DNA of 63,380 bases, filler included, from Sphacelaria rigidula (taxonomy: Eukaryota), in the NCBI GenBank assembly GCA_964200075.2. It is 8 parts of 8 records of this genome, joined end to end, with 100 filler letters (N's around TTAATTAATTAA, not from the genome) between each part and the next. Parts side by side here need not be neighbours in the genome. Positions count along the whole stretch, not along the records: positions 39,677 to 47,511 come from CAXNAA020013308.1; positions 47,612 to 55,446 come from CAXNAA020013309.1; 6 more parts are not named here. One strand, given 5' to 3'. The notes under the pieces are model-generated. The model did not search any database, had not been told where the DNA came from, and saw only the letters and a list, made by a program, of their open reading frames with translations. The position numbers were made by a program, and so were the translations under genes. Numbering within the stretch: position 1 is the stretch's first letter; each line of letters begins with the position of its first letter. Shown here piece by piece: positions 1-63,380 of the stretch.

Positions 1-53
1 AGGGATGCGAGGTCAATGGTCTAATGACTATGGCATGCATGATCATGAGTACA
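1..53 (+). mobile_element. Family A (poly(C)-associated retroposon-like repeat), 3' end, subfamily A1
   Basis: GGGATGCGAGGTCAATGGTC..CATGAGTACA followed by a C-run at 54-61. Matches the copies at 43540 and 51625. Confidence 0.8.
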
Positions 54-1065
54 CCCCCCCCACCTCATGATGCACTAGGTGGTATGATGTGAGCAAAAAC
101 TAGCACGATCACTGGCAGGCTTGACAGTAAGTACAGTATACAGACGGTACGGCGCTAGGCGGCGGATCTGATGCCGGTTCACCCGTCAGCGAAAGGCCGT
201 TTCGGTTGCGCTGCGTTTTTATGTGGAGCAAGTCATGTGACCACTTTAATTGCTGTCATCATATCCAAGGGCTTGATTGTTTGCATGGCTCGATCGTAGG
301 GACCTCCAGTCGAGTCAGCTATGCTGCTTTGGGAGCTCCGAGTAAAACAGTGCAAGTGGGTATCATTTGTCCCGGCAGTATGACCGTTTCACCGATAGGT
401 CATGTTGAGTGAGTAGTTCTCAGGTGGTCCCCCAGTCACAGAGTTGACATCAAAATTTGTGACGAAAGAAAATAAAAAGAAGATAAAATGGCCGTGCCAA
501 GGGTGCATTAGGAAGGAAGGGCATTACCCTACATTTGGGTATTTTGAAAAATCGAACTCTTGAGTACCCGAAACTCGGGGAGAGTATTTCGCATCGTGCT
601 CAACAATACGCAGATACTGGGCAGGGTATTGCGATCGTACTAACTCCACCAAATATTTGGGTAGAGGTTGGAGATTGAACCATCGCGACACGAAATTCGG
701 GAAAGTTAGTACACGAGTATTTACTCTACCCAGTACACCCCTTGGAAACGGCATACATACGAAGTACATGGACGTACCAGTGATCCATTCCAGCCATCCG
801 TGCGCCCTCAGCTAGTCAGGTGTTCTTGAATCAACGGTTGGCATAGCGGTCGGTCATGTGTGTTTGAGCGTCGCAACAAGCGAACAATAAATGGATGTTA
901 TTGAGTCAACCAGACCCATTTTCTGTTCTATGATCCATCTATACACGCACGGTAGATATCATGGTCCAAACCATGTACGAACAAGTTTCCTGTTCGTGCT
1001 CTATAGCATCCGTAATGTCTGTTGCTGTCATTTGTCTTTTGTTTTTATATATATATATATATATA

Positions 1066-1679
1066 CTTCCTCTGTGCCATAAATAAAGGTCTTGAAGGGC
1101 GAGTCATCGTTTGGGTATTTCAGCGTCGACGATCATCCTATGGTTGGGTTCATTGGAGAGGCAAAGCGCAGACGAAGCTGATGAAGAAAAAAAAGCGGAG
1201 AAAGTAAACTTGTTTTCATCACCTAAATGGTGTCTACATATACCCTATTCTGACCCTTTTTGATGCATTTATACCCCCATCATTGACCGATTTTGGACGT
1301 TTTCACGTCGAGCACTAGCAATAACATGCTAACAAATTGTCGGGTGGGGCGTGCGTAGGTGAACATCACGGACATGTCCCAAATGAACGGTGGTTTCGCG
1401 ATTGTCACATTTTTTGGCCCATTTTTCGCGATTTTTCGTGTGCCCGGGTCTCTCATGCTTTCCTGGGACACTGGGCGAAAAATTGCCGTTTTTGGACCGA
1501 CCTACTTTTTCTCGGCCGCGCGGCTGCATGGGTCAAGCACCCACGTTGGAGAAAGAATGTTGGTTTTAGCTTGAAAAAACGCCGAGGAGTGCAATAAAAA
1601 AATCGAAAATCAAATATCACACCGTTAAGGATCCGTGCAATCATAGGGACCTTACTTATTTTTTACGGCACAGAGGAAG
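1066..1679. mobile_element. Stowaway-like (Tc1/mariner) MITE, 614 bp
   Basis: TA|CTTCCTCTGTGCC...GGCACAGAGGAAG|TA terminal inverted repeats with a TA duplication. No coding capacity. Confidence 0.85.
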
Positions 1680-1750
1680 TATACATTTTCTCCCGCTTTC
1701 TTTTACTTGTTTTAATCACCAATGCTGATTAATGAATGTCAGATTGTCGT

Positions 1751-1847
1751 ACATATCTGTGACCGCGGGTTCGAGAGATCAGGCTCATGTGCGGAAATAA
1801 TTATAGAGATAACAATATCATGATCACAAAAGGAATAACAACAACAA

Positions 1848-1878
<31 letters not shown>

Positions 1879-1890
1879 AACAACATATAA
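1751..1890 (+). mobile_element. Family C non-LTR 3' end with a decayed tail grading into (CAA)n(CAG)n
   Basis: TCTGTGACCGCGGGTTCGAGAGATCAGGCTCATGTGCGGAAATAA matches the copies near 16033, 16125 and 40940. Confidence 0.7.
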
Positions 1891-2929
1891 TATCGACAAC
1901 ATATACTATCGACGACATGATACCAATTGATTGATTATCTCACATTAGCTGATTGCAACAATCCAGCCCGTGGTCAGGAGCAGCAAAAAAAGAGCAGAAT
2001 AAGAAAGAAAGAGGGATAATGACCACAACGGTTATGATTACAAAAATCTGACCGAATCCAGCAGTGATCTGCTGGATCACCAAGACAGAATACCTAACCT
2101 GTAGAGTGCAAGCAAATCAACGTGGACATTTGTTTTTTGGGGTTTTTGTTTGGTTCCCTCATACCTTATTATAGGTAGCTAGCCTGTGGCCACGGAAGGC
2201 GTCCGCACCAGATGCCCAGTACGAATGTACCGCGCATATGTCGGAACGGTTTTTAATGTACAGACAACAACAACAACAATTCGCTGAGGAGTTGTGTGCA
2301 CACAATGCCCAAACACTGAACAGGAGAATACGATCATAAAGCCGCCGCGGCTAACTACCGAGCTCGCGGAGCAGAAGACGTCGGCGACGACGGCGGCGGG
2401 TACGGGCGCGGCGATGGACGAGGAAGAGGTGGCCGCGGATATGGAGGCATGTGCTGTATGGTTAGATGGAGGAGAGGAGTCGGAGCACATGTACTGCAGT
2501 AGTTTTTTTCAAGTATAGAACTTGGTGTAAAATCGTAGTACATCTATTGGGGTGAATCGGGGCCGATTGTGGGCACTTGAAATCGGGAAAATGGACACCG
2601 ACCGCTCTCTGCAGAAGAAATAATGGCTCGCAATCGAGCCAATTATTTGAATCACAACTACACGCGTCACCTCGAAATGACCACCACGCTGATACAAAAT
2701 GTACTATTGTTGTAGAATATTCTATTATACAACAAAGCTGTGACTGGCGTTGCTGTTCACCTGTACAAACGGGGTCACAACAACAGGAGGACACAAACTG
2801 CTGCTCGTGTTGTTATTGTGCCCCTCTTGTTGCAGTATGTTGTTGTGCCAATCTTTCAACGCGATTTTCTCGGCAACCAAGCAGAGGATTGGACTGCGGT
2901 TTGATGCGTGCGCTTCCCACACACAAGAC

Positions 2930-3100
2930 CTAGTTCCTCGCGGGACGGGTTTCCGTAACGCGAGCCGCAGAGGTCGCAGCACTCTGCGAACCGCTGCACC
3001 AAACACCAAACGTACTGCAAAACGCGTTTTCTTTCACATCTTGAGGCTTTTCGGGTCCGCTTTAGCGAATTGAGCAAATCCGCCGCGCGAGGTACCGAGT
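2930..3100. mobile_element. Short degenerate MITE
   Basis: Imperfect inverted ends CTAGTTCCTCGCGGGACGGGTTT / AAATCCGCCGCGCGAGGTACCGAG. Confidence 0.45.
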
Positions 3101-5574
3101 CTAGTGTGTGTGCGAGTGGCTGGTAAGTGCCACAGATCGGTTTGCGTCCTGTCTCGAGAACGACGCAATGGAGGAGATTACAGCTGTCGCATACCAAGCC
3201 TTGTGTTCTGTTCGGCAGAGGTTTGGCACAGGTCCGGCCAGTCGATGGCTTCTTTATTATTCCTCCTTTTTCCTCCGTGTTTTATTATTTTATTTCTTGT
3301 CGACGTTTTTTTTGTCGTCATGGCTCTCATTCGCCCCCATAACAGTACGCTCTCGTGATGAGAAATCACTTTCTTTTTTTTTCTTCTCTTTGGTTGAGTA
3401 GAACTTGAATGTAGGGTTGCCATACTATCATAGTAAGTAAGGACCAAATACAGGGTCTGTTGTTTTCACAAGCCACACAAAAAATGACCGCTGCAATGAA
3501 GATCATGTACGAGCGGGCGGGCACCCAGCACCTTCGAGCAAACTATCTCGTTTTTCGATCACACTCGAGACGAAGATGAAAGTCCGCGGGTGAACAAACA
3601 AGACACCCGGTTGCAATCATTAGGGAGTTTCAGGTAGAACGGGCCCAGGGACACGGCGTAGGGCTGAGTACAAGTGTGGGATGTTGACAAGCTTCAATAG
3701 TCAAACCCTACAACGTGAAGCCTGTGAAGATATCGTGGGGTTGAGTCGTGAAGATGAAGGGTAAACCCTACGTCCTACACTCTGGCACGAATTGCCTCTC
3801 AGGCTTCGGGTTGTCTCGCGGAATTGGTCACACTGCGCCATAAGCAACTGCACTGCACAGTACACAAGATGGTACAGCAGTACAGTGGTGCACGCAGCGA
3901 AAGAGTAGGCGGCACCGAGCTCAACGTATCGGGCCGGCGGGGTTTGTTTGTAAGGTCAGAACGGGGTCACTCTCGCGGTTCAAAAGTCACGAGTTTTACC
4001 TTGGCAGAAGTCCTGCGTGTATGAAGGCAAAGATCTCGTGGTTGGGTTGTCGTTGGTGTACGGCACGGTCTGTACAGACAGTACCGTACAGGGTCAGCAA
4101 AAGCCACCACTGACCCCGGTGCCCCTGTCCCAACCCTAAACACGACCAGGTCCCCCGCGGCAGCTGGGGTTGCATAGTCAAGCGAAATGTGGTGTGCTAC
4201 AGCACTGTCTATACCGACAGTTCGGTACAGTCAGTAGTACAGTACAAGCTCCCACCGAGCTAGATCAGTGCTCCTGCTCCGACCCTACAGTAAGCGCTAT
4301 GAGCATCCCATTGGCAGATGGATTTGTACAGTCAAGCGAGATATAGTGGTATTTCGGCACTGTCTTTACAGACAGTACAGTCAGTTGTACAGCACAAGCT
4401 CCCACCGAACGACATATTATGTTGTCAAAAATTGTACCGCGTACAACATCGACTATTGCATCTAGTGCGATAGAGAATGGATTCCATACTGCATGCAGTA
4501 GTAGTTGACAATTTAATCTATTCTCCAGAGCGTAATATCTTCCTAGCAGAGAAGCTTGTGTACTTTTTTCACAGTTACGTGTACCGGGGAGAGATTTGTT
4601 GATCCCTTGAGACCACGGACTCGTTCCGAATGAAAGGGAGGGCTTCAAAGTGCGATAAATACAATAAAATATGTATCCTTCCATGCAATGAGTTTAGCCA
4701 CGTCATGTTCGATTCCTCCGTAGAACAACCTACGACTCCTAACCTTTCACCGTACAAGAGTTTCTCAGGGTTCGAACGTGGGCATTAGCAAGCCATCTCT
4801 AAATATATGCGTAAACTAGAGCTCGGGAATGTTTTTTCTAACCATTAAGCAGTAAAATGGTACATGATGGTTTGGTCATTGAGCGGCGCAGCCGCGAGCC
4901 AAAAAGTCCCCCCTCCCCCCCCCCCCCGGAGGGCTCCGCTGGGGGCGCCATGTCGGAGGCACGTTTTATTGTCGGCGATTTGGCTCCACTAGAGCTAAAA
5001 AATACGTCGAATTTGGGCCAATTTTCACGGGTTGTATGTAGCATACGTAGCCGGTAACGACGTGTAAAGCCGGCAACAATAAATAATGGTTTGAAATCAT
5101 TATCCAAAATTTTCATATAACCATTATCATTATTGCCACTATGATGATGATGGCCAGTGATAACTGGTACCATTTTCGTGCTCTAATGTATACACATACC
5201 CATCCCCACGTCCTATCCCTAGGTTCTTGATTTTTTTTCCCCTTTCCAAACTCTGCATTGTATGATTCGGTGTAAGGTCCCTCACTGCAATCTATCCATC
5301 GCAAAAATAATAATTGAAAAAAGGAAAACTCGATTCACGTCGACGTCGGTTTATCTCGGCATATATTGGGCCATGGGCAAAATCTCATTCCAAACTTAGG
5401 GGTTTTGGAAAATTCTGTTCCGCCAAATATCTCCTACAGGCTGGGTAGGACCTCGCCGTGGTGTATCATCTCATCATATCTCGCAACGGCGCTGTTTTTT
5501 CTTCTGGCGTCTAGAAAACCGAGGACAGCCGTGCTCCTCGTAGTCTTGCGAATATACTGGTGGTTTTTTAGTGC

Positions 5575-5917
5575 TGTAATGCGTGAGAGGACCGCGTGCT
5601 TAGAGGACCGCATCGGAATTTGAGACATCCTGGACGACAGGATTTTTTTTTCAAAAAATGTACAGCGTACAGTATGGAATATATTGTCTGTAGCAATAGG
5701 CGCAATAGTCGATACTGTACACAGTGCACTTTTTGACAGTGTATTCGATTGTCATTATCCAGGGTGTACAATTTGAACACCCCTATGGTTAGCGTTAGCG
5801 TTAGGGTCAGGGGTGTGTCCCTGCAGGGACTGGCCCGATTGGTTTTGAAAAACGTCGACCCTGGGGTGTTTCGAACCACGATGCGGTCCCCTAAGCATGG
5901 GGCCCTCTCGCTCATTA
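5575..5917. mobile_element. TGT...ACA-type MITE carrying telomere-like repeats, with a nested ACACCCTGGA-family MITE (5624-5769)
   Basis: TIR TGTAATGCGTGAGAGGACC; reverse-complement homologue at 53990-54190. The nested insert is flanked by an AATTTGA duplication (5617-5623, 5770-5776). Confidence 0.8.
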
Positions 5918-6094
5918 TTATTATTTTTTTCTCTACAGCTCACCCCTACAACAATGCACCCCAAGTCCTTTGTCTCAACGTATTCCTGATTTTTACGCGG
6001 ACCCTGCAATGACGACGGTCCTCGAGTTTTCTCGATGTGCGGAATTTTAGACTCTTAAAACTGCTAGAGACGTACGTAACAGCAAACAAACCAA

Positions 6095-6335
6095 CGGTCG
6101 GATGAATGAGTGATTCGTCTGGAAATTATACTTGGTTTTAGTGTAATTGTTTCGTACCGTACCAGTCAATCCTTGAGCTTTGTTTTCAGCGTTGCAACCC
6201 ACGTACGTGAAAATTGCGTGGAGACCTTTTTGACCAGCAGTCAATTTTTCTTTCTTGTGGGGCCATCAGGCCGAGAAAATCGTGGATTTGGTGATTCGAA
6301 CCGGCGATGATTCGTCCGAACCGTGAAACGAACCG
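6095..6335. repeat. Dispersed repeat (reverse-complement copy at about 46498-46760, partial at 39810-39850)
   Basis: Shared blocks such as GGTGATTCGAACCGGCGATGATTCGTCCGAACCGTG and TTTTCAGCGTTGCAACCCACGTACG. Confidence 0.75.
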
Positions 6336-6381
6336 GGCGAAGATTTTTGGACGAAGATTTTTGGTCCGCCTTGTTGTATGT

Positions 6382-6726
6382 GCCGGTCGCCCCTCGAGAC
6401 CTTCTGACGGTTGGGTCGTGGGTTCGAATCTCGGTGTCGTCATACGATCTGGGATTTTTTCTTACCCCTTGCCCAACAACAGCGAGAGCGACATGTCGTG
6501 GGTACACACAATTCGACTTCACGGTCGACGAGGGAAAGGGACTGCTTAACCCTTCTCGCAATAAAAAATAAAGGCATGCACCGCAGAAGAAAGGTGGAGT
6601 ATTTAAGGGAGAAAAAAACTCCAGTGTTGGCCTTCCTCCTATGTGACCCCGGCTGATGCGCCCACATATACCGAAAGGGTTAGACTGGCGTCTAGAATAG
6701 ATGGGATGACAACACAACACACACAC
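6382..6726 (+). mobile_element. tRNA-derived SINE (family B), A-box deleted
   Basis: B-box GGTTCGAATC, shared body (ATGTCGTGGGTACAC...GTCGACGAGGGAAAGGGACTGC) and (CA)n tail. Three other copies in the window. Confidence 0.85.
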
Positions 6727-7312
6727 TTGCTGGGGCTGGGCCCCGCCTGTTGTGTGTGTGTCAATGTCTCAGTGTGTCAGTGTCTGTGTGTGTTCATCCA
6801 GCTAGGGGCAACAAGGTCATCAACCGCGATTTTTTTTTTCACCATTTTTTCCCATGTCTCCTTTCAGGGAGGGGACAACGCCCACGACATTTTTTTTCCT
6901 GGTGTTTTAAGATTTCCTATCTCGTCATTATCTGTCCAAATAGGTGAAACCTTCAGAAATGTTGTTGGTCTTGTTGATGGTGGTCGTTTATGCAGACCCC
7001 TTCCGTTGTCACAGGCTAACTGGCCTTCATAGGGTACAGTACAAGGAAATCGAAGAAAAAGGACGAAAGAATAGAACCCAGGAGAATCAAAACAGATGCG
7101 TGAGATACGTTAACCCTAACCCGTCGCTAATATCTGTGGTTGAGAAACATTTTTTTTTTCCCATCAAACTCAAACGTTAACCCCTACCCCTACCCCAAAC
7201 TCAAACCTATGATATATACCGAGACGCCCTTGCGCAGGCGGGTGCTGAGGATGCCCCAGTCAAAGTATGCGTTCGCAGAGCTCAAATCGACGTTTTATTT
7301 TCATTTGCCGCA

Positions 7313-7740
7313 TCAGCAAAAACAACTGCTGGACACGCTGGCGAGCAAAAGCACTTGAGGCTGTCAGCTCCCCCCCCCCGACAGATCCGAATATCAAGTT
7401 CCATCGCTGTCGGGAGCTAATACGGAAATAGTGGCCAAATGAGCTATAATATTCAGCTCATGATCCGGATCAGTACTCTAATAAGAAGTAATATCCAGGT
7501 AGCTCATGAGCTGTCCAACGTGTAAAGTGTTTGGACTCAAGAGTTCACCTCTAACGAAGAATTACTCGGTCAATATATAGATAGGCATGTGTGTACGCAG
7601 GGTGAATAAACGGAGCACTCGCTGACACCTTAAGTCATTGTCTTTTTCAACACCGCATTCCCGTATTTTTAGCAAAAATAACTACTGGACACGCTGGCGA
7701 GCAAAAGCACTTGACGCTGTCAGCCCCCCCCTCCCCCCCC
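7313..7740 (+). repeat. Two direct copies of a roughly 60-bp segment, each ending at a poly(C) tract
   Basis: CTGGACACGCTGGCGAGCAAAAGCACTTGA.GCTGTCAGC followed by (C)n at about 7330 and 7686. Confidence 0.8.
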
Positions 7741-8156
7741 CCCCCCCCCCCCCCCCCCCACACATCCCAAAGAAAAATGCCCCCCCCCCGCTTTTTCGCC
7801 CGGACGTTTTTTTTTCCGGGGGAGTGTGGGCGGGGGNNNNNNNNNNNNNNNNNNNNNNNNNNNNNNNNNNNNNNNNNNNNTTAATTAATTAANNNNNNNN
7901 NNNNNNNNNNNNNNNNNNNNNNNNNNNNNNNNNNNNATCGCCATTTGTTTCGTGACACTTTTGAGCTGTTTTTTGGGGGGGCTATCGTAGAAAGTGTCGA
8001 CTATATACCTGATCAATGAACTTCCCAGTATTGTCTGCGTATAGTACACTACCGCACTCGAGCAACTATTTTCTACTAGCCTTGTTCATCTATGTTGACG
8101 AAAGCGCACACGGTTGCGTCGACATCTGAAAATTCCGGCCGAAGAGCCTAGATTCC

Positions 8157-8329
8157 ACACCCTAGAAAATGACAACATGTGGTCGATAGATGCAATGGAC
8201 GAAGATTGTACTGGGTAGAATGTAGACCAATTGCAAAAATTGTCCGCCGTCAATAGTTGCAATAGGCCTATACTCTATCCAGTACATATTTTGTCTATTG
8301 CATCCATGGACGATATGTTGTCCAGGGTA
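8157..8329. mobile_element. Foldback MITE, ACACCCTGGA-end family
   Basis: Imperfect inverted arms of about 75 bp, ACACCCTAGA...TCCAGGGTA. Relatives at about 4420-4530, 5624-5769 and 31371-31526. Confidence 0.7.
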
Positions 8330-9243
8330 TGAAGTATTTCAAGGTTGTTTTACAGAGTATTTCGGCTGAAATTTATCAGTAAGGTATTCACAGAAGCATG
8401 AAAGAGGCGTTTTGTCGGCAAAATACCCTTCCGAGCCATACCGGAGTGTTCGGAACGGTGGTCGATACCCTGCCGAACCATACTGGAATGTTCGATAAAC
8501 ATTACGGTATCGGTTAGCATGCTAACCAACCAAAAGTTTCTCACCTCTGGGTATACGCTACGGAACACAGCCTTGGAACATTCGGTACCCTTGAAGACTT
8601 GCATGTAGAAACGTTCGTTTTTGGCAGCATCGATGAAGTGCTGGAAGGCCCCGCGCGGGGGCCGTACCGTCTCCACTCGTGCTCCTCGGCGTTTCGCGCT
8701 CAGAAACGACCTGAAGAAAGCATGTATCCACCCATTTAGCTGTAGTTTTTGTTCACACACTCACAGTAGTTATGTGCGTTGTTGCTTTCACTAAGTCATG
8801 GAACAAGCATCAGGCTGTTGTTCTAATATGTGATCCGTAGTACATACCGTGCGATACGGATGGAAGAAAACCATTTTTCATTTTGTTTGTTCGTTTGTTC
8901 GTTTGTTTGTTCGTTTGTTCGATCGCTAGCTCGTTCGTTTTGTGGATTGAATGCGGAAGGCATGCAACAAACGTGAAACTAGCTTACTTGAGATATGCAA
9001 AAAATATGTGCTGCGTACGCCGCGGCGCCGTGGTGGTCTGATAGTCGAATTCCCCCCACTTAGGTAAAAGGAAAGTGGGTTCGATTCCGGCGAGATTAGT
9101 CAGTTTTTTTCTCAGCAAAGGCCCATGACTTGCGCCGTTAAAAACTTGAGAGCGTCAGTAGTTTGACTGAAATTATTCAACGAGAGTTCACGCGGTGCTG
9201 ATGGTCATGATCCAATTCGTGTGACCAAAGTGCCAGGTGTGTA

Positions 9244-9827
9244 CCGGGGAAGAGAAAGAGAGATCCCTTGTGACGATGCATTCGTCCCGCGGAAGGGCAG
9301 AGGTTTAGAGTGTCACGAAAGAACAAACAAACTCCAGAAGCCACATCGGTTGATGAGGTAATATGTCCGGCATGTGTTAACGCTCCAGACTCCGGCTATT
9401 TTGAGGATCCTGCACGACGACGCCGGTCGTAGGAAACTGAAGGGGGCCTGGCACCACAGGACTACGTGTTGCTTCTGATGCAACCGGAAGACGCAAACAA
9501 ACTGTCACGTATCAACCGAGCGCTCGACAACTTTAAATAATATCTCGGTACTCCGGTGCGGTTTCATGCAATGGTGAAACCGGTAAAGGAACCTTCCGGG
9601 CTGGTCTCACTCACTACTAGAGGCGAAATGGTGAGCCCAGGGCTTGTTCGCTCGAGGGTTTCGATTTGGGATCTGGAATTTCGAAAAGAGGAGCCCATGG
9701 ACCATCATTCGAAGCTTTTGGTGTTTTCAATTTGTCAGTTTTTATTTTTTTCTCACACCGTTAACTCCGCTCCTCCATCGGCATGATGAGCCCGTGGTCT
9801 CTAAGGATCAACCCATCTCCCCTCCAG
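9244..9827. mobile_element. TA-flanked MITE with long degenerate TIRs
   Basis: GTGTACCGGGGA..GATCCCTT / AAGGATCAACCC..CCAGTACAC ends. Related ends at 4580 and 47450-47511. Confidence 0.6.
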
Positions 9828-11851
9828 TACACTCTTTGCAATTTGGTATGGCGCGTTGGGTCAGCACTCCCGCGCCGTGTGGAATCTCGTCAAATAAACT
9901 CAGTCACACGAACTTTTTTCTGATGCAACAATTGACCATATACTGTCCAGGGTGTGGTTACTTCCGAACAGCGACGCATTAGGAGCTGATCCAGTCGTCT
10001 TGATGTCAACTACACGCCCACCAAGTTTTCGATAATGCTGACTTTTGTACCAACCCGCCAACGGGTAGAACCGACGGGAGGCCGTACCTTTGTGTCCCCG
10101 GATAGTGTGGAGTACTGAGAATACGATCACAGAGCGCAGCGCATGTTAGGTGGTGTATACACGCTGGTTCACGTGCATCACCCAAAATTGTGCCACCAGC
10201 AAATGCCTTACGCAATACCTACCCAATAACCGCATCCATGATATCACACTGACCACAATGAACAGCTGAAGAGCATGACGTAGCTGTATTTGTGTTCAAG
10301 GCCATAGTGGTGGCGCTGGGGGCGAAAAGATACCTCGACTAATCAGCGCCCTTCATTTTGTTCTGGAAATCGAATTCCGATGTCGATTTTCACCCAATAA
10401 TCTCCACATGCTTCAAATCGTCGTAACCACCGTCAGCTCGGAAATCTAACGAAAAAGAAGAGATTTGAAAAACGATTGCTATGGGGTTCGATTTTACGCG
10501 AAACCGGGGTGCTTCAGTGACGTGGGGGGTTTTGACGCCGTCTGATTTCCTCCCACTGATGATACGCACAAAAGACTGAGGAAGCCTTGTAACGGTTTCC
10601 CTAATCTATTTTGTAGAAAAGCTCAGATCGCTCTCAAACTTGGCACTTTCGTGGGCATTGATGCTACACATTCAAAGTTGTATTCCTGACAATATCTCAA
10701 AGTTTCTCCGTTCTCTACCGGCTTCCGGGGGTCCTTGTGTGAAGACCCCCTGAAGGCGGTACAGGATGCGTCAAATATAAAATAAATTGACGCGTCCCGA
10801 GGTAGTCCGAGGAACAAATGTACAAAGTTTGGTCGAGAATTTCAAAACCCTCATACTGTTTCCCTCTCCTCGACGTAAAATACACAAAAAAATATGTTTT
10901 CATATTACAACCGAGTATTCAGGAGTTTGCACGTTTCGAGCTCACGTCATCGCCCAACCGCGCACAAGTTTACGCCGTTATTAGGAGTTAGACTCTCAAA
11001 CTTTGAATAAATGCGCTGTGGGTCACGAAGCAACTTTCGACGAACGAGTGTTTTTTACGCTTTTACTTTTTACCGGTTTTTGGGGGTTCGATGACATCCA
11101 AGTTTTCCCAAAACCTGGGACCCCCCAAAGAAGATGGAAAAAGTCAAGAAGAAATAAAAAAACGACTTTTTAAAGCTATGCAGTAGCCCATAGCAAAATT
11201 GTGCAAACGTTCAGAATGTAACTTCTAAAAACGGCGGAAGCTCTGCGGATGAGTGTTGCGAGATTGATATGTGTAAACCAGCAGGTATGTTGCAGAGAAT
11301 CCACGCATTACCTTGCTTCACGCTACCAATTCGTCCTGTTTGCAACCGAGACACGTTGTTGGGTAAAGTAGTGGAACCACCTTGCAGCGTCTGACGTGCA
11401 AAAGGTGCATGTAGGACACGTCCTTCACTTCTCAATCGCCGAGAAAGATCGAATCATATTCGCACGAGCATATCTTTAAGCTAACCGCGTGTCATGGATG
11501 AATCACGGTACACATTGCCGACCAAGATGAAGCTTACGACAGGACGGGCTTCCCACGAAATCTGTGAGCTTCGCGTGGCCGACGAAAAACAAGGGTACCC
11601 AAGAGTTGCTCCCAACAGTAGACGCGTCAGGCGTTACTCGGTCGAATTGATTGGTTCATTTGGTTGGTTGATCATCGAACATTAGCTGATGCATGGGAAG
11701 GTAGACGTACCCGACATTAACAGAACGGTATCACTCGCTCGCTGATAGACACTGCAAATCGCGGGATATTTTGTTATTTACTTTCGTGTAACGCATGTTG
11801 CTGCACTTTGTTCGGTCGGGTTTTGCTTGCAACATTGATTTTGGAGGATAG

Positions 11852-12010
11852 GCGTTGCGCGGTCTGCATCACCCCGAGCTACGTGTCCTGGATGACATGA
11901 AGCAGATACACGTCCACCTGGCCACGAAGCAACCGGCTCTAGCACGCAAAGTGTACGTCAAGATGCGTAAGGAGTGCCTCCTCATCGACGGACGCAAGAT
12001 CGGAGACAAG
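11852..12010 (+). CDS. PRKDC: Internal exon, DNA-dependent protein kinase catalytic subunit-like (region just upstream of the kinase domain)
   Basis: AG/GT-bounded, 53 codons ALRGLHHPELRVLDD..KVYVKMR. Resembles DNA-PKcs ALDQLSNPELLFKDW..KMYERM as recalled. Joins in phase 0 to the exon at 13599. Confidence 0.7.
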
Positions 12011-12178
12011 GTGTGTGTGTGTGCGTGTGTGTGTGCTGACCACCGTAGTTTAATATGCAGACCTCCAGCGGTTTGCTTCCTCTCGACGGATGTGATTTGT
12101 GGCACTGAAGCACCCTGACTGCCGCAATTGATTTCACGGTCGATGCACAGTCGTGCTGTCCATTCAAGGTACTTCCGT

Positions 12179-12434
12179 GGGAAATGGTCGCGTCCAGGTA
12201 TACCTGAGCACCTTCAGGGCTTTTCCAGGTACATGGCATAATACAATGCCCCAAATACGTCCATCTGGAAGTCCGAGAAAGCGAGACGAAGTACCCGAAA
12301 ATGACTCGAAAAGGAGTCCGATGTACCTACATTAATCCCCTTTCCTGCAAATATGTACCTGAGACTTTAAACGTACCTGTACTTACCTGAAAATGTCCCA
12401 GTAGTGCTCAGGTGCCCCTGAACGCGATCATTCC
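12179..12434. mobile_element. Intronic MITE
   Basis: GGGAAATGGTCGCGTCCAGG..CCTGAGCAC / GTGCTCAGG..CTGAACGCGATCATTCCC inverted ends. Confidence 0.6.
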
Positions 12435-13598
12435 CCTACTTTCATCGATGGGTATCCCTTGCGCGTTTCGGAAAGATTGACTCTACTCTGTGGAGTACTC
12501 CTGAGTTGATGAGCACGTCGAATCAGCAATATGAATCAAGTGATTTGGAGAGAACAACCAAAGATGTCCCTCAGGGTTGTGTATGCTTCATTCACTCACC
12601 CACGATTGTGTTGTTTGCTGTTTGGTTTGGAAGAAAACGGAAAATATACCCTTCCTGGAGGTTCAAAATTCTTTTGCAATGGATGTTCGGAAGAGGGTGA
12701 ACAAGATGGGTGTCCTTGGAGGAGGTGATTTTGTTTATATATATATATTGGGGGGGCAAATGAAGTAACGGCGCATCTACACACCATCAGCATGGAGCAA
12801 AGGAGTCTTGTCTGTACTACTCGCGATTGTCATGCTCCGTTTTGGTGGGTGTGCACAACAGTAGAGTAACTGCGGTTCATGTTCACTTTTGTTCTACTAC
12901 CCATGCAGCATGATACGAGAGACCCTATTTTTCGTTCAGCATTTTCAATTTGATAATTTTGTTCCGACAACAAACATCCCGTCGAGATGTGATCCGAACG
13001 AGGGCACGACACCAGGCGCCGACGTATTCCTGGACATTTTGCAAGGGTCAAAAGCAGGTACCCGTACCGACCCTAGTGACCTCTCTTGGAGCAGGGCGCA
13101 AAATCAGCGCCGCCAGGCGCATTACACGCTTTGCTGGCAAAAAGACGAAATATGAGGAGACCCTCCGGCTGAGCTGCTTGCGAAAGTGATCAGCTCAGAT
13201 TGTGCTCTTTGAACGTACGCTAGGATCTTCTGACCGAGATTAGGGTCAAGGCTTTGATTCGGTCGCGTTTAATGGGGTGATACGATCTCCCTGGTCATGC
13301 GAGTCATGAGAGCCTACGCGACGAGCTTTGAAAGCCTGACGTTCAGGTACAGATCTTGTACAAGAGGAGTATGACAGTGGAACCCCTGCCAGGCTTTCAT
13401 TCCCGAGATCTAATCACCCTCTGCTCTGGCGGATACAGATGGCAAACGCTGATTGCGCGGGAAACCATAAGTTGGGGGCATTCGGTTTTGATCCAAGTGT
13501 GTACACGTAGACCTGTTCGTCTCGATTTTCGCCGCCTCCTTTCAAGCGTTTTTTTTTTTTCTGCTGTTTTTTTTGTTCTCTCGCCGAAAAAACGACAG

Positions 13599-13713
13599 GT
13601 CGGACAGTACAACAGAGACTTCGCGAAGGCTAGGGTGAAGAAGATGGATCATGACTTGGGCAGAGATGGCGAAAATCTCACCATGGCCAAGTTTCAAAAG
13701 TGGTTCAATGACG
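13599..13713 (+). CDS. PRKDC: Next exon of the DNA-PKcs-like gene
   Basis: cag|VGQYNRDFAKARVKKMDHDLGRDGENL..|gtgagt. Resembles DNA-PKcs [27 protein letters not shown] as recalled. Preceded by a polypyrimidine tract. Confidence 0.7.
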
Positions 13714-15704
13714 GTGAGTTTTTTTCTACAACATCTGTGCGGTTTGAATCCTACATGTGTTGTGGGTGACGGGAGCACAGCGACAGTTTCAAATAAATAT
13801 ATTTGAAGTACATGTGAAAGCATTGCCCAGGGTATTATCGAATATTTGACTCGGGCATATATATATATTAAGATGAAACAGCGCCTCCCAGGAATTTCTT
13901 CAACGTCTGGCTCACGTAGCGTTACAAGCCAGCTTCAGCAGAATGTGTGCAGATCTGGTGGCTACTGGCGTACATATACCACGCTCGCATATATACCGTA
14001 GCCAATTCTTGTGTAATTTTTTTACCACGAATGCGGCGGGGACTTGTACTTCTACCTATACTTGTACCTGCGGGTGGTTTGCTGCGCCGTGTCGCATGGC
14101 GTTCCCCTCGTGGTGTGGGTCGCCCATACACGGTAAGTCAGAAGGAACGTTGGCGATCCCCGGTGAGGGCTCGTCGTGGCTGGTAAATCGATGATGCGGT
14201 ACGGATCTTCGGCAACAGGGTACTGTTCGCCTCATGTTACTTCACAACCTCTTGATGCGAGGTGATGCAACTGACAACTTTTATCGATTGCTACGCGATC
14301 AGTTTGTCGCCTAGCCGATATTACCAACAACAACAGCAGTAACAACCACGGCCTTTTTAACAGCAACAACAACAGCAGCAACAACAACAACAACAGCGGC
14401 AGCTCGCGACGAGTAACACTGTCCGGTACAGCGCGGTATCGGATTAACAAACGCCAAGTATTCTGTATCGTTCTTCTTTTTTTGTCACACTTTCAATTTC
14501 TCCGCATCCTCAAAACGAGTTTGTGGTCCCAAGGGATCCTCCTAGGCACACTCCTGGGCACACGCCTTGGGTATTGGTCTCGCGGGTTAGGTGGCCGTAC
14601 TGTGTATATCTTGCGACTTTCTAGGTCCCATCCGCAATCATTTTCCAAACCCAAATTGAGACGAATTCCATGTACTCTTCAAAATGGAAACCAGGCAGGT
14701 GAGGTGGCACCCGCGAGCCAACTCGGGATTGGGTGCCGTATATGATATGTTGTTGCACCACAACTTCTAGATCTCTTGACTGCTGAAATTAGCCACTGGC
14801 GCCTCCCGCCCCCAAGTGACCGACTGATTGATAAATTGTCGGGCGTGAACTGAGTCCCTATGAGTGGAGTTGCAGTGACCAGATGGATGTTCCCAAGGTG
14901 AGCAAAAATGAACACTCTCGCTGAGGGAAGCTCGAGAGAAGGAGAAGGGCGGAGATTGACTAAAAACCAAAAGCGAAGTGGAACGAATAAAGTGATCTGG
15001 AGAAACGAGAAAAACATGACAAAACAAAATGACATAAAAATGGGGCGAGGTGAGGAGAAACTCAAGTTTTCTCTTGGCCCTCTATCCGGATACTTGCTGT
15101 TTCATTTCGGGATCACCGGGGGGGGGGGGGGGGGGAAAGGAGAAAAAAAACCCCCCCCCAAAAACACGGAAAAACAAAAAAAGGGATCCCCCGTTTCGGT
15201 CGCGTTTTTTTTTTTTTTTNNNNNNNNNGGGGGAGAGTGAAAATCTACTTCCTTTCTCCTTGCCCTCACACGGTGGATTTTTTGGGTTGTCGCGGGCGGG
15301 GGGGGGGGGGGGGGGGGGGGGGAAGAGAGAGAACAAACACCCCCGCAAATACACGGATAAACCAAAAAATGGATGCGCCGTTTCGGTCGCATTTGCTTTC
15401 TTTGTCGTTGATAAGATAAGGCTCTCAAGATATACTTTGCTTCCCCGCCTCCTTCCCCCACTCGCCAATCCCCATCCCTATCCCCACACGATGAAACAAC
15501 AGCGAGAAAATGGAGGAGCAAAATGGATGCGCCGTCCAGGATGCCCCTCTCGGCCTTCTCTACGTGGATGACAGATTTCGACCCGCATGTCCACGTACTA
15601 GAAGTGCCGGGACAGTATGGGGGAATTGCCACGGGTCCTCCTCGCACTTCGCATCACAGCCGCATCATCAGGTGATGGTGTGGGGGGTGGGTGGGGGAGG
15701 GGGA

Positions 15705-15771
15705 GGCTACTCTTTTGTTGCTTGGCTTGGTCGTTTGATCATTGACCATGCATTCCTTCCGAGACGGAGCA
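15705..15771 (-). mobile_element. Family A copy (subfamily A2), running into the contig end
   Basis: G-rich tract then CTACTCTTTTGTTGCTTGG..CATTGACCATGCATTCC..GAGACGGAG, the reverse complement of 47626-47689. Confidence 0.75.
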
Positions 15772-15904
15772 NNNNNNNNNNNNNNNNNNNNNNNNNNNNN
15801 NNNNNNNNNNNNNNNTTAATTAATTAANNNNNNNNNNNNNNNNNNNNNNNNNNNNNNNNNNNNNNNNNNNNATCTGGCGTTTGTTGTTTGTTTGTTTTTC
15901 TTCC

Positions 15905-16212
15905 TTTTCTCTCCCCGTTGAACTCGGGGGAGCTACTTCTCACCGGTTTTCGTGGCGTCTCTTTTCTTATTTTTCCTATATTTTGGTAATGTTTCTGGTA
16001 AGGAATAGCGAGGAGGGTATTGGAAAGGCGAGCCTACGTCTGTGACCGCGAGTTCGCGAGATCGGACTAATGTGCGGAAATAATAATGATAATAACAACT
16101 AGGACGTGTCTTAGCACATTCCGCCTACGTCTGTGACCGCGGGTTCGCGAGATCGGACTAATGTGCGGAAATAATAATGATAATAACAACTAGGACGTGT
16201 CTTAGCACATTG
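15905..16212 (+). mobile_element. Family C non-LTR 3' region with (TAA)n tail and a roughly 90-bp tandem duplication of its end
   Basis: Homologous to about 40750-40995. The unit CCTACGTCTGTG..CTTAGCACATT occurs at 16033 and again at 16124. Confidence 0.8.
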
Positions 16213-16846
16213 GTTTTCGATCGAAATTGTGCGATGGAAAACAAAAATCACTAACCCTCACCCTAACCGTCGTCGCAAATTGTAAAGATGGTTGAAATCA
16301 CGACCTATCAGATCGAGATATTTGTTTTCCACCGCACATTTTCGATCGAAAACCAATGTGCTAAGGCAGACTTTAATGGGAGCCGTTCAAAATTCCTGTT
16401 CAAAACTGCCTTTTTGGCCCTTCTCCGTCGTTTTCCGCCTGAAAAAAGGGCTAGGCGGATGTTGACGCCTTGGAATGACTTCCTCTACTCATTGAGGTCG
16501 TGTCAGGGCAACTTTGCATTTCTCGCTGGCCGCACTTTCACTTTTGGCCAAACACGGATTTTCAACAAAAAACGGTCGAGCGATAAAAAAACCGGAGAAA
16601 TTTTTGATCACCTGACTGTTTTTACTGAAAATATGTGTTTGGCCTCATTTGACCAAAAACTAAAGTGCGGCCAGCGGGAAATGCAAAGTTGCCCTAGAAC
16701 GGTCGCAACGAGTAGAGGAAGTCATTCCAAGGCGTCAACATGCATCTAACCCGCTTTTCGGGGGTAAATCGACGGAGAAGGGCCCAAAAGGCAGTTGTCG
16801 AGAGGAATTTTGAACGGCTCCCATTAGAGTTGGCCTAAGATACGTC
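16194..16846. mobile_element. MITE with a CCCTAA motif, whose right TIR is interrupted by a Tourist-like element
   Basis: GACGTGTCTTAGCACATTGGTTTTCGATCGAAA versus TTTCGATCGAAAACCAATGTGCTAA[insert]TAAGATACGTC. Confidence 0.8.
16365..16835. mobile_element. Tourist-like (PIF/Harbinger) foldback MITE
   Basis: TAA|GGC...GCC|TAA duplication, and the element is palindromic over most of its length. Relatives at 45841-46318 and 63335-63380. Confidence 0.85.
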
Positions 16847-17989
16847 GTTCGCACTTTGTAGTTCGATGAAATAAGTGCGGTGGATTTTTTTTCGCCGATC
16901 TGATACGTGCCCAACTTTTTTGCTCCCAGAAGGCTTCAACTCAAAATTGTAATTAGGGGCGCGCGGAGAAGAATGCAACGAGGTGAAGAACAATCATGTT
17001 CGATCGAAAACATGTGGTCGAAAGGCACGAAGCGGCACTGGATTCATATCTTACACACCACCACGCCAGATGACACCTGTTCAAAGGACCATGCAAACCC
17101 CATTCACCTCATTCTCAGCTACCCCAGCAATCCTGCAGCATAGCGCACGGGTTGAGCCCAGGGATAGATACACTGCAGTACAGTAGTTGGTTGTGCTTTG
17201 TTTATTTTTGTTGGCGAAAACTTTACTTTGCATCTTCTCTCATTGTGGGGATCAGCGACGGAACTGTGTGGTACGGTGCGCAACCGAGTTGCGTGCACGC
17301 TCATGGACAGTGCAGGCAGCACAAAGCTGCATGTTGCTGAAGTCCTCTTCACGTCGCATTGTAAGCAGACAGAAGTGGTACTCCTGGGCTGTCTGCACCG
17401 CACGTTGCCCGCGTCTCTTCTATATCCTCCTGAACGAAACACGCACACACGCACCCAAGACACTGCTTGCAAGCAATGCAGACAGTATAGACGGAGACAA
17501 AAACATCCGGCTCCAAAGTCCACCGAACCGCGGCAAATCGGCTATTAAATTGACCGAACGCCGAACGCCAGGAAATTGAATCTTGGGAACACAGAAAGGC
17601 CTTCAAACAGGAAACAACAGACACAGCGCCTATGATTGTTGTTGATCGAAACCATATTGATATGACGCACGCACATGTCGCGCTTACGCCTATGGTGTAA
17701 GGGAATATAAATATGAGCGCGTTATCGTTTGAACGTCATGTTTTGCACATATACAACAAAGGCTGCGATTGCCAAATAATAGACAACCCAGAAAGAGACG
17801 AAAAAACAAAAAAAAAACTGCGACAGCAAAATTCACCGGACTCCGAGAAATCGAAGCTGGGAAACCAAGAAATGCCTGCGAAAAAAGCGCCGCGCGGTAA
17901 GCTGCAAGTTTTAGTGTTTCTGCTTACGCTCTCACTGATCGGACGCCTACGCTGTAACGAAAGCTAATCGTGTAACCGCTTCCACGTGA

Positions 17990-18580
17990 GTGTCTTTGCA
18001 CATATACAGTCATATATGGACCAAAGAAAACTCCAGCCTGAAGGAAGCATCGACGCTTTTCTTGCCTTTTGGTGTCTTTTGCGCGTTCATCGTGTATGCA
18101 TGTAAGATTGAAGTTTCTGTTTTTCAGAATCAAGGCACCAGGACCACCATCATCAAGGCTCCGCGTATGACCAATTACGTGCATATTCAGGAACTGATAG
18201 CTTGGGTCAACGTGGAATCTTGCGCTCGTCTAAGGTTAGCGGTGATGAAAAATCATTGCACTACCTGATCAACCTTACGTTATCATGTGTTTTGCACAAT
18301 GCAGCCACACATATACAGCGACATGGTGCAAGGGAAACTCTAGCCCGGAGGAAACAGATACGCTCTTCTTGCGTTTTAGTGTCTCCTGTGTTCATCGCGT
18401 ATGCGTGTAAGAGTCAGATTTCCGTTTTTCAGAATCAAAGTGTCAGAGCTACCATCAGGGCTCCGCGTATTACCTATTACGCGCACTTTCAGGCACTGAC
18501 AGCTTGGGTCGAAGGTCGAATCTCGTCCTCGTCGAAGGTGAACGGTGTTGGAAAAACATTGCACCATCTCATCAATCTTT
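17990..18580. repeat. Diverged tandem duplication, unit about 300 bp
   Basis: Repeated blocks GTTCATCG.GTATGC.TGTAAGA, TTTTTCAGAATCAA, GGCTCCGCGTAT and AGCTTGGGTC. Confidence 0.85.
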
Positions 18581-18848
18581 CGAAAATGAAAGACGTCGCA
18601 CGGTGACGTGGAGCTGAAGGTGTTTGTGAAGCGTATTGTTTCGAGAGTAGGTCTCATTATCCCGCTTGCACGGGAGCGTTCACACGTAATCTTAGTTAGA
18701 CATTTACTTGCACTAACGGATTCTGCGTTGTATCATTTTAGTAAACCCGATTATGGCACTGTCACTGAAACCGTTATACCCAAACAATCAAATACCCAAA
18801 GCCAAGGAGACGAATGGGAAAGAGGGAGCATACACGCAAATATATATA

Positions 18849-20270
18849 TCACACCCTGGACAATACAATACGTAGTATATATTGCCCGCTCAATATGTCG
18901 ACGCGTCGGGTGGTCAACAGATATTGGGCGAGCAATATGATGGCACGAGAAAGGGTCAATATATATTGTGCCATCAATATGTCAAGGCTCGCCACATGCA
19001 ATATATACCGACCGAACAAAATATCACGACACGCGTCACCTCATTATATATTGACCGAGTAATATGTTAGTGCGGTAAGGCATCAATATATATTTATCGA
19101 GTAAAATACTGGCTGCCACACAAGGTCAATCTATCTAATGATTCGATATACAGTACTCAACACCCGAAGCGCCAATATATATTGCCGCCGCAATATGTCG
19201 TGCGCCAATGCGTCCAATATATATTGGGTGGACAATACACGAGGGAACCGACGGTCACAATACATATTGGTGTAGCAATATATATATATATATATTGATT
19301 TTCAACATGTAGATTGGAAAGTGTATTGGAATTAGTATAGTAGGCAGTTCTGTGTTCGCGGGTGCTACTGAACGATGTATCACCACATTCCGAAAACGCT
19401 CGATGTACTCCTCCTCCGCAAGCGTGTTCAATATATATTGGCTGCACAATAGCTATGCGATGAGCGTGCGCAACATATATTGGGAAAACAATACTTTTGC
19501 ATGGTTTGCGTTCAATATATATTATGGTAACAGTATACTACGCATCGCTTCGACTCAATATATATTGACACTCCAATACATACACGGCCGGCATTCACAA
19601 TATATATGTTGGATGTTTTATTCCCGGGGCAAATGCATGTCCAATGAGTCATCCTACGATAGGGGTGGGGTATTTTGGGCCATTTGTTGCACGAAATTCC
19701 AGGTCAAATTGTCGTTAAAAGCAACAACGGTTGCTCGAATAAGCTTGTTATAGATGCGTGACGCTCATTCATGCCGATTAACATCGTTTCGAACCAAATA
19801 CAAGCGCACCGCGAGTGTGGCAGGTCGTCTGACACACTTTTAAGCCTCTTTTTTCGTGCAACCAGATACCCCCCCCCCCTATCGTAGGATGACTCCAATA
19901 TATATTGTCATACATTACTTCATGATCATGACACGAGAAATATATGCTGTTGCTTCAATGTCTCTCCGAGAACATGTCAACACAGTATATTGCAACGACA
20001 ATATTTGCGCTGGCTCCAATACAAAGTATTGGTATCATATTGGAAAATATTTTATTGTTCAGGGTATAATAAGCAACACAGCCCCGGTGACCACAGGGGT
20101 ACCAAAAGGCGCATATCGACCCGAGTTTTGTGTCATTGTGATGTTTAGCCAAGATATATTAATTAGATGCAGGGAAGGGGATGGGCGGCCCCGCACCGGT
20201 GGCCAGTACCAGGAGGCATATATACCGGGCCGCCTGTTCTTTCACCATATTTTCTGACTAGTACATATGT

Positions 20271-20305
<35 letters not shown>

Positions 20306-20620
20306 AAACGCATTCGACAACCCTTCGTAGTAATGCACGCGAACTTCTGCAGCTCCCTCAGAAGCTTTTCCCAATCTGCACCGGCTCCGGCATTCATCGC
20401 GTCTGGATCTTCCTTGAGTGCACACCATAATATCCAATATATGTTGACCGACCAATACATTGGCACCCACGTAGACCCAATATATATATTGACCGGTCAA
20501 TATATATATATATATTGTTTTCACCAATGTGACCTTAATATATATCAGTCGTGCAATATGCTGTCGCCCACGCTGCCCCAATATATATTAATAGGACAAT
20601 ATGTGCTCAACTCCACAGTA

Positions 20621-20654
<34 letters not shown>

Positions 20655-20803
20655 GCGGGCAATATGTGTGCATTCCCACGACATCAATATATATTGGGCG
20701 CGCAATATGTGTGCAGTCCGAGGGTACCGATATATATATATTACGCCGGTAATATATCGCAACATTTCAGGATTGAGCACGTATTGTATTGTTCAGGGTG
20801 TGA
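18849..20803. mobile_element. Non-autonomous TIR element of about 1.95 kb, dense in CAATATATATTG motifs
   Basis: 25-bp TIR TCACACCCTG(G/A)ACAATACAATACGT with one mismatch. Roughly 30 CAATAT/ATATTG half-sites inside. Confidence 0.8.
19646..19895. mobile_element. Sola-like MITE, 250 bp
   Basis: Perfect 20-bp TIR GAGTCATCCTACGATAGGGG, GAG..CTC termini and a 4-bp TSD CAAT. Another right end lies at 47690-47713. Confidence 0.8.
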
Positions 20804-23288
20804 CATTTATCTCGCGGTGGACTGAAAATGTTTTCAACCGCACTTCCATATCCTGCGAATACTGTATGCTGGATTGCATCCAATCAACAGCGAACGATAG
20901 TTGTTTACTCTCACATGGCAGCATCATACTCGCATGATTCCCTGCTACTCGAAATGATCGAGCTACAGTGCAACGGGTCGCAGCCCCATTGATGTTACTT
21001 CGAGTCCGAGTCTAGCGCTTTTCAAGTGACCAGTCGTGAAGCGCTGCGACCATATATTCACTACACCTCAGGCGCAATCATTCCGAACGCTGTCGCTCAG
21101 GTAGCACAGATAGGTCGGTTGATAGCAGTGAAGGACTGGAAAATCGTCGGACGTTTGCTTTATGTCCGGTCTTATGTAAAGCCAAATGTTTTCTAGCTTG
21201 ATATATCGATTGCGCACCGGGCTGATGATGTGCCAAGGTTGTAATCGTTCCAAATAAGCGCCGTTTTCGCACCAAAAAAAGTGATTTTTTCTCGGAATGG
21301 TTGAAAAGGCGGAGGTAATTCGAGGCTTTCCAAGGTGTAAATATCACGGAAGGAAGCTGAACTTGAATTGTTGGCGTACTTTGCAGCAGACAGAGAGTCG
21401 GCCCTTGGCTGGAATAGTGACCCTACGAAAAAAATACGCGCTTACGTACGAGAACGCCGACCAGCAAAGGCAGAACCAGACGTGGACGTGTATCGTCCTT
21501 AACATGTTGCGGCGATCTGCATGTTACTGTTCTAGACATACTACGGGGAGTTTTGCTCCTGTCCCAAAACCTTGATCCTTCGACTGCCAGAGTGATTCAT
21601 CCGAGTCTTACACTCGCTTCTCAAAAGGAAGTGGCGTCGATTCAGCTGTTGATCCACCCTGCCGGTCAAAGGGCAAGTAACAGAAACAGCAAGTTCTTGT
21701 TTGTGGCCCTTGATTTTGGTACAGACAGTTGCAAGTTGTCCCGTTGCAGCTTTTCCGCATTTGAGATCACGAACAGTAGCGAATTTGCCCATCAGGCATG
21801 AACTGCACTTCATTTCGTTGAAGCTTGTACAATTGTCGTAGAGGACGGTAGCTGAAACTGCTACGGCTGTTCCCGAAGAATGCGTTGAGATGGAGGTGTA
21901 CAGTATGGATTTTGCTATGTTTCAGCCGATCAGCTGAACTGGTGCCGTTATGTGTGAAATCAACATTTCGGTGATGGATGTATCTGCGAGAAAGAAGACG
22001 TTCGATGTTCGATATTCATTTTGTCCCTTGTCGCCAAGTTTCAGATAAGTTACGAGGCTATGCTTTATGGAACCGCGCATACCTTAGTTTTGTCACGTTC
22101 AGGAGCAATAAGTTTGATTCGTTTCCACCTCGGGGATAGGAACATAGGCGTCCAATATAGAAAAGGTTTCGAATACCGCTGGGACTGTCTGTCGTGGGCC
22201 CCATTTGTTCGATGAATTGCGTCCTGATCGAAGGAGCTTTCCATGCAGTTCCAACGGGGCTCTGAGTGCATTGACCTACAGATTATCGCTTGTGTTGATC
22301 GTTCGCGGTTTTGGAAGCTTCACATGCGCACAGTCAGTCGACAAATTCCAGTATAAAGTAGACAGAACTTTCACGTGTGGCAGGGGGGATCGCATGTGTA
22401 GAAACCGACAAGGAAACACCCCCAATCTGTGGCATAGCCCAAGAGGGAAGTGGAGAGATTTAACTCCAAGCAGTCAAGCGGCCACACGTGGTTCCATATT
22501 CACGGCCCAGGTGTAAAGGTGCGAATTTTCCGGCGAGGTTCGGCTTGAGGCTGAAACTCCATTCCGGGCCGGTCACCTCAGTTCAAGTCAGCCACACCAA
22601 CTCCCACCTCTCCTATAATTTTCTCACATTTTCGTCGACCATATGCAGCCGTGGGCACATCATCCTACAAATGTATTCCCCGTCAGTCATGCGCGAGAGT
22701 TTCGAGCCGGAAAACCGACTCAGGCTGACTCTCTGGCTTTCTGTGATCGAAAAGTCCCGCTCTGCTTGTTCTCGAGGCAATCTGTCCTTGAGGGCTATGC
22801 GCTAGATTTTGCATCTGGAAAATCCACTACGGCTGATCTTATCTCCTCCTGTGATCGGAAGATCCCGCTATGGTTCTTGTTACGGCACTCTTTGTGCTGT
22901 GCTCATCGATCAGCATCTGTGGTAGGCACAGCTGAGCATACCGTGACGCACGCGTCGACGACTGTGGTACGAAAAAAGATGCATGGCGTCGACGGTATCT
23001 TGGATACACGAAACCATGTGAAACACCTGCGAGGGGAGCAGTCTAGAGCGGCCGTCACAGCTTGAAACACGTCATCAGAAGTTTCACGCAAAGGTGCGCC
23101 ATTCCGTGATCTCCCTCAAGATATCAAAGGAATCAGGCTTGCTGTAAAACCTCCTTTACCTCACCAACACGCTCGTTCAGGTTGTGCGGTGAACGGATGC
23201 GCTGAAGCGAAGGAGCGGGCATGAAAATTATTTGATTTGATACCGATTGGTTGTCGTACTTGAACTGACCCCCCCCCCAGGGATCCAG

Positions 23289-23706
23289 GGATGGTGAGAC
23301 ACCCATGAGGCAGTGTATGAGACGTGGCTGTTTCTGGAAGTGGCGATAGCAGGCAATAAAGCAACTCATTGGAAGCTATCATCCAAATGCAAGATATCAG
23401 TAGGCTTCGGGGTTAACAATCTTGGCAAGATGCAGCTACCGCTTAGTGTTTACATGGTGAGGCACCGATGAGGCAGCGTATAAGCCGTGGCTGTCTCAGG
23501 AAGTGGTGATACCAAAAAATGAAGCAACTCATTGTAGGCTGCCATCCAAATGCGAGATAAATCAGGACGCTCCTGGCCGAAATCTTAGCAGGATGCAGCT
23601 CACCCTTCATGCGACTCGCCGAACACACCACGGCGCTTCGCGCTGGGTGATTGAGTGCGAGCCTACTCCGGCGAAAATCCGGTGTGCTCCGTCCCGGCTT
23701 TGTAGG
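23289..23706 (+). mobile_element. Family A, longest copy (internal duplication of about 165 bp), 3' end lost at the contig end
   Basis: Matches 43540-43750 and 51625-51886. Begins about 10 nt after the C-run at 23269-23278. Confidence 0.8.
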
Positions 23707-24246
23707 NNNNNNNNNNNNNNNNNNNNNNNNNNNNNNNNNNNNNNNNNNNNTTAATTAATTAANNNNNNNNNNNNNNNNNNNNNNNNNNNNNNNNNNNNNN
23801 NNNNNNAGGTCGACGAGATCGTGTCTGATTCAGCTGGCCTCTCGATAGACTCTCCCCAACAAACCACGGTCCCGGACAAGAGCAAATGGAGAAACAAAAC
23901 ACGAAGACGGGACGGGGGAAGCGAAAAAGCAAGAGAGATCGGAGCCGGAGTAACTTTGTTCGGTTCGTAAAAGTATGTCCATGTGTAATGCACTCCGAGA
24001 GAATATGAAGAGCAAAACACTGTCGCGTGTATATCCAGCCGCTCCGGGGATGTCGGAGAGCCTGGTGTGTACTGGAGCAGACAACACCATGGTGACTGTG
24101 TTTTGCTCCTCTGTTTCTTGGTTATGCAGAGTCCACCTTTATCGGCCTGCCGTCTGTGCATCATCCCTGCTCTGCCATGAAGCTTCAGTGTTGTGTTTCC
24201 ATCTACTGAATTGACTGGCGTGATTCGTTCGGAATATGAACGGACC

Positions 24247-25090
24247 CAGATTGCCCACGGTTGAGGCCCAAGGGTTCACGTATATAGCTGGGGGCAGGAC
24301 GCGTTCGCGATTTCAAAAAGGTTTCTGGTAATCTTTCCATGGTGATACCCATAGATAATGGGAGCAATAGAAGGAACGCACGGAGGGAGAGAGAGAAAAT
24401 ACAACACTCTACTGTACTGTGCTGCGTTGTACTGCATCGCCGTCTATTGTGCTGTTGTGCCTTGTTGTTCGGCGTTGCCCATCTACGTACCCCACCTGCA
24501 GAGCGAGTCACGTGGTGTGCATTGGCATAATTTTGACTTGAAAGTTGAATGCAAGACACAGATTACCCACCGTGGAGGGTCAAGGGTTCACTTCCAGAGC
24601 TAAGGGCAGGACGAGTTCACGCTTTCAAAAAGTTTCGTGTAACCTGGGCCATGGTGATGGCCATAGATGAAGGGAGAACTGGAACGGAACGTAGGGGGGG
24701 GGCGGGAGAGAAGACAACACGCTCCTGAAATATACTGTTCTACATTGTGCTGCATCGTCCTGTCCTGCACTGAGCCTTGATCGGGTCTATCCATCTGTCT
24801 GCAGCCACCTTCAGTAAAGTAATCTGTTGTGCATTGGCATAACTTTGACTCGAAAGATGAATGCAAGACCCAGGTGACCCACCGTGGAGGCTCATAGGTT
24901 CAACGCTTTTCAAAGATTTCGTGTTATCCGATCATTAATGGTGCCCATCGAAAAAGGGAAACACAGCACCGGGGAAAGAGACAAGAAAGCACGGTACTGT
25001 AATCTGCCACATAGCTCTTTTTACTGCATTGTACTACTCCTACTGTTGTTGTACTCTGTGTACTACTCTCTGTTTCTATTCGGCTTTGTC
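24247..25090. repeat. Diverged tandem array, about three units of about 311 bp
   Basis: CCCAC.GT.GAGG..CA..GGTTCA recurs at about 24255, 24566 and 24878. GTGCATTGGCATAA.TTTGACT.GAAAG.TGAATGCAAGAC occurs twice. Confidence 0.85.
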
Positions 25091-25329
25091 TGTAGTCGCC
25101 GCCAGGGTGGGCATCTGCATCGGAAGAATCTTGATGAATTATCAGTACGCCCATAAGCAATGCACCTGCGGCAGTGTGTGTGATCTGCGCAGAAGGCCTT
25201 CCGGGGTCCTCGTGGAACCGACCGGACGGATCCTTTGTTTCTGACTGGCTAGCTTGATTTGTTCATCAGGAAGAGCGAGGACACTTTTCGGGGAAAATTT
25301 ATTGTACGATTTGTGAGCGATTCGCACCC

Positions 25330-25830
25330 CCAACAATGTGGTAGCCGCCTTGCTGGTAGGCCTGCCCTCGTCTGCCCCCCAATCATGATTCCACGCATGA
25401 CAATGTTGGGGAGGCGTTCGTCGCGCATGCGCGTAACGCGGCCGGGGTGTAGGAGAGTTCGCCTCATCACTGTGGTCTCAATGCACTCGCAGCTAGTTCG
25501 CTCGAGAGCCTCGTGGTATGGCAGCATGTGGCAGTCAGGGGCGCTGCGGCTCGAGGTATGCTTGTTGAGACACCTCAGCAGGGATCCTCGATGGGCATCC
25601 CGTAGCGCACCGAAGTTGCCGTGTGCGGTCGTCCAGGTCACGTAGCCTTACAGCATTACCTCGATCACTTCAGTTTTCAGGAGACGAACCTCGGTGGCGA
25701 GGGCGATGTACGGGTGGGTTGTCGTATACCGCTTTGCTGTACTTGTACAAGCACGTCCAGGCCTGGCCAATGCGGCTGCGGATCTCGGGACTGACATCAC
25801 GGATGCTGCTGATGCCAATAGCATCTCCTA
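25330..25830 (-). mobile_element. RTE-clade LINE fragment (end of the reverse transcriptase ORF), frameshifted
   Basis: Peptides DVSPEIRSRIGQAW and TWT...YHEALERTSCECIETT..RVTRMRDERLPNIVMRG..G.P are typical of RTE ORF C-termini. Confidence 0.8.
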
Positions 25831-26117
25831 TGAAAAGTTCAAACCGAGCGGAATGCAACCATCGGACTTTGGACTAACTTCGGACCCCGGGGGAATTACA
25901 AAGTCCAAGTCCTGAACCGAATTGATCTGCGCTAACACCGTAATTAATGGGACCCGAAAATCGAGAAACAGTCAGAACCCTGCCTACCGCCCCACAAATT
26001 TCTACACCCCAACATTTCCGGCGTTTTCTTCCGCCCCCCACATCATCTTCGGCAAAGCACACACCAACCAAACATATTCATCACGTTTTGTACTGTTGCT
26101 GCCCTTCAAACAACAGC

Positions 26118-26247
26118 GATAGATCAACGTCCGGAGATACTCGACAACTCAAGGCAAAAATACAGAACATGGAGAACACTCTTCGCAGAGGCAAACAGAA
26201 GGCGGGGGGAATGGCCATAGGAACAGGGGAGACTCTCTTCGACAAAG
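26118..26247 (+). CDS. Possible isolated exon, unknown product
   Basis: caacag|..DTRQLKAKIQNMENTLRRGKQK..FDK G|gtgtgc. Open frame with plausible splice sites but no recognised homology. Confidence 0.35.
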
Positions 26248-28722
26248 GTGTGCTTCGATGTTCGTTTATTTTCTGGTTGTATGTGCGGCTTGCTTTCGAC
26301 CATCAGATCCATGACAATCGCGTGGTAACAGCGACCGCCGCTGGCCACGCATTTCATGGGATGGCCTACCCTTGTCGAGTGCTGGGTCCAGCCACCTCCA
26401 CTCTCAACTGTAGAGTTGTATGTTGTCGACGTTGCCTGTTTTATTGTGACCGGGAACGACAGACCTGCGACGCGTGCGAACCCGCCGAAATATAAACATC
26501 TAGTGTGCACGCATTCACGGAGGAACAATGGATCTTGAATCTTTGAAACTGAGAAGGCAGGCACCGGGATTCGTTGAAGACCCACGCGGTTGCAGGGTCG
26601 CAATCAGCTTAGTCCAATGCCCGATGTAGCTGTTTTGTAGGAGGGCAGCGGCGGTTCCCCGACCTGACTGCTGCTGTCGCTTCGGGATATGTATTCGAGG
26701 CTTTGTTCCGATGGTTGCTTGGTATATCCCACGTCTTCAATAATGCATCCTTTGTATGAGAAGGGGTTGGGAGTCCGCGGAGCCTATGCTCTGTCCAGTT
26801 AATGCAACAACACTGGCTTCAGAAAAAGACAGCAGATGCCATGCGTGAGTGACACTTGTATGACGGACTTGATGGCTACCCGATAACATTCGAGCTCTTC
26901 CAGATACTTGGCCGAACGCATGTCGACTCTCGAGAGACGTAGTGCGCGGCACACGGTACACTGTCTGTCCGTAGATACTGGCTGTAGCAACAGTCCGTCG
27001 TGCAAACTCCTTGTAGAGAACTTACTAATATAGATTTGCGATGAACTCCCCGATCGCCGTTGTGCAAACGACATGCCAATGCAAGCAGGAGCCGCAGCGG
27101 TCACCGGCGCCGACGATGCAGCTTATTCCACGGCCGCGGTCCCTGCTCCTGCGCCTTATGCCCCGTGAGTACAGACCGTGTGTACTGACTGCAGAGCGCT
27201 TGGCCGCATGTTTAACTTTGCCTCGGGAACAAGCGCGATTGGGTGGGGAAAATGGATTTTCCAGTGATGCATATATATTAGGTTGAATCATTCAGGGTCA
27301 TGGTGTGGAGACATCAAAGTCGCAGTCTATTATACCGACCGACTGTGTGCCTATTATTGCTTACCGCCGCCGGGAATAAAATGAGGGGGGCGGAAGCTTT
27401 TCGTTTTTTGTATGCGTTGACGTCTTGCGTGCCGCGCGTGCCGCATATATCCTGTGTAGCCACCCACTCTACCCGGAGCCCGGCCTTTTTGATGCTTGCC
27501 GGGTGAACCCGCTTCTAGGAAACGCGCTGATGATAAAACGCTTTTTTTGAAGGCTACGTAGCAAGTCTTTCAAGTCTTCGGCTGCTTCTTTTTGGGTGCT
27601 GTACTGCTTCTTTTTGGGTGCTGCACTGTACTCTGAGTGGTCTGAAGGTCAGCCGAACGACCCCGGCACTTCTTCGGCATTTGTCCACCCCCCTTCTATT
27701 GCAAGAAAAGAGGGCTTGCTGTTGTGCAATACATCCGAAACGCTCTACGTTACTCGTAACAGTACTGGTTTTCATTGACGCATTGTCGCGAAGACTCCAG
27801 CAATGCGCTTGTTGACCAATTTTCTATTTTCATTTCGCGTGCACACACGGACAGGTCGACGTTGTGCCAAACCAGGAAGTTTCAAACAAGACCCTGAAAC
27901 TCTTCTTTGAATTCGTACGAAACACACATGAAATTCAGGGCGGAGCGCAAACATTCTTCGCATAGTCCTGCGGTATGCATGTTTGAAAAGCGAAAAATCC
28001 CCTCCTTGTCACATCCAAGCTCAAGCATATGCACTTCATTTTGCGCCGCGTGGGATAGAAATTGCGAGGTGTGTACCGTGAATCAATCAATTCATTCCGA
28101 AGCGCCAAGCTATTCTCCCTTGAGGATCACGCGAAGCCAAAGCATCAAATATCATAAATCGGAAATTTTCACATATGTTTTTCTCAATCACAAAGAGTGC
28201 TCATCAACGCTAAGTCTTCATCGACTGTTGTTACTATTATATTCTACAACTGCAGACAGACGGCGGGTTCGCTCGATGTGACAGGCATTAGGCATCCATC
28301 CCTTCCGTATCCATTGAAGAGTGGAACACGTCGGCATCAACGTGTTACGAATGTGTAGCACACGGCACCCCGCGACTTGACACATATACCTCGCCTCACA
28401 GCGCAAATACGAGATACGTATGAAAATTCACAATCCAGAAACTCCGTTTCTGTCTGTCTTTTGTCTCCCCCATTCTCTGCAATGAAGCAGGCCGGTACCT
28501 CGGGTACGGGTAAGTCGGGGTTGACAATCGTTCCCGCCCCGGCGGCCGATGAACGAACTCAAGTGTACAGTACACGTCGGCGTTCGTATGTCTTTACCCT
28601 CTCAATGTGACTGATGGCGACCGCTCTATTTTTGTGCGTCCGGAACAATTACTGCCTTCATATACTACTACAAAGATAACAACAGTCGGTACCCAAAGCA
28701 CCTACTGTTTGCACCACGTAAA

Positions 28723-29063
28723 GTCGCCCCGGTGGGTCAGTTGGTAACCTCGAAAACATTGGGGGGGATTATCGTAGAAAGTGTCCTGAAGGTTGGGTCG
28801 TTGGTTTGAATCTGGACAGTGGATAGCGACTACCATGTCGTGGGTACACAACATTCGATTTAATGATCGACGAGGGAAAGGGACTGCTGAACCCCTCTCG
28901 CGATAAAAAAACAAGGCAAGCACCGCAGAAGGAAGGTGGAGAGCGAAAAAAAATGAACAACTCATGTGTTGTCCTTCCCCATGTGTGACCCCGGCTGATG
29001 CGCCCACATATGCCGTAAGGTGTAAATCGGCGACCAGAATAGATGGGACGACAACACACACAC
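28723..29063 (+). mobile_element. tRNA-derived SINE (family B) with a MITE end fragment inserted in its head
   Basis: GTCGCCCCGGTGGGTCAGTTGGTAACC head, shared body and (CA)n tail. Insert GGGGGGGATTATCGTAGAAAGTGTCC at about 28760-28786. Confidence 0.85.
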
Positions 29064-29202
29064 AGTACGTGCGGTGTAATCACTCTTGATCCCCGTACGA
29101 AACGTCTTGAATTCGTTATCTCATTATCGATCCCCCCGCCCAACATGGTGGGTGGGTTTGTTCAAAAGCTCTCTTTATAGACTTTCTCCGCGAAAAATGA
29201 TT

Positions 29203-30263
29203 GATGTCGTGATAGCCCTGCCTCCCGAAGTGGCTGTTTTGGGGAGGCAAAAACTACATGTAAATCGAAATGAAAGAAGCGGGGCATACCGAGCAGCTGA
29301 GAACTCTCGCCCTTGGGATCGTTTTGGCCAACGTCGCCTATACATGAGGCCCTTCATGCAGTCTGGAACCAACGATCGTGCGCTGTATGGTCATTTTCTT
29401 CGTGACTCTTTCGGGGCTGGTGGGTCGGGGGGCGCTATATCGCGGCATCACTCAAATGCATGTAAAAGAGACGGGGGTGCATTAACCCGTTTACCCGCAA
29501 CGTGGGCGATCTGGGTCTCACACTCACCACATATACTCGTCAAAGGAAATGATGATGCCGATTCGCCTATGCGTGCGTGTACTATTACCACTGGCATATA
29601 TGCGGCCTATTGTTTTAGTACAATGCAGTACAATACTTGAGGGGACCTCACTCAATGTACGTACAACAATGGCGGGTACTATGGACATGCCGCCAACCCT
29701 AAAGCTAACCCTAACCCTAACCCCGACGAAGGCATACCGGGAACTCTCGGGCAAGGGGGGGTGCCAAGTATTTTTCAGCAAAGTGTGCGTTGCCAGAGCT
29801 CAAGTCGACGCCTCTGAGCCGATTTTGGTCTAAAACACGTTCTGGACGAGCTGGGTCTGCTGTTATCACGACATTTCTCTCGTATGGTCATCACGTGCCG
29901 CCGTGCATTGTTTCCAGTACATCAACAGCAGGAGAGATATCGCGGTTATGCGGAACAATGTGGTACATGAACATGACCGTGCTGTTGTGACGATAATTGA
30001 CAAAAAAATTGACGAAGGACACTTTCTACGATACTCCCCCCCCAGAAGTGCCTGGGTTGGGGAGGCAAAATCTTCACGAAATCGAGATGAACGAAGCCGA
30101 GCACAACGAGCAGCTGGGAATTTCCGCGCTTGAGTTCGTTCTAGCCAATGTCGTCCATATGAGGAGCTTCATGCAGCCTGAACCAAAACATCAGTTTTGC
30201 ATGTCCATTTTTGTGGTGACACCTTTGGGCTGGTTTCGGGGGGGGGCTATCGTAGGAAGGACC
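29203..30263. mobile_element. Two related MITEs of about 245 bp (29203-29449 and 30017-30263), plus a further right end at 7937-8000
   Basis: Shared interior (GGGGAGGCAAAA..CGAGCAGCTG..CTTCATGCAG) bounded by CGATA/TATCG-type inverted ends next to C and G runs. Confidence 0.7.
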
Positions 30264-30336
30264 GAAGCTGTACACTGAGGAAATTGAAACCCTCAAACAA
30301 AGTATACCGATTGATTGTTGAAATCGTATCAAACCG

Positions 30337-30368
<32 letters not shown>

Positions 30369-31528
30369 GGATTTAATAGGATGATCGTGATGTATTGAAT
30401 TCAGCACGATTTCCGCTTGAACAATCGAGCGCAACAAGGGCCGAATGACCCGCCCTGGCCGTCAACGGGCTCAACCTTTGGACCGCGCAAGGGTGATTAA
30501 GTTGCTTGTCTGGGTCTGTTTTTCGCTTGAAAAAGTTATGCCGATGTCCAGCAGACGAACAACCGCCATGCTGACGGTTGAAGGGTTGGCAGGAGTTCTA
30601 GGCTGCAGGTGAAGAGTGTTATGACGTGCACAAATAAATGCATTTTCGGACATGGTTTTTCATCCCGAGCTTGGCACCACCGGAGGCTGGTGTGTTTGTG
30701 CACTGTGTCACCAGGTGTGTCATCTCCGACAAATAGTTGGCTGTAGATTGCGCGCGGTGCTGAATGGGGGGGGGGGTCGCAATGTACACGAACATTTTGG
30801 GCCATCGTCATTGATCGCCATGTGTCGCATCACGTCACGCCGAAGGCGCCCGTGGTTTAATCGTGGATATCGTCAACGTGTAATGATCGTACCAACGTCA
30901 CGTGACGCGTTCAGACCGGGCTGCATACATACTCTCGGCAAAACCACCCCGGCCCTTTGATCGTCGGGGCGAGTCATGTAGTGGATCGGTGTTATTGCCA
31001 CGTGGAATGGAAGAAGAGCGACTGTGGTCGAGATCCACGTGACCCACGCTAGTGGCCGAAGGGATGAATCTGTTACAGCGTCCAACGCTTTGTGCTTCGA
31101 CGATACGGCCTGACAGTCCCCGGTCCCACCAAAAATTAGAGGATGGCGATTAGAATGTCGTGATTGACCCTAGTATTCTGCCCCCCCCCCCCTCCCGCGG
31201 GTGCGGAATCAGACAGAAATACAGCCCCTTTTTTGGTGAGAGTATGGCAAGTGCAGCAATCTTTTTGAGCCCATGGCTGAGCACACAGGTTGGAGTCTCG
31301 AAGGCATCGTCTATCTACTGCGAAGACTGTCACAGCGGCGTGTCTCTACGCTAAGGCTTGTAAAACCTCAACACCCTAGATGATGACTGATTGATTACAT
31401 GATTTATGAAGTGTACTGCGTACAGTATCGACTATTGTGTATTTTGCTGTAGGAAACTAGAGCAGTGTATTCCATACTGTGCGCAGTACATTTATTTTGA
31501 TGAGAGAATCCGTTGTCATTATCCAGCA

Positions 31529-31641
31529 GGATGTGAAAACCTTTGTGCTTACCAAGGGGCCCTACAGACTGGAAAACGGTGTTCACCCCCCCAATTTCCA
31601 GTCTGTAGGGCCCCTTGGTAAGCACAAAGGTTTTCACATCC
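31529..31641. repeat. Perfect 47-bp inverted repeat (short foldback MITE) at the contig end
   Basis: GGATGTGAAAACC...CTGGAAA and its exact reverse complement enclose a loop of about 19 nt. Confidence 0.9.
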
Positions 31642-33460
31642 NNNNNNNNNNNNNNNNNNNNNNNNNNNNNNNNNNNNNNNNNNNNTTAATTAATTAANNN
31701 NNNNNNNNNNNNNNNNNNNNNNNNNNNNNNNNNNNNNNNNNTAATAACAGAACTGTATCTCTTATATGCCCTTCACCCATATGTCATAATCCAATCACCA
31801 TATCTATTTCCAACTCATCCAGGCCTGTCCGCGTGTATCCAACATTGAGTGTGAGTATACTCGATTAATCGGTGTGCATCGAAGGTTTGAACATGTCATT
31901 GCCCGCGACAGCACGAGCAACAGGTAGACGAGGAGCCCCACGGCAATCCTGCTGTCTGTCTTTGGCGCCAAGCGGGACTCAAAAACCAAGGTCTCGGTCT
32001 ACGTGTTGGGTGCAGGGGGGACGATACGGAACAGGAGGTACTGCCGACCCCATTTTCGCAGGACTAGGCAACGCGTGGAGCACGAAGGATCTACCCGGTA
32101 TTTGCTCTGGGTAGCTGGGTAGTCGGCTGTTGCTGCTCGGTGGTTGGTGTTTGTTCTGTCCATGCTCAAGCAGACCGTGTTTTTGTTCTCCTACTCTATC
32201 GACACACCAAGTATAGTCACAGATAATCTCGTACGGAAATACGTATGGCCTGCAGCACTTACGAACTTGGACAGGTTCGTATTGCTAGAGCGCGCATCAC
32301 TTCTATGCACTTACCCTTTTGGTACGTGATACACCACACGCAAGGTACAGGCGTCGCAGGGGGAATACACTCGTGTCGGAGTTATTTCGGTTGTAAGATC
32401 TTGTCCGCGTATTCACCGCCGACACAGAGCGTATAGATCGACCGATTGACATACCGGTTTGCCCCCCGGCAAACACCGCCTCTCTACTACGTACGAGAGG
32501 CAACCTGAGGGAGAAAAAGGGTATGACGGCGTTGTTGTTCAGAAAGGCTATATACATTTGGACGTGCATGTGGACGACATAAAAGGCCTGCTTGAGTGGA
32601 AAGAGAAGGAGATGACCGATGCGCAAATCGTTCACAGGATCGAAGCATTTATCCGCGAAAAAATGGGAAACAACTACGCCAGCGTGGGGAAAACAGGATA
32701 TGGTTGCAGTCAATCCGATCCGCAAGTCCTTCGGTCAGAATATGATGGAGAGACTCTGCAGAGCTGGCAGGGTCGAGATTGCTGCACAGACAAAAACATA
32801 CCGGCTGGAAAAGCTATGGATTCGCGTACAGGGTTCAGGGTCGTGCTTCTGTGGCAAACAAGGGGAGCGTCACGAGTCAAACACCATGTAAAGCCCCTAA
32901 AACCCCGATCCAGGCTCTCACTAATCTTTCAATAGTAGAAAAAATATCAGCCCCATGTGCTTCCCTCGATCCAGGCCTTAATATATGCTGCAAGCCATAC
33001 ACAAAAAAAAGAATGAAGAATGTGTCCAGCCGCCACACCCCGTTCAAAAAGCCAGGCCAAATGAATTTGGTCAGCCCTTAAAGTACCAAAAAACAAATGC
33101 AGTCACCCGTGTATATACACCCCCATGAAAAAAACGAAACATGCCCTAATTAATGTGTCAAGCTGAATAACAACGTGTTTCGCGCCCGTATACATAACCC
33201 CGCTCAACCCCCCACAGGCAGGCCCTTAGCCCCATAAAAAATAATAGGCAGCCGCCCGTGCTGCCCCCGCTGCAGTATATGAGGCTGGTGTTCAGGCGCT
33301 GTTGCCACCAAGGTCTCGTGCCACTCTCGCCCTTGTTCTCCCCGGGGACGCCAAACACCCCTCTTCCTCCGCATGAACGGGTGAAGAAAGCCCGGCCTGG
33401 CAATACATCTGCGGCGGAAAATATTGGGGGCGGTGGGGTATTTACGATTTAAGTTTGTGC

Positions 33461-34150
33461 AATGATATATCGCAAAAACACACACCGTCCGGTGGTAGAC
33501 TTCGTTTCCGACGGCTTATCCGGGAGCGGGGAGGCAAGGCCAGCTGCCTATAGAAGCTACAAAATAAACCTGCATTTATCAAAACAAAAACACATCTTCA
33601 AGCCCCCTCAGGTAGAGCCTCTCCTCCACGTCCGCGGGAGCCTCTCCTCCACGCTACCTGCCGCCCGCCCCCTCCTCGGTCTGGGCTTGACCGACCCCAC
33701 CCTCGCGCCCTCCGACTTCGGCTGGGGGGCCACCGGTCAATTTCCACAGAGCCTCCTCCGGTCCCGGCCCCACCTGGAATGATATATCGTAAAAATAAAC
33801 ACTTTCAAAAGTCCGGTGGTAGACTGTGTTTCCACCGCTTATCCGGGAGCGGGGAGCGAGGCCAGACTTCTTCTGTACACACCAAGCACACCTTCAAAAA
33901 ACCTCCGGTAGACCATGCTTCTGGCTGCGGGCCTCCGCGAGAGCCTCTCCTCCGTGCAGCCCTCTGCCCCCCCCCTCCTGGTCCGCTGGCTCGGCATGGG
34001 TATGACCGGCTCCGCCCTCGTCCTCTCCGGCGGCGGCCTCCTCTGCTTGGGCTTGGACAACCCCACCGCGCCCTCTCCCGCTGCGCCCTCGCCCCCTCCG
34101 ACTTCGGCTGGGGCGCCACGGGTGGCTTCCTCCTCGATTTCCACAGAGCC
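33461..34150. repeat. Diverged tandem duplication, period 317 bp at its start
   Basis: AATGATATATCG..TCCGGTGGTAGACT..GCTTATCCGGGAGCGGGGAG at 33461 and 33778. CCCTCCGACTTCGGCTGGGG also occurs twice. Confidence 0.85.
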
Positions 34151-34520
34151 CCCCCCCGCCTTCGGTTGCAGCTTGAACAGGGAAGAAGAAAGATTCGGGG
34201 AGTGTGTCAACGAGCTGGGTATGAAAGGAAAAAACTACATCTCGCTCTCAAATGGTGTTTGCCATTCACGCACGCACCTGTGTCTGCTGCTGCTGCTGCA
34301 TTTTCTGCAGCGTCATCTGCAGAATACGCTCTTGCTCCGCCTGCTGCTCTTACTGCAGCGGTTTCTCCAGACGACGCTGCTGGTGTTGCTGTTGCACCTC
34401 TTTCTATAGATAGATCAGCTTCTGATCCGTTGCTCTAGATCGGGCTAGTGCTGTAGCTGGTACCGCTCTTCCCTCTCTACTGGCGCTGCTGCTGGCGTTG
34501 CTCTTCCTGCGCAACATCCA

Positions 34521-34558
<38 letters not shown>

Positions 34559-35420
34559 AGACAGAGCTGGTGCAACTCCGAAAAAACGATGCGGCGGGGG
34601 TGGCGGGGGCGGCGGGAGCTGCGACTGCGTCGGCGGCGGTGGTGTCCTCTTTCTCCTCTTGCTCCACGTGGGGTTCATCGCCCGCGTCAGCCTAAACAGA
34701 AGGGAGGGAGAAGATATGTGTTAAAAGCACTTTCAGTTGGAGAAACGTGTGTATATATGCGGTGGTGGAGTATGTATACTTTACTGTACTCACTTGTTGC
34801 TTCTCTTGAGACGGCTCTTGCTTCTTCTCTTGGGGCAGGTACGACCATTTCCCCCTCCCCTCCGCCAAAGCCCTCCGAGCATAAGCTTCGCGAAGAGCGT
34901 ACATCTCCGAGACGAACCCCAGCCACATACCCGTAGATATCCGGGCGGAATGAGCTTGTCCTTCTTCAGGGACGCCTCGATGACGTTGTCGGGCGCCCGA
35001 AAGATTTGGCCATCCTCAGTTCCGAACACCTTCCTACGGAACTTGTACAGCCACACGACCTTGTTAAACTTTTTCCTATTTTTCTTGCTGGTCGGCGTCA
35101 CGCCAGGAGGTTCTTGTGCACGTACATCGGGGCGGATCCGGCTGGCGCCATTTCATCTCTTTTGCGGATGGCTTGCGGAACAAGATGATTTTAGTTGTCT
35201 CCCCATCGCTATCAACCCACGAACCGGCGTCCGGACAAAAAGAGCACAGAGCTGCTTTTACACCACGGACCATACCCGAGGTCGCCCTGTCTAAGGTTGT
35301 TCTTCTGCTCGTCGCGGTAGACGTTCCAAGCTTCGGGGTCCACGGAAGCTGCAAATGGGTTGGACTGGGTGTCGCCCGTTGATCGATCAGAGGAGAGACC
35401 GTGAATAAGCAAAAAACAGG
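33840..35420 (-). pseudogene. Decayed multi-exon gene encoding a Gln/Glu-rich low-complexity protein
   Basis: Minus-strand coding-like segments with AG/GT borders (for example ..MQQQQTQ|gtgcgt), a CAG run, in-frame TAG/TAA stops and frameshifts. Confidence 0.45.
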
Positions 35421-36192
35421 CACATCAGCGATACATTTTGTGTCGTGAGGATACTGAAAGGCGCGATCTTCTATTCTGCTTCCAGGCGTGAAAATGGTTA
35501 CTGGGGGGAAATTGCGAAATTTGGTCTCTGGTTGTATCCGTGCTATTTTTATGCTGCTTCTAATGCTGCTGAGGTACTGAGGGGTAACGCCTCTTGGTCG
35601 CTGTAGCAGAAGTAGTTGTCATCTGGTCCGACAGCAGCAGCGGCAGCGGCAGCAACAACGGCAGTAGCGGCAGCAAACTACTGCGTACGATCCGTCTCAT
35701 TTTATTTCTTCGTGTGTTTAGACTAGAAGCTACGCGTTCGATGCGGTGCCACACATGATGCTTGCTGTAAAACGCGAGACGTGGCTGGATCCGCGCATGA
35801 ATCTTATAGAAAAGCCGGTGACACGCCACATGGAAAGCAGGCAACGCTGCTGTTGTCAGATGCGGACCGAAAACAAAACGATTGTTCTCACTTCTTCTTG
35901 CTGCTGCATACTTTCGGCACCTCTGTCGGCAGATATGGAGCTTTGGCCACCGCTTCCGGCTGTCTCGGTGTGCCGCTCTTGTTTGCGTCGCACAGCACTC
36001 GTTTTGTCCTTGCCATGACGTGAATTTCGGAAAAATGAGCGGGGCTCCGTAAAATTATTCTCTGTACCCCCAATAATCAATCTACGATATCCCGATCTTC
36101 ACCACTTCCCACACACACACTCTTTCCACCCTCTGCCCACCCACATCACGCAACAGCACAAGATCCTCCCACAACCACCCAGCTGAGCCGGA

Positions 36193-36868
36193 GTGTTCGC
36201 TGGGGACCACCTTGCGCACAGGTGGGGAGAGTAGCATTCGATCTTCTATATGTCTCTCTCTCTTCTCTCACACGCCTCGTGTTTCGACCTAAATCGCGCA
36301 CGCCTTTCTCCTATAGACTACATAGCTTTGGAATAGGGCTACGTGTGTACACTAGCCTGGAGATCCACAGCGTGGCCTCGTTTGGGTGTGATGTGATGGT
36401 TGAATAGAACACACGTTGCGGACAGAAAACAAAGCCTTAACGGCTCACATCTACTGCTGTACACCTCTTGTTCTGCTCCACGGCCACCTCTTTGGTGTGT
36501 TTACTCGAAGCGGTGCAGCAATGTTCGCTAGGGGCCACCTTGCGCACAGGCGGGGAGAAAAGCATTCGATCTTCTGTCTCTCTCTCTCTCTCTCTCGCTT
36601 CTCCCACACGCCTCGTGCTTCGACCTAAATCGCGCACGCCTTCTCCTATAGTTTGCATAGCTTCGGGGAGTAGGGCTGGCTATGTGTGTGAGTACATCCA
36701 GCCTGAAGATCCACAACCTGGGCCCGCTTGGGTGTGATCCGATGTTTGAGTAGAACACCCGTTGCGGACAGGAAACAAAGCCTTAACGGCTCACATCTAC
36801 TGCCGAACACCTCTTATTTTGCTCCTCCGCCCCCTCTCTGGTGTGTTCACTCGATGTGTGGTGCAGCG
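36193..36868. repeat. Tandem duplication, unit about 329 bp
   Basis: CCACCTTGCGCACAGG..CGACCTAAATCGCGCACGCC..AAACAAAGCCTTAACGGCTCACATCTACTGC occurs twice. Confidence 0.9.
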
Positions 36869-36984
36869 GTTTGTGGTTTCGAGTGTTCAACTAGAGTAAA
36901 AAAGATTGAAAACGGGGTATTTTGTGGGAGAAGATCTGACGGGTAAAATATTTTTCTTCATATCCTGGCACCAGCCCGCTTATA

Positions 36985-38029
36985 ACACTTATGTTTATAG
37001 GGGCCTTTTTTTAATCAGAATCTTGATTTTTTGGCAAACATCTTGCTGGCAATATTCTCGAATGGAAGATTTTGTTTCAGCCACTATAGATAGGGTAAAA
37101 TCCTGATTCGCTCGATTTGTTTTGAGGTGCGGCGGAAATTCGTGCCGGGGGCATTTCCAGACCCAACGGCCAAACAAATCGCCCGCGGAGAGAGCACACC
37201 ACGTCGCAGCCTGCTCTCGCCCGCTAGACCATATATTCATGTGAAACCTTCTTGGCTGTCACCTCCACGACCATATCTCATCCGGGTGGTCGTGGGTTGG
37301 CAGTGGTCGTCTTGAGTTGGCAGTAAATTGCATCGCCGTGGACACGAGTTTGCAAAACGTGAAAAACCCGGACTTCGTTTTTTACTCGAGTACCGACTGG
37401 TTGTTCACCCGCTCAAAAACAAAACACACAACACACTCGTGCCCACGGCGATGCGTTTTTCTGCCGCTTGAAGACACTTACCGCCAACCCACGCCCACCC
37501 GCGTGAAATACGTTTGTGGAGGTGAAAGCCCAGAAGGTTTCACATGAATACATGCTCTAGCGGGCGAGAGCTGGGCTTCGACGTCGTGTGCTCTCCTCGC
37601 AGAAGGCAAATTTTCTGCCGTTTGACGGCGCAAACGCTGCGTGCTCTAGACGCTCTGCCCAAATGTTTTTTTTCACACGTATGGCGGGCTCCGGCCACAC
37701 ACCAGCGGCAATTACGTTGACACGTAGACTCTAGGGTTGTCCGGGGCCATTTACGAAGCTCGTACGTCGAGTATTCAGGGAGCTGTGGGCGGGTTTGATG
37801 AGTGGAGTCTGGACGGGAAATAATCTCGCCGCCTCTGGGAAACATTTTTGCGAGCTGCCGGATGATGAAATGTTTGCCCAAACATTGTGTGGAAAGCCAA
37901 GAAAATCCCGGAAATAGAAATCTTTGGCAAGATTTTGTCAAGGATTTTCCCCCATAATATTGCGAAATAAAAATCTTGACCAAAAATCAAGATTTTGATT
38001 AAGAAAAAGACCTCTATAAACATAGGTGT
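36985..38029. mobile_element. Non-autonomous TIR element of about 1.04 kb with an internal inverted repeat (arms about 165 bp, 37186-37350 and 37435-37597)
   Basis: Outer TIR ACAC(T/C)TATGTTTATAG..AATCTTGATTTTT. Inner arms share CTCTCGCCCGCTAGA..ATTCATGTGAAACCTTCT. Confidence 0.8.
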
Positions 38030-40749
38030 AAGAAACTGGAAATCAGGCTCAGCCTGAGTTTCTTGTTTTTCTCCAACACTAAGTGTGGCTATTGCTCAGC
38101 CATCGTTTAGGATTTCGTCTGGCGCCGGCCGCCGATCCTATTTTCTTGAGTCAAATTGCTTAATTTCTGAAAAATTTGAGCCTCGCTTTCTCGAAAATGT
38201 GTTCCTTATGAGTGGACCGACTGTCACAGAGTATCTTGATTACCCGCTCTCTGCAGACCGCGCCACTGCTTCCATGAACACCACCCCCGGTCGCTCACAA
38301 CCCACGATCTCCTCACTCTCTTCACTAGGCAGGATGGATCGTCAACTCGAGGAGATTGGTCGAGCTCCGTGCAACGACGATACTGGTGTTTGTAGGTCTT
38401 TTTTTCACATCGTGAAATGTGGTACCTTGCGTTCTGGTTATGTTTCCTCTCGAAAGCAACACGTTCGACTCTTTCTGTCGTGTGTTGATCCTCTATTTGA
38501 CACACACCTCGGAAAGGGCGGGGACTAATTCGGTGCCAAGTAATCTTCGGTTTGCGATACGTACTCGATGTCCGTTCCTTAAAGGCTTGTTTCATTTCTG
38601 AACTGGTGTTGGTCGAGAACTCATGCCCCTAGGCTTTTATTTACTCTTGTTGTGTTTCGAGTGACATTAATGAAGCTGTCTAATGCACAACGTTCGAACT
38701 CATGACCTTGTCTGATCGAGCGGCAGTAGAAGGGAGTTGCTAAAATGGGTCATCTGCGCAGTTCCATTTATGGATCCGTTTCGTCGTTGACGTGGCCCCG
38801 ATCAGTACCAGACTAGAGCTATGGTACAATCTCCCAGTTCTGCCGTGTCCGCTCGTTTGGACAAAGTTCAGACATGCGTTCAACCTTGTGTATTGCACAG
38901 CTCTTTAGGTAGTCGTGCGAGCAAACAAACACTTGACCGAACTCTTGAAAAAAACTAGATATTTTAACGGGCGCGAGAAGCTCAGTCCGTTGAAAGATCG
39001 AGTATGAGTGCGCCGGTGCCCCCCTCGCGCGGGGCTCAGCCTCTCGAGTGACGTCTTGCGTTGGTGCGCTCTGCTAGGTTGTCGTTGTCGACACCGCTTT
39101 TTGGGTGTTGTTTTAGCGATTGAGACGACGCCAGCTACATATGGATCGAGCCGGGGTGTACGAGATCGCGCGAGCGAGGAGGACGAGGGCGCTGTGACAA
39201 CGGCGACGACGGCTGTGGCTGGCTGCGCACCTACTTCTGGGTTTGGCTTGTGTTAGAGTTAGAGTATTCCCTTGTGGTGTCCTCCAGTAACTTGTTGGTG
39301 CAATGCGACGGCACGTACTTGAAACATGCAAGACTTATGTAAGCATTTGTTCAAATTATATCAAGAATCATAGTCGCTTCACCAATGTGACCAAAACAGA
39401 TTTCTGTGGCTGGTCAGACTGTGTGGGGCAGGTCCAAACATCGCCGGAAGAAGATATAACCTATCTTCACCATTGCCTGCAACGCGCGGACCCAGCAATC
39501 GACAGCCGATCCTAATTTTTGGGGTTGAAACATAAAATGAGGTTGAAGTCCCATCCCTCCATTGCAGGGAAGATACNNNNNNNNNNNNNNNNNNNNNNNN
39601 NNNNNNNNNNNNNNNNNNNNTTAATTAATTAANNNNNNNNNNNNNNNNNNNNNNNNNNNNNNNNNNNNNNNNNNNNTCACTGATTGACCGCTTTTCACTC
39701 TCAATCGTATCATCTACTCTCAATCTCACGAAAACATTGTTACACGTGGAATGGCGCAAAAGTTGCGTGGGTACCCCTTGGACCAGCGATCAAATTTTTT
39801 CTACCGTTTTGGGCAATCAGGCTGGAGAAATCGTGGATTTGGCGATTTTCAGTCGTGACCGTGAACGAATGCGACCGAAGCGGCGCAGCGCGAAACAGCT
39901 ACACACAGGAACACGAAAGCCACGGCCTGGGAATTTTTTCGTCGGAAAATCCGATCTCGCACGGTAAAAGATTGCTCGGATTCACGGCGCTCTTCGTGAA
40001 GTTCGACGACAAGGACATAATTCCTGGTCAGGTGGAGTGATCTGTGTCCGCTGTATCACTGTAGCTGACTCGAAGACTCTCTCGATCGATTTCAAACGCT
40101 GTGACAACATTTCGGTGGAAGCATTGCTGTGACCTCGCTACATCACAAGAGTTTCGGCAAAAGTCAGCGCATTCAAGACGCATAGCTGACCACGGACACC
40201 CCGTGGGATGCCTCAGACTCGGAAGTAAATAGTCGCTCGCGAGTTATCCAGGTACCAGATGCTTCAGCACACCAGCGCAGCAGCCATTTCCTCCGGTTTT
40301 CCACCTCTCAAGATATTGGGTATACCGCGAATGGTGATGACGTCACAACGGGGTGGCACTTGAGTTGGTCGCGGAGCAGTCAATGTGCGGTAATCGATCT
40401 ATCAGGCATGGCAACTGGGTTGGTCGTCCAGCAATATTTGTGCGGTAGTCGGATCAATCAATCTGTCGATACCATGGTATTCCTGGTGGAAGTACGTCTC
40501 CTGTCAAGGATAGCAAACGAGAAGGCTCTCCGTTTGGGACATCTCCGGTAGGGACTGTACATTTGGGCCCAGGCGTTTTCTCATGGAAGGGTTCCTGAAG
40601 TTAGGAGCTGCGCAAGACTATGGACCGACCAGGACAGACTGCCCGTGTTATAAAAAATCCATTCAAGAAATCCTTAGCCCATTGAAATGCTAGTCTTGGC
40701 GGGCTTCCACACACTTCACCAGTCGTTCTTTGGATGAGATCACCGTTTT

Positions 40750-41168
40750 CTTTTTTCATCACGTTGAACTCGGGGAAGCTACTTTTCATGTTTTTCTCGG
40801 CGTCTCTCTTCTTGTTCTCATTTTGGTACTGTTTTAGTTGATGGCGTTTGTTCTTGTAATTAGGCTGGAGCCTCGAAACATAAATGATGGAGGACTCCAT
40901 GTCTTGTAAGGAATAGCATGGACGGTATTGGAAAGACGAGCCTACGTCTCTGACAACGAGTTCGAGAGATCGGACTAATATGCGGAAATAATAATAGTGG
41001 TAGTAATAATAGTGGTAGTAATAATAGTGGTAATAATAATCATAATAATAATCATAATCATAAACATAATCATAATCATAATCATAATCATAATCATAAT
41101 CATAATCATAATCATAATCATAATCATAAACATAAACATAAACATAATCATAATAATGATAATAATAA
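40750..41168 (+). mobile_element. Family C 3' region with its tail expanded into a (TAA)/(CATAAT)n microsatellite
   Basis: GAGCCTACGTCT..CGGACTAATATGCGGAAATAATAA followed by about 180 bp of tri- and hexanucleotide repeat. Confidence 0.85.
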
Positions 41169-41231
41169 ATGTCTCCTAACAGTTCACACGTCGAACAACT
41201 CAACTCACCTCACCTCCAGATAGCTCATTTT

Positions 41232-41543
41232 CGTATAACTCAGTGGTACCTGTTTCCATTGTCTGAGTTTTCCCGTATGACTTACCGGTACCTATTTCCA
41301 CTCGCTAAACTGTACCGCATAATTCAGTGGCGCCTACCTCCACTGGCTGAGTTGTACGGTGTAACTAAGACGTGAATTTTTCCCCGGCCTGATTTACACG
41401 ATATACCCTCGGTGGTGCCTAGTTCCGCCTGCAGAGTTATGCCGTACGACTCAGTGGTACTATTTCCCACTGACCTCGTTGTACGGTGTCAATCAGCGGT
41501 ACCTCTCCCGGCTAGTTGAGTTATACCGCATACCTGAGTGAAC
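41232..41543. repeat. Degenerate 42-bp tandem array (about 7.5 units) of self-complementary units
   Basis: Approximate consensus CGTATAACTCAGTGGTACCTATTTCCACTGGCTGAGTTGTAC. Confidence 0.8.
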
Positions 41544-42334
41544 ACATGAGAGTTGTCCGACGTGTGTATCAATTCAAACCGAAAAAATATATTTTGTGCA
41601 ACCCTACCGTAGCATGGCTCAAACTCCACCGCTTTAGCTAGCCAGCTCCTCCTTGGTTGCGAGCACGACCATCAACGACAACGTAGCATGCAGTTCCGTA
41701 GTCCCCACGCCCCTGGTTATGCAATAGTCTTTGGCCACCGCCGAGGTTTTCCACGTTTCCCCAGTGGTCCATCAAGGGGTCATACTGGATACGTAGCGCC
41801 CACGGGTTTAAGATAGTTTTGTCTCTTATCCAACATCAAACCTGATCGGGTGCGAAAAAAGTGGTGTCTTCGATCTTCCCGAAGCCATGGAGAGACCAGC
41901 ACAGCAGGGGGGCTAAGTTACAGAGCTTATGATTCGTGGTTTTACTGCTAGCCCAACACTTGTGCTGCGTGCCTAATGGCCCGCTGGAGCAATGCTACGG
42001 TAGGGGTGCACTTTTTGCGCGAAATGTTGTCTAGTTCAGGGGCTCCTAACGATTCTAGATGCACAAGAATATATGGGTCAGGGCATCCCCGTTTGAAAAT
42101 TATTCCGGGATATCCCCAGCACGTTGAAGTAGTAAGCCTGGCGTACTCTCACATATTTTTATAAGTCGTGTTTTGCATGAGATGAAGGGCTCCCAACAAC
42201 TATAACCTCATGAAATATTTGTGCACCCTTACCGTAGCATCACTCGCTGTGTATTTTTTCGCGTTGGTCATCTTCCCACGCCCCCAGTCCCTCACGCTGT
42301 CTACTGTTCATGATCTGCAACGCTACGATCACAG

Positions 42335-42616
42335 ATGTCGCCCAGGAACAGAACCGTGGGCTATTGGCCGCCCCCCCAGCATTCGGCACCGCTGCACCAG
42401 CAGTCACTGTACCGTCGGCTGGCACGGCCCATGCAGCAGACGTACCCCTGGCGAAGGAAGCCGCGGTTACGGAGCAAGGGGGAGCACTGGCGACGTCGGA
42501 CGGAGGGATGGTGAAGGCAGATGCACAGTCGACGGCGTCGGACGCAGGGTTGACGACGGAGACTGTGTCCGGTGCTGCCCTCAGCGTTGATGACGTGACG
42601 GTCGTGACGCCCACAG
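42335..42616 (+). CDS. ABC transporter (ABCD/YddA-like), linker exon before the nucleotide-binding domain
   Basis: Ends AALSVDDVTVVTPT G|gtgag and joins the 43828 exon in phase. The 5' boundary (cacag|) is less certain. Confidence 0.75.
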
Positions 42617-43539
42617 GTGAGAGAGTGAGCCATCAGCTTTGCCGGCATGTTTTCGTACGGTTGCTTAGGCGTGATTGAGTGATTTTTTGGTCGATTGGTT
42701 GATTGATTGTTGCACTTTGGCTGACCCCTCAGGGAATTCCCTATCTGGCGCACGGCTGCGAGTGCATGCAAACTAAAACAGGGACTCGTCATATTCCAGA
42801 ATTTCCGGCGGAACTGGTTCTGCGCGTGGATCTTGAAAAATCGGTTGCAAAGTATTTTTCGTCCACCGGTAACCGATTTTGAGTTTGCTCTTGTTGTATA
42901 GTCTGTTCGCCACGAGCGCAGCAACACTGATTTGTGGAACGTATGACGTTCGGGTTCGGCTACAATCCCCAGCGTATACCATTGCATCAGCCACCCCTGC
43001 ATCGACCTCGTGTGCACCTTATAGCGCGTCTCCAGACGATTGCTCGTATTCTAAAAGCCGGCACAAGAGGCAAGAATTCCGGGGTGCACTTCAGAATATA
43101 CCGACTCCTCACGTATTGTAGGTGAACCTCGTCGTGGTGGAACAAAATAACGGGCAATTGATGAAGCATGAAGGACAATTGAGGTCCAGCTTTAGCTTGT
43201 GGTATTAATATGGATGCAGTCCCCTTGTATTTCGTTCGCGATTTTCCATACTCCCAGCCCCCAGTGCGTTTCTTCGACTCATATTCTAGTGCAGCTGGTG
43301 TTTTCATCCTTCATCAGAGAGTGCTGCTGACAGCCCTCTGGCCTAGTCATATATCCACGCCCTACTCCGCGTGTTACGTCTGTTCCGTGTGCTGTATGAG
43401 ATGGTAATTTCCCAGCTGATCTTGTCCAACAGTGGTCACCCAAGCACTTGTTGTACTCCTTTCATGGCCTCTGTACATGTACCCTAATCGGTACATGTAC
43501 CCTAATCCTACCGCCAGCACTCGTACCCCCAACACTAGC

Positions 43540-43750
43540 TCTACCATATGCAAGATAATTAGGACGCTCCGGGCCGAACGAGCTCGGCAGGGTGCATCTC
43601 ACCCTTCATGCGACTCGCCGAACGCGTCGCGGCGCGTCGCGATTGTGAGTGTGTGCCTGGTCCGGCGAAAACCCGGCGTGCTCCGTTACGGCTTTGTAGG
43701 GATGCGAGGTCAATGGTCTCATGACTGGAACATGCACGACCATGAGTACA
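43540..43750 (+). mobile_element. Family A1 copy, 5'-truncated, in an ABC transporter intron
   Basis: Ends CATGAGTACA. Flanked by a decayed duplication: CCCCCAACACTAGC (43526-43539) and CTCAACACAAGC (43751-43762). Confidence 0.8.
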
Positions 43751-43827
43751 CTCAACACAAGCGTGACCATGTCTATGACCCTATCGCTTGACCGTACTGT
43801 CGTGGGTTTGCTCCCGTGGCATTCCAG

Positions 43828-43953
43828 GGGGACGGGTGCTAGTGCAAGGTCTAACGTTCGCGCTCAAGCCGTCCGAGAGGATGCTCATCGTGGGGGAGTC
43901 GGGAGCCGGCAAGTCCAGTTTGCTGAGAGCCATGGCCGGCTTGTGGACCACGG
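43828..43953 (+). CDS. ABC transporter (ABCD/YddA-like), Walker A exon
   Basis: ccag|..MLIVGESGAGKSSLLRAMAGLWTT G|gtgag. Confidence 0.92.
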
Positions 43954-45336
43954 GTGAGGATACAATCCTACACCGTGTGTACTACATTTGTGCATGATGA
44001 AGGTGTTTTTGAATTCCGTCAGGCCTTTAGCGGTCGTGGTTCCTCAACCACTCAGATATGCGTACAGTAGCGGCTCCCTCATGAGAACTGAAAATCAGGC
44101 TCGGCCTGAGTTTGTTGTCTGACGCAAAAGCCTTTTGTGTTGGACGTAGTGTAGTGGTTGTCGCTGAGGCTGAACACTTTTCCTTGTGTTGTTTTTGGAA
44201 CTCTCACCCTGATTTTCCGACAAACGCGTTTCTTATGAGCGGGCCGCCACTGAATGATGACTTGTCTTCTGCCTAATGAAGCTTACAATAAATCCTTTCT
44301 GATTACCCATTCCCCACTTTCCCCCCGAAAATGTGTAGCGCCTCACCGCTTTGTGTCCGTGTTCGAAGGTGTTTGTATGATATGAGTTCTTGGGCCCACA
44401 GATGCAATCTTTTGAGAGCCTAAAATAAGCTTGTCTGGCAACACTGCTGGGTTTTTTTATTTGATTGATTGTCGCACTTTAGCTGACCCCCCCAGGGGTC
44501 CAGCCGTGGTCTCGTGATAGGCGTACCTAAGAAAAACAACACTGAAACACTTGCTGAAGAAAAGAAGGAACCGAAGAAAAAAAACAGTCGGAGAAAACGA
44601 CATAGTAGACTAAAACGTAACAAAAGAAAAAAAAAAGTCAACAAAAGCAAAGCACAGGAAGAAATGTTGTAGGACTGCGGTATGGAGAATCGAACGTCGC
44701 TGTTGCGTGTGAAAGTTATCCGCTAGCTCCTTTTTTTTCGCCCGGTCAATCAAGGTCAATAGCTGCTATGGTAGCTTGCTGTTGTATGGCAACTTCAAGA
44801 ATTGTGAACCCTCCATGGTGTTTTTAGGTGCGCCCATGACAAAAGATGGTATATTTCGGTCTTATACCCTCAAGGGTATGACTGGTAAAATAGCACTTGA
44901 TTTTTTTTTCGTGTTTCCTGTGCAAGTATGCACGCCGACAAAACGGTCCTGCGTCTGCTCATCCGCTTTCGAGTCTGCCACTATCATAACTCAATGTATG
45001 AAGTATTTTAACTGATGATGGAGCATGACACCAGCGGCGTTTTTCGGTACCCGCGTGCGTCGTCTGCAGCTAATCGTGTGACGAAGGGTTTCTCCCGCCA
45101 AGGTACCATGACCAAGGTCATGCGTCGACCCACCATTATGATCATCTGAACAACACCACAGTACAACACGAATCCGTAAGCCTAAGGTTATCTGTACGCA
45201 ATATGCGTTCACACCCGCTACATGCTCCGTACATTCAAATTGTTTCCCATCTCTCCACGCCGTAAACGGTCCCAACCTACCCCCTGCACACCTCACCCAT
45301 GGACGTGTAACATACGGTCGTCATCCATCCGGGCAG

Positions 45337-45590
45337 GCTCGGGGAAAATCGTCCGACCAACGACGAAGGAGATGTTCTTCCTGCCCCAGAGGCCCTACTG
45401 CACGCTGGGGCCGCTGCGAGATCAGATCACTTACCCGTCTAGCCAGTCGGATCAGGCCGCCTCCTCCAGCGTATCAGAAACGGGGGATGTAACCACTCTC
45501 AAGGAGGGGTTGGATCATGACGCGACTGCAGAGAAGGGTGCGTCTGAGGCTAGGAACGAGGATGATCTCCTTCTCGGGCTTTTGGAAAAG
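45337..45590 (+). CDS. ABC transporter (ABCD/YddA-like), Q-loop exon
   Basis: gcag|GSGKIVRP..MFFLPQRPYCTLGPLRDQITYP..LLEK|gtgcgt carries the ABCD signature, with consistent phase. Confidence 0.92.
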
Positions 45591-45840
45591 GTGCGTATGC
45601 AAAAATAGTTCGTAATGCCAAACGTATCGCCGAACATGATCCAGATGGAACGCTCTGGCCCTCGAGTTTGCGAAATAGGTACAAGCTCTGCGTGTTGTGG
45701 CGCCTAGAAAAGGGTACCGAGTAATTTGTGTGTACAGTGTCTTGACGGCTGCACTGCCGCAGGATTTTGGTTGAGATTGTGCAACAAGTCGCGCTGTATC
45801 TATCCTCTGTATCTTCCGCGGATGTCTAGCTCGCTCCTTA

Positions 45841-46318
45841 GGCCGCTCCTTATAACAGACGAAAATTAAAATCTGCAAAAGTGCCTTTTTGGAGCTTTTA
45901 CGTTGTTTTACGCCCCAAAAGAGAGCTAGGCGGAGTTTGACACCGTGGAATGATTTGCTCTAGTGGTTGAGGCGTTTGCAGGACATGTTCACGTTTTCCG
46001 ATGGCCGCAGTTTCTGTTTTGGCCAAACAAGAATTTTTGTCCAAGAACGGTGAAAAACAGTCAAGCCCAGAGAAATGTGGCGATTTTTTCTACGTTTGAC
46101 TGTGCTTTACTCATCTTGGACAATAATTCTTGTTTGGCCAAAAAGACACTGCGGTCACCGCAAAACGGGAACATGTCCAGGAACCGACTCAACTGGTAGA
46201 GCAAGTCATTCCAAGTTGTCAAACTCCGCCTGGCTCTCTTTTGGGGCGTAAAACGACGTGAAAGCTCCAAAAAGGCACGTTTCCAGATATCTATTCTTGT
46301 CTGTTATAAGAAGCGGCC
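45841..46318. mobile_element. Tourist-like foldback MITE
   Basis: TTA|GGCCGCTCCTTATAACAGAC...GTCTGTTATAAGAAGCGGCC with long palindromic arms. Confidence 0.85.
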
Positions 46319-47625
46319 TCGTCAGCAGGCTATTTCGCTGCTGGCTTCATCTTGCGATTGCTCAAGTCAAAACGGCGTCGCCCGTTTTTGCCGCCGCGCC
46401 GGGGTGATACGCTAGCACAACTTTAGGGCATGTCGTGGGGTCGAGTAGACAGGAAACAATCGTGAGATATTTTCCGATCTCGTTCGTTCGAAAACATGCA
46501 CGGTTCGGACGAATCATCGCCGGTTCGAATCACCATATCCACGATTTTTTCAGGCCTGATCGCTCGAAAGAGAGAAAAAAAGTCTACCGATGATGGTCAA
46601 GAAGGTTCTCACGCAACTTTTGTGCCATTCCGCGTGCCTGGGCTGCGCGTACGTGGGTTGCGACGCTGAAAACACAGCCCAAGGATTGATTCATACGGTA
46701 CAAATCAATCGTACTGAGATCAAGTCATTTCCAGACGGATCATTGATTCGTCCGACCCGTGAAAACATGAGATATCTTAGTTTGCTCAGTGCCGAGTACT
46801 CGAGGTGTTCAGTAGCATGTTCAGCTACTTTGCTGAGTAATTTAGACGTCGCAGTAGCATATTCAACTGTCATGCTGTTGGTTGGACACGACTCGAGACC
46901 GCATGTGTACGAGTATATATATTGTGTTTTCGAATCACAGATACAAAATATGACGCCCTCGTTCGTGCGGTTGGTGTGCGTCAAAGCTTGTTGAACTAAT
47001 GGTGAACTAGCATAGTCGCGGCAGCTGTCACACCGAACGTTGGAGTTGAAGAAACTGTGTTGAGAATGCTTGGAAACCCGCTGCCGACAGTACAGTCGTG
47101 CAATAGGCACAGCTCGACCCCATAGCGTTGATTTCATGGTGGATGTTTTAAACGCATATCGAGCTGTTCCCCGCCTTTGAATTTCGTCGTAGGGTTTTTT
47201 GCACGGGCTGCAGCATTGTATGAAAAAAACTGTTCGGAAAGTGCTTCGAACACTGCTCCGGGCGAAGTGGCAGTCAAATAGAATTAGCTCGACGCCAGAG
47301 CGTTGGCCGTCATCGCCGATTCTTGTCACGGGCCCGGCTGATGTCCATTGCTGCATTGACCTGTGGGGTCTTTCATGCATATCAATATTAAGCGACGAGG
47401 AAATATCTGTATTTTCCGGTGAATATCCGACTATCTGTTTTCATTTTTTTTTTCACACTTTGAACCCCTTCCCTTCCTCGGGATGAGTCCCTGGTCTTAA
47501 GGGATCAACCCNNNNNNNNNNNNNNNNNNNNNNNNNNNNNNNNNNNNNNNNNNNNTTAATTAATTAANNNNNNNNNNNNNNNNNNNNNNNNNNNNNNNNN
47601 NNNNNNNNNNNCCCCCCTATCGTAG

Positions 47626-47689
47626 CTCCGTCTCGAAAGGGATGCGTGGTCAATGGTCAAATGACTAAGGCAAGCAACAAATGAGTACG
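47626..47689 (+). mobile_element. Family A2 copy, 64 bp, inserted in the TIR of a Sola-like MITE
   Basis: Exact 14-bp duplication CCCCCCTATCGTAG at 47612-47625 and 47692-47705. Confidence 0.85.
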
Positions 47690-49962
47690 CCCCCCCCTAT
47701 CGTAGGATGACTCGTCTGATGAACACAGCGCTACGGTACCGTATCGACACTGGCTCCTTCAAATACCGTAACACACATACCTACACTATGATCGGTTTGA
47801 CACCGACCTGTCAAACAATTGGTATAGGTGACACGCGCGCGACGCGTTGCTGTTGCTGTTTCCTATTGGGATATACTTTCGGTACTACAACGCCGGTGCA
47901 ATGAGCTGGTTCTGGAACCAGCCAAGGTTGGTTTCATGACACATTTGTTCATGTGAACATGCATATGTGCGGACAGATATATGCTGACGCACGGGTACTG
48001 GTGGTCGAGTGTGTGTGACTGCCAGTCCATGCTGCGGGCAGCTGCGTCGCCGCCGCTTGCCCTCACTCTACATATGATCCCTCTATCATAGGATCGACTC
48101 CGTCAAGATACTCTCCAACAACACAATAGAGAAAACTATCCCTCTTTAGCCACGGGCTGAGGTACTGCGTGACTTGCACTTAATCTAAACTGCATTGCGG
48201 AGTGAAGTAAACGACATGAGGGTAGTGAGAGAGCCGGGGGATGTTGAAACCAATGGCATCCTCGATAGTGATGGTTCTCATGGTCGACAGAGGAGATCCA
48301 GAACAATCAGTGCAGTAGAGCGACGTAGTGCCGGAGTTCGAAGAGATCGCCAGCACATCGGAAGTTAAGCAAGCTCGCGACGCGGGGGGCAACGGGGCCA
48401 GACACGACCGAGCTAGGGGCTTTGTCCCCGAATGTGAGTCAGTATCTATGAACGATGCAAGTAGGAATGTGTCAGGAAAGACGCAGAGTATGCTCGATAC
48501 AGACATGAGTTGGTCAACTTCGCGAGGGGCGAAGGAAGAACTTGTGACTGGGTGTTTACCATAGCCGACGACAATTTGCACGACGTAGGTGTCGGTGACC
48601 CTGAATTATCACTGGGATACCTTGAAACTAGATACCGCAAAGACACAGAGGCAGCCCACGTGAGGGCGAGACGGATTCTTGTTGCCAGTTTAGGAGGAAA
48701 GAGGAAGCAAGATATCGTGCTCAGAGTTCACTCACCTGGTGCGGTCTGGAGAAAACTCGCGCATGTCTTCCGCCCCAAAACAAATGGGGCAAGAACCGCT
48801 TTGATGTAAACATTCGATGGAGTCAAGATTGGTGTTCGTGACAATTCAGAGCAGAAGCTACTCGAGATGGAAGAAATTGCACGAGACCTGAACTCATACG
48901 AGGGACATCAACCCCTAAGCGAAAATCATATCATCTTGAAAAACCTCAACCACTGGCCGTACGAGTATCACGTCCAGAAGCAGTTGCTGGAGGATCGAGA
49001 GGGGTCGCTGACACGGGAGGTTGTGCTAACCTCGGTCCGAAAGCGCTTCGAGTCGGCTACTTTGAAGCAAAAACTTGCCCGGGGGAAGAAGTCATCCCCG
49101 GGTAACTAGGCCCTCCTCGCCAGGAGTGGAACCGGAAATCCAAGCGGTGCCCATCGCAAGGGAAAATCGGGAATACCCCAGAGCTCCGGTCAAAAAAAGA
49201 TCGGGAGCCAGAGTTCAAGTAGCTCTAGGTCAACTTCGTCGAACGGAAAACCGGCGGCTGTGAAGCTGCTCTGCTGCCACGTTTGCGAAGAGGACACGAT
49301 GCACCGCGCCAGGGGCTACCCGAAGAGATACCGCGGCAGCTGCGGTCAACAGGGGCACAAGTTCTAGGACTCTACGAGATCGACCACGAAGAGTGAAGAA
49401 GTGGCGATGGCGATGGGTGCGGCCGATGACAGCAACGAATCCTTCATTTGCTTGAAACTCAGACGGGGAGGCTTTCACCTCTCTTGACACCACCATCAAC
49501 GATAAACCAGATGAGTACGCATTGTGTGTTGGGCAGAGGGATGATATCCAGCAAAGTGAGGGCGAACCGTGGGTATTTGACACGGGGGCTACCCAGCACT
49601 TCTCCCCCGATTCCTGTGGGATGATGGAGTACAGAGAGTGTCAGGGTAAGGTACTACGGTGCGCGGGTGGTAGTACGTACCCGATCGTAGGCAGAGGAAA
49701 TGTTTCTCTTGCTTTCAGATCTAACGGACAGGATGTGGTCCTCAAGTTAATGGATGTTGATCATGTGCCTGATATCCGTTATCACCTCTTGTCTCTCACA
49801 AGGATCCAAAACAATGGACACACCTACACTGGTTTTCGTAAAGATTTCAGGGTAGATCTCATTTCAGGCAATACACTCAAAAATAAGCGGACAAACTCGT
49901 CAACTGAAAATGTACACCCGCCGCCTTGACCAAAGTGGTATTGACAACAGTGCTTCGGTATA

Positions 49963-50408
49963 TAACACGGGATCTTAAAAATTGGGGATGGATCTTTTAT
50001 CGGGGATGAGAAGCCCGGAGAATTAAAATCTTCGTATCCACATCAAATCTTCAAAATATTGTTCCATTTCTCCACCTTATGATAGCTATTGACAACTGCT
50101 ACACGCCATAAACAAAATGGATCTCGATAACCGTAATGTTTGGGTCCTGGGTAAAGAGCCAATTTTGGGGAATTTCGGGTGTCCGAACGGACGCCAAATG
50201 GTTCCGAAATTGGTTTTTCCTCTAGGGACCCGATATTTCGGTTATCGAAATCCAAATTTCTAGGACGTGTAGCAGTTTTCAATAGCTATCAGTAGGCGAA
50301 GAAATTGAACCATATTTCGAAGATTTGGTGTGAATAAGAAGATTATAATTCTCCGGGTTTCTCATTCCCAATAAAAGGTACATCCCCAATTTGTAAGATC
50401 CCGTGTTA
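49963..50408. mobile_element. Foldback MITE inserted in copia pol
   Basis: TA|TAACACGGGATCTTA...TAAGATCCCGTGTTA|TA with imperfect arms of about 145 bp. Confidence 0.9.
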
Positions 50409-51405
50409 TATGCTGTGATTGCCCCGGGGGCTCCGCCTAGCCCTCCGATCGTTGCTGAAAACGATTTTCACTGTGCCCACGCCCGCGTTCGCGAGGACTT
50501 ACTGCGAAAGACCGCGAAGCAGCTGGGAGTGCAGCTGGCCGGGGAGTTGCAGCCCTGCCGCGGTCGCTCGGACGCGGAGGGCCTACGACGGCCGATTCCA
50601 AGATCGACGCACACGAGACAGGGTAAGTCAGCGTCTAGGGTGTTTGTAGATATTCCCGGCCCGAAACCATTCAAGTCTCACGCGGGAAAGTGGTACACGA
50701 TGATAGTCCGAGATAATTACTCACGGTTCACGCGAACCTGTAACTCCTCCGCACGAAGGGATAGGCAGAGCGATACTTGACAGAACACATCGTAGGGACC
50801 TCTCCAAGAAAAAGCGAGATAGTCCGTAGCGAGGACGGGGGTGAGTTCTCGGAGGATGCATTCGGTGAACTGTGCGACAGGGAGAAGATCAAGCAGGAAA
50901 AGACAACTACCGACTCACCCCAGTTCAACGGCGTTGCAGAGCGAGCGTTGGGTATAATCGAAACAGCTGGCCTTGCTGCAAAGATCCAAGCACTTGGGCT
51001 GTATCCACGACAGCGTATCCCAAACGATGACAACCTATGGGCTGAACAGGCACACTGGGCTTGTCATACCCTGAGCCGCACCGCTACCTCGGCTAACCCA
51101 AAGCGCAAATCACCACATTAAATGTGGTATGGATCACCACCGGACGGTAATCTCATTCCGTTTTCGAAGCCTGGCTTCTGTAGTAAGACGGGGACAAACA
51201 CATACAACCGAAGGCGGAAAAATGCTGGTATTTGAGCCCAGCTCCAGGCTTCCCGCGTGACGCGATGCGAGTTTTGACGGTACGAGGATCCATTACTGTA
51301 ACAAGACATGTAACATGGGCACGTGCCTTCGCGACTCCATCCCGCACACTACAGAAAGTCATCCAGACGCCGGGCGAGCCGAAGGATTCCAAAGTCGATG
51401 CAGGC

Positions 51406-51494
51406 CAGGAAGTGAGCGAGTAACGGATGGAACATTCGATAGTGAACACTTCGTGCACTGCCGAATGTTTCATTCTTCCCTCGTTCACTTCCTG
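51406..51494. repeat. 89-bp hairpin (mini-MITE) within the copia element
   Basis: CAGGAAGTGAGCGAG..GGAACATTCG / CGAATGTTTC..CTCGTTCACTTCCTG. Confidence 0.75.
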
Positions 51495-51624
51495 TCTAGC
51501 GGTTCCTCAAGCGCACCGTCCTCCCCGCCGAGTTCCGTAGGTCGGTGAAGGGGAGCGGCACCGCAGATCCCCGTCAGTACTGGAGGGGGCAAAGTGCCTT
51601 CACCGTCTCCGCGAGGGGGGGGGG

Positions 51625-51886
51625 TGTACTCCTGATCATGCATGCCATAGTCATAAGACCATTGACCTCGCATCCCTACGAAATCGGGACGGAGCACGCC
51701 GGGTTTTCGCCTGACCAGGCTCGCACTCAATCACCAAACGCAAAGCGCCGTGGTGTGTTCGGCGAGTCGGGGAGCTGCATTCTGCTATGATTGTTTGGCC
51801 CGAAGCCTACTGATTATCTTGCATTTGAATGACAGCCTACAATGAGTTGCCTTATTATGTGGTATCGTCCCTTCCAGGGACAGAGC
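51625..51886 (-). mobile_element. Family A1 copy inserted in the copia element
   Basis: A G-run at 51615-51624 abuts the 3' end. Flanks are TCTCCGCGAGGGGGG and TCCCCGCGATGGGGGG. Confidence 0.85.
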
Positions 51887-53989
51887 ATCCCCGCGATGGG
51901 GGGGGAAGAAGGCGGGGTGATACCAGAGATCCCCGTTCCAGAATTTGTCAACGGAGGGGTGAGGGGGAGCTGGAATCATCATCATCATCTACATCAACGG
52001 CAGCGCTAACGCCGACAGCAACGCCAACGCCCACATCGGCATCGGACACGCCCTTGTCACCCGCACTGTCACCCTCTTCAACGGGTCCCTCGCAAGACGG
52101 CGGGGGGGTCGGCGACGCTCCTCAACTCCCGGGAACCGAGCGACGCCGTCTCACGTGGGCCGAAGGGTTGCCGGCGCCAAGGGCGGGGCGTACGAGGAGC
52201 CAAACGCGCGAAGCCATGGGTTCAGCACGCACAGATGGCGAAACAGTGGTGGCTAGCGGAGTGGAGGAGATCAGAAAGGAAGCGGGGATGGAGCTGGCGG
52301 GGATGGCCGAGGATAAATGCTCAATCGTGGGGATGATCAACGCGGCAGCAGGATGTGAGGGATAGGCTTCGGCATAGACTATCCAGGCAATGCTCAGTAA
52401 CGTAGCGCAGGTAACATGTGTATCTTCTTGGTGTTTGAGCGGAGCAACCGCTGTCGGTTGAAACGTCGAATATACGAACGTTCTAGGGTACGTCTAGAAC
52501 AAGTACTTCATATACTGTGAATCGGTCTGAGTGACGGTCAGGTACGATCGAGAATCTATGATAGGAGCAAGATACGAACTCTTCAGAAGAGGAGCACAAG
52601 AGACCTCACGAGCATATTGCGAGCCCTACTCTTCCACTCTTCACTTCTCCAATTTCTCAACTGGACTTCGCTAGTCCATTGTACTCTACAAGTCTGTGTT
52701 GACCATAAGCACCCATTTAACACCAAATATTTCGTCTTGCACAGTTGAGCCACAGCTCGCACGGCATCTCAACATCTGCCAGCGTGAGCCTACTGCAGCC
52801 ACTTGTGCGTGTACAGAAACACATCCAGGACACAGGACAGGTGGCAGGACACGGCCCAAACCTCTCGACCCGAAACGGGTTGGCCGAAAACGAGCTCTTT
52901 TTTGTTTTATTGCTGAGGAAAACAGGGTAGGGCAGCCTGACTTCGGTTTGCGTTAACCGGTTGGCCGGCATGTAAGCGAAGTAGTGGCAGCACCCACCAG
53001 TATGGATGACACAGCAAAATCAGAGTTTCGAGAGGCATGGTTTGGCGCGATGCAGGCCGAACTGGGAGGTGGTGAAAAGGCTGAAACATTCTCGATTGAC
53101 CCTGTACCGCAAGGAGTAAACGTGATTCCAGCGAAGTGGGTTTTTAGCCTAAAAACCGACGCAGATGGAATTTTAACGAAGGCAAAGGCTAGGTTGGCAG
53201 CACGAGGATTCGGACAACGTTTCGCAGTCGACTATTCGAGACTTGCGCGGCAACGCCCCCCATGGCCTCGATTGAACTGGTCATGGCAGTGGCAGTTCAG
53301 GAAGAGTAGCCGCTGTACCATTTCGACGGAACACAGGCTTTTGTTTAATCGAAGATGGACACTGACGTGTACATGAGGCTGCCTGAAGGTTGCTACGTTT
53401 TGACAGATGTGAGCGTTAAGCTCGAAACATCCATTTTCGGGATCAAGCAAGCAGGCAGGCATTAATCACGTCCTCTGTGCCAAAACGTACTGGAGGGCGT
53501 CGGGATGGTGCAGTGTGAGGCTGATCCTTGTGGTTTCAATATGGAGGATGCAGAAGACGTGCGTATGATATTAGTTGTCCATGTGGACGACATACTCATC
53601 AGTGGTACTGAGGAAATGTGCGGAAGGTGGGCAAAATTCTGAACGATAAGTTCCCCACGAACGATCTCGGATAGGTTACATGATGCATGGGGGTGTGCAG
53701 TAGATAGAGATTGAGATTGAGGCACGCTGTCGGTGACGCAAACCACGTTCACGGATACGCTCCTCCAGCGTTTCGAGGTGGGGGGATACTCGGAAATCCC
53801 TGCCTCTGCTTCTGTCCAGTTGGGGACGACAGCGAACGAAGGCACAGAGGTGAATAGCCCATATCGTAACGCAGTGGGGGGGCTGATGTGGCTGGCAACA
53901 GTCACCAGACCTGAAGTGGCGAATGCAATACGAGCCCTCGCTCGCCAGTCACATGACCCATGCGAGAGGTACTGGGAAGCTGTGAAGGT

Positions 53990-54190
53990 TGTAACGCGTG
54001 AGAGGACCGCGTGCTTAGAGGACCGCGCCGTAGTTCAAAACACCCAAGGATCGATGTTTTTCAAAACCAATCGGGCCAGTACCTGCAGGTACCACGCCCC
54101 TGACCATAACCCCAACACTAACCCTAACCCTAATCCTAACCCTGGCGATGTTCAAACTCCGATGCGGCCCTGGTCCTCTCACGCATTACA
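53990..54190. mobile_element. TGT...ACA MITE with CCCTAA repeats, inserted at the end of the copia RT
   Basis: TIR TGTAA(C/T)GCGTGAGAGGACC and internal CTAACCCTAACCCTAATCCTAACCCT. It interrupts YWEAVK...YLKRTKE. Confidence 0.9.
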
Positions 54191-55384
54191 AAAATGCTAT
54201 TTATCTCAAGAGGACAAAGGAATTTGGATTTACGTTGAAGAGAGATCACGGCAGGACTTCAGTCCCTTGTGATGCAGACTACGCTAAGAAGGAAACAGAT
54301 GGGCGTTCAGTCTTGGGGGTAGCTGTGATGTACGGAGGTCTGGTAGTGTCGGGCAACGAGTCGTACGCAACACTGCGTGACTCTATCAACCACGGAGGTG
54401 GAGTATGCCGCAATGGCCGAGGGGGCAAAGGAGGGACTGGTCGTGAAGGAAGTGTTGACGTTTCTGCGACCTCAGACTGTGTCGGGGTGTGGGGAGGACC
54501 ATGAAATTGGTTTGTACGAGGACAACGAGGGAGCGAAGGCTCTGGCCGAAAATCCCCCCAGTTCCGAAATGAGTAAGCCCATCGACGTGAGATATCACTT
54601 GATTCGAGAGCATGCTGATATTTTGACGAACCCTCTCTAGATCAACTGGTTTGCGAGGCACAGACGGGTTTTGATAAATTCGGAACATGACAAGTAGACA
54701 AGGTTTTGTGTGTACCCTTGTACTACAGTAGCTCTGGGTATTTTCAGGTCTTAGTGATGCATTGATGCGCGTATTGGGTTAAGCCACCCACGCTACTTTG
54801 AGAAGCATGAGTTTTTGGGGCGTTTTCTGACATGACGTGAATCTGCCTCGACCGGCGTCCATGGATTATCTACACGAAGCACCAGCAGTTGAGGGGAGTT
54901 TTGTTTTGCTCGGATGGCAAGGTTTCCCCCTTTTAATCTTTTGTTTTTAGAGATAGCCGCGACGACTGATGCACCAGTCCAGAGAGAGTGTTCATGTGAA
55001 CGAGTACACTGAGTGAACATGCATATGTGCGGATAGGTTTATGCTGACTGACGCACGGGCACTGATTGTCGAGTGTGTGTGACTGCCAGTCCATCCTCCG
55101 GGCAGCTGTATCGCCGCCGCTTGCCCTCACGTTACATCTGACCCCTTTATCATAGAGTCGACTCCGTCAAAGCATCCCAAATAACACAAAAGGTAAAACT
55201 ATCTATCCTTCGCCACGGGCCACGGAATAGGTCCTGTTATTATGTAAACATGCTATCGATTCTATGAGATGAATCATTCATCAGCAAATTTTGGCAAACA
55301 GGCAAATTTGGTTTTCTTCACAATACTTGATTCGTAGATTTTGAGGAGGTAACAGTAGGGATACTTTTTCGTGGGGGGGGGGGG

Positions 55385-55436
55385 CGTACTCATTTGTTGC
55401 TTGCCTTAGTCGTGGTACCATTGACCACGCATCCCA
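55385..55436 (-). mobile_element. Family A2 copy near the contig end
   Basis: (G)11 then CGTACTCATTTGTTGCTTGCCTTAGTC..CCATTGACCACGCATCCC. Confidence 0.8.
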
Positions 55437-55549
55437 TTCTTTGATGNNNNNNNNNNNNNNNNNNNNNNNNNNNNNNNNNNNNNNNNNNNNTTAATTAATT
55501 AANNNNNNNNNNNNNNNNNNNNNNNNNNNNNNNNNNNNNNNNNNNNTGT

Positions 55550-55610
55550 TCCCTCCCCAAAGGGAGTGGTGGTCAATCGTCAAATAAATAAGGCCACCAA
55601 AAAACGAGTC
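55550..55610 (+). mobile_element. Family A2 copy (low-quality sequence) at the contig start
   Basis: AAAGGGAGTGGTGGTCAATCGTCAAAT..GAGT followed by a long C-run. Confidence 0.6.
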
Positions 55611-56348
55611 CCCCCCCCCCCCCCCCCCCCTTTTTCGCAGTCGTGCACTTGACCCCTGCACCTTCCCCTCCCCCCCCCCCTTGTTTCGTCTCTGTTTCAA
55701 TAATGTATGTGTAATTGCAGGGAAGAGTCTCACCTCTAGTTTTCAGGATTGGAGTAGAGTAAATTATCTCTCTCAGGCGCTCGCTGTTGTTGAAGTCTTC
55801 TGAACACACACAGGACATCGTTTCCCTCTCCCACGTTCTGTGTAGTTGTACTGTGGTACAAAGAAATTTAGTTCTTTCGTTGCTGCGTCGTACGGTACTG
55901 TTGATGTGTTTGTAAAGACCAAGCATCGAAACGTCCCCCGCCCGCCCCTCCCTGCGAGTCCACAGTCAAGACTCCCGGGCTGGTCTGGCACTCACCATTC
56001 AGGTATGGGATCAGTGCGCCCGCTGGCGTCTGACTCTGGATCCTCGACTTGATATGCCTTTTTAGTCAGTTTTGTCGAACTCTTTTTCACGCCTTCGGGC
56101 GACAGGAGGCAGGAAACATACTACACTGCTGAGAGTTGATCGTAACGAAGTGTCCTCTCAAAACTCTGTTTGATGTTTGAGTTGACCACAGGGCCGCGGC
56201 GACGATCCTCACGAACCGTTGTACAGTCTTCCCCCCTTCCCCGCCTTCCTCCTCCCCCCCTCCGCGACCTCCCGCGCGTCTACATCTCATCGCCAATTTT
56301 TCTCCTCCCCGGCGACATGTTCGGCTGTCCTTTTTTTTTGTCGTGCGG

Positions 56349-56567
56349 ATATATTTGTTTGTGAACGAGGCGAACCAGGCGGCGGTGAACCTCTACACTC
56401 GTTGCGGTTACGAAGACGCACCCGACAGCGCATCCAACCGAGCCTTCACCAACAGCCTGGGTCTTTCGGAAGGATTCATCGGCGAGCGGCATCGCTTGCT
56501 GCGAAAACAGTACGACGTTGATACACTACCGGGAGGGGGGGGGACAGGGAGCGCAGTGACAGAGTGA
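56349..56567 (+). CDS. GNAT-family acetyltransferase, terminal exon
   Basis: IYLFVNEANQAAVNLYTRCGY fits GNAT motif B (L.V...N..A..LY...G[FY]) and the frame ends in TGA. The acceptor reads CGG instead of CAG. Confidence 0.8.
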   Translation: MYLFVNEANQAAVNLYTRCGYEDAPDSASNRAFTNSLGLSEGFIGERHRLLRKQYDVDTLPGGGGTGSAVTE

Positions 56568-58455
56568 CCGCGATTGAACTGTCGCAGTTTTGCGCAGTAC
56601 AACCACGCGGGAAGATGCGAACGATTTTGGCGTTTTTTGTTCTTGTCCGTCTCTTTCGGCTCGTTGTGGCCTCCTGGTGTCCCTCTTCCTCCCTCCCCCC
56701 CCCCCCTTCCGCTGTCTGGCGTGGTGCTCGCTGTCGTTGTTTTTCCCATCTCGTTTCGTTGTGGGTCGTGATTGTTGTGGCTGGGCCAATTTTTGTGTGT
56801 ACTGTCCGAGGGACGGGTACCGCTGTTTGGTCCTTGCTGTTGTACCCGTCTTGCGTTTCGTGCGGTTTGCCCCTTCTACGCGCCCTCTGATTTATCTTCG
56901 TCGCTTACATTTGACGAACGGAGTTAGTGTTCCGAGGCGTAACGTTCGGCATGAACTGAAGTGAAGTGTGGGTGATTGAAGAATGACTCCATAACAGGCT
57001 TTCACGCTTTTTGCCCCAAATACGGTTGAAGCCGTTGCCGGTACAAAACGTCAAGATCCCCAAGATTTTTCAAGACAAACTTTTGCGCGCCGTTTGTCCT
57101 TTCACCGTCTGTGACTGTACAAATAACCAGGATAGGGTTGACTGTTGTGAGCGACATAGCGGTCGAGTACTCAATCTGGTGATTCCAACTCTTCCCTGTA
57201 GGCTTAGGTTTAGGGTTATATATTTGCCTGTGTGATGTGTCCCACCCCGTAAATGTGCTCCCGGGGTAAGTCGAGCGGTTTGGTATCCGGTTCATTTTTC
57301 GTGATCGACTAGTATTGAGATTGACTGCGCAGGGCACTCCCGTGTCTTTCCCTCCACGATCAAGATGAATGGGCTGAGGTGGTGGGGGCATGTATGCTTG
57401 GTACGGAGTACGTGTCGAGCATGTACAGTTCTTGTTAGCACGACCCGTGATGATGGCTGGAGCTGGCGCGATGGTTGGGGCGCTTTGGTTTCAGTTACAC
57501 GCGAGTCAAGAGCGGGATATATCCTATCCTTCCCACCGGGGGGGCGTATACGCTGTCAGAGCGACGAGGGGTTGTATCCCCGTCAGTGTGTTTATGTACA
57601 TATGTACGATACGGGAGTTGTAGCATCAGCGTGCTCCCTTTTGAATTTGTTTGAGCGTGTCGTGGTCATATATTGAGAACGAACGGCGGTTCACCGCAAG
57701 ACGCTGGGAAGGACGGTGATGTTGTGTGCTTCTCGGTAGTATGAACGGAACTGAGCGAAACGAACGAGGTTGATATTTCTTTGTCCACGCGTTGCACGAA
57801 GGGTGCAGCTATGCTTTATATGGTTACAAATGTGCATAAGGCAAAAAAGGATGGTGAGAAGGTCAACCTGCAGGGTTGAAAAGGACACCCCGCCGATATA
57901 CTCCGATGTGGATACGCGCCTCACCATCGCGCAAAATCGTGGACGAGGTCTCGAATCGCAAGTAGGCAAGATATTTCGATTTTTCATGTATCACAATTTT
58001 GCACAACGGAGTAACAGCGCAATGTCTACATCATTCTGCACATGGTACCGCAAGGGGTGATGATGTATTCAAAGTCGACATCGAACGTCATGTAAGTATT
58101 AAATGTGTAATCTACTGAGGCTTTTTGCTACATCAACAGTACTACTCATCGAGGAGCGGCGCAATTGCGCTTTTCACACGAGAGATGGTAATATTTAACC
58201 CGCAAAGTTTCATTTTCGATCATGTACAGTAAAACCTGAAGACACACTCGTACCCAATATCAACATGTGAAGACACATGCACTCGTACATTACACGCACG
58301 CACACACTCGCACCCACATCAAGCGCCACCGAGGCAAAAAGACTGCGTTTTCACCCCCCCCACCCCGCGCGCGCGCCCTCACATTCCCTCACACCAACAC
58401 GATAGAACAAACAAATGTGCGGTCGAAAGGTAACTTTCGCCCCCACTTGATGCAG

Positions 58456-61400
58456 CTATGGAAAGGTGGTGGCGAACGCTAACAAAAGCCCATTCGCCTC
58501 GTCAGAATCCTGAAGCTTTTCGATAGCCCTGTGCGCCATCCTCCGAATGCCCTCGCCGCTTACTTCCATAATTCGCCCGATCTCTTTGAACGTAGGCGGC
58601 GCAGTTGCTGCTGAAGCTTTCCCTGTGCCTTTTCTGCTGCCGGCGACCGCTTCACCATTCTCCCCGATGCCAAACCGCAGTCGTAATACATGCAGCTCTT
58701 CAGGCGTCAAACATTCACGCATTACTCTCAACATATCATCTCGCACGAAGCTCAACTCCGCTAAACGCGGCCCCTCTCCGCCCCACGGCCGTTGGTCTCC
58801 CCCTGGTAGTCCTGCACCCGCGCTAGCGTTTCCCCCTGATCTCATGTCCACGCTCTGAGAAACTGCCAGGTCACTTATGTCAGCCAGGTTTTTCTGTAAC
58901 GGTATAGTGCGGCGGTAGAGGGCAACGGTTGCTTCGGGTATGCTGAGAGCGAGGGCGAGTTGGGCATCCGTTGGCGCGGGCGCGCCCGGGGCAGAATCGG
59001 CCTGTAAAGCGCGCTCGACCGCAAGAAGGCGCATCGTTGTGTCCTGGGCGTGTACTGGAACACGTATCAAGCTGTCCTTGTTCGCAATAGAGCGGAGGAT
59101 GGAGGCCTTTATTCGAAATACGGCGTACGAGCTGAACCTGCAGCCCTTAGTAGGGTCGAAATGGACCACCGCTTGCATGAGGCCCAAGGTACCCTCTTGC
59201 ACAAGGTCGTCGTATGTCAGAGTGTTGGTCATCGCCGTGTACCTGGTAATCGAAGCCAGGGGAGGGAGAATTGTGGTGTGGGAAATTTTGCACGGAACTG
59301 AGACAGATCGACACTTGTGTGCGCGGGTCGTGTAAAATAGCGAGGAAACAAATGAAAAAACGTGCGGTAGGTCGGGGGGATGGCTAGGATTGCGGCAAAC
59401 TTGAGAGACTGCATCAAGAGCGTACGCTTTAATAACTTCCGAGGTTGTGTGGGTGCGTGTAGGGATCACGGTGGGAGCACCAAGCACGAGTATCAGCGTG
59501 ACTCTCGACAACTCGATATGTGATTTTCAATCGCGATCACGTGGCAAGGGTGTCAAGATGCCAGGAATCCTGGATGAAAGAAGAGTGCAGCGGTACACCG
59601 AGATGACCACCAGCTCGTCATACTATGCTCGCCGTGAAAATTGTCTGCGTGTATCAGGTGGTGTCCGTATCGGTGGTGGACAGGGTCTGTTGAGCAAGTG
59701 AATGAACACATCGAGGTCTCCATTTCACGAGACAGGCGTGGTTTCAGCTGGTGATGACTCCCTCGATCTAGAAATAACTCATCCTTCCTTGATGTGACAC
59801 GGACAAAATGCACTATAGTCTGGGCCGATGCACTATATCTGTAGTACAGTCGGAGGCGCAGACAGTGGCGAGGACCTAACCCACAAGTCACGCTCAGTAT
59901 ATCATGCCACACTCAAGTGTCACCTCCACTATTTTAGTCTAAAGTAGCATACGGTGAATCATCATTACCATTTTGGCCGGTCGCCCCGGTGGCTCAGTTG
60001 GTAACCTCGAAATCTTCTGCCGGTTGGGTCGTGGGTTTAATTCTCGGAGCGATCTGGGATTTTTTCTCACACCATGTCCAACAGTGGAGAGCGACCATGT
60101 CGTGGGTACACAAAATTCGACCTCATGGTCGACGAGGGAAAGGGACTGCGGAATCCCTCTCGCGATAAAGAATAAAAGCAAGCACCGCAGAAGAAAGATG
60201 GGGTACTAGAAAGAAATGAAAAATAAAAAGCTCCTGTGTTGACCTTCCTCCTGTGTCACCACGGCTGGTGCGCCCACATATACCGGAAGGTGTAGATCGG
60301 CGCCCAGATTAGATGGGACGACGACACAACAACAGGATAAAACGGCAAAAAATCACAGGTATCGAATGTACGACGTCATGTCTCTCGAGATGCACACACC
60401 TATGGGCCACACTCCGCACGAGCCCTTGGTTGGCAAGAATCAACTTGCGCTCGGCTTTGCGCCCCTCCTTCAGAGCGCCGAACAGTTCGTGTGTGCTGGC
60501 ATGGCCCGCGGCTACCGCCCACTCTTGAACTGTAACGGGCCGACCCTCTCTAGCTTCCAATTCTACCTGAAGATTTTGCACCCGTCGGTGCGCCAAGATT
60601 TCGTCGCACAGCTCTCTTTCGTCCTGTTGAGTCAAGTAGATTTCGTGAGGGTGTCGGTTCGAGGTGGTTTAGTTGCGTATGAGGACTCTAATCAAAAACA
60701 GTATTCCTCTGGTTGCATGTCGTTGTTTGGGGCCCTGACATTGAGACAAGGGTGCACTCTTTGAATTGCACCTCCCAGACGCTGTTGCGTTACTTGCGTG
60801 TGACGGTGACGCAACCGTATTTTCAAACTAGAATCTGTGCAGGTTTTAGAGCCAGGTGGGTGATGTTGCGACGCCACTGTACTACTCGTACAGTACAAAT
60901 ATAAAATGTGTACTGTCTGTGCTACTACTGTTGAGTCACCCCTTGTATCTTACTGTACATCAGCCCTCAGTAGACCGACTTGCGTCTACGGTACTCGTGA
61001 CGTTGTACTGTACTGACCTCTATACTGAGACATTTTAAGTCTCTCCAACTTTCAAGCCTTGGCGGCGTCCCGTGCTCCTGTTGGCGTCCACTGCTCCCCA
61101 TAACCCCCAACTCGCCGTTTCCCGACTTAGCGCCGAGAAGCCCGGACATTGCTTCCAATCCCACCGCCACAATCGCGCTAGATTGGTCAGGAGCTCGAGG
61201 TCGTCTGGGTCGGGATGAATTAGGGTTGCAGCTACTACTTCGGCTGACACCGCTGCCCCCGCGAGCAAGGGAACGCCGGACGGCTGAAAGACCACCGAGA
61301 GAAAATCCCGACACAAATGCGGTATCTCTGCCGAACGATAGTATCGCCGCAGCCGCCGCGGCGATGGAGCAACCTCGACATCGAGACAGTCGTGTCACAG

Positions 61401-61491
61401 CGGCAACAGTAGTATTCGGTCGCCGGCGCAATCGTGAAGTTTTTGCTGCCGCGTCTACCGTTTGGGATAATTGGGTCTCTAGTTTAGCCAT
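58456..61491 (-). CDS. Nuclear-encoded sigma-70 factor, probably plastid-targeted; exons 61491-61018, 60623-60400 and 59242-58456 (494 aa)
   Basis: All junctions are GT-AG and in phase. Region 1.2 LSIEDERELCDEI, 2.1 LILANQGLVRSVA, 2.2 DLVQEGTLGLMQAVVHFDPTKG, region 3 IRVP, region 4 VLRLRFG..TFKEIG. N-terminal hydrophobic stretch, VSGF and a Ser/Arg-rich segment. Confidence 0.93.
59975..60333 (+). mobile_element. tRNA-derived SINE (family B) in sigma intron 2
   Basis: A-box TGGCTCAGTTGG, degenerate B-box, shared body and tail. Confidence 0.88.
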
Positions 61492-61930
61492 TGTTCCGCA
61501 GATTGTAGTTCCAATGCACTGCGAACTGGTTGCGGGAGGCCTTGGTGGCACGTGATGCCGAAGTACGTTGCGAGACGCGTAAAGCTGTTTGTCTGTGGTG
61601 GAGTCGCTCACTGACGATCCCAGCTGCGGGACCGAGTCAGCGCGGCGAAAACACGAATCATGGCTATTTATAAGTGATTATATTCGCCCCCCACATCGTT
61701 GTTCAGATCTGTGATCAAATTACCGTAACAAAAACATCAAGGTCCTCGACACCCTTGACAACGTATAATAATAATGATGCACTGTGTGGTCACTACAATT
61801 TATCGGGCTGACAGAAGTTGCATTAGCCCTAATAAACTAGTACAAATTTTATATTGCAACTATTGACTGCATGTTGCTCAGGGTATTTGGTATCTTCCGC
61901 GCTGAGAGTGGGGATGTCAAGATGGATGAA

Positions 61931-62335
61931 GTGTGTGTGTGCGTTTTGTGTTGCAGTCCCATCGATTATTCTGCCGGTCTACGCATTTCGGTATATATAT
62001 ATATATATATATATATGTGGGCGTACTAGCCGACGTTACACAGGAGGAAGCCCAACATAGGAGTTATATTTTTTTCTCACCTTCCTTCTGCGGTGCTTGG
62101 CGTTTACTTTTTTATCGCGAGAGGGCTTCAGCGATTCCTTCGCCTCGTGGACCGTGAAGTCGAATTTTGTGTATCCACAACATAGTCGCTCTCCACTGTT
62201 GCAGCCCCACTGTTGTTGGACACTGTTGTGTGAGAAAAAATCCCAGATCGCTCCGAGGTTCGAACCCACGACCCAACCCAACCGTCAAAAGGTTTGGAGG
62301 TTTCGAGTTCACCAACTGAGCCACCGGGGCGACCG
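61931..62335 (-). mobile_element. tRNA-derived SINE (family B) upstream of the sigma gene
   Basis: The reverse complement has A-box TGGCTCAGTTGG, B-box GGTTCGAACC, the shared body, an expanded (TA)n and a (CA)n tail. Confidence 0.88.
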
Positions 62336-63380
62336 ACTGAAGTAGCACGAGGAAATATCGCACACCGTTTGCCTGGTTCGTGCAGTGGGGCATGCTAACT
62401 ACTAACCACTAGGGTCATCACTACCAGGTCGGTCATTTGGAAACTGAGATACGTGACTTTTTCATGTATGTGTATGCTTCACCCTTCGACCGCGGACGTA
62501 GTCCATCTGGACTATGCGCAGTTTTTCCAAGTGATATGATGCCAATTCAACAAATGACCTACTACTCTCGCTGTCCAAGGGATACGGGAGGTTGCTGAGG
62601 CTCGACGTACTGACTACAGTAGTATCGTACTAACTATCGTGTGACTCGGCCCTGCCGCCACGATCAATTTCATTTCTTCACGAGAACTGTTGAGAGTCAG
62701 TGTACGATGCATGTGTATCGTGATTATATCGTATTCCATCTCCTGAATAAACGTTGGATACAGGAGGGGATTTGTCGACCTGTGTGCGTATGGGTTGCTC
62801 ACGACACGCGCGCCTCGCCAAACTTGCCCGAACTACTGGTAGGTTTACGAGGCAAACGACACTAAAGATGAATGCAATCATCGTAAGTGATATGGTTGGG
62901 GAGGGCGGCGTGTCCGCCATCTCAGCGGTCTTCATTCCAAGAATCTCTGTACACGGCAACTGACCGCATCCGCCAACGCCTCGGCAATAAACTAGGGGAC
63001 AGCATGTTGGGTGCCCCCCCCCCCTCCCCCCTCCCTTCTTCCTTCAAAACTCCAATTTTCGATCTTGGGGCCTACGTATCCCGAAATCTTTCCCCGTAGC
63101 CCCCTGCACGCACGCGGTATCTTTTTACAGTCCAGTATTGAGCCGCTATCGAGAGAGTGACCTTAAAGAGACGACGACGCTGAGATTTGAGAAACTCAAG
63201 TTCTCCAGGCTGGGCACTGCCTGAGTGCGGTTCATTGCACAACAGCCAGCGTAAAAAGTGTGATTTCCCGCTAGCACAGAGAAAAGTCAGGCGAAGTCTC
63301 TGTTTTTTTCTCTGGTTTCTTCATGGCGGGCTTAGGCCGCTTCTTACAATAGACAAAAATAAAAACCTGGAAAAGTGTAT

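Follow-up and report, generated by a model that had tools for sequence, protein, structure and literature searches.

Short C-run-associated repeats in Sphacelaria rigidula as probable 3' ends of an abundant RTE-X-type LINE and its non-coding partner

The repeat family described here, family A, is very probably the 3' end of a highly abundant APE-type LINE of RTE-X affinity together with a non-autonomous partner, inserted through target-primed reverse transcription (TPRT) beside (C)n.(G)n tracts that were already present at the target. The family was studied in a stretch of 63,380 nucleotides of Sphacelaria rigidula DNA (the window), which is composed of eight pieces of 7834-7836 bases with 100-base linkers between them, each of the form N44 TTAATTAATTAA N44. 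Repeats of this kind are already catalogued in Ectocarpus, as the RTE-X LINEs and the elements RTEX-N1 and RTEX-N2 (PMC12477816), and family A is a further representative of the catalogued kind, here in a species other than Ectocarpus.

Window self-BLAST and alignment recovered all eight copies listed in a preliminary description of this DNA, along with their division into two subfamilies, A1 (c1, c3, c4 and c6) and A2 (c2, c5, c7 and c8; Table 1), the last copy now being drawn from 55547. All eight copies align as a single family. A 66-nt tail profile matched each of the seven tail-bearing copies (E 1e-22 to 7e-15; 1.4e-22 for c5) and nothing else in the window at E<1, while the tail is missing from c3 because piece 3 ends there. 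Piece ends cut c1, c2, c3 and c8, leaving only four biological 5' ends, those of the copies of 211, 64, 262 and 52 nt. The variable 5' truncation proposed earlier is upheld by these four and not by the copies cut by piece ends. In addition, six of the 16 piece ends fall within 15 nt of a family-A copy (binomial 9e-7), so the pieces do not sample the genome at random, and eight copies in 63 kb is a biased density.

Table 1. Copies of family A and associated features, in window coordinates
Feature	Position	Strand	Details
c1, A1 tail	1..53	+	cut by window start; C8 follows at 54-61
c2, older A2-type LINE tail	15705..15771	-	86% identity to L011; cut by piece 2 end
Interrupted C-rich stretch of c2	15682-15704
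c3, longest A1 copy, non-coding body	23289..23706	+	tail lost at piece 3 end
Two internal tandem units of c3, ~154 nt	23291-23444, 23454-23607		79% identity
5' flank of c3	23269-23278 (C10)		C10 + AGGGATCCAG
c4, A1, 211 nt	43540..43750	+	self-BLAST, alignment, tail profile
Duplication of c4	43526-43539, 43751-43762		C5+AACACTAGC vs CTC+AACACAAGC
5' TSD copy of c5	47612..47625	+	C6+TATCGTAG; C-run cut at first base of piece 7
c5, A2, 64 nt, probable extremely 5'-truncated LINE	47626..47689	+	last 20 codons, TGA stop, GTACG
3' TSD copy of c5	47690..47705	+	C8 + TATCGTAG; two unfilled paralogues
Host inverted-repeat element terminus	47706-47713		GATGACTC; directly after c5 3' duplicate
c6, A1, 262 nt	51625..51886	-	sits in decayed copia element
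Duplication of c6	51905-51888, 51624-51606		C8+ATCGCGGGGA vs C10+TCGCGGAGA
c7, A2, 52 nt, probable truncated LINE tail	55385..55436	-	C12 at 55373-55384
c8, old A2-type tail	55547..55609 (55610)	+	~79-82% identity; cut by piece 8 start; C21 at 55610-55630

The 3' ends of all seven copies in which they are visible align at one position, reading ..GAGTAC(A/G) in five and degenerate in the other two (c2 and c8). A run of C8-C21 or a C-rich stretch follows six of these seven tails, and a decayed CTC at 43751 follows the seventh, as had been reported; the runs include C8 (54-61), C8 (47690-47697), C10 (51615-51624), C12 (55373-55384) and C21 (55610-55630). Direct duplications that start inside the C-run and reach 8-10 nt beyond it flank the copies, which also agrees with the preliminary description. 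The duplication around c5 is exact (47612-47625 and 47692-47705, sharing C6 and all 8/8 positions behind the run), those around c6 (51606 and 51887-51888) and c4 (43526 and 43751) match at 8/10 and 8/9 positions behind the run, and the pair around c7 (55373 and 55437) is weak, with only 6/10 positions matching and just 10-11 nt of 5' flank left before the piece end. Each of the four visible 5' junctions has, upstream of it, a run of at least five C's that terminates 8-10 nt away, against a chance expectation of ~1e-10 derived from the window's own run density. In the sole pair with both runs whole, the 3' run is about two C's longer than the 5' run (10 versus 8); at c5 the 3' run has eight C's and the 5' run, cut by the piece start, at least six. 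The fixed 3' end, the variable 5' truncation (52, 64, 211 and 262 nt) and the flanking target-site duplications (TSDs) are hallmarks of non-LTR elements, and every feature on which the family had been called a retroposon, including TSDs that contain the C-run, was found again.

Copies extending further upstream were found in marine metagenomes. A metagenome scan with a 20-nt box returned 69 loci, three of which are true copies (contigs L011, L018 and L050), none with a 5' junction; the other 66 were rejected as copies, being conserved bacterial coding sequence that shares the 20 bases by chance. An EN-RT frame lies 5' of the repeat in all three extended copies. L011 matches window positions 47625-47697 over 73 nt at 100% identity, and an open frame of 1253 aa (697-4455, minus strand) on this contig reaches into the repeat. 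The product of this frame (P0121) matches Exo_endo_phos at residues 64-285 (E 3e-11) and RVT_1 at residues 634-883 (E 8e-33), and its C-terminus, ..GCVVNGQMTKASNK followed by the stop, lies inside the repeat and ends 5 nt short of C8. The ORF terminates alike in L018 and L050, with C11 and CCTC7 after it. Two relatives, P0122 (1360 aa, 91% identity) and P0123 (74%), have the same EN-then-RT order and the same C-terminus, and proteins of Ectocarpus sp. share 59-62% identity with the LINE protein and end in ..RG(R/H)VVNGLTAK. A weak match to a Branchiostoma protein was also seen (25% identity, E 5e-39).

A Pfam scan of the window (201 frames of at least 90 aa) detected no non-LTR RT. The preliminary description had placed an autonomous partner outside the window and had advised a search for an RT/endonuclease ORF 5' of the repeat; the L011 frame answers to both. 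EN lies upstream of RT and there are no LTRs, as in APE-type LINEs, a diagnosis that applies to the metagenome copies and not to the short window copies; the LINE ORF is known from the three marine contigs and is tied to this genome only by the 73-nt identity. A Penelope-like identity was rejected, as the endonuclease is an Exo_endo_phos domain (APE type) upstream of the RT rather than a GIY-YIG domain downstream of it. Similarity to the unnamed Ectocarpus proteins and the shared anatomy suggest that the LINE belongs to the RTE-X clade. Judged by its sequence, A2 is the LINE's own terminus, comprising the last ~21 codons (..NGAPSRKGCVVNGQMTKASNK), the TGA stop of aaTGAgtacg, 5 nt (GTACG) and then (C)n. 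Since A2 corresponds to the LINE's C-terminal coding end, its four copies in the window are extremely 5'-truncated LINEs; they span 52-67 nt, with c2 and c8 among them cut by piece ends.

Subfamily A1 is a non-coding element of ~470 nt or more without a recognisable head. The earlier statement that the family has neither a tRNA head nor an ORF does not extend to A2, with its LINE coding end, and is borne out for A1: there are no tRNA genes in the window and no ORF of at least 90 aa within 23289-23706, and a search for a Pol III head (tRNA, 5S or 7SL) found none in A1, the best Rfam match in 23200-23706 having E=0.74. Alignment between A1 and A2 is confined to the last ~65 nt, and L011 matches the window at tails only. 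The strongest shared parts are the box GGGATGCG(A/T)GGTCAATGGTC and the end ATGAGTAC. With a non-coding body and only its 3' end in common with the LINE, A1 has the make-up of a LINE-dependent non-autonomous element; the A1 copies seen lack the Pol III head of a SINE in the strict sense, and the true 5' end may lie beyond them. A1 is presumably copied in trans by the LINE protein, since that protein would recognise a putative tail signal common to both. A hairpin predicted in the tail is weak (-6.7 kcal/mol), with a compensatory change at one of 11 pairs.

Comparison of piece 7 with four public runs from two studies revealed family A to be very abundant and to occur in head-to-tail copies. Bins holding the family reach a summed word depth of 0.04-6.1 million, and single pieces a depth of 3-218, values that do not represent copy number. 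In each run, 108-429 contigs extend the run past 55373 as G16+ and then disagree (agreement 0.40-0.50). Furthermore, joints between 47625 and 55373 occur in 59, 41, 2 and 12 contigs of the four runs and are read as a tail, its C-run and the 5' part of the next copy. Among the 15 joints listed of 746 in the public-run contigs for piece 7, there were no empty alleles.

At two sites, c5 and c3, the target already held the C-run when the element arrived, because unfilled paralogues of the host repeats carry the run. The unfilled paralogues of the c5 host, at 19869 and 19654 (reverse complement), read C11/C4AC4+TATCGTAGGATGACTC, and that of the c3 host, at 44487, reads CTGA-C7-AGGGGTCCAG and shares with the c3 site both the run and the 10 nt that follow. 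The preliminary description had taken the runs as target DNA and not as element tail. The former is supported by these paralogues, but the exclusion of a tail was too sharp, given that the run stands on all copies; the C's of tail and target are indistinguishable in these data. If the run were purely an element-encoded tail, comparable to poly(A), C tracts as such would not be favoured, just the 8-10 nt behind the run would be truly duplicated, and the upstream runs would be tails of older copies or coincidence. This alternative, which we consider unlikely, accords with the presence of a run on every copy examined (a decayed CTC at 43751), including the three true A2 contigs from metagenomes, with its highly variable length (C8-C21 in the window, with G16+ the commonest form among the 108-429 contigs of each run), with the frequency of head-to-tail copies and with the listing of (C)n as the 3' terminus in the Ectocarpus curation (PMC12477816). 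A terminal C-run also marks at least one other family in the window (7315-7369 and 7671-7723), so the upstream runs could be tails of other elements. However, a C-run 8-10 nt upstream of four out of four visible 5' junctions argues against coincidence, and the upstream run of c5 belongs to the inverted-repeat terminus of a different element, present also in the two unfilled copies. The c3 paralogue points the same way, the run at c6 falls within a copia element, in the interval from its Pol_BBD match to its RVT_2 match, and the 5' and 3' runs are similar in length.

Two other explanations concern the nature of the repeats as a whole. It is very improbable that family A represents part of a MITE (DNA transposon), a Helitron or an LTR element, or else a satellite, with the C-runs belonging to terminal repeats, even though the window is full of inverted-repeat elements with C/G runs in their termini and the copies can lie head to tail. 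There is a single fixed end, which extends upstream into a non-LTR EN-RT ORF in each of the three extended copies, while on the opposite side the copies break off at 52-262 nt; direct duplications lie in the flanks, and no matching inverted copy of the end is found on the other side. Hardly any weight is given to sequencing or assembly artefacts (homopolymer errors or chimeric joins at repeats, for example) as an explanation for the C-runs and for the way copies cluster at piece ends. The position of six of the 16 piece ends close to copies would be expected from such artefacts, as would the left duplicate at 47612 that begins on the first base of its piece and the short public-run contigs that break at 47690, the start of the C-run. 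Yet the tail and C-run occur together inside contigs of three independent metagenome assemblies and in four runs of two studies, c4 and c6 have both duplicates well inside their pieces, and the same anatomy has been curated in a near-complete Ectocarpus assembly (PMC12477816).

The preferred reading, TPRT beside a pre-existing C/G tract, would involve four steps. The bottom strand would be nicked at the G-run, after which the 3' end of the G-run would pair with the terminal C's of the RNA and prime cDNA synthesis. The top strand would then be cut 8-10 nt past the run, and the run with these 8-10 nt would be duplicated on either side, because the proposed top-strand cut lies that far beyond the run. 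Both the position of the nick and the G:C priming are inferred.

In TPRT of L1 and Alu, the duplication begins with a homopolymer that matches the element tail (A's), and a non-autonomous parasite depends on the same machinery. The geometry proposed here would be similar, with C's in place of A's, since here too the complementary run, once nicked, would prime on the RNA tail. Unlike in L1 and Alu, however, the homopolymer is C, which cannot arise by polyadenylation, the A1 partner has a specific 3' sequence in common with the LINE beyond a mere tail, and the 3' UTR is just 5 nt in length. Simple-repeat-specific LINEs of the R1 clade insert in (AC)n, (TC)n, (TAA)n or (ACAY)n, and family A resembles them in having simple-sequence target tracts that are similar to the element's own 3' end. 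These LINEs belong to another clade and target microsatellites, whereas the target here is a G/C homopolymer and the duplication runs 8-10 nt into unique DNA. The pairing of A1 with the LINE is also similar to that of stringent-type LINE/SINE pairs, where the non-autonomous element has the specific 3' end of the LINE, and such a common end implies recognition of the tail by the LINE protein (PMC4176376). In contrast to stringent-type SINEs, A1 has no recognisable Pol III head, the common tail is coding sequence in the LINE, and no stem-loop found support.

The likeness to the curated Ectocarpus elements covers several traits. RTEX-1_Ec32 is annotated as 'single EN-RT ORF; (C)n 3'', RTEX-2_Ec32 as '(C)n termini/TSD', the 607-bp RTEX-N1_Ec32 as '5' head unknown; can be present in tandem; 60 bp 3' end 83% RTEX-1/2' and RTEX-N2_Ec32 as 'similar 3' tail' (PMC12477816, Genome Biol 2025, supplement file 1). 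Within that table, a 'C-rich' TSD tag is borne by exactly the six RTE-X rows among 11 LINE rows, and the best blastp matches of the Ec32 elements are RTEX-1_BF and RTEX-4_NV (PMC12477816). The single EN-then-RT ORF, the (C)n 3' end, the C-rich TSDs, the tandem arrangement, copy numbers exceeding all others in the genome, and partners with an unknown 5' head and only the last 60-100 bp in common all recall the elements described here (PMC12477816). In family A, (C)n follows six of the seven window tails and all three metagenome copies, and a run stands at four out of four 5' junctions. The A1 body differs from that of the Ectocarpus RTEX-N elements, with a length of ~470 nt or more and an internal 154-nt duplication; the comparison with Ec32 is one of curated descriptions and the C-terminal peptide (PMC12477816). 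The C-rich ends stand only in the curation table, and the passages of that paper available to us contain no analysis of target choice (PMC12477816). Because the kind is already in a curated library, the gain from the present family is incremental (PMC12477816). A search of literature on poly-C, LINEs and TPRT found no description of a C-tailed or G/C-homopolymer-targeting LINE, and one for 'Sower' in Ectocarpus found nothing relevant.

A broader reading is offered tentatively, as a real possibility that falls somewhat short of the probable. The LINE lineage may be a homopolymer specialist, in which EN nicks (G)n.(C)n and the last few C's of the RNA anneal to the G-run released by the nick, and which would make its own landing sites because each insertion duplicates the tract. 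If so, the resulting feed-forward loop would explain the head-to-tail arrays, the nesting of unrelated families with (C)n ends in one another, and the large excess of long C/G runs in the window (22 runs of at least nine in 62.7 kb, with shuffles giving 0.36). On this reading, the ORF's last 21 codons would double as an RNA signal that the non-coding parasite has copied. Together, the LINE and A1 make a clean natural case in which to study how an element with a 5-nt 3' UTR is recognised via its coding end. They bear on how homopolymers besides poly(A) can serve in TPRT, and on whether elements of this sort spread G/C tracts, prone to mutation and difficult to sequence, in brown-alga-like genomes. 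For annotation, thousands of truncated LINE ends of 50-70 nt, each tied to a C-run, would be missed or labelled 'unknown' in this genome.

Apart from family A, the Pfam scan of the window matched the copia Pol_BBD and RVT_2 domains and a sigma-70-like ORF, with one sub-threshold match to DUF5393 (18.3 bits versus a cutoff of 25). The sigma-factor ORF shares only 52-57% identity with the sigma factors of named brown algae. With CCC at the end of piece 6 and CCCCCC at the start of piece 7, the two may be contiguous.

All eight copies of family A named in the preliminary description were recovered by self-BLAST of the window, and on alignment they form one family with two subfamilies, A1 and A2 (table), whose common sequence is limited to the last ~65 nt. 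A 66-nt profile of the tail matches all seven tail-containing copies (E 1e-22 to 7e-15), with no further match below E=1 in the window. As had been described, the fixed end ..GAGTAC(A/G) meets a C-run, namely C8, C8, C10, C12 and C21 in five copies, an interrupted C-rich stretch in one and a decayed CTC in one. The reported duplications were likewise found. At copy 47626-47689 the duplication is exact, with C6+TATCGTAG (47612-47625) repeated within C8+TATCGTAG (47690-47705), where the left C-run starts at the first base of piece 7 and its length is therefore cut. Behind the run, the duplications around 51625-51886 (8 of 10 positions) and 43540-43750 (8 of 9) are near-exact, and the pair around 55385-55436 agrees at 6 of 10 positions only. 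In addition, a C-run of at least five terminates 8-10 nt upstream of the 5' junction in 4/4 visible junctions, with a chance of about 1e-10 given how densely such runs occur in the window itself.

Seven regularly spaced 100-base linkers split the window into eight pieces, each 7834-7836 bases long. By self-BLAST the pieces share a large number of dispersed repeats, which indicates that they come from one repeat-rich genome. A family A copy lies no more than 15 nt from 6 of the 16 piece ends (binomial P about 9e-7), suggesting that assembly breaks within this high-copy repeat probably set the piece boundaries, and copy density in the window is thus a biased estimate. C or G runs also stand at several piece ends (GGGGG at the end of piece 1, CCC at the end of piece 6, CCCCCC at the start of piece 7). 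Four copies (1-53, 15705-15771, 23289-23706 and 55547-55610) are cut by piece ends, so that their truncation is artificial; biological 5' ends number only four, in copies of 52, 64, 211 and 262 nt.

When the 20 best-conserved bases of the tail were used to scan public metagenome contigs, 69 loci were returned, among which three, on marine contigs L011, L018 and L050, are genuine A2 copies. Over 73 nt, L011 matches window positions 47625-47697 with 100% identity. Upstream of the repeat it carries a 1253-residue frame, open at the contig end, in which an Exo_endo_phos endonuclease domain (64-285) precedes RVT_1 (634-883). This frame enters the repeat and terminates ..NGAPSRKGCVVNGQMTKASNK, its stop being the TGA of ..aaTGAgtacg, five bases ahead of the C-run, and the ORF end and C-runs are alike in L018 and L050. 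Because an endonuclease and reverse transcriptase frame runs into the repeat and stops there, A2 represents the 3' coding terminus of an autonomous LINE whose 3' UTR measures 5 nt, and each A2 copy in the window is a LINE copy shortened to 52-67 nt. The earlier statement that the family has no ORF is therefore incorrect for A2, while the autonomous partner, which was to be sought by extending copies, was reached upstream of the A2 tail in L011. The other 66 loci were rejected as unrelated bacterial coding sequence; these contigs contain a conserved stretch of a bacterial gene (flanks ..ATGGGATGCGTGGTCAATGGTCC(N)GG..) that matches the 20-nt tail box exactly, a resemblance that stops at the box edges and looks coincidental.

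Among database relatives of the LINE protein are one of 1360 aa, full-length and 91% identical, and one of 1328 aa with 74% identity; both keep its domain order and C-terminus. Identity is 59-62% for proteins of Ectocarpus sp., whose C-terminal peptide, ..RG(R/H)VVNGLTAK, is related. Ahead of the endonuclease, full-length relatives (P0122 and P0146, residues 1-105) have a conserved N-terminal region of ~100 residues, which lacks a Pfam match and is common to the LINE lineage here and Ectocarpus.

For A1, the absence of an ORF and of a tRNA head was borne out, with no frame of at least 90 aa and no tRNA or Rfam-recognisable head. A1 has no similarity to L011 outside the tail, and its longest copy (23289-23706) holds two 154-nt tandem units by self-BLAST. 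A1 is a non-autonomous element borrowing the LINE tail.

Contigs of four public runs (two studies) were aligned to piece 7. Across these runs, the summed word depth of family A bins is 0.04-6.1 million against 3-218 for single pieces, which shows very high abundance rather than copy number. Past the C12 of copy 55385-55436, 108-429 contigs per run prolong the homopolymer (G16+ on the plus strand) before diverging (agreement 0.40-0.50), indicating a run common to the copies in general, with unrelated flanks. On the 5' side of 47625, the LINE sequence ..GGAGTAGGAACGGT is continued in 98-304 contigs per run, with a plurality of C's farther upstream in two runs. Opposite-strand joints of 47625 with 55373 or 51616/7 (2-59 contigs per run) are read as head-to-tail copies, in which the 5' part of another copy directly adjoins a tail and its C-run.

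The C-run had been interpreted as target DNA rather than element tail. Copy 47626-47689 is inserted in an inverted-repeat element terminus, two other copies of which, unfilled, read C11+TATCGTAGGATGACTC (19869) and C4AC4+TATCGTAGGATGACTC (19654, reverse complement), with TATCGTAG and GATGACTC adjoining without insertion. Similarly, CTGA-C10-AGGGATCCAG flanks copy 23289-23706 on its 5' side, and its paralogue at 44487, CTGA-C7-AGGGGTCCAG, diverges from it at the copy start. Since unfilled paralogues carry the run, it pre-existed in at least two targets and was duplicated with the following 8-10 nt. Every LINE copy, however, bears a C-run of highly variable length, and tail and target are thus inseparable. 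In L1 elements, the duplication begins with A's that merge into the poly(A) tail; the C's of family A may blend with its tail in an analogous way. We infer that target-primed reverse transcription is the most economical mechanism, in which the endonuclease would nick the G-strand at the tract, the G-run would base-pair with the terminal C's of the RNA, and a second nick would fall 8-10 nt past the tract. C/G runs of at least nine number 22 in the window vs 0.36 in shuffles, and those of at least six, 69 vs 22.8; family A tails precede just three of the long runs. Tentatively, this LINE lineage could be a G/C homopolymer specialist that sows the genome with its own landing sites.

A second repeat family, unrelated to family A, has the fixed end ..AGCACTTGA(G/C)GCTGTCAG(CT) followed directly by a C-run. 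Its architecture is the same, and (C)n ends may be used by several families in this genome. The MITE-like element that represents the host type of the insertion at 47626-47689 has outward (C)n+TATCGTAGGATGACTC termini, with (G)n+CTATCGTAGAAAGTGTC at a related terminus; the homopolymer belongs to these termini.

The closest match to family A is in a curated Ectocarpus TE library (PMC12477816). Its entries give RTEX-1_Ec32 as "single EN-RT ORF; (C)n 3'", RTEX-2_Ec32 as "(C)n termini/TSD", the non-autonomous RTEX-N1_Ec32 (607 bp) as "5' head unknown", "can be present in tandem" and "60 bp 3' end 83% RTEX-1/2", and RTEX-N2_Ec32 (188 bp) as "similar 3' tail" (PMC12477816). Among its 11 LINE rows, "C-rich" stands in the target-site duplication column of 6/6 RTE-X rows and none of the others; in Ectocarpus, RTE-X leads the LINE groups in abundance, and RTEX-N1 leads all single families (PMC12477816). 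These likenesses in anatomy, abundance, tandem habit, partner type and protein similarity suggest that the family A LINE belongs to the RTE-X clade. As to whether the family is catalogued, its kind already is, in the entries of that library, and family A is another member of it. The passages drawn on here from the library paper do not analyse target choice (PMC12477816), and a literature search on poly-C and LINE/target-primed reverse transcription found nothing on C-tailed or C-targeting LINEs. The original interpretation is supported once three points are amended: A2 is coding, tail and target are inseparable, and the kind is catalogued.

A sigma-70-like ORF, the sole clear cellular gene in the window, presumably encodes a plastid sigma factor from the nucleus. 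The named proteins most similar to it are from the brown algae Ectocarpus, Hapterophycus, Scytosiphon and Laminaria (52-57% identity), and public assemblies hold a 258-aa protein 99% identical to it. Together with the 'algae metagenome' label on public runs containing piece 7, this points to a brown-alga-like stramenopile. The Pol_BBD and RVT_2 matches of a decayed copia element flank copy 51625-51886. Also inside this element, a ~450-bp palindromic repeat reaches very high abundance in the public runs (summed depth 0.02-0.6 million), and other large self-complementary repeats are probably further inverted-repeat elements.

Features of the window, with positions along the whole stretch
Feature	Positions	Strand	Remarks
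Subfamily A1 copies	1-53, 23289-23706, 43540-43750, 51625-51886	last copy minus	alignment
Subfamily A2 copies	15705-15771, 47626-47689, 55385-55436, 55547-55610	first and third minus	alignment
Second repeat family	7315-7369, 7671-7723		
C-runs of second family	7370-7379 (C10), 7724-7759 (C8TC27)		related motif 55640-55655
Inverted-repeat (MITE-like) element	about 19640-19895		
Related inverted-repeat termini	7975-7999, 28745-28767, 30020-30043, 30238-30262, 47690-47713		
Decayed copia-type element	49456-49926, 52957-53373	+	Pol_BBD and RVT_2 matches; interrupted by family A copy
Palindromic repeat in copia element	49960-50411		
Large self-complementary (palindromic) repeats	45840-46319, 16361-16839, 31529-31641		113-487 bp, 79-89% identity
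Sigma-70-like ORF	58459-59526	-	Sigma70_r2 and r4
Linkers	7837-7936, 15772-15871, 23707-23806, 31642-31741, 39577-39676, 47512-47611, 55447-55546		N44 TTAATTAATTAA N44
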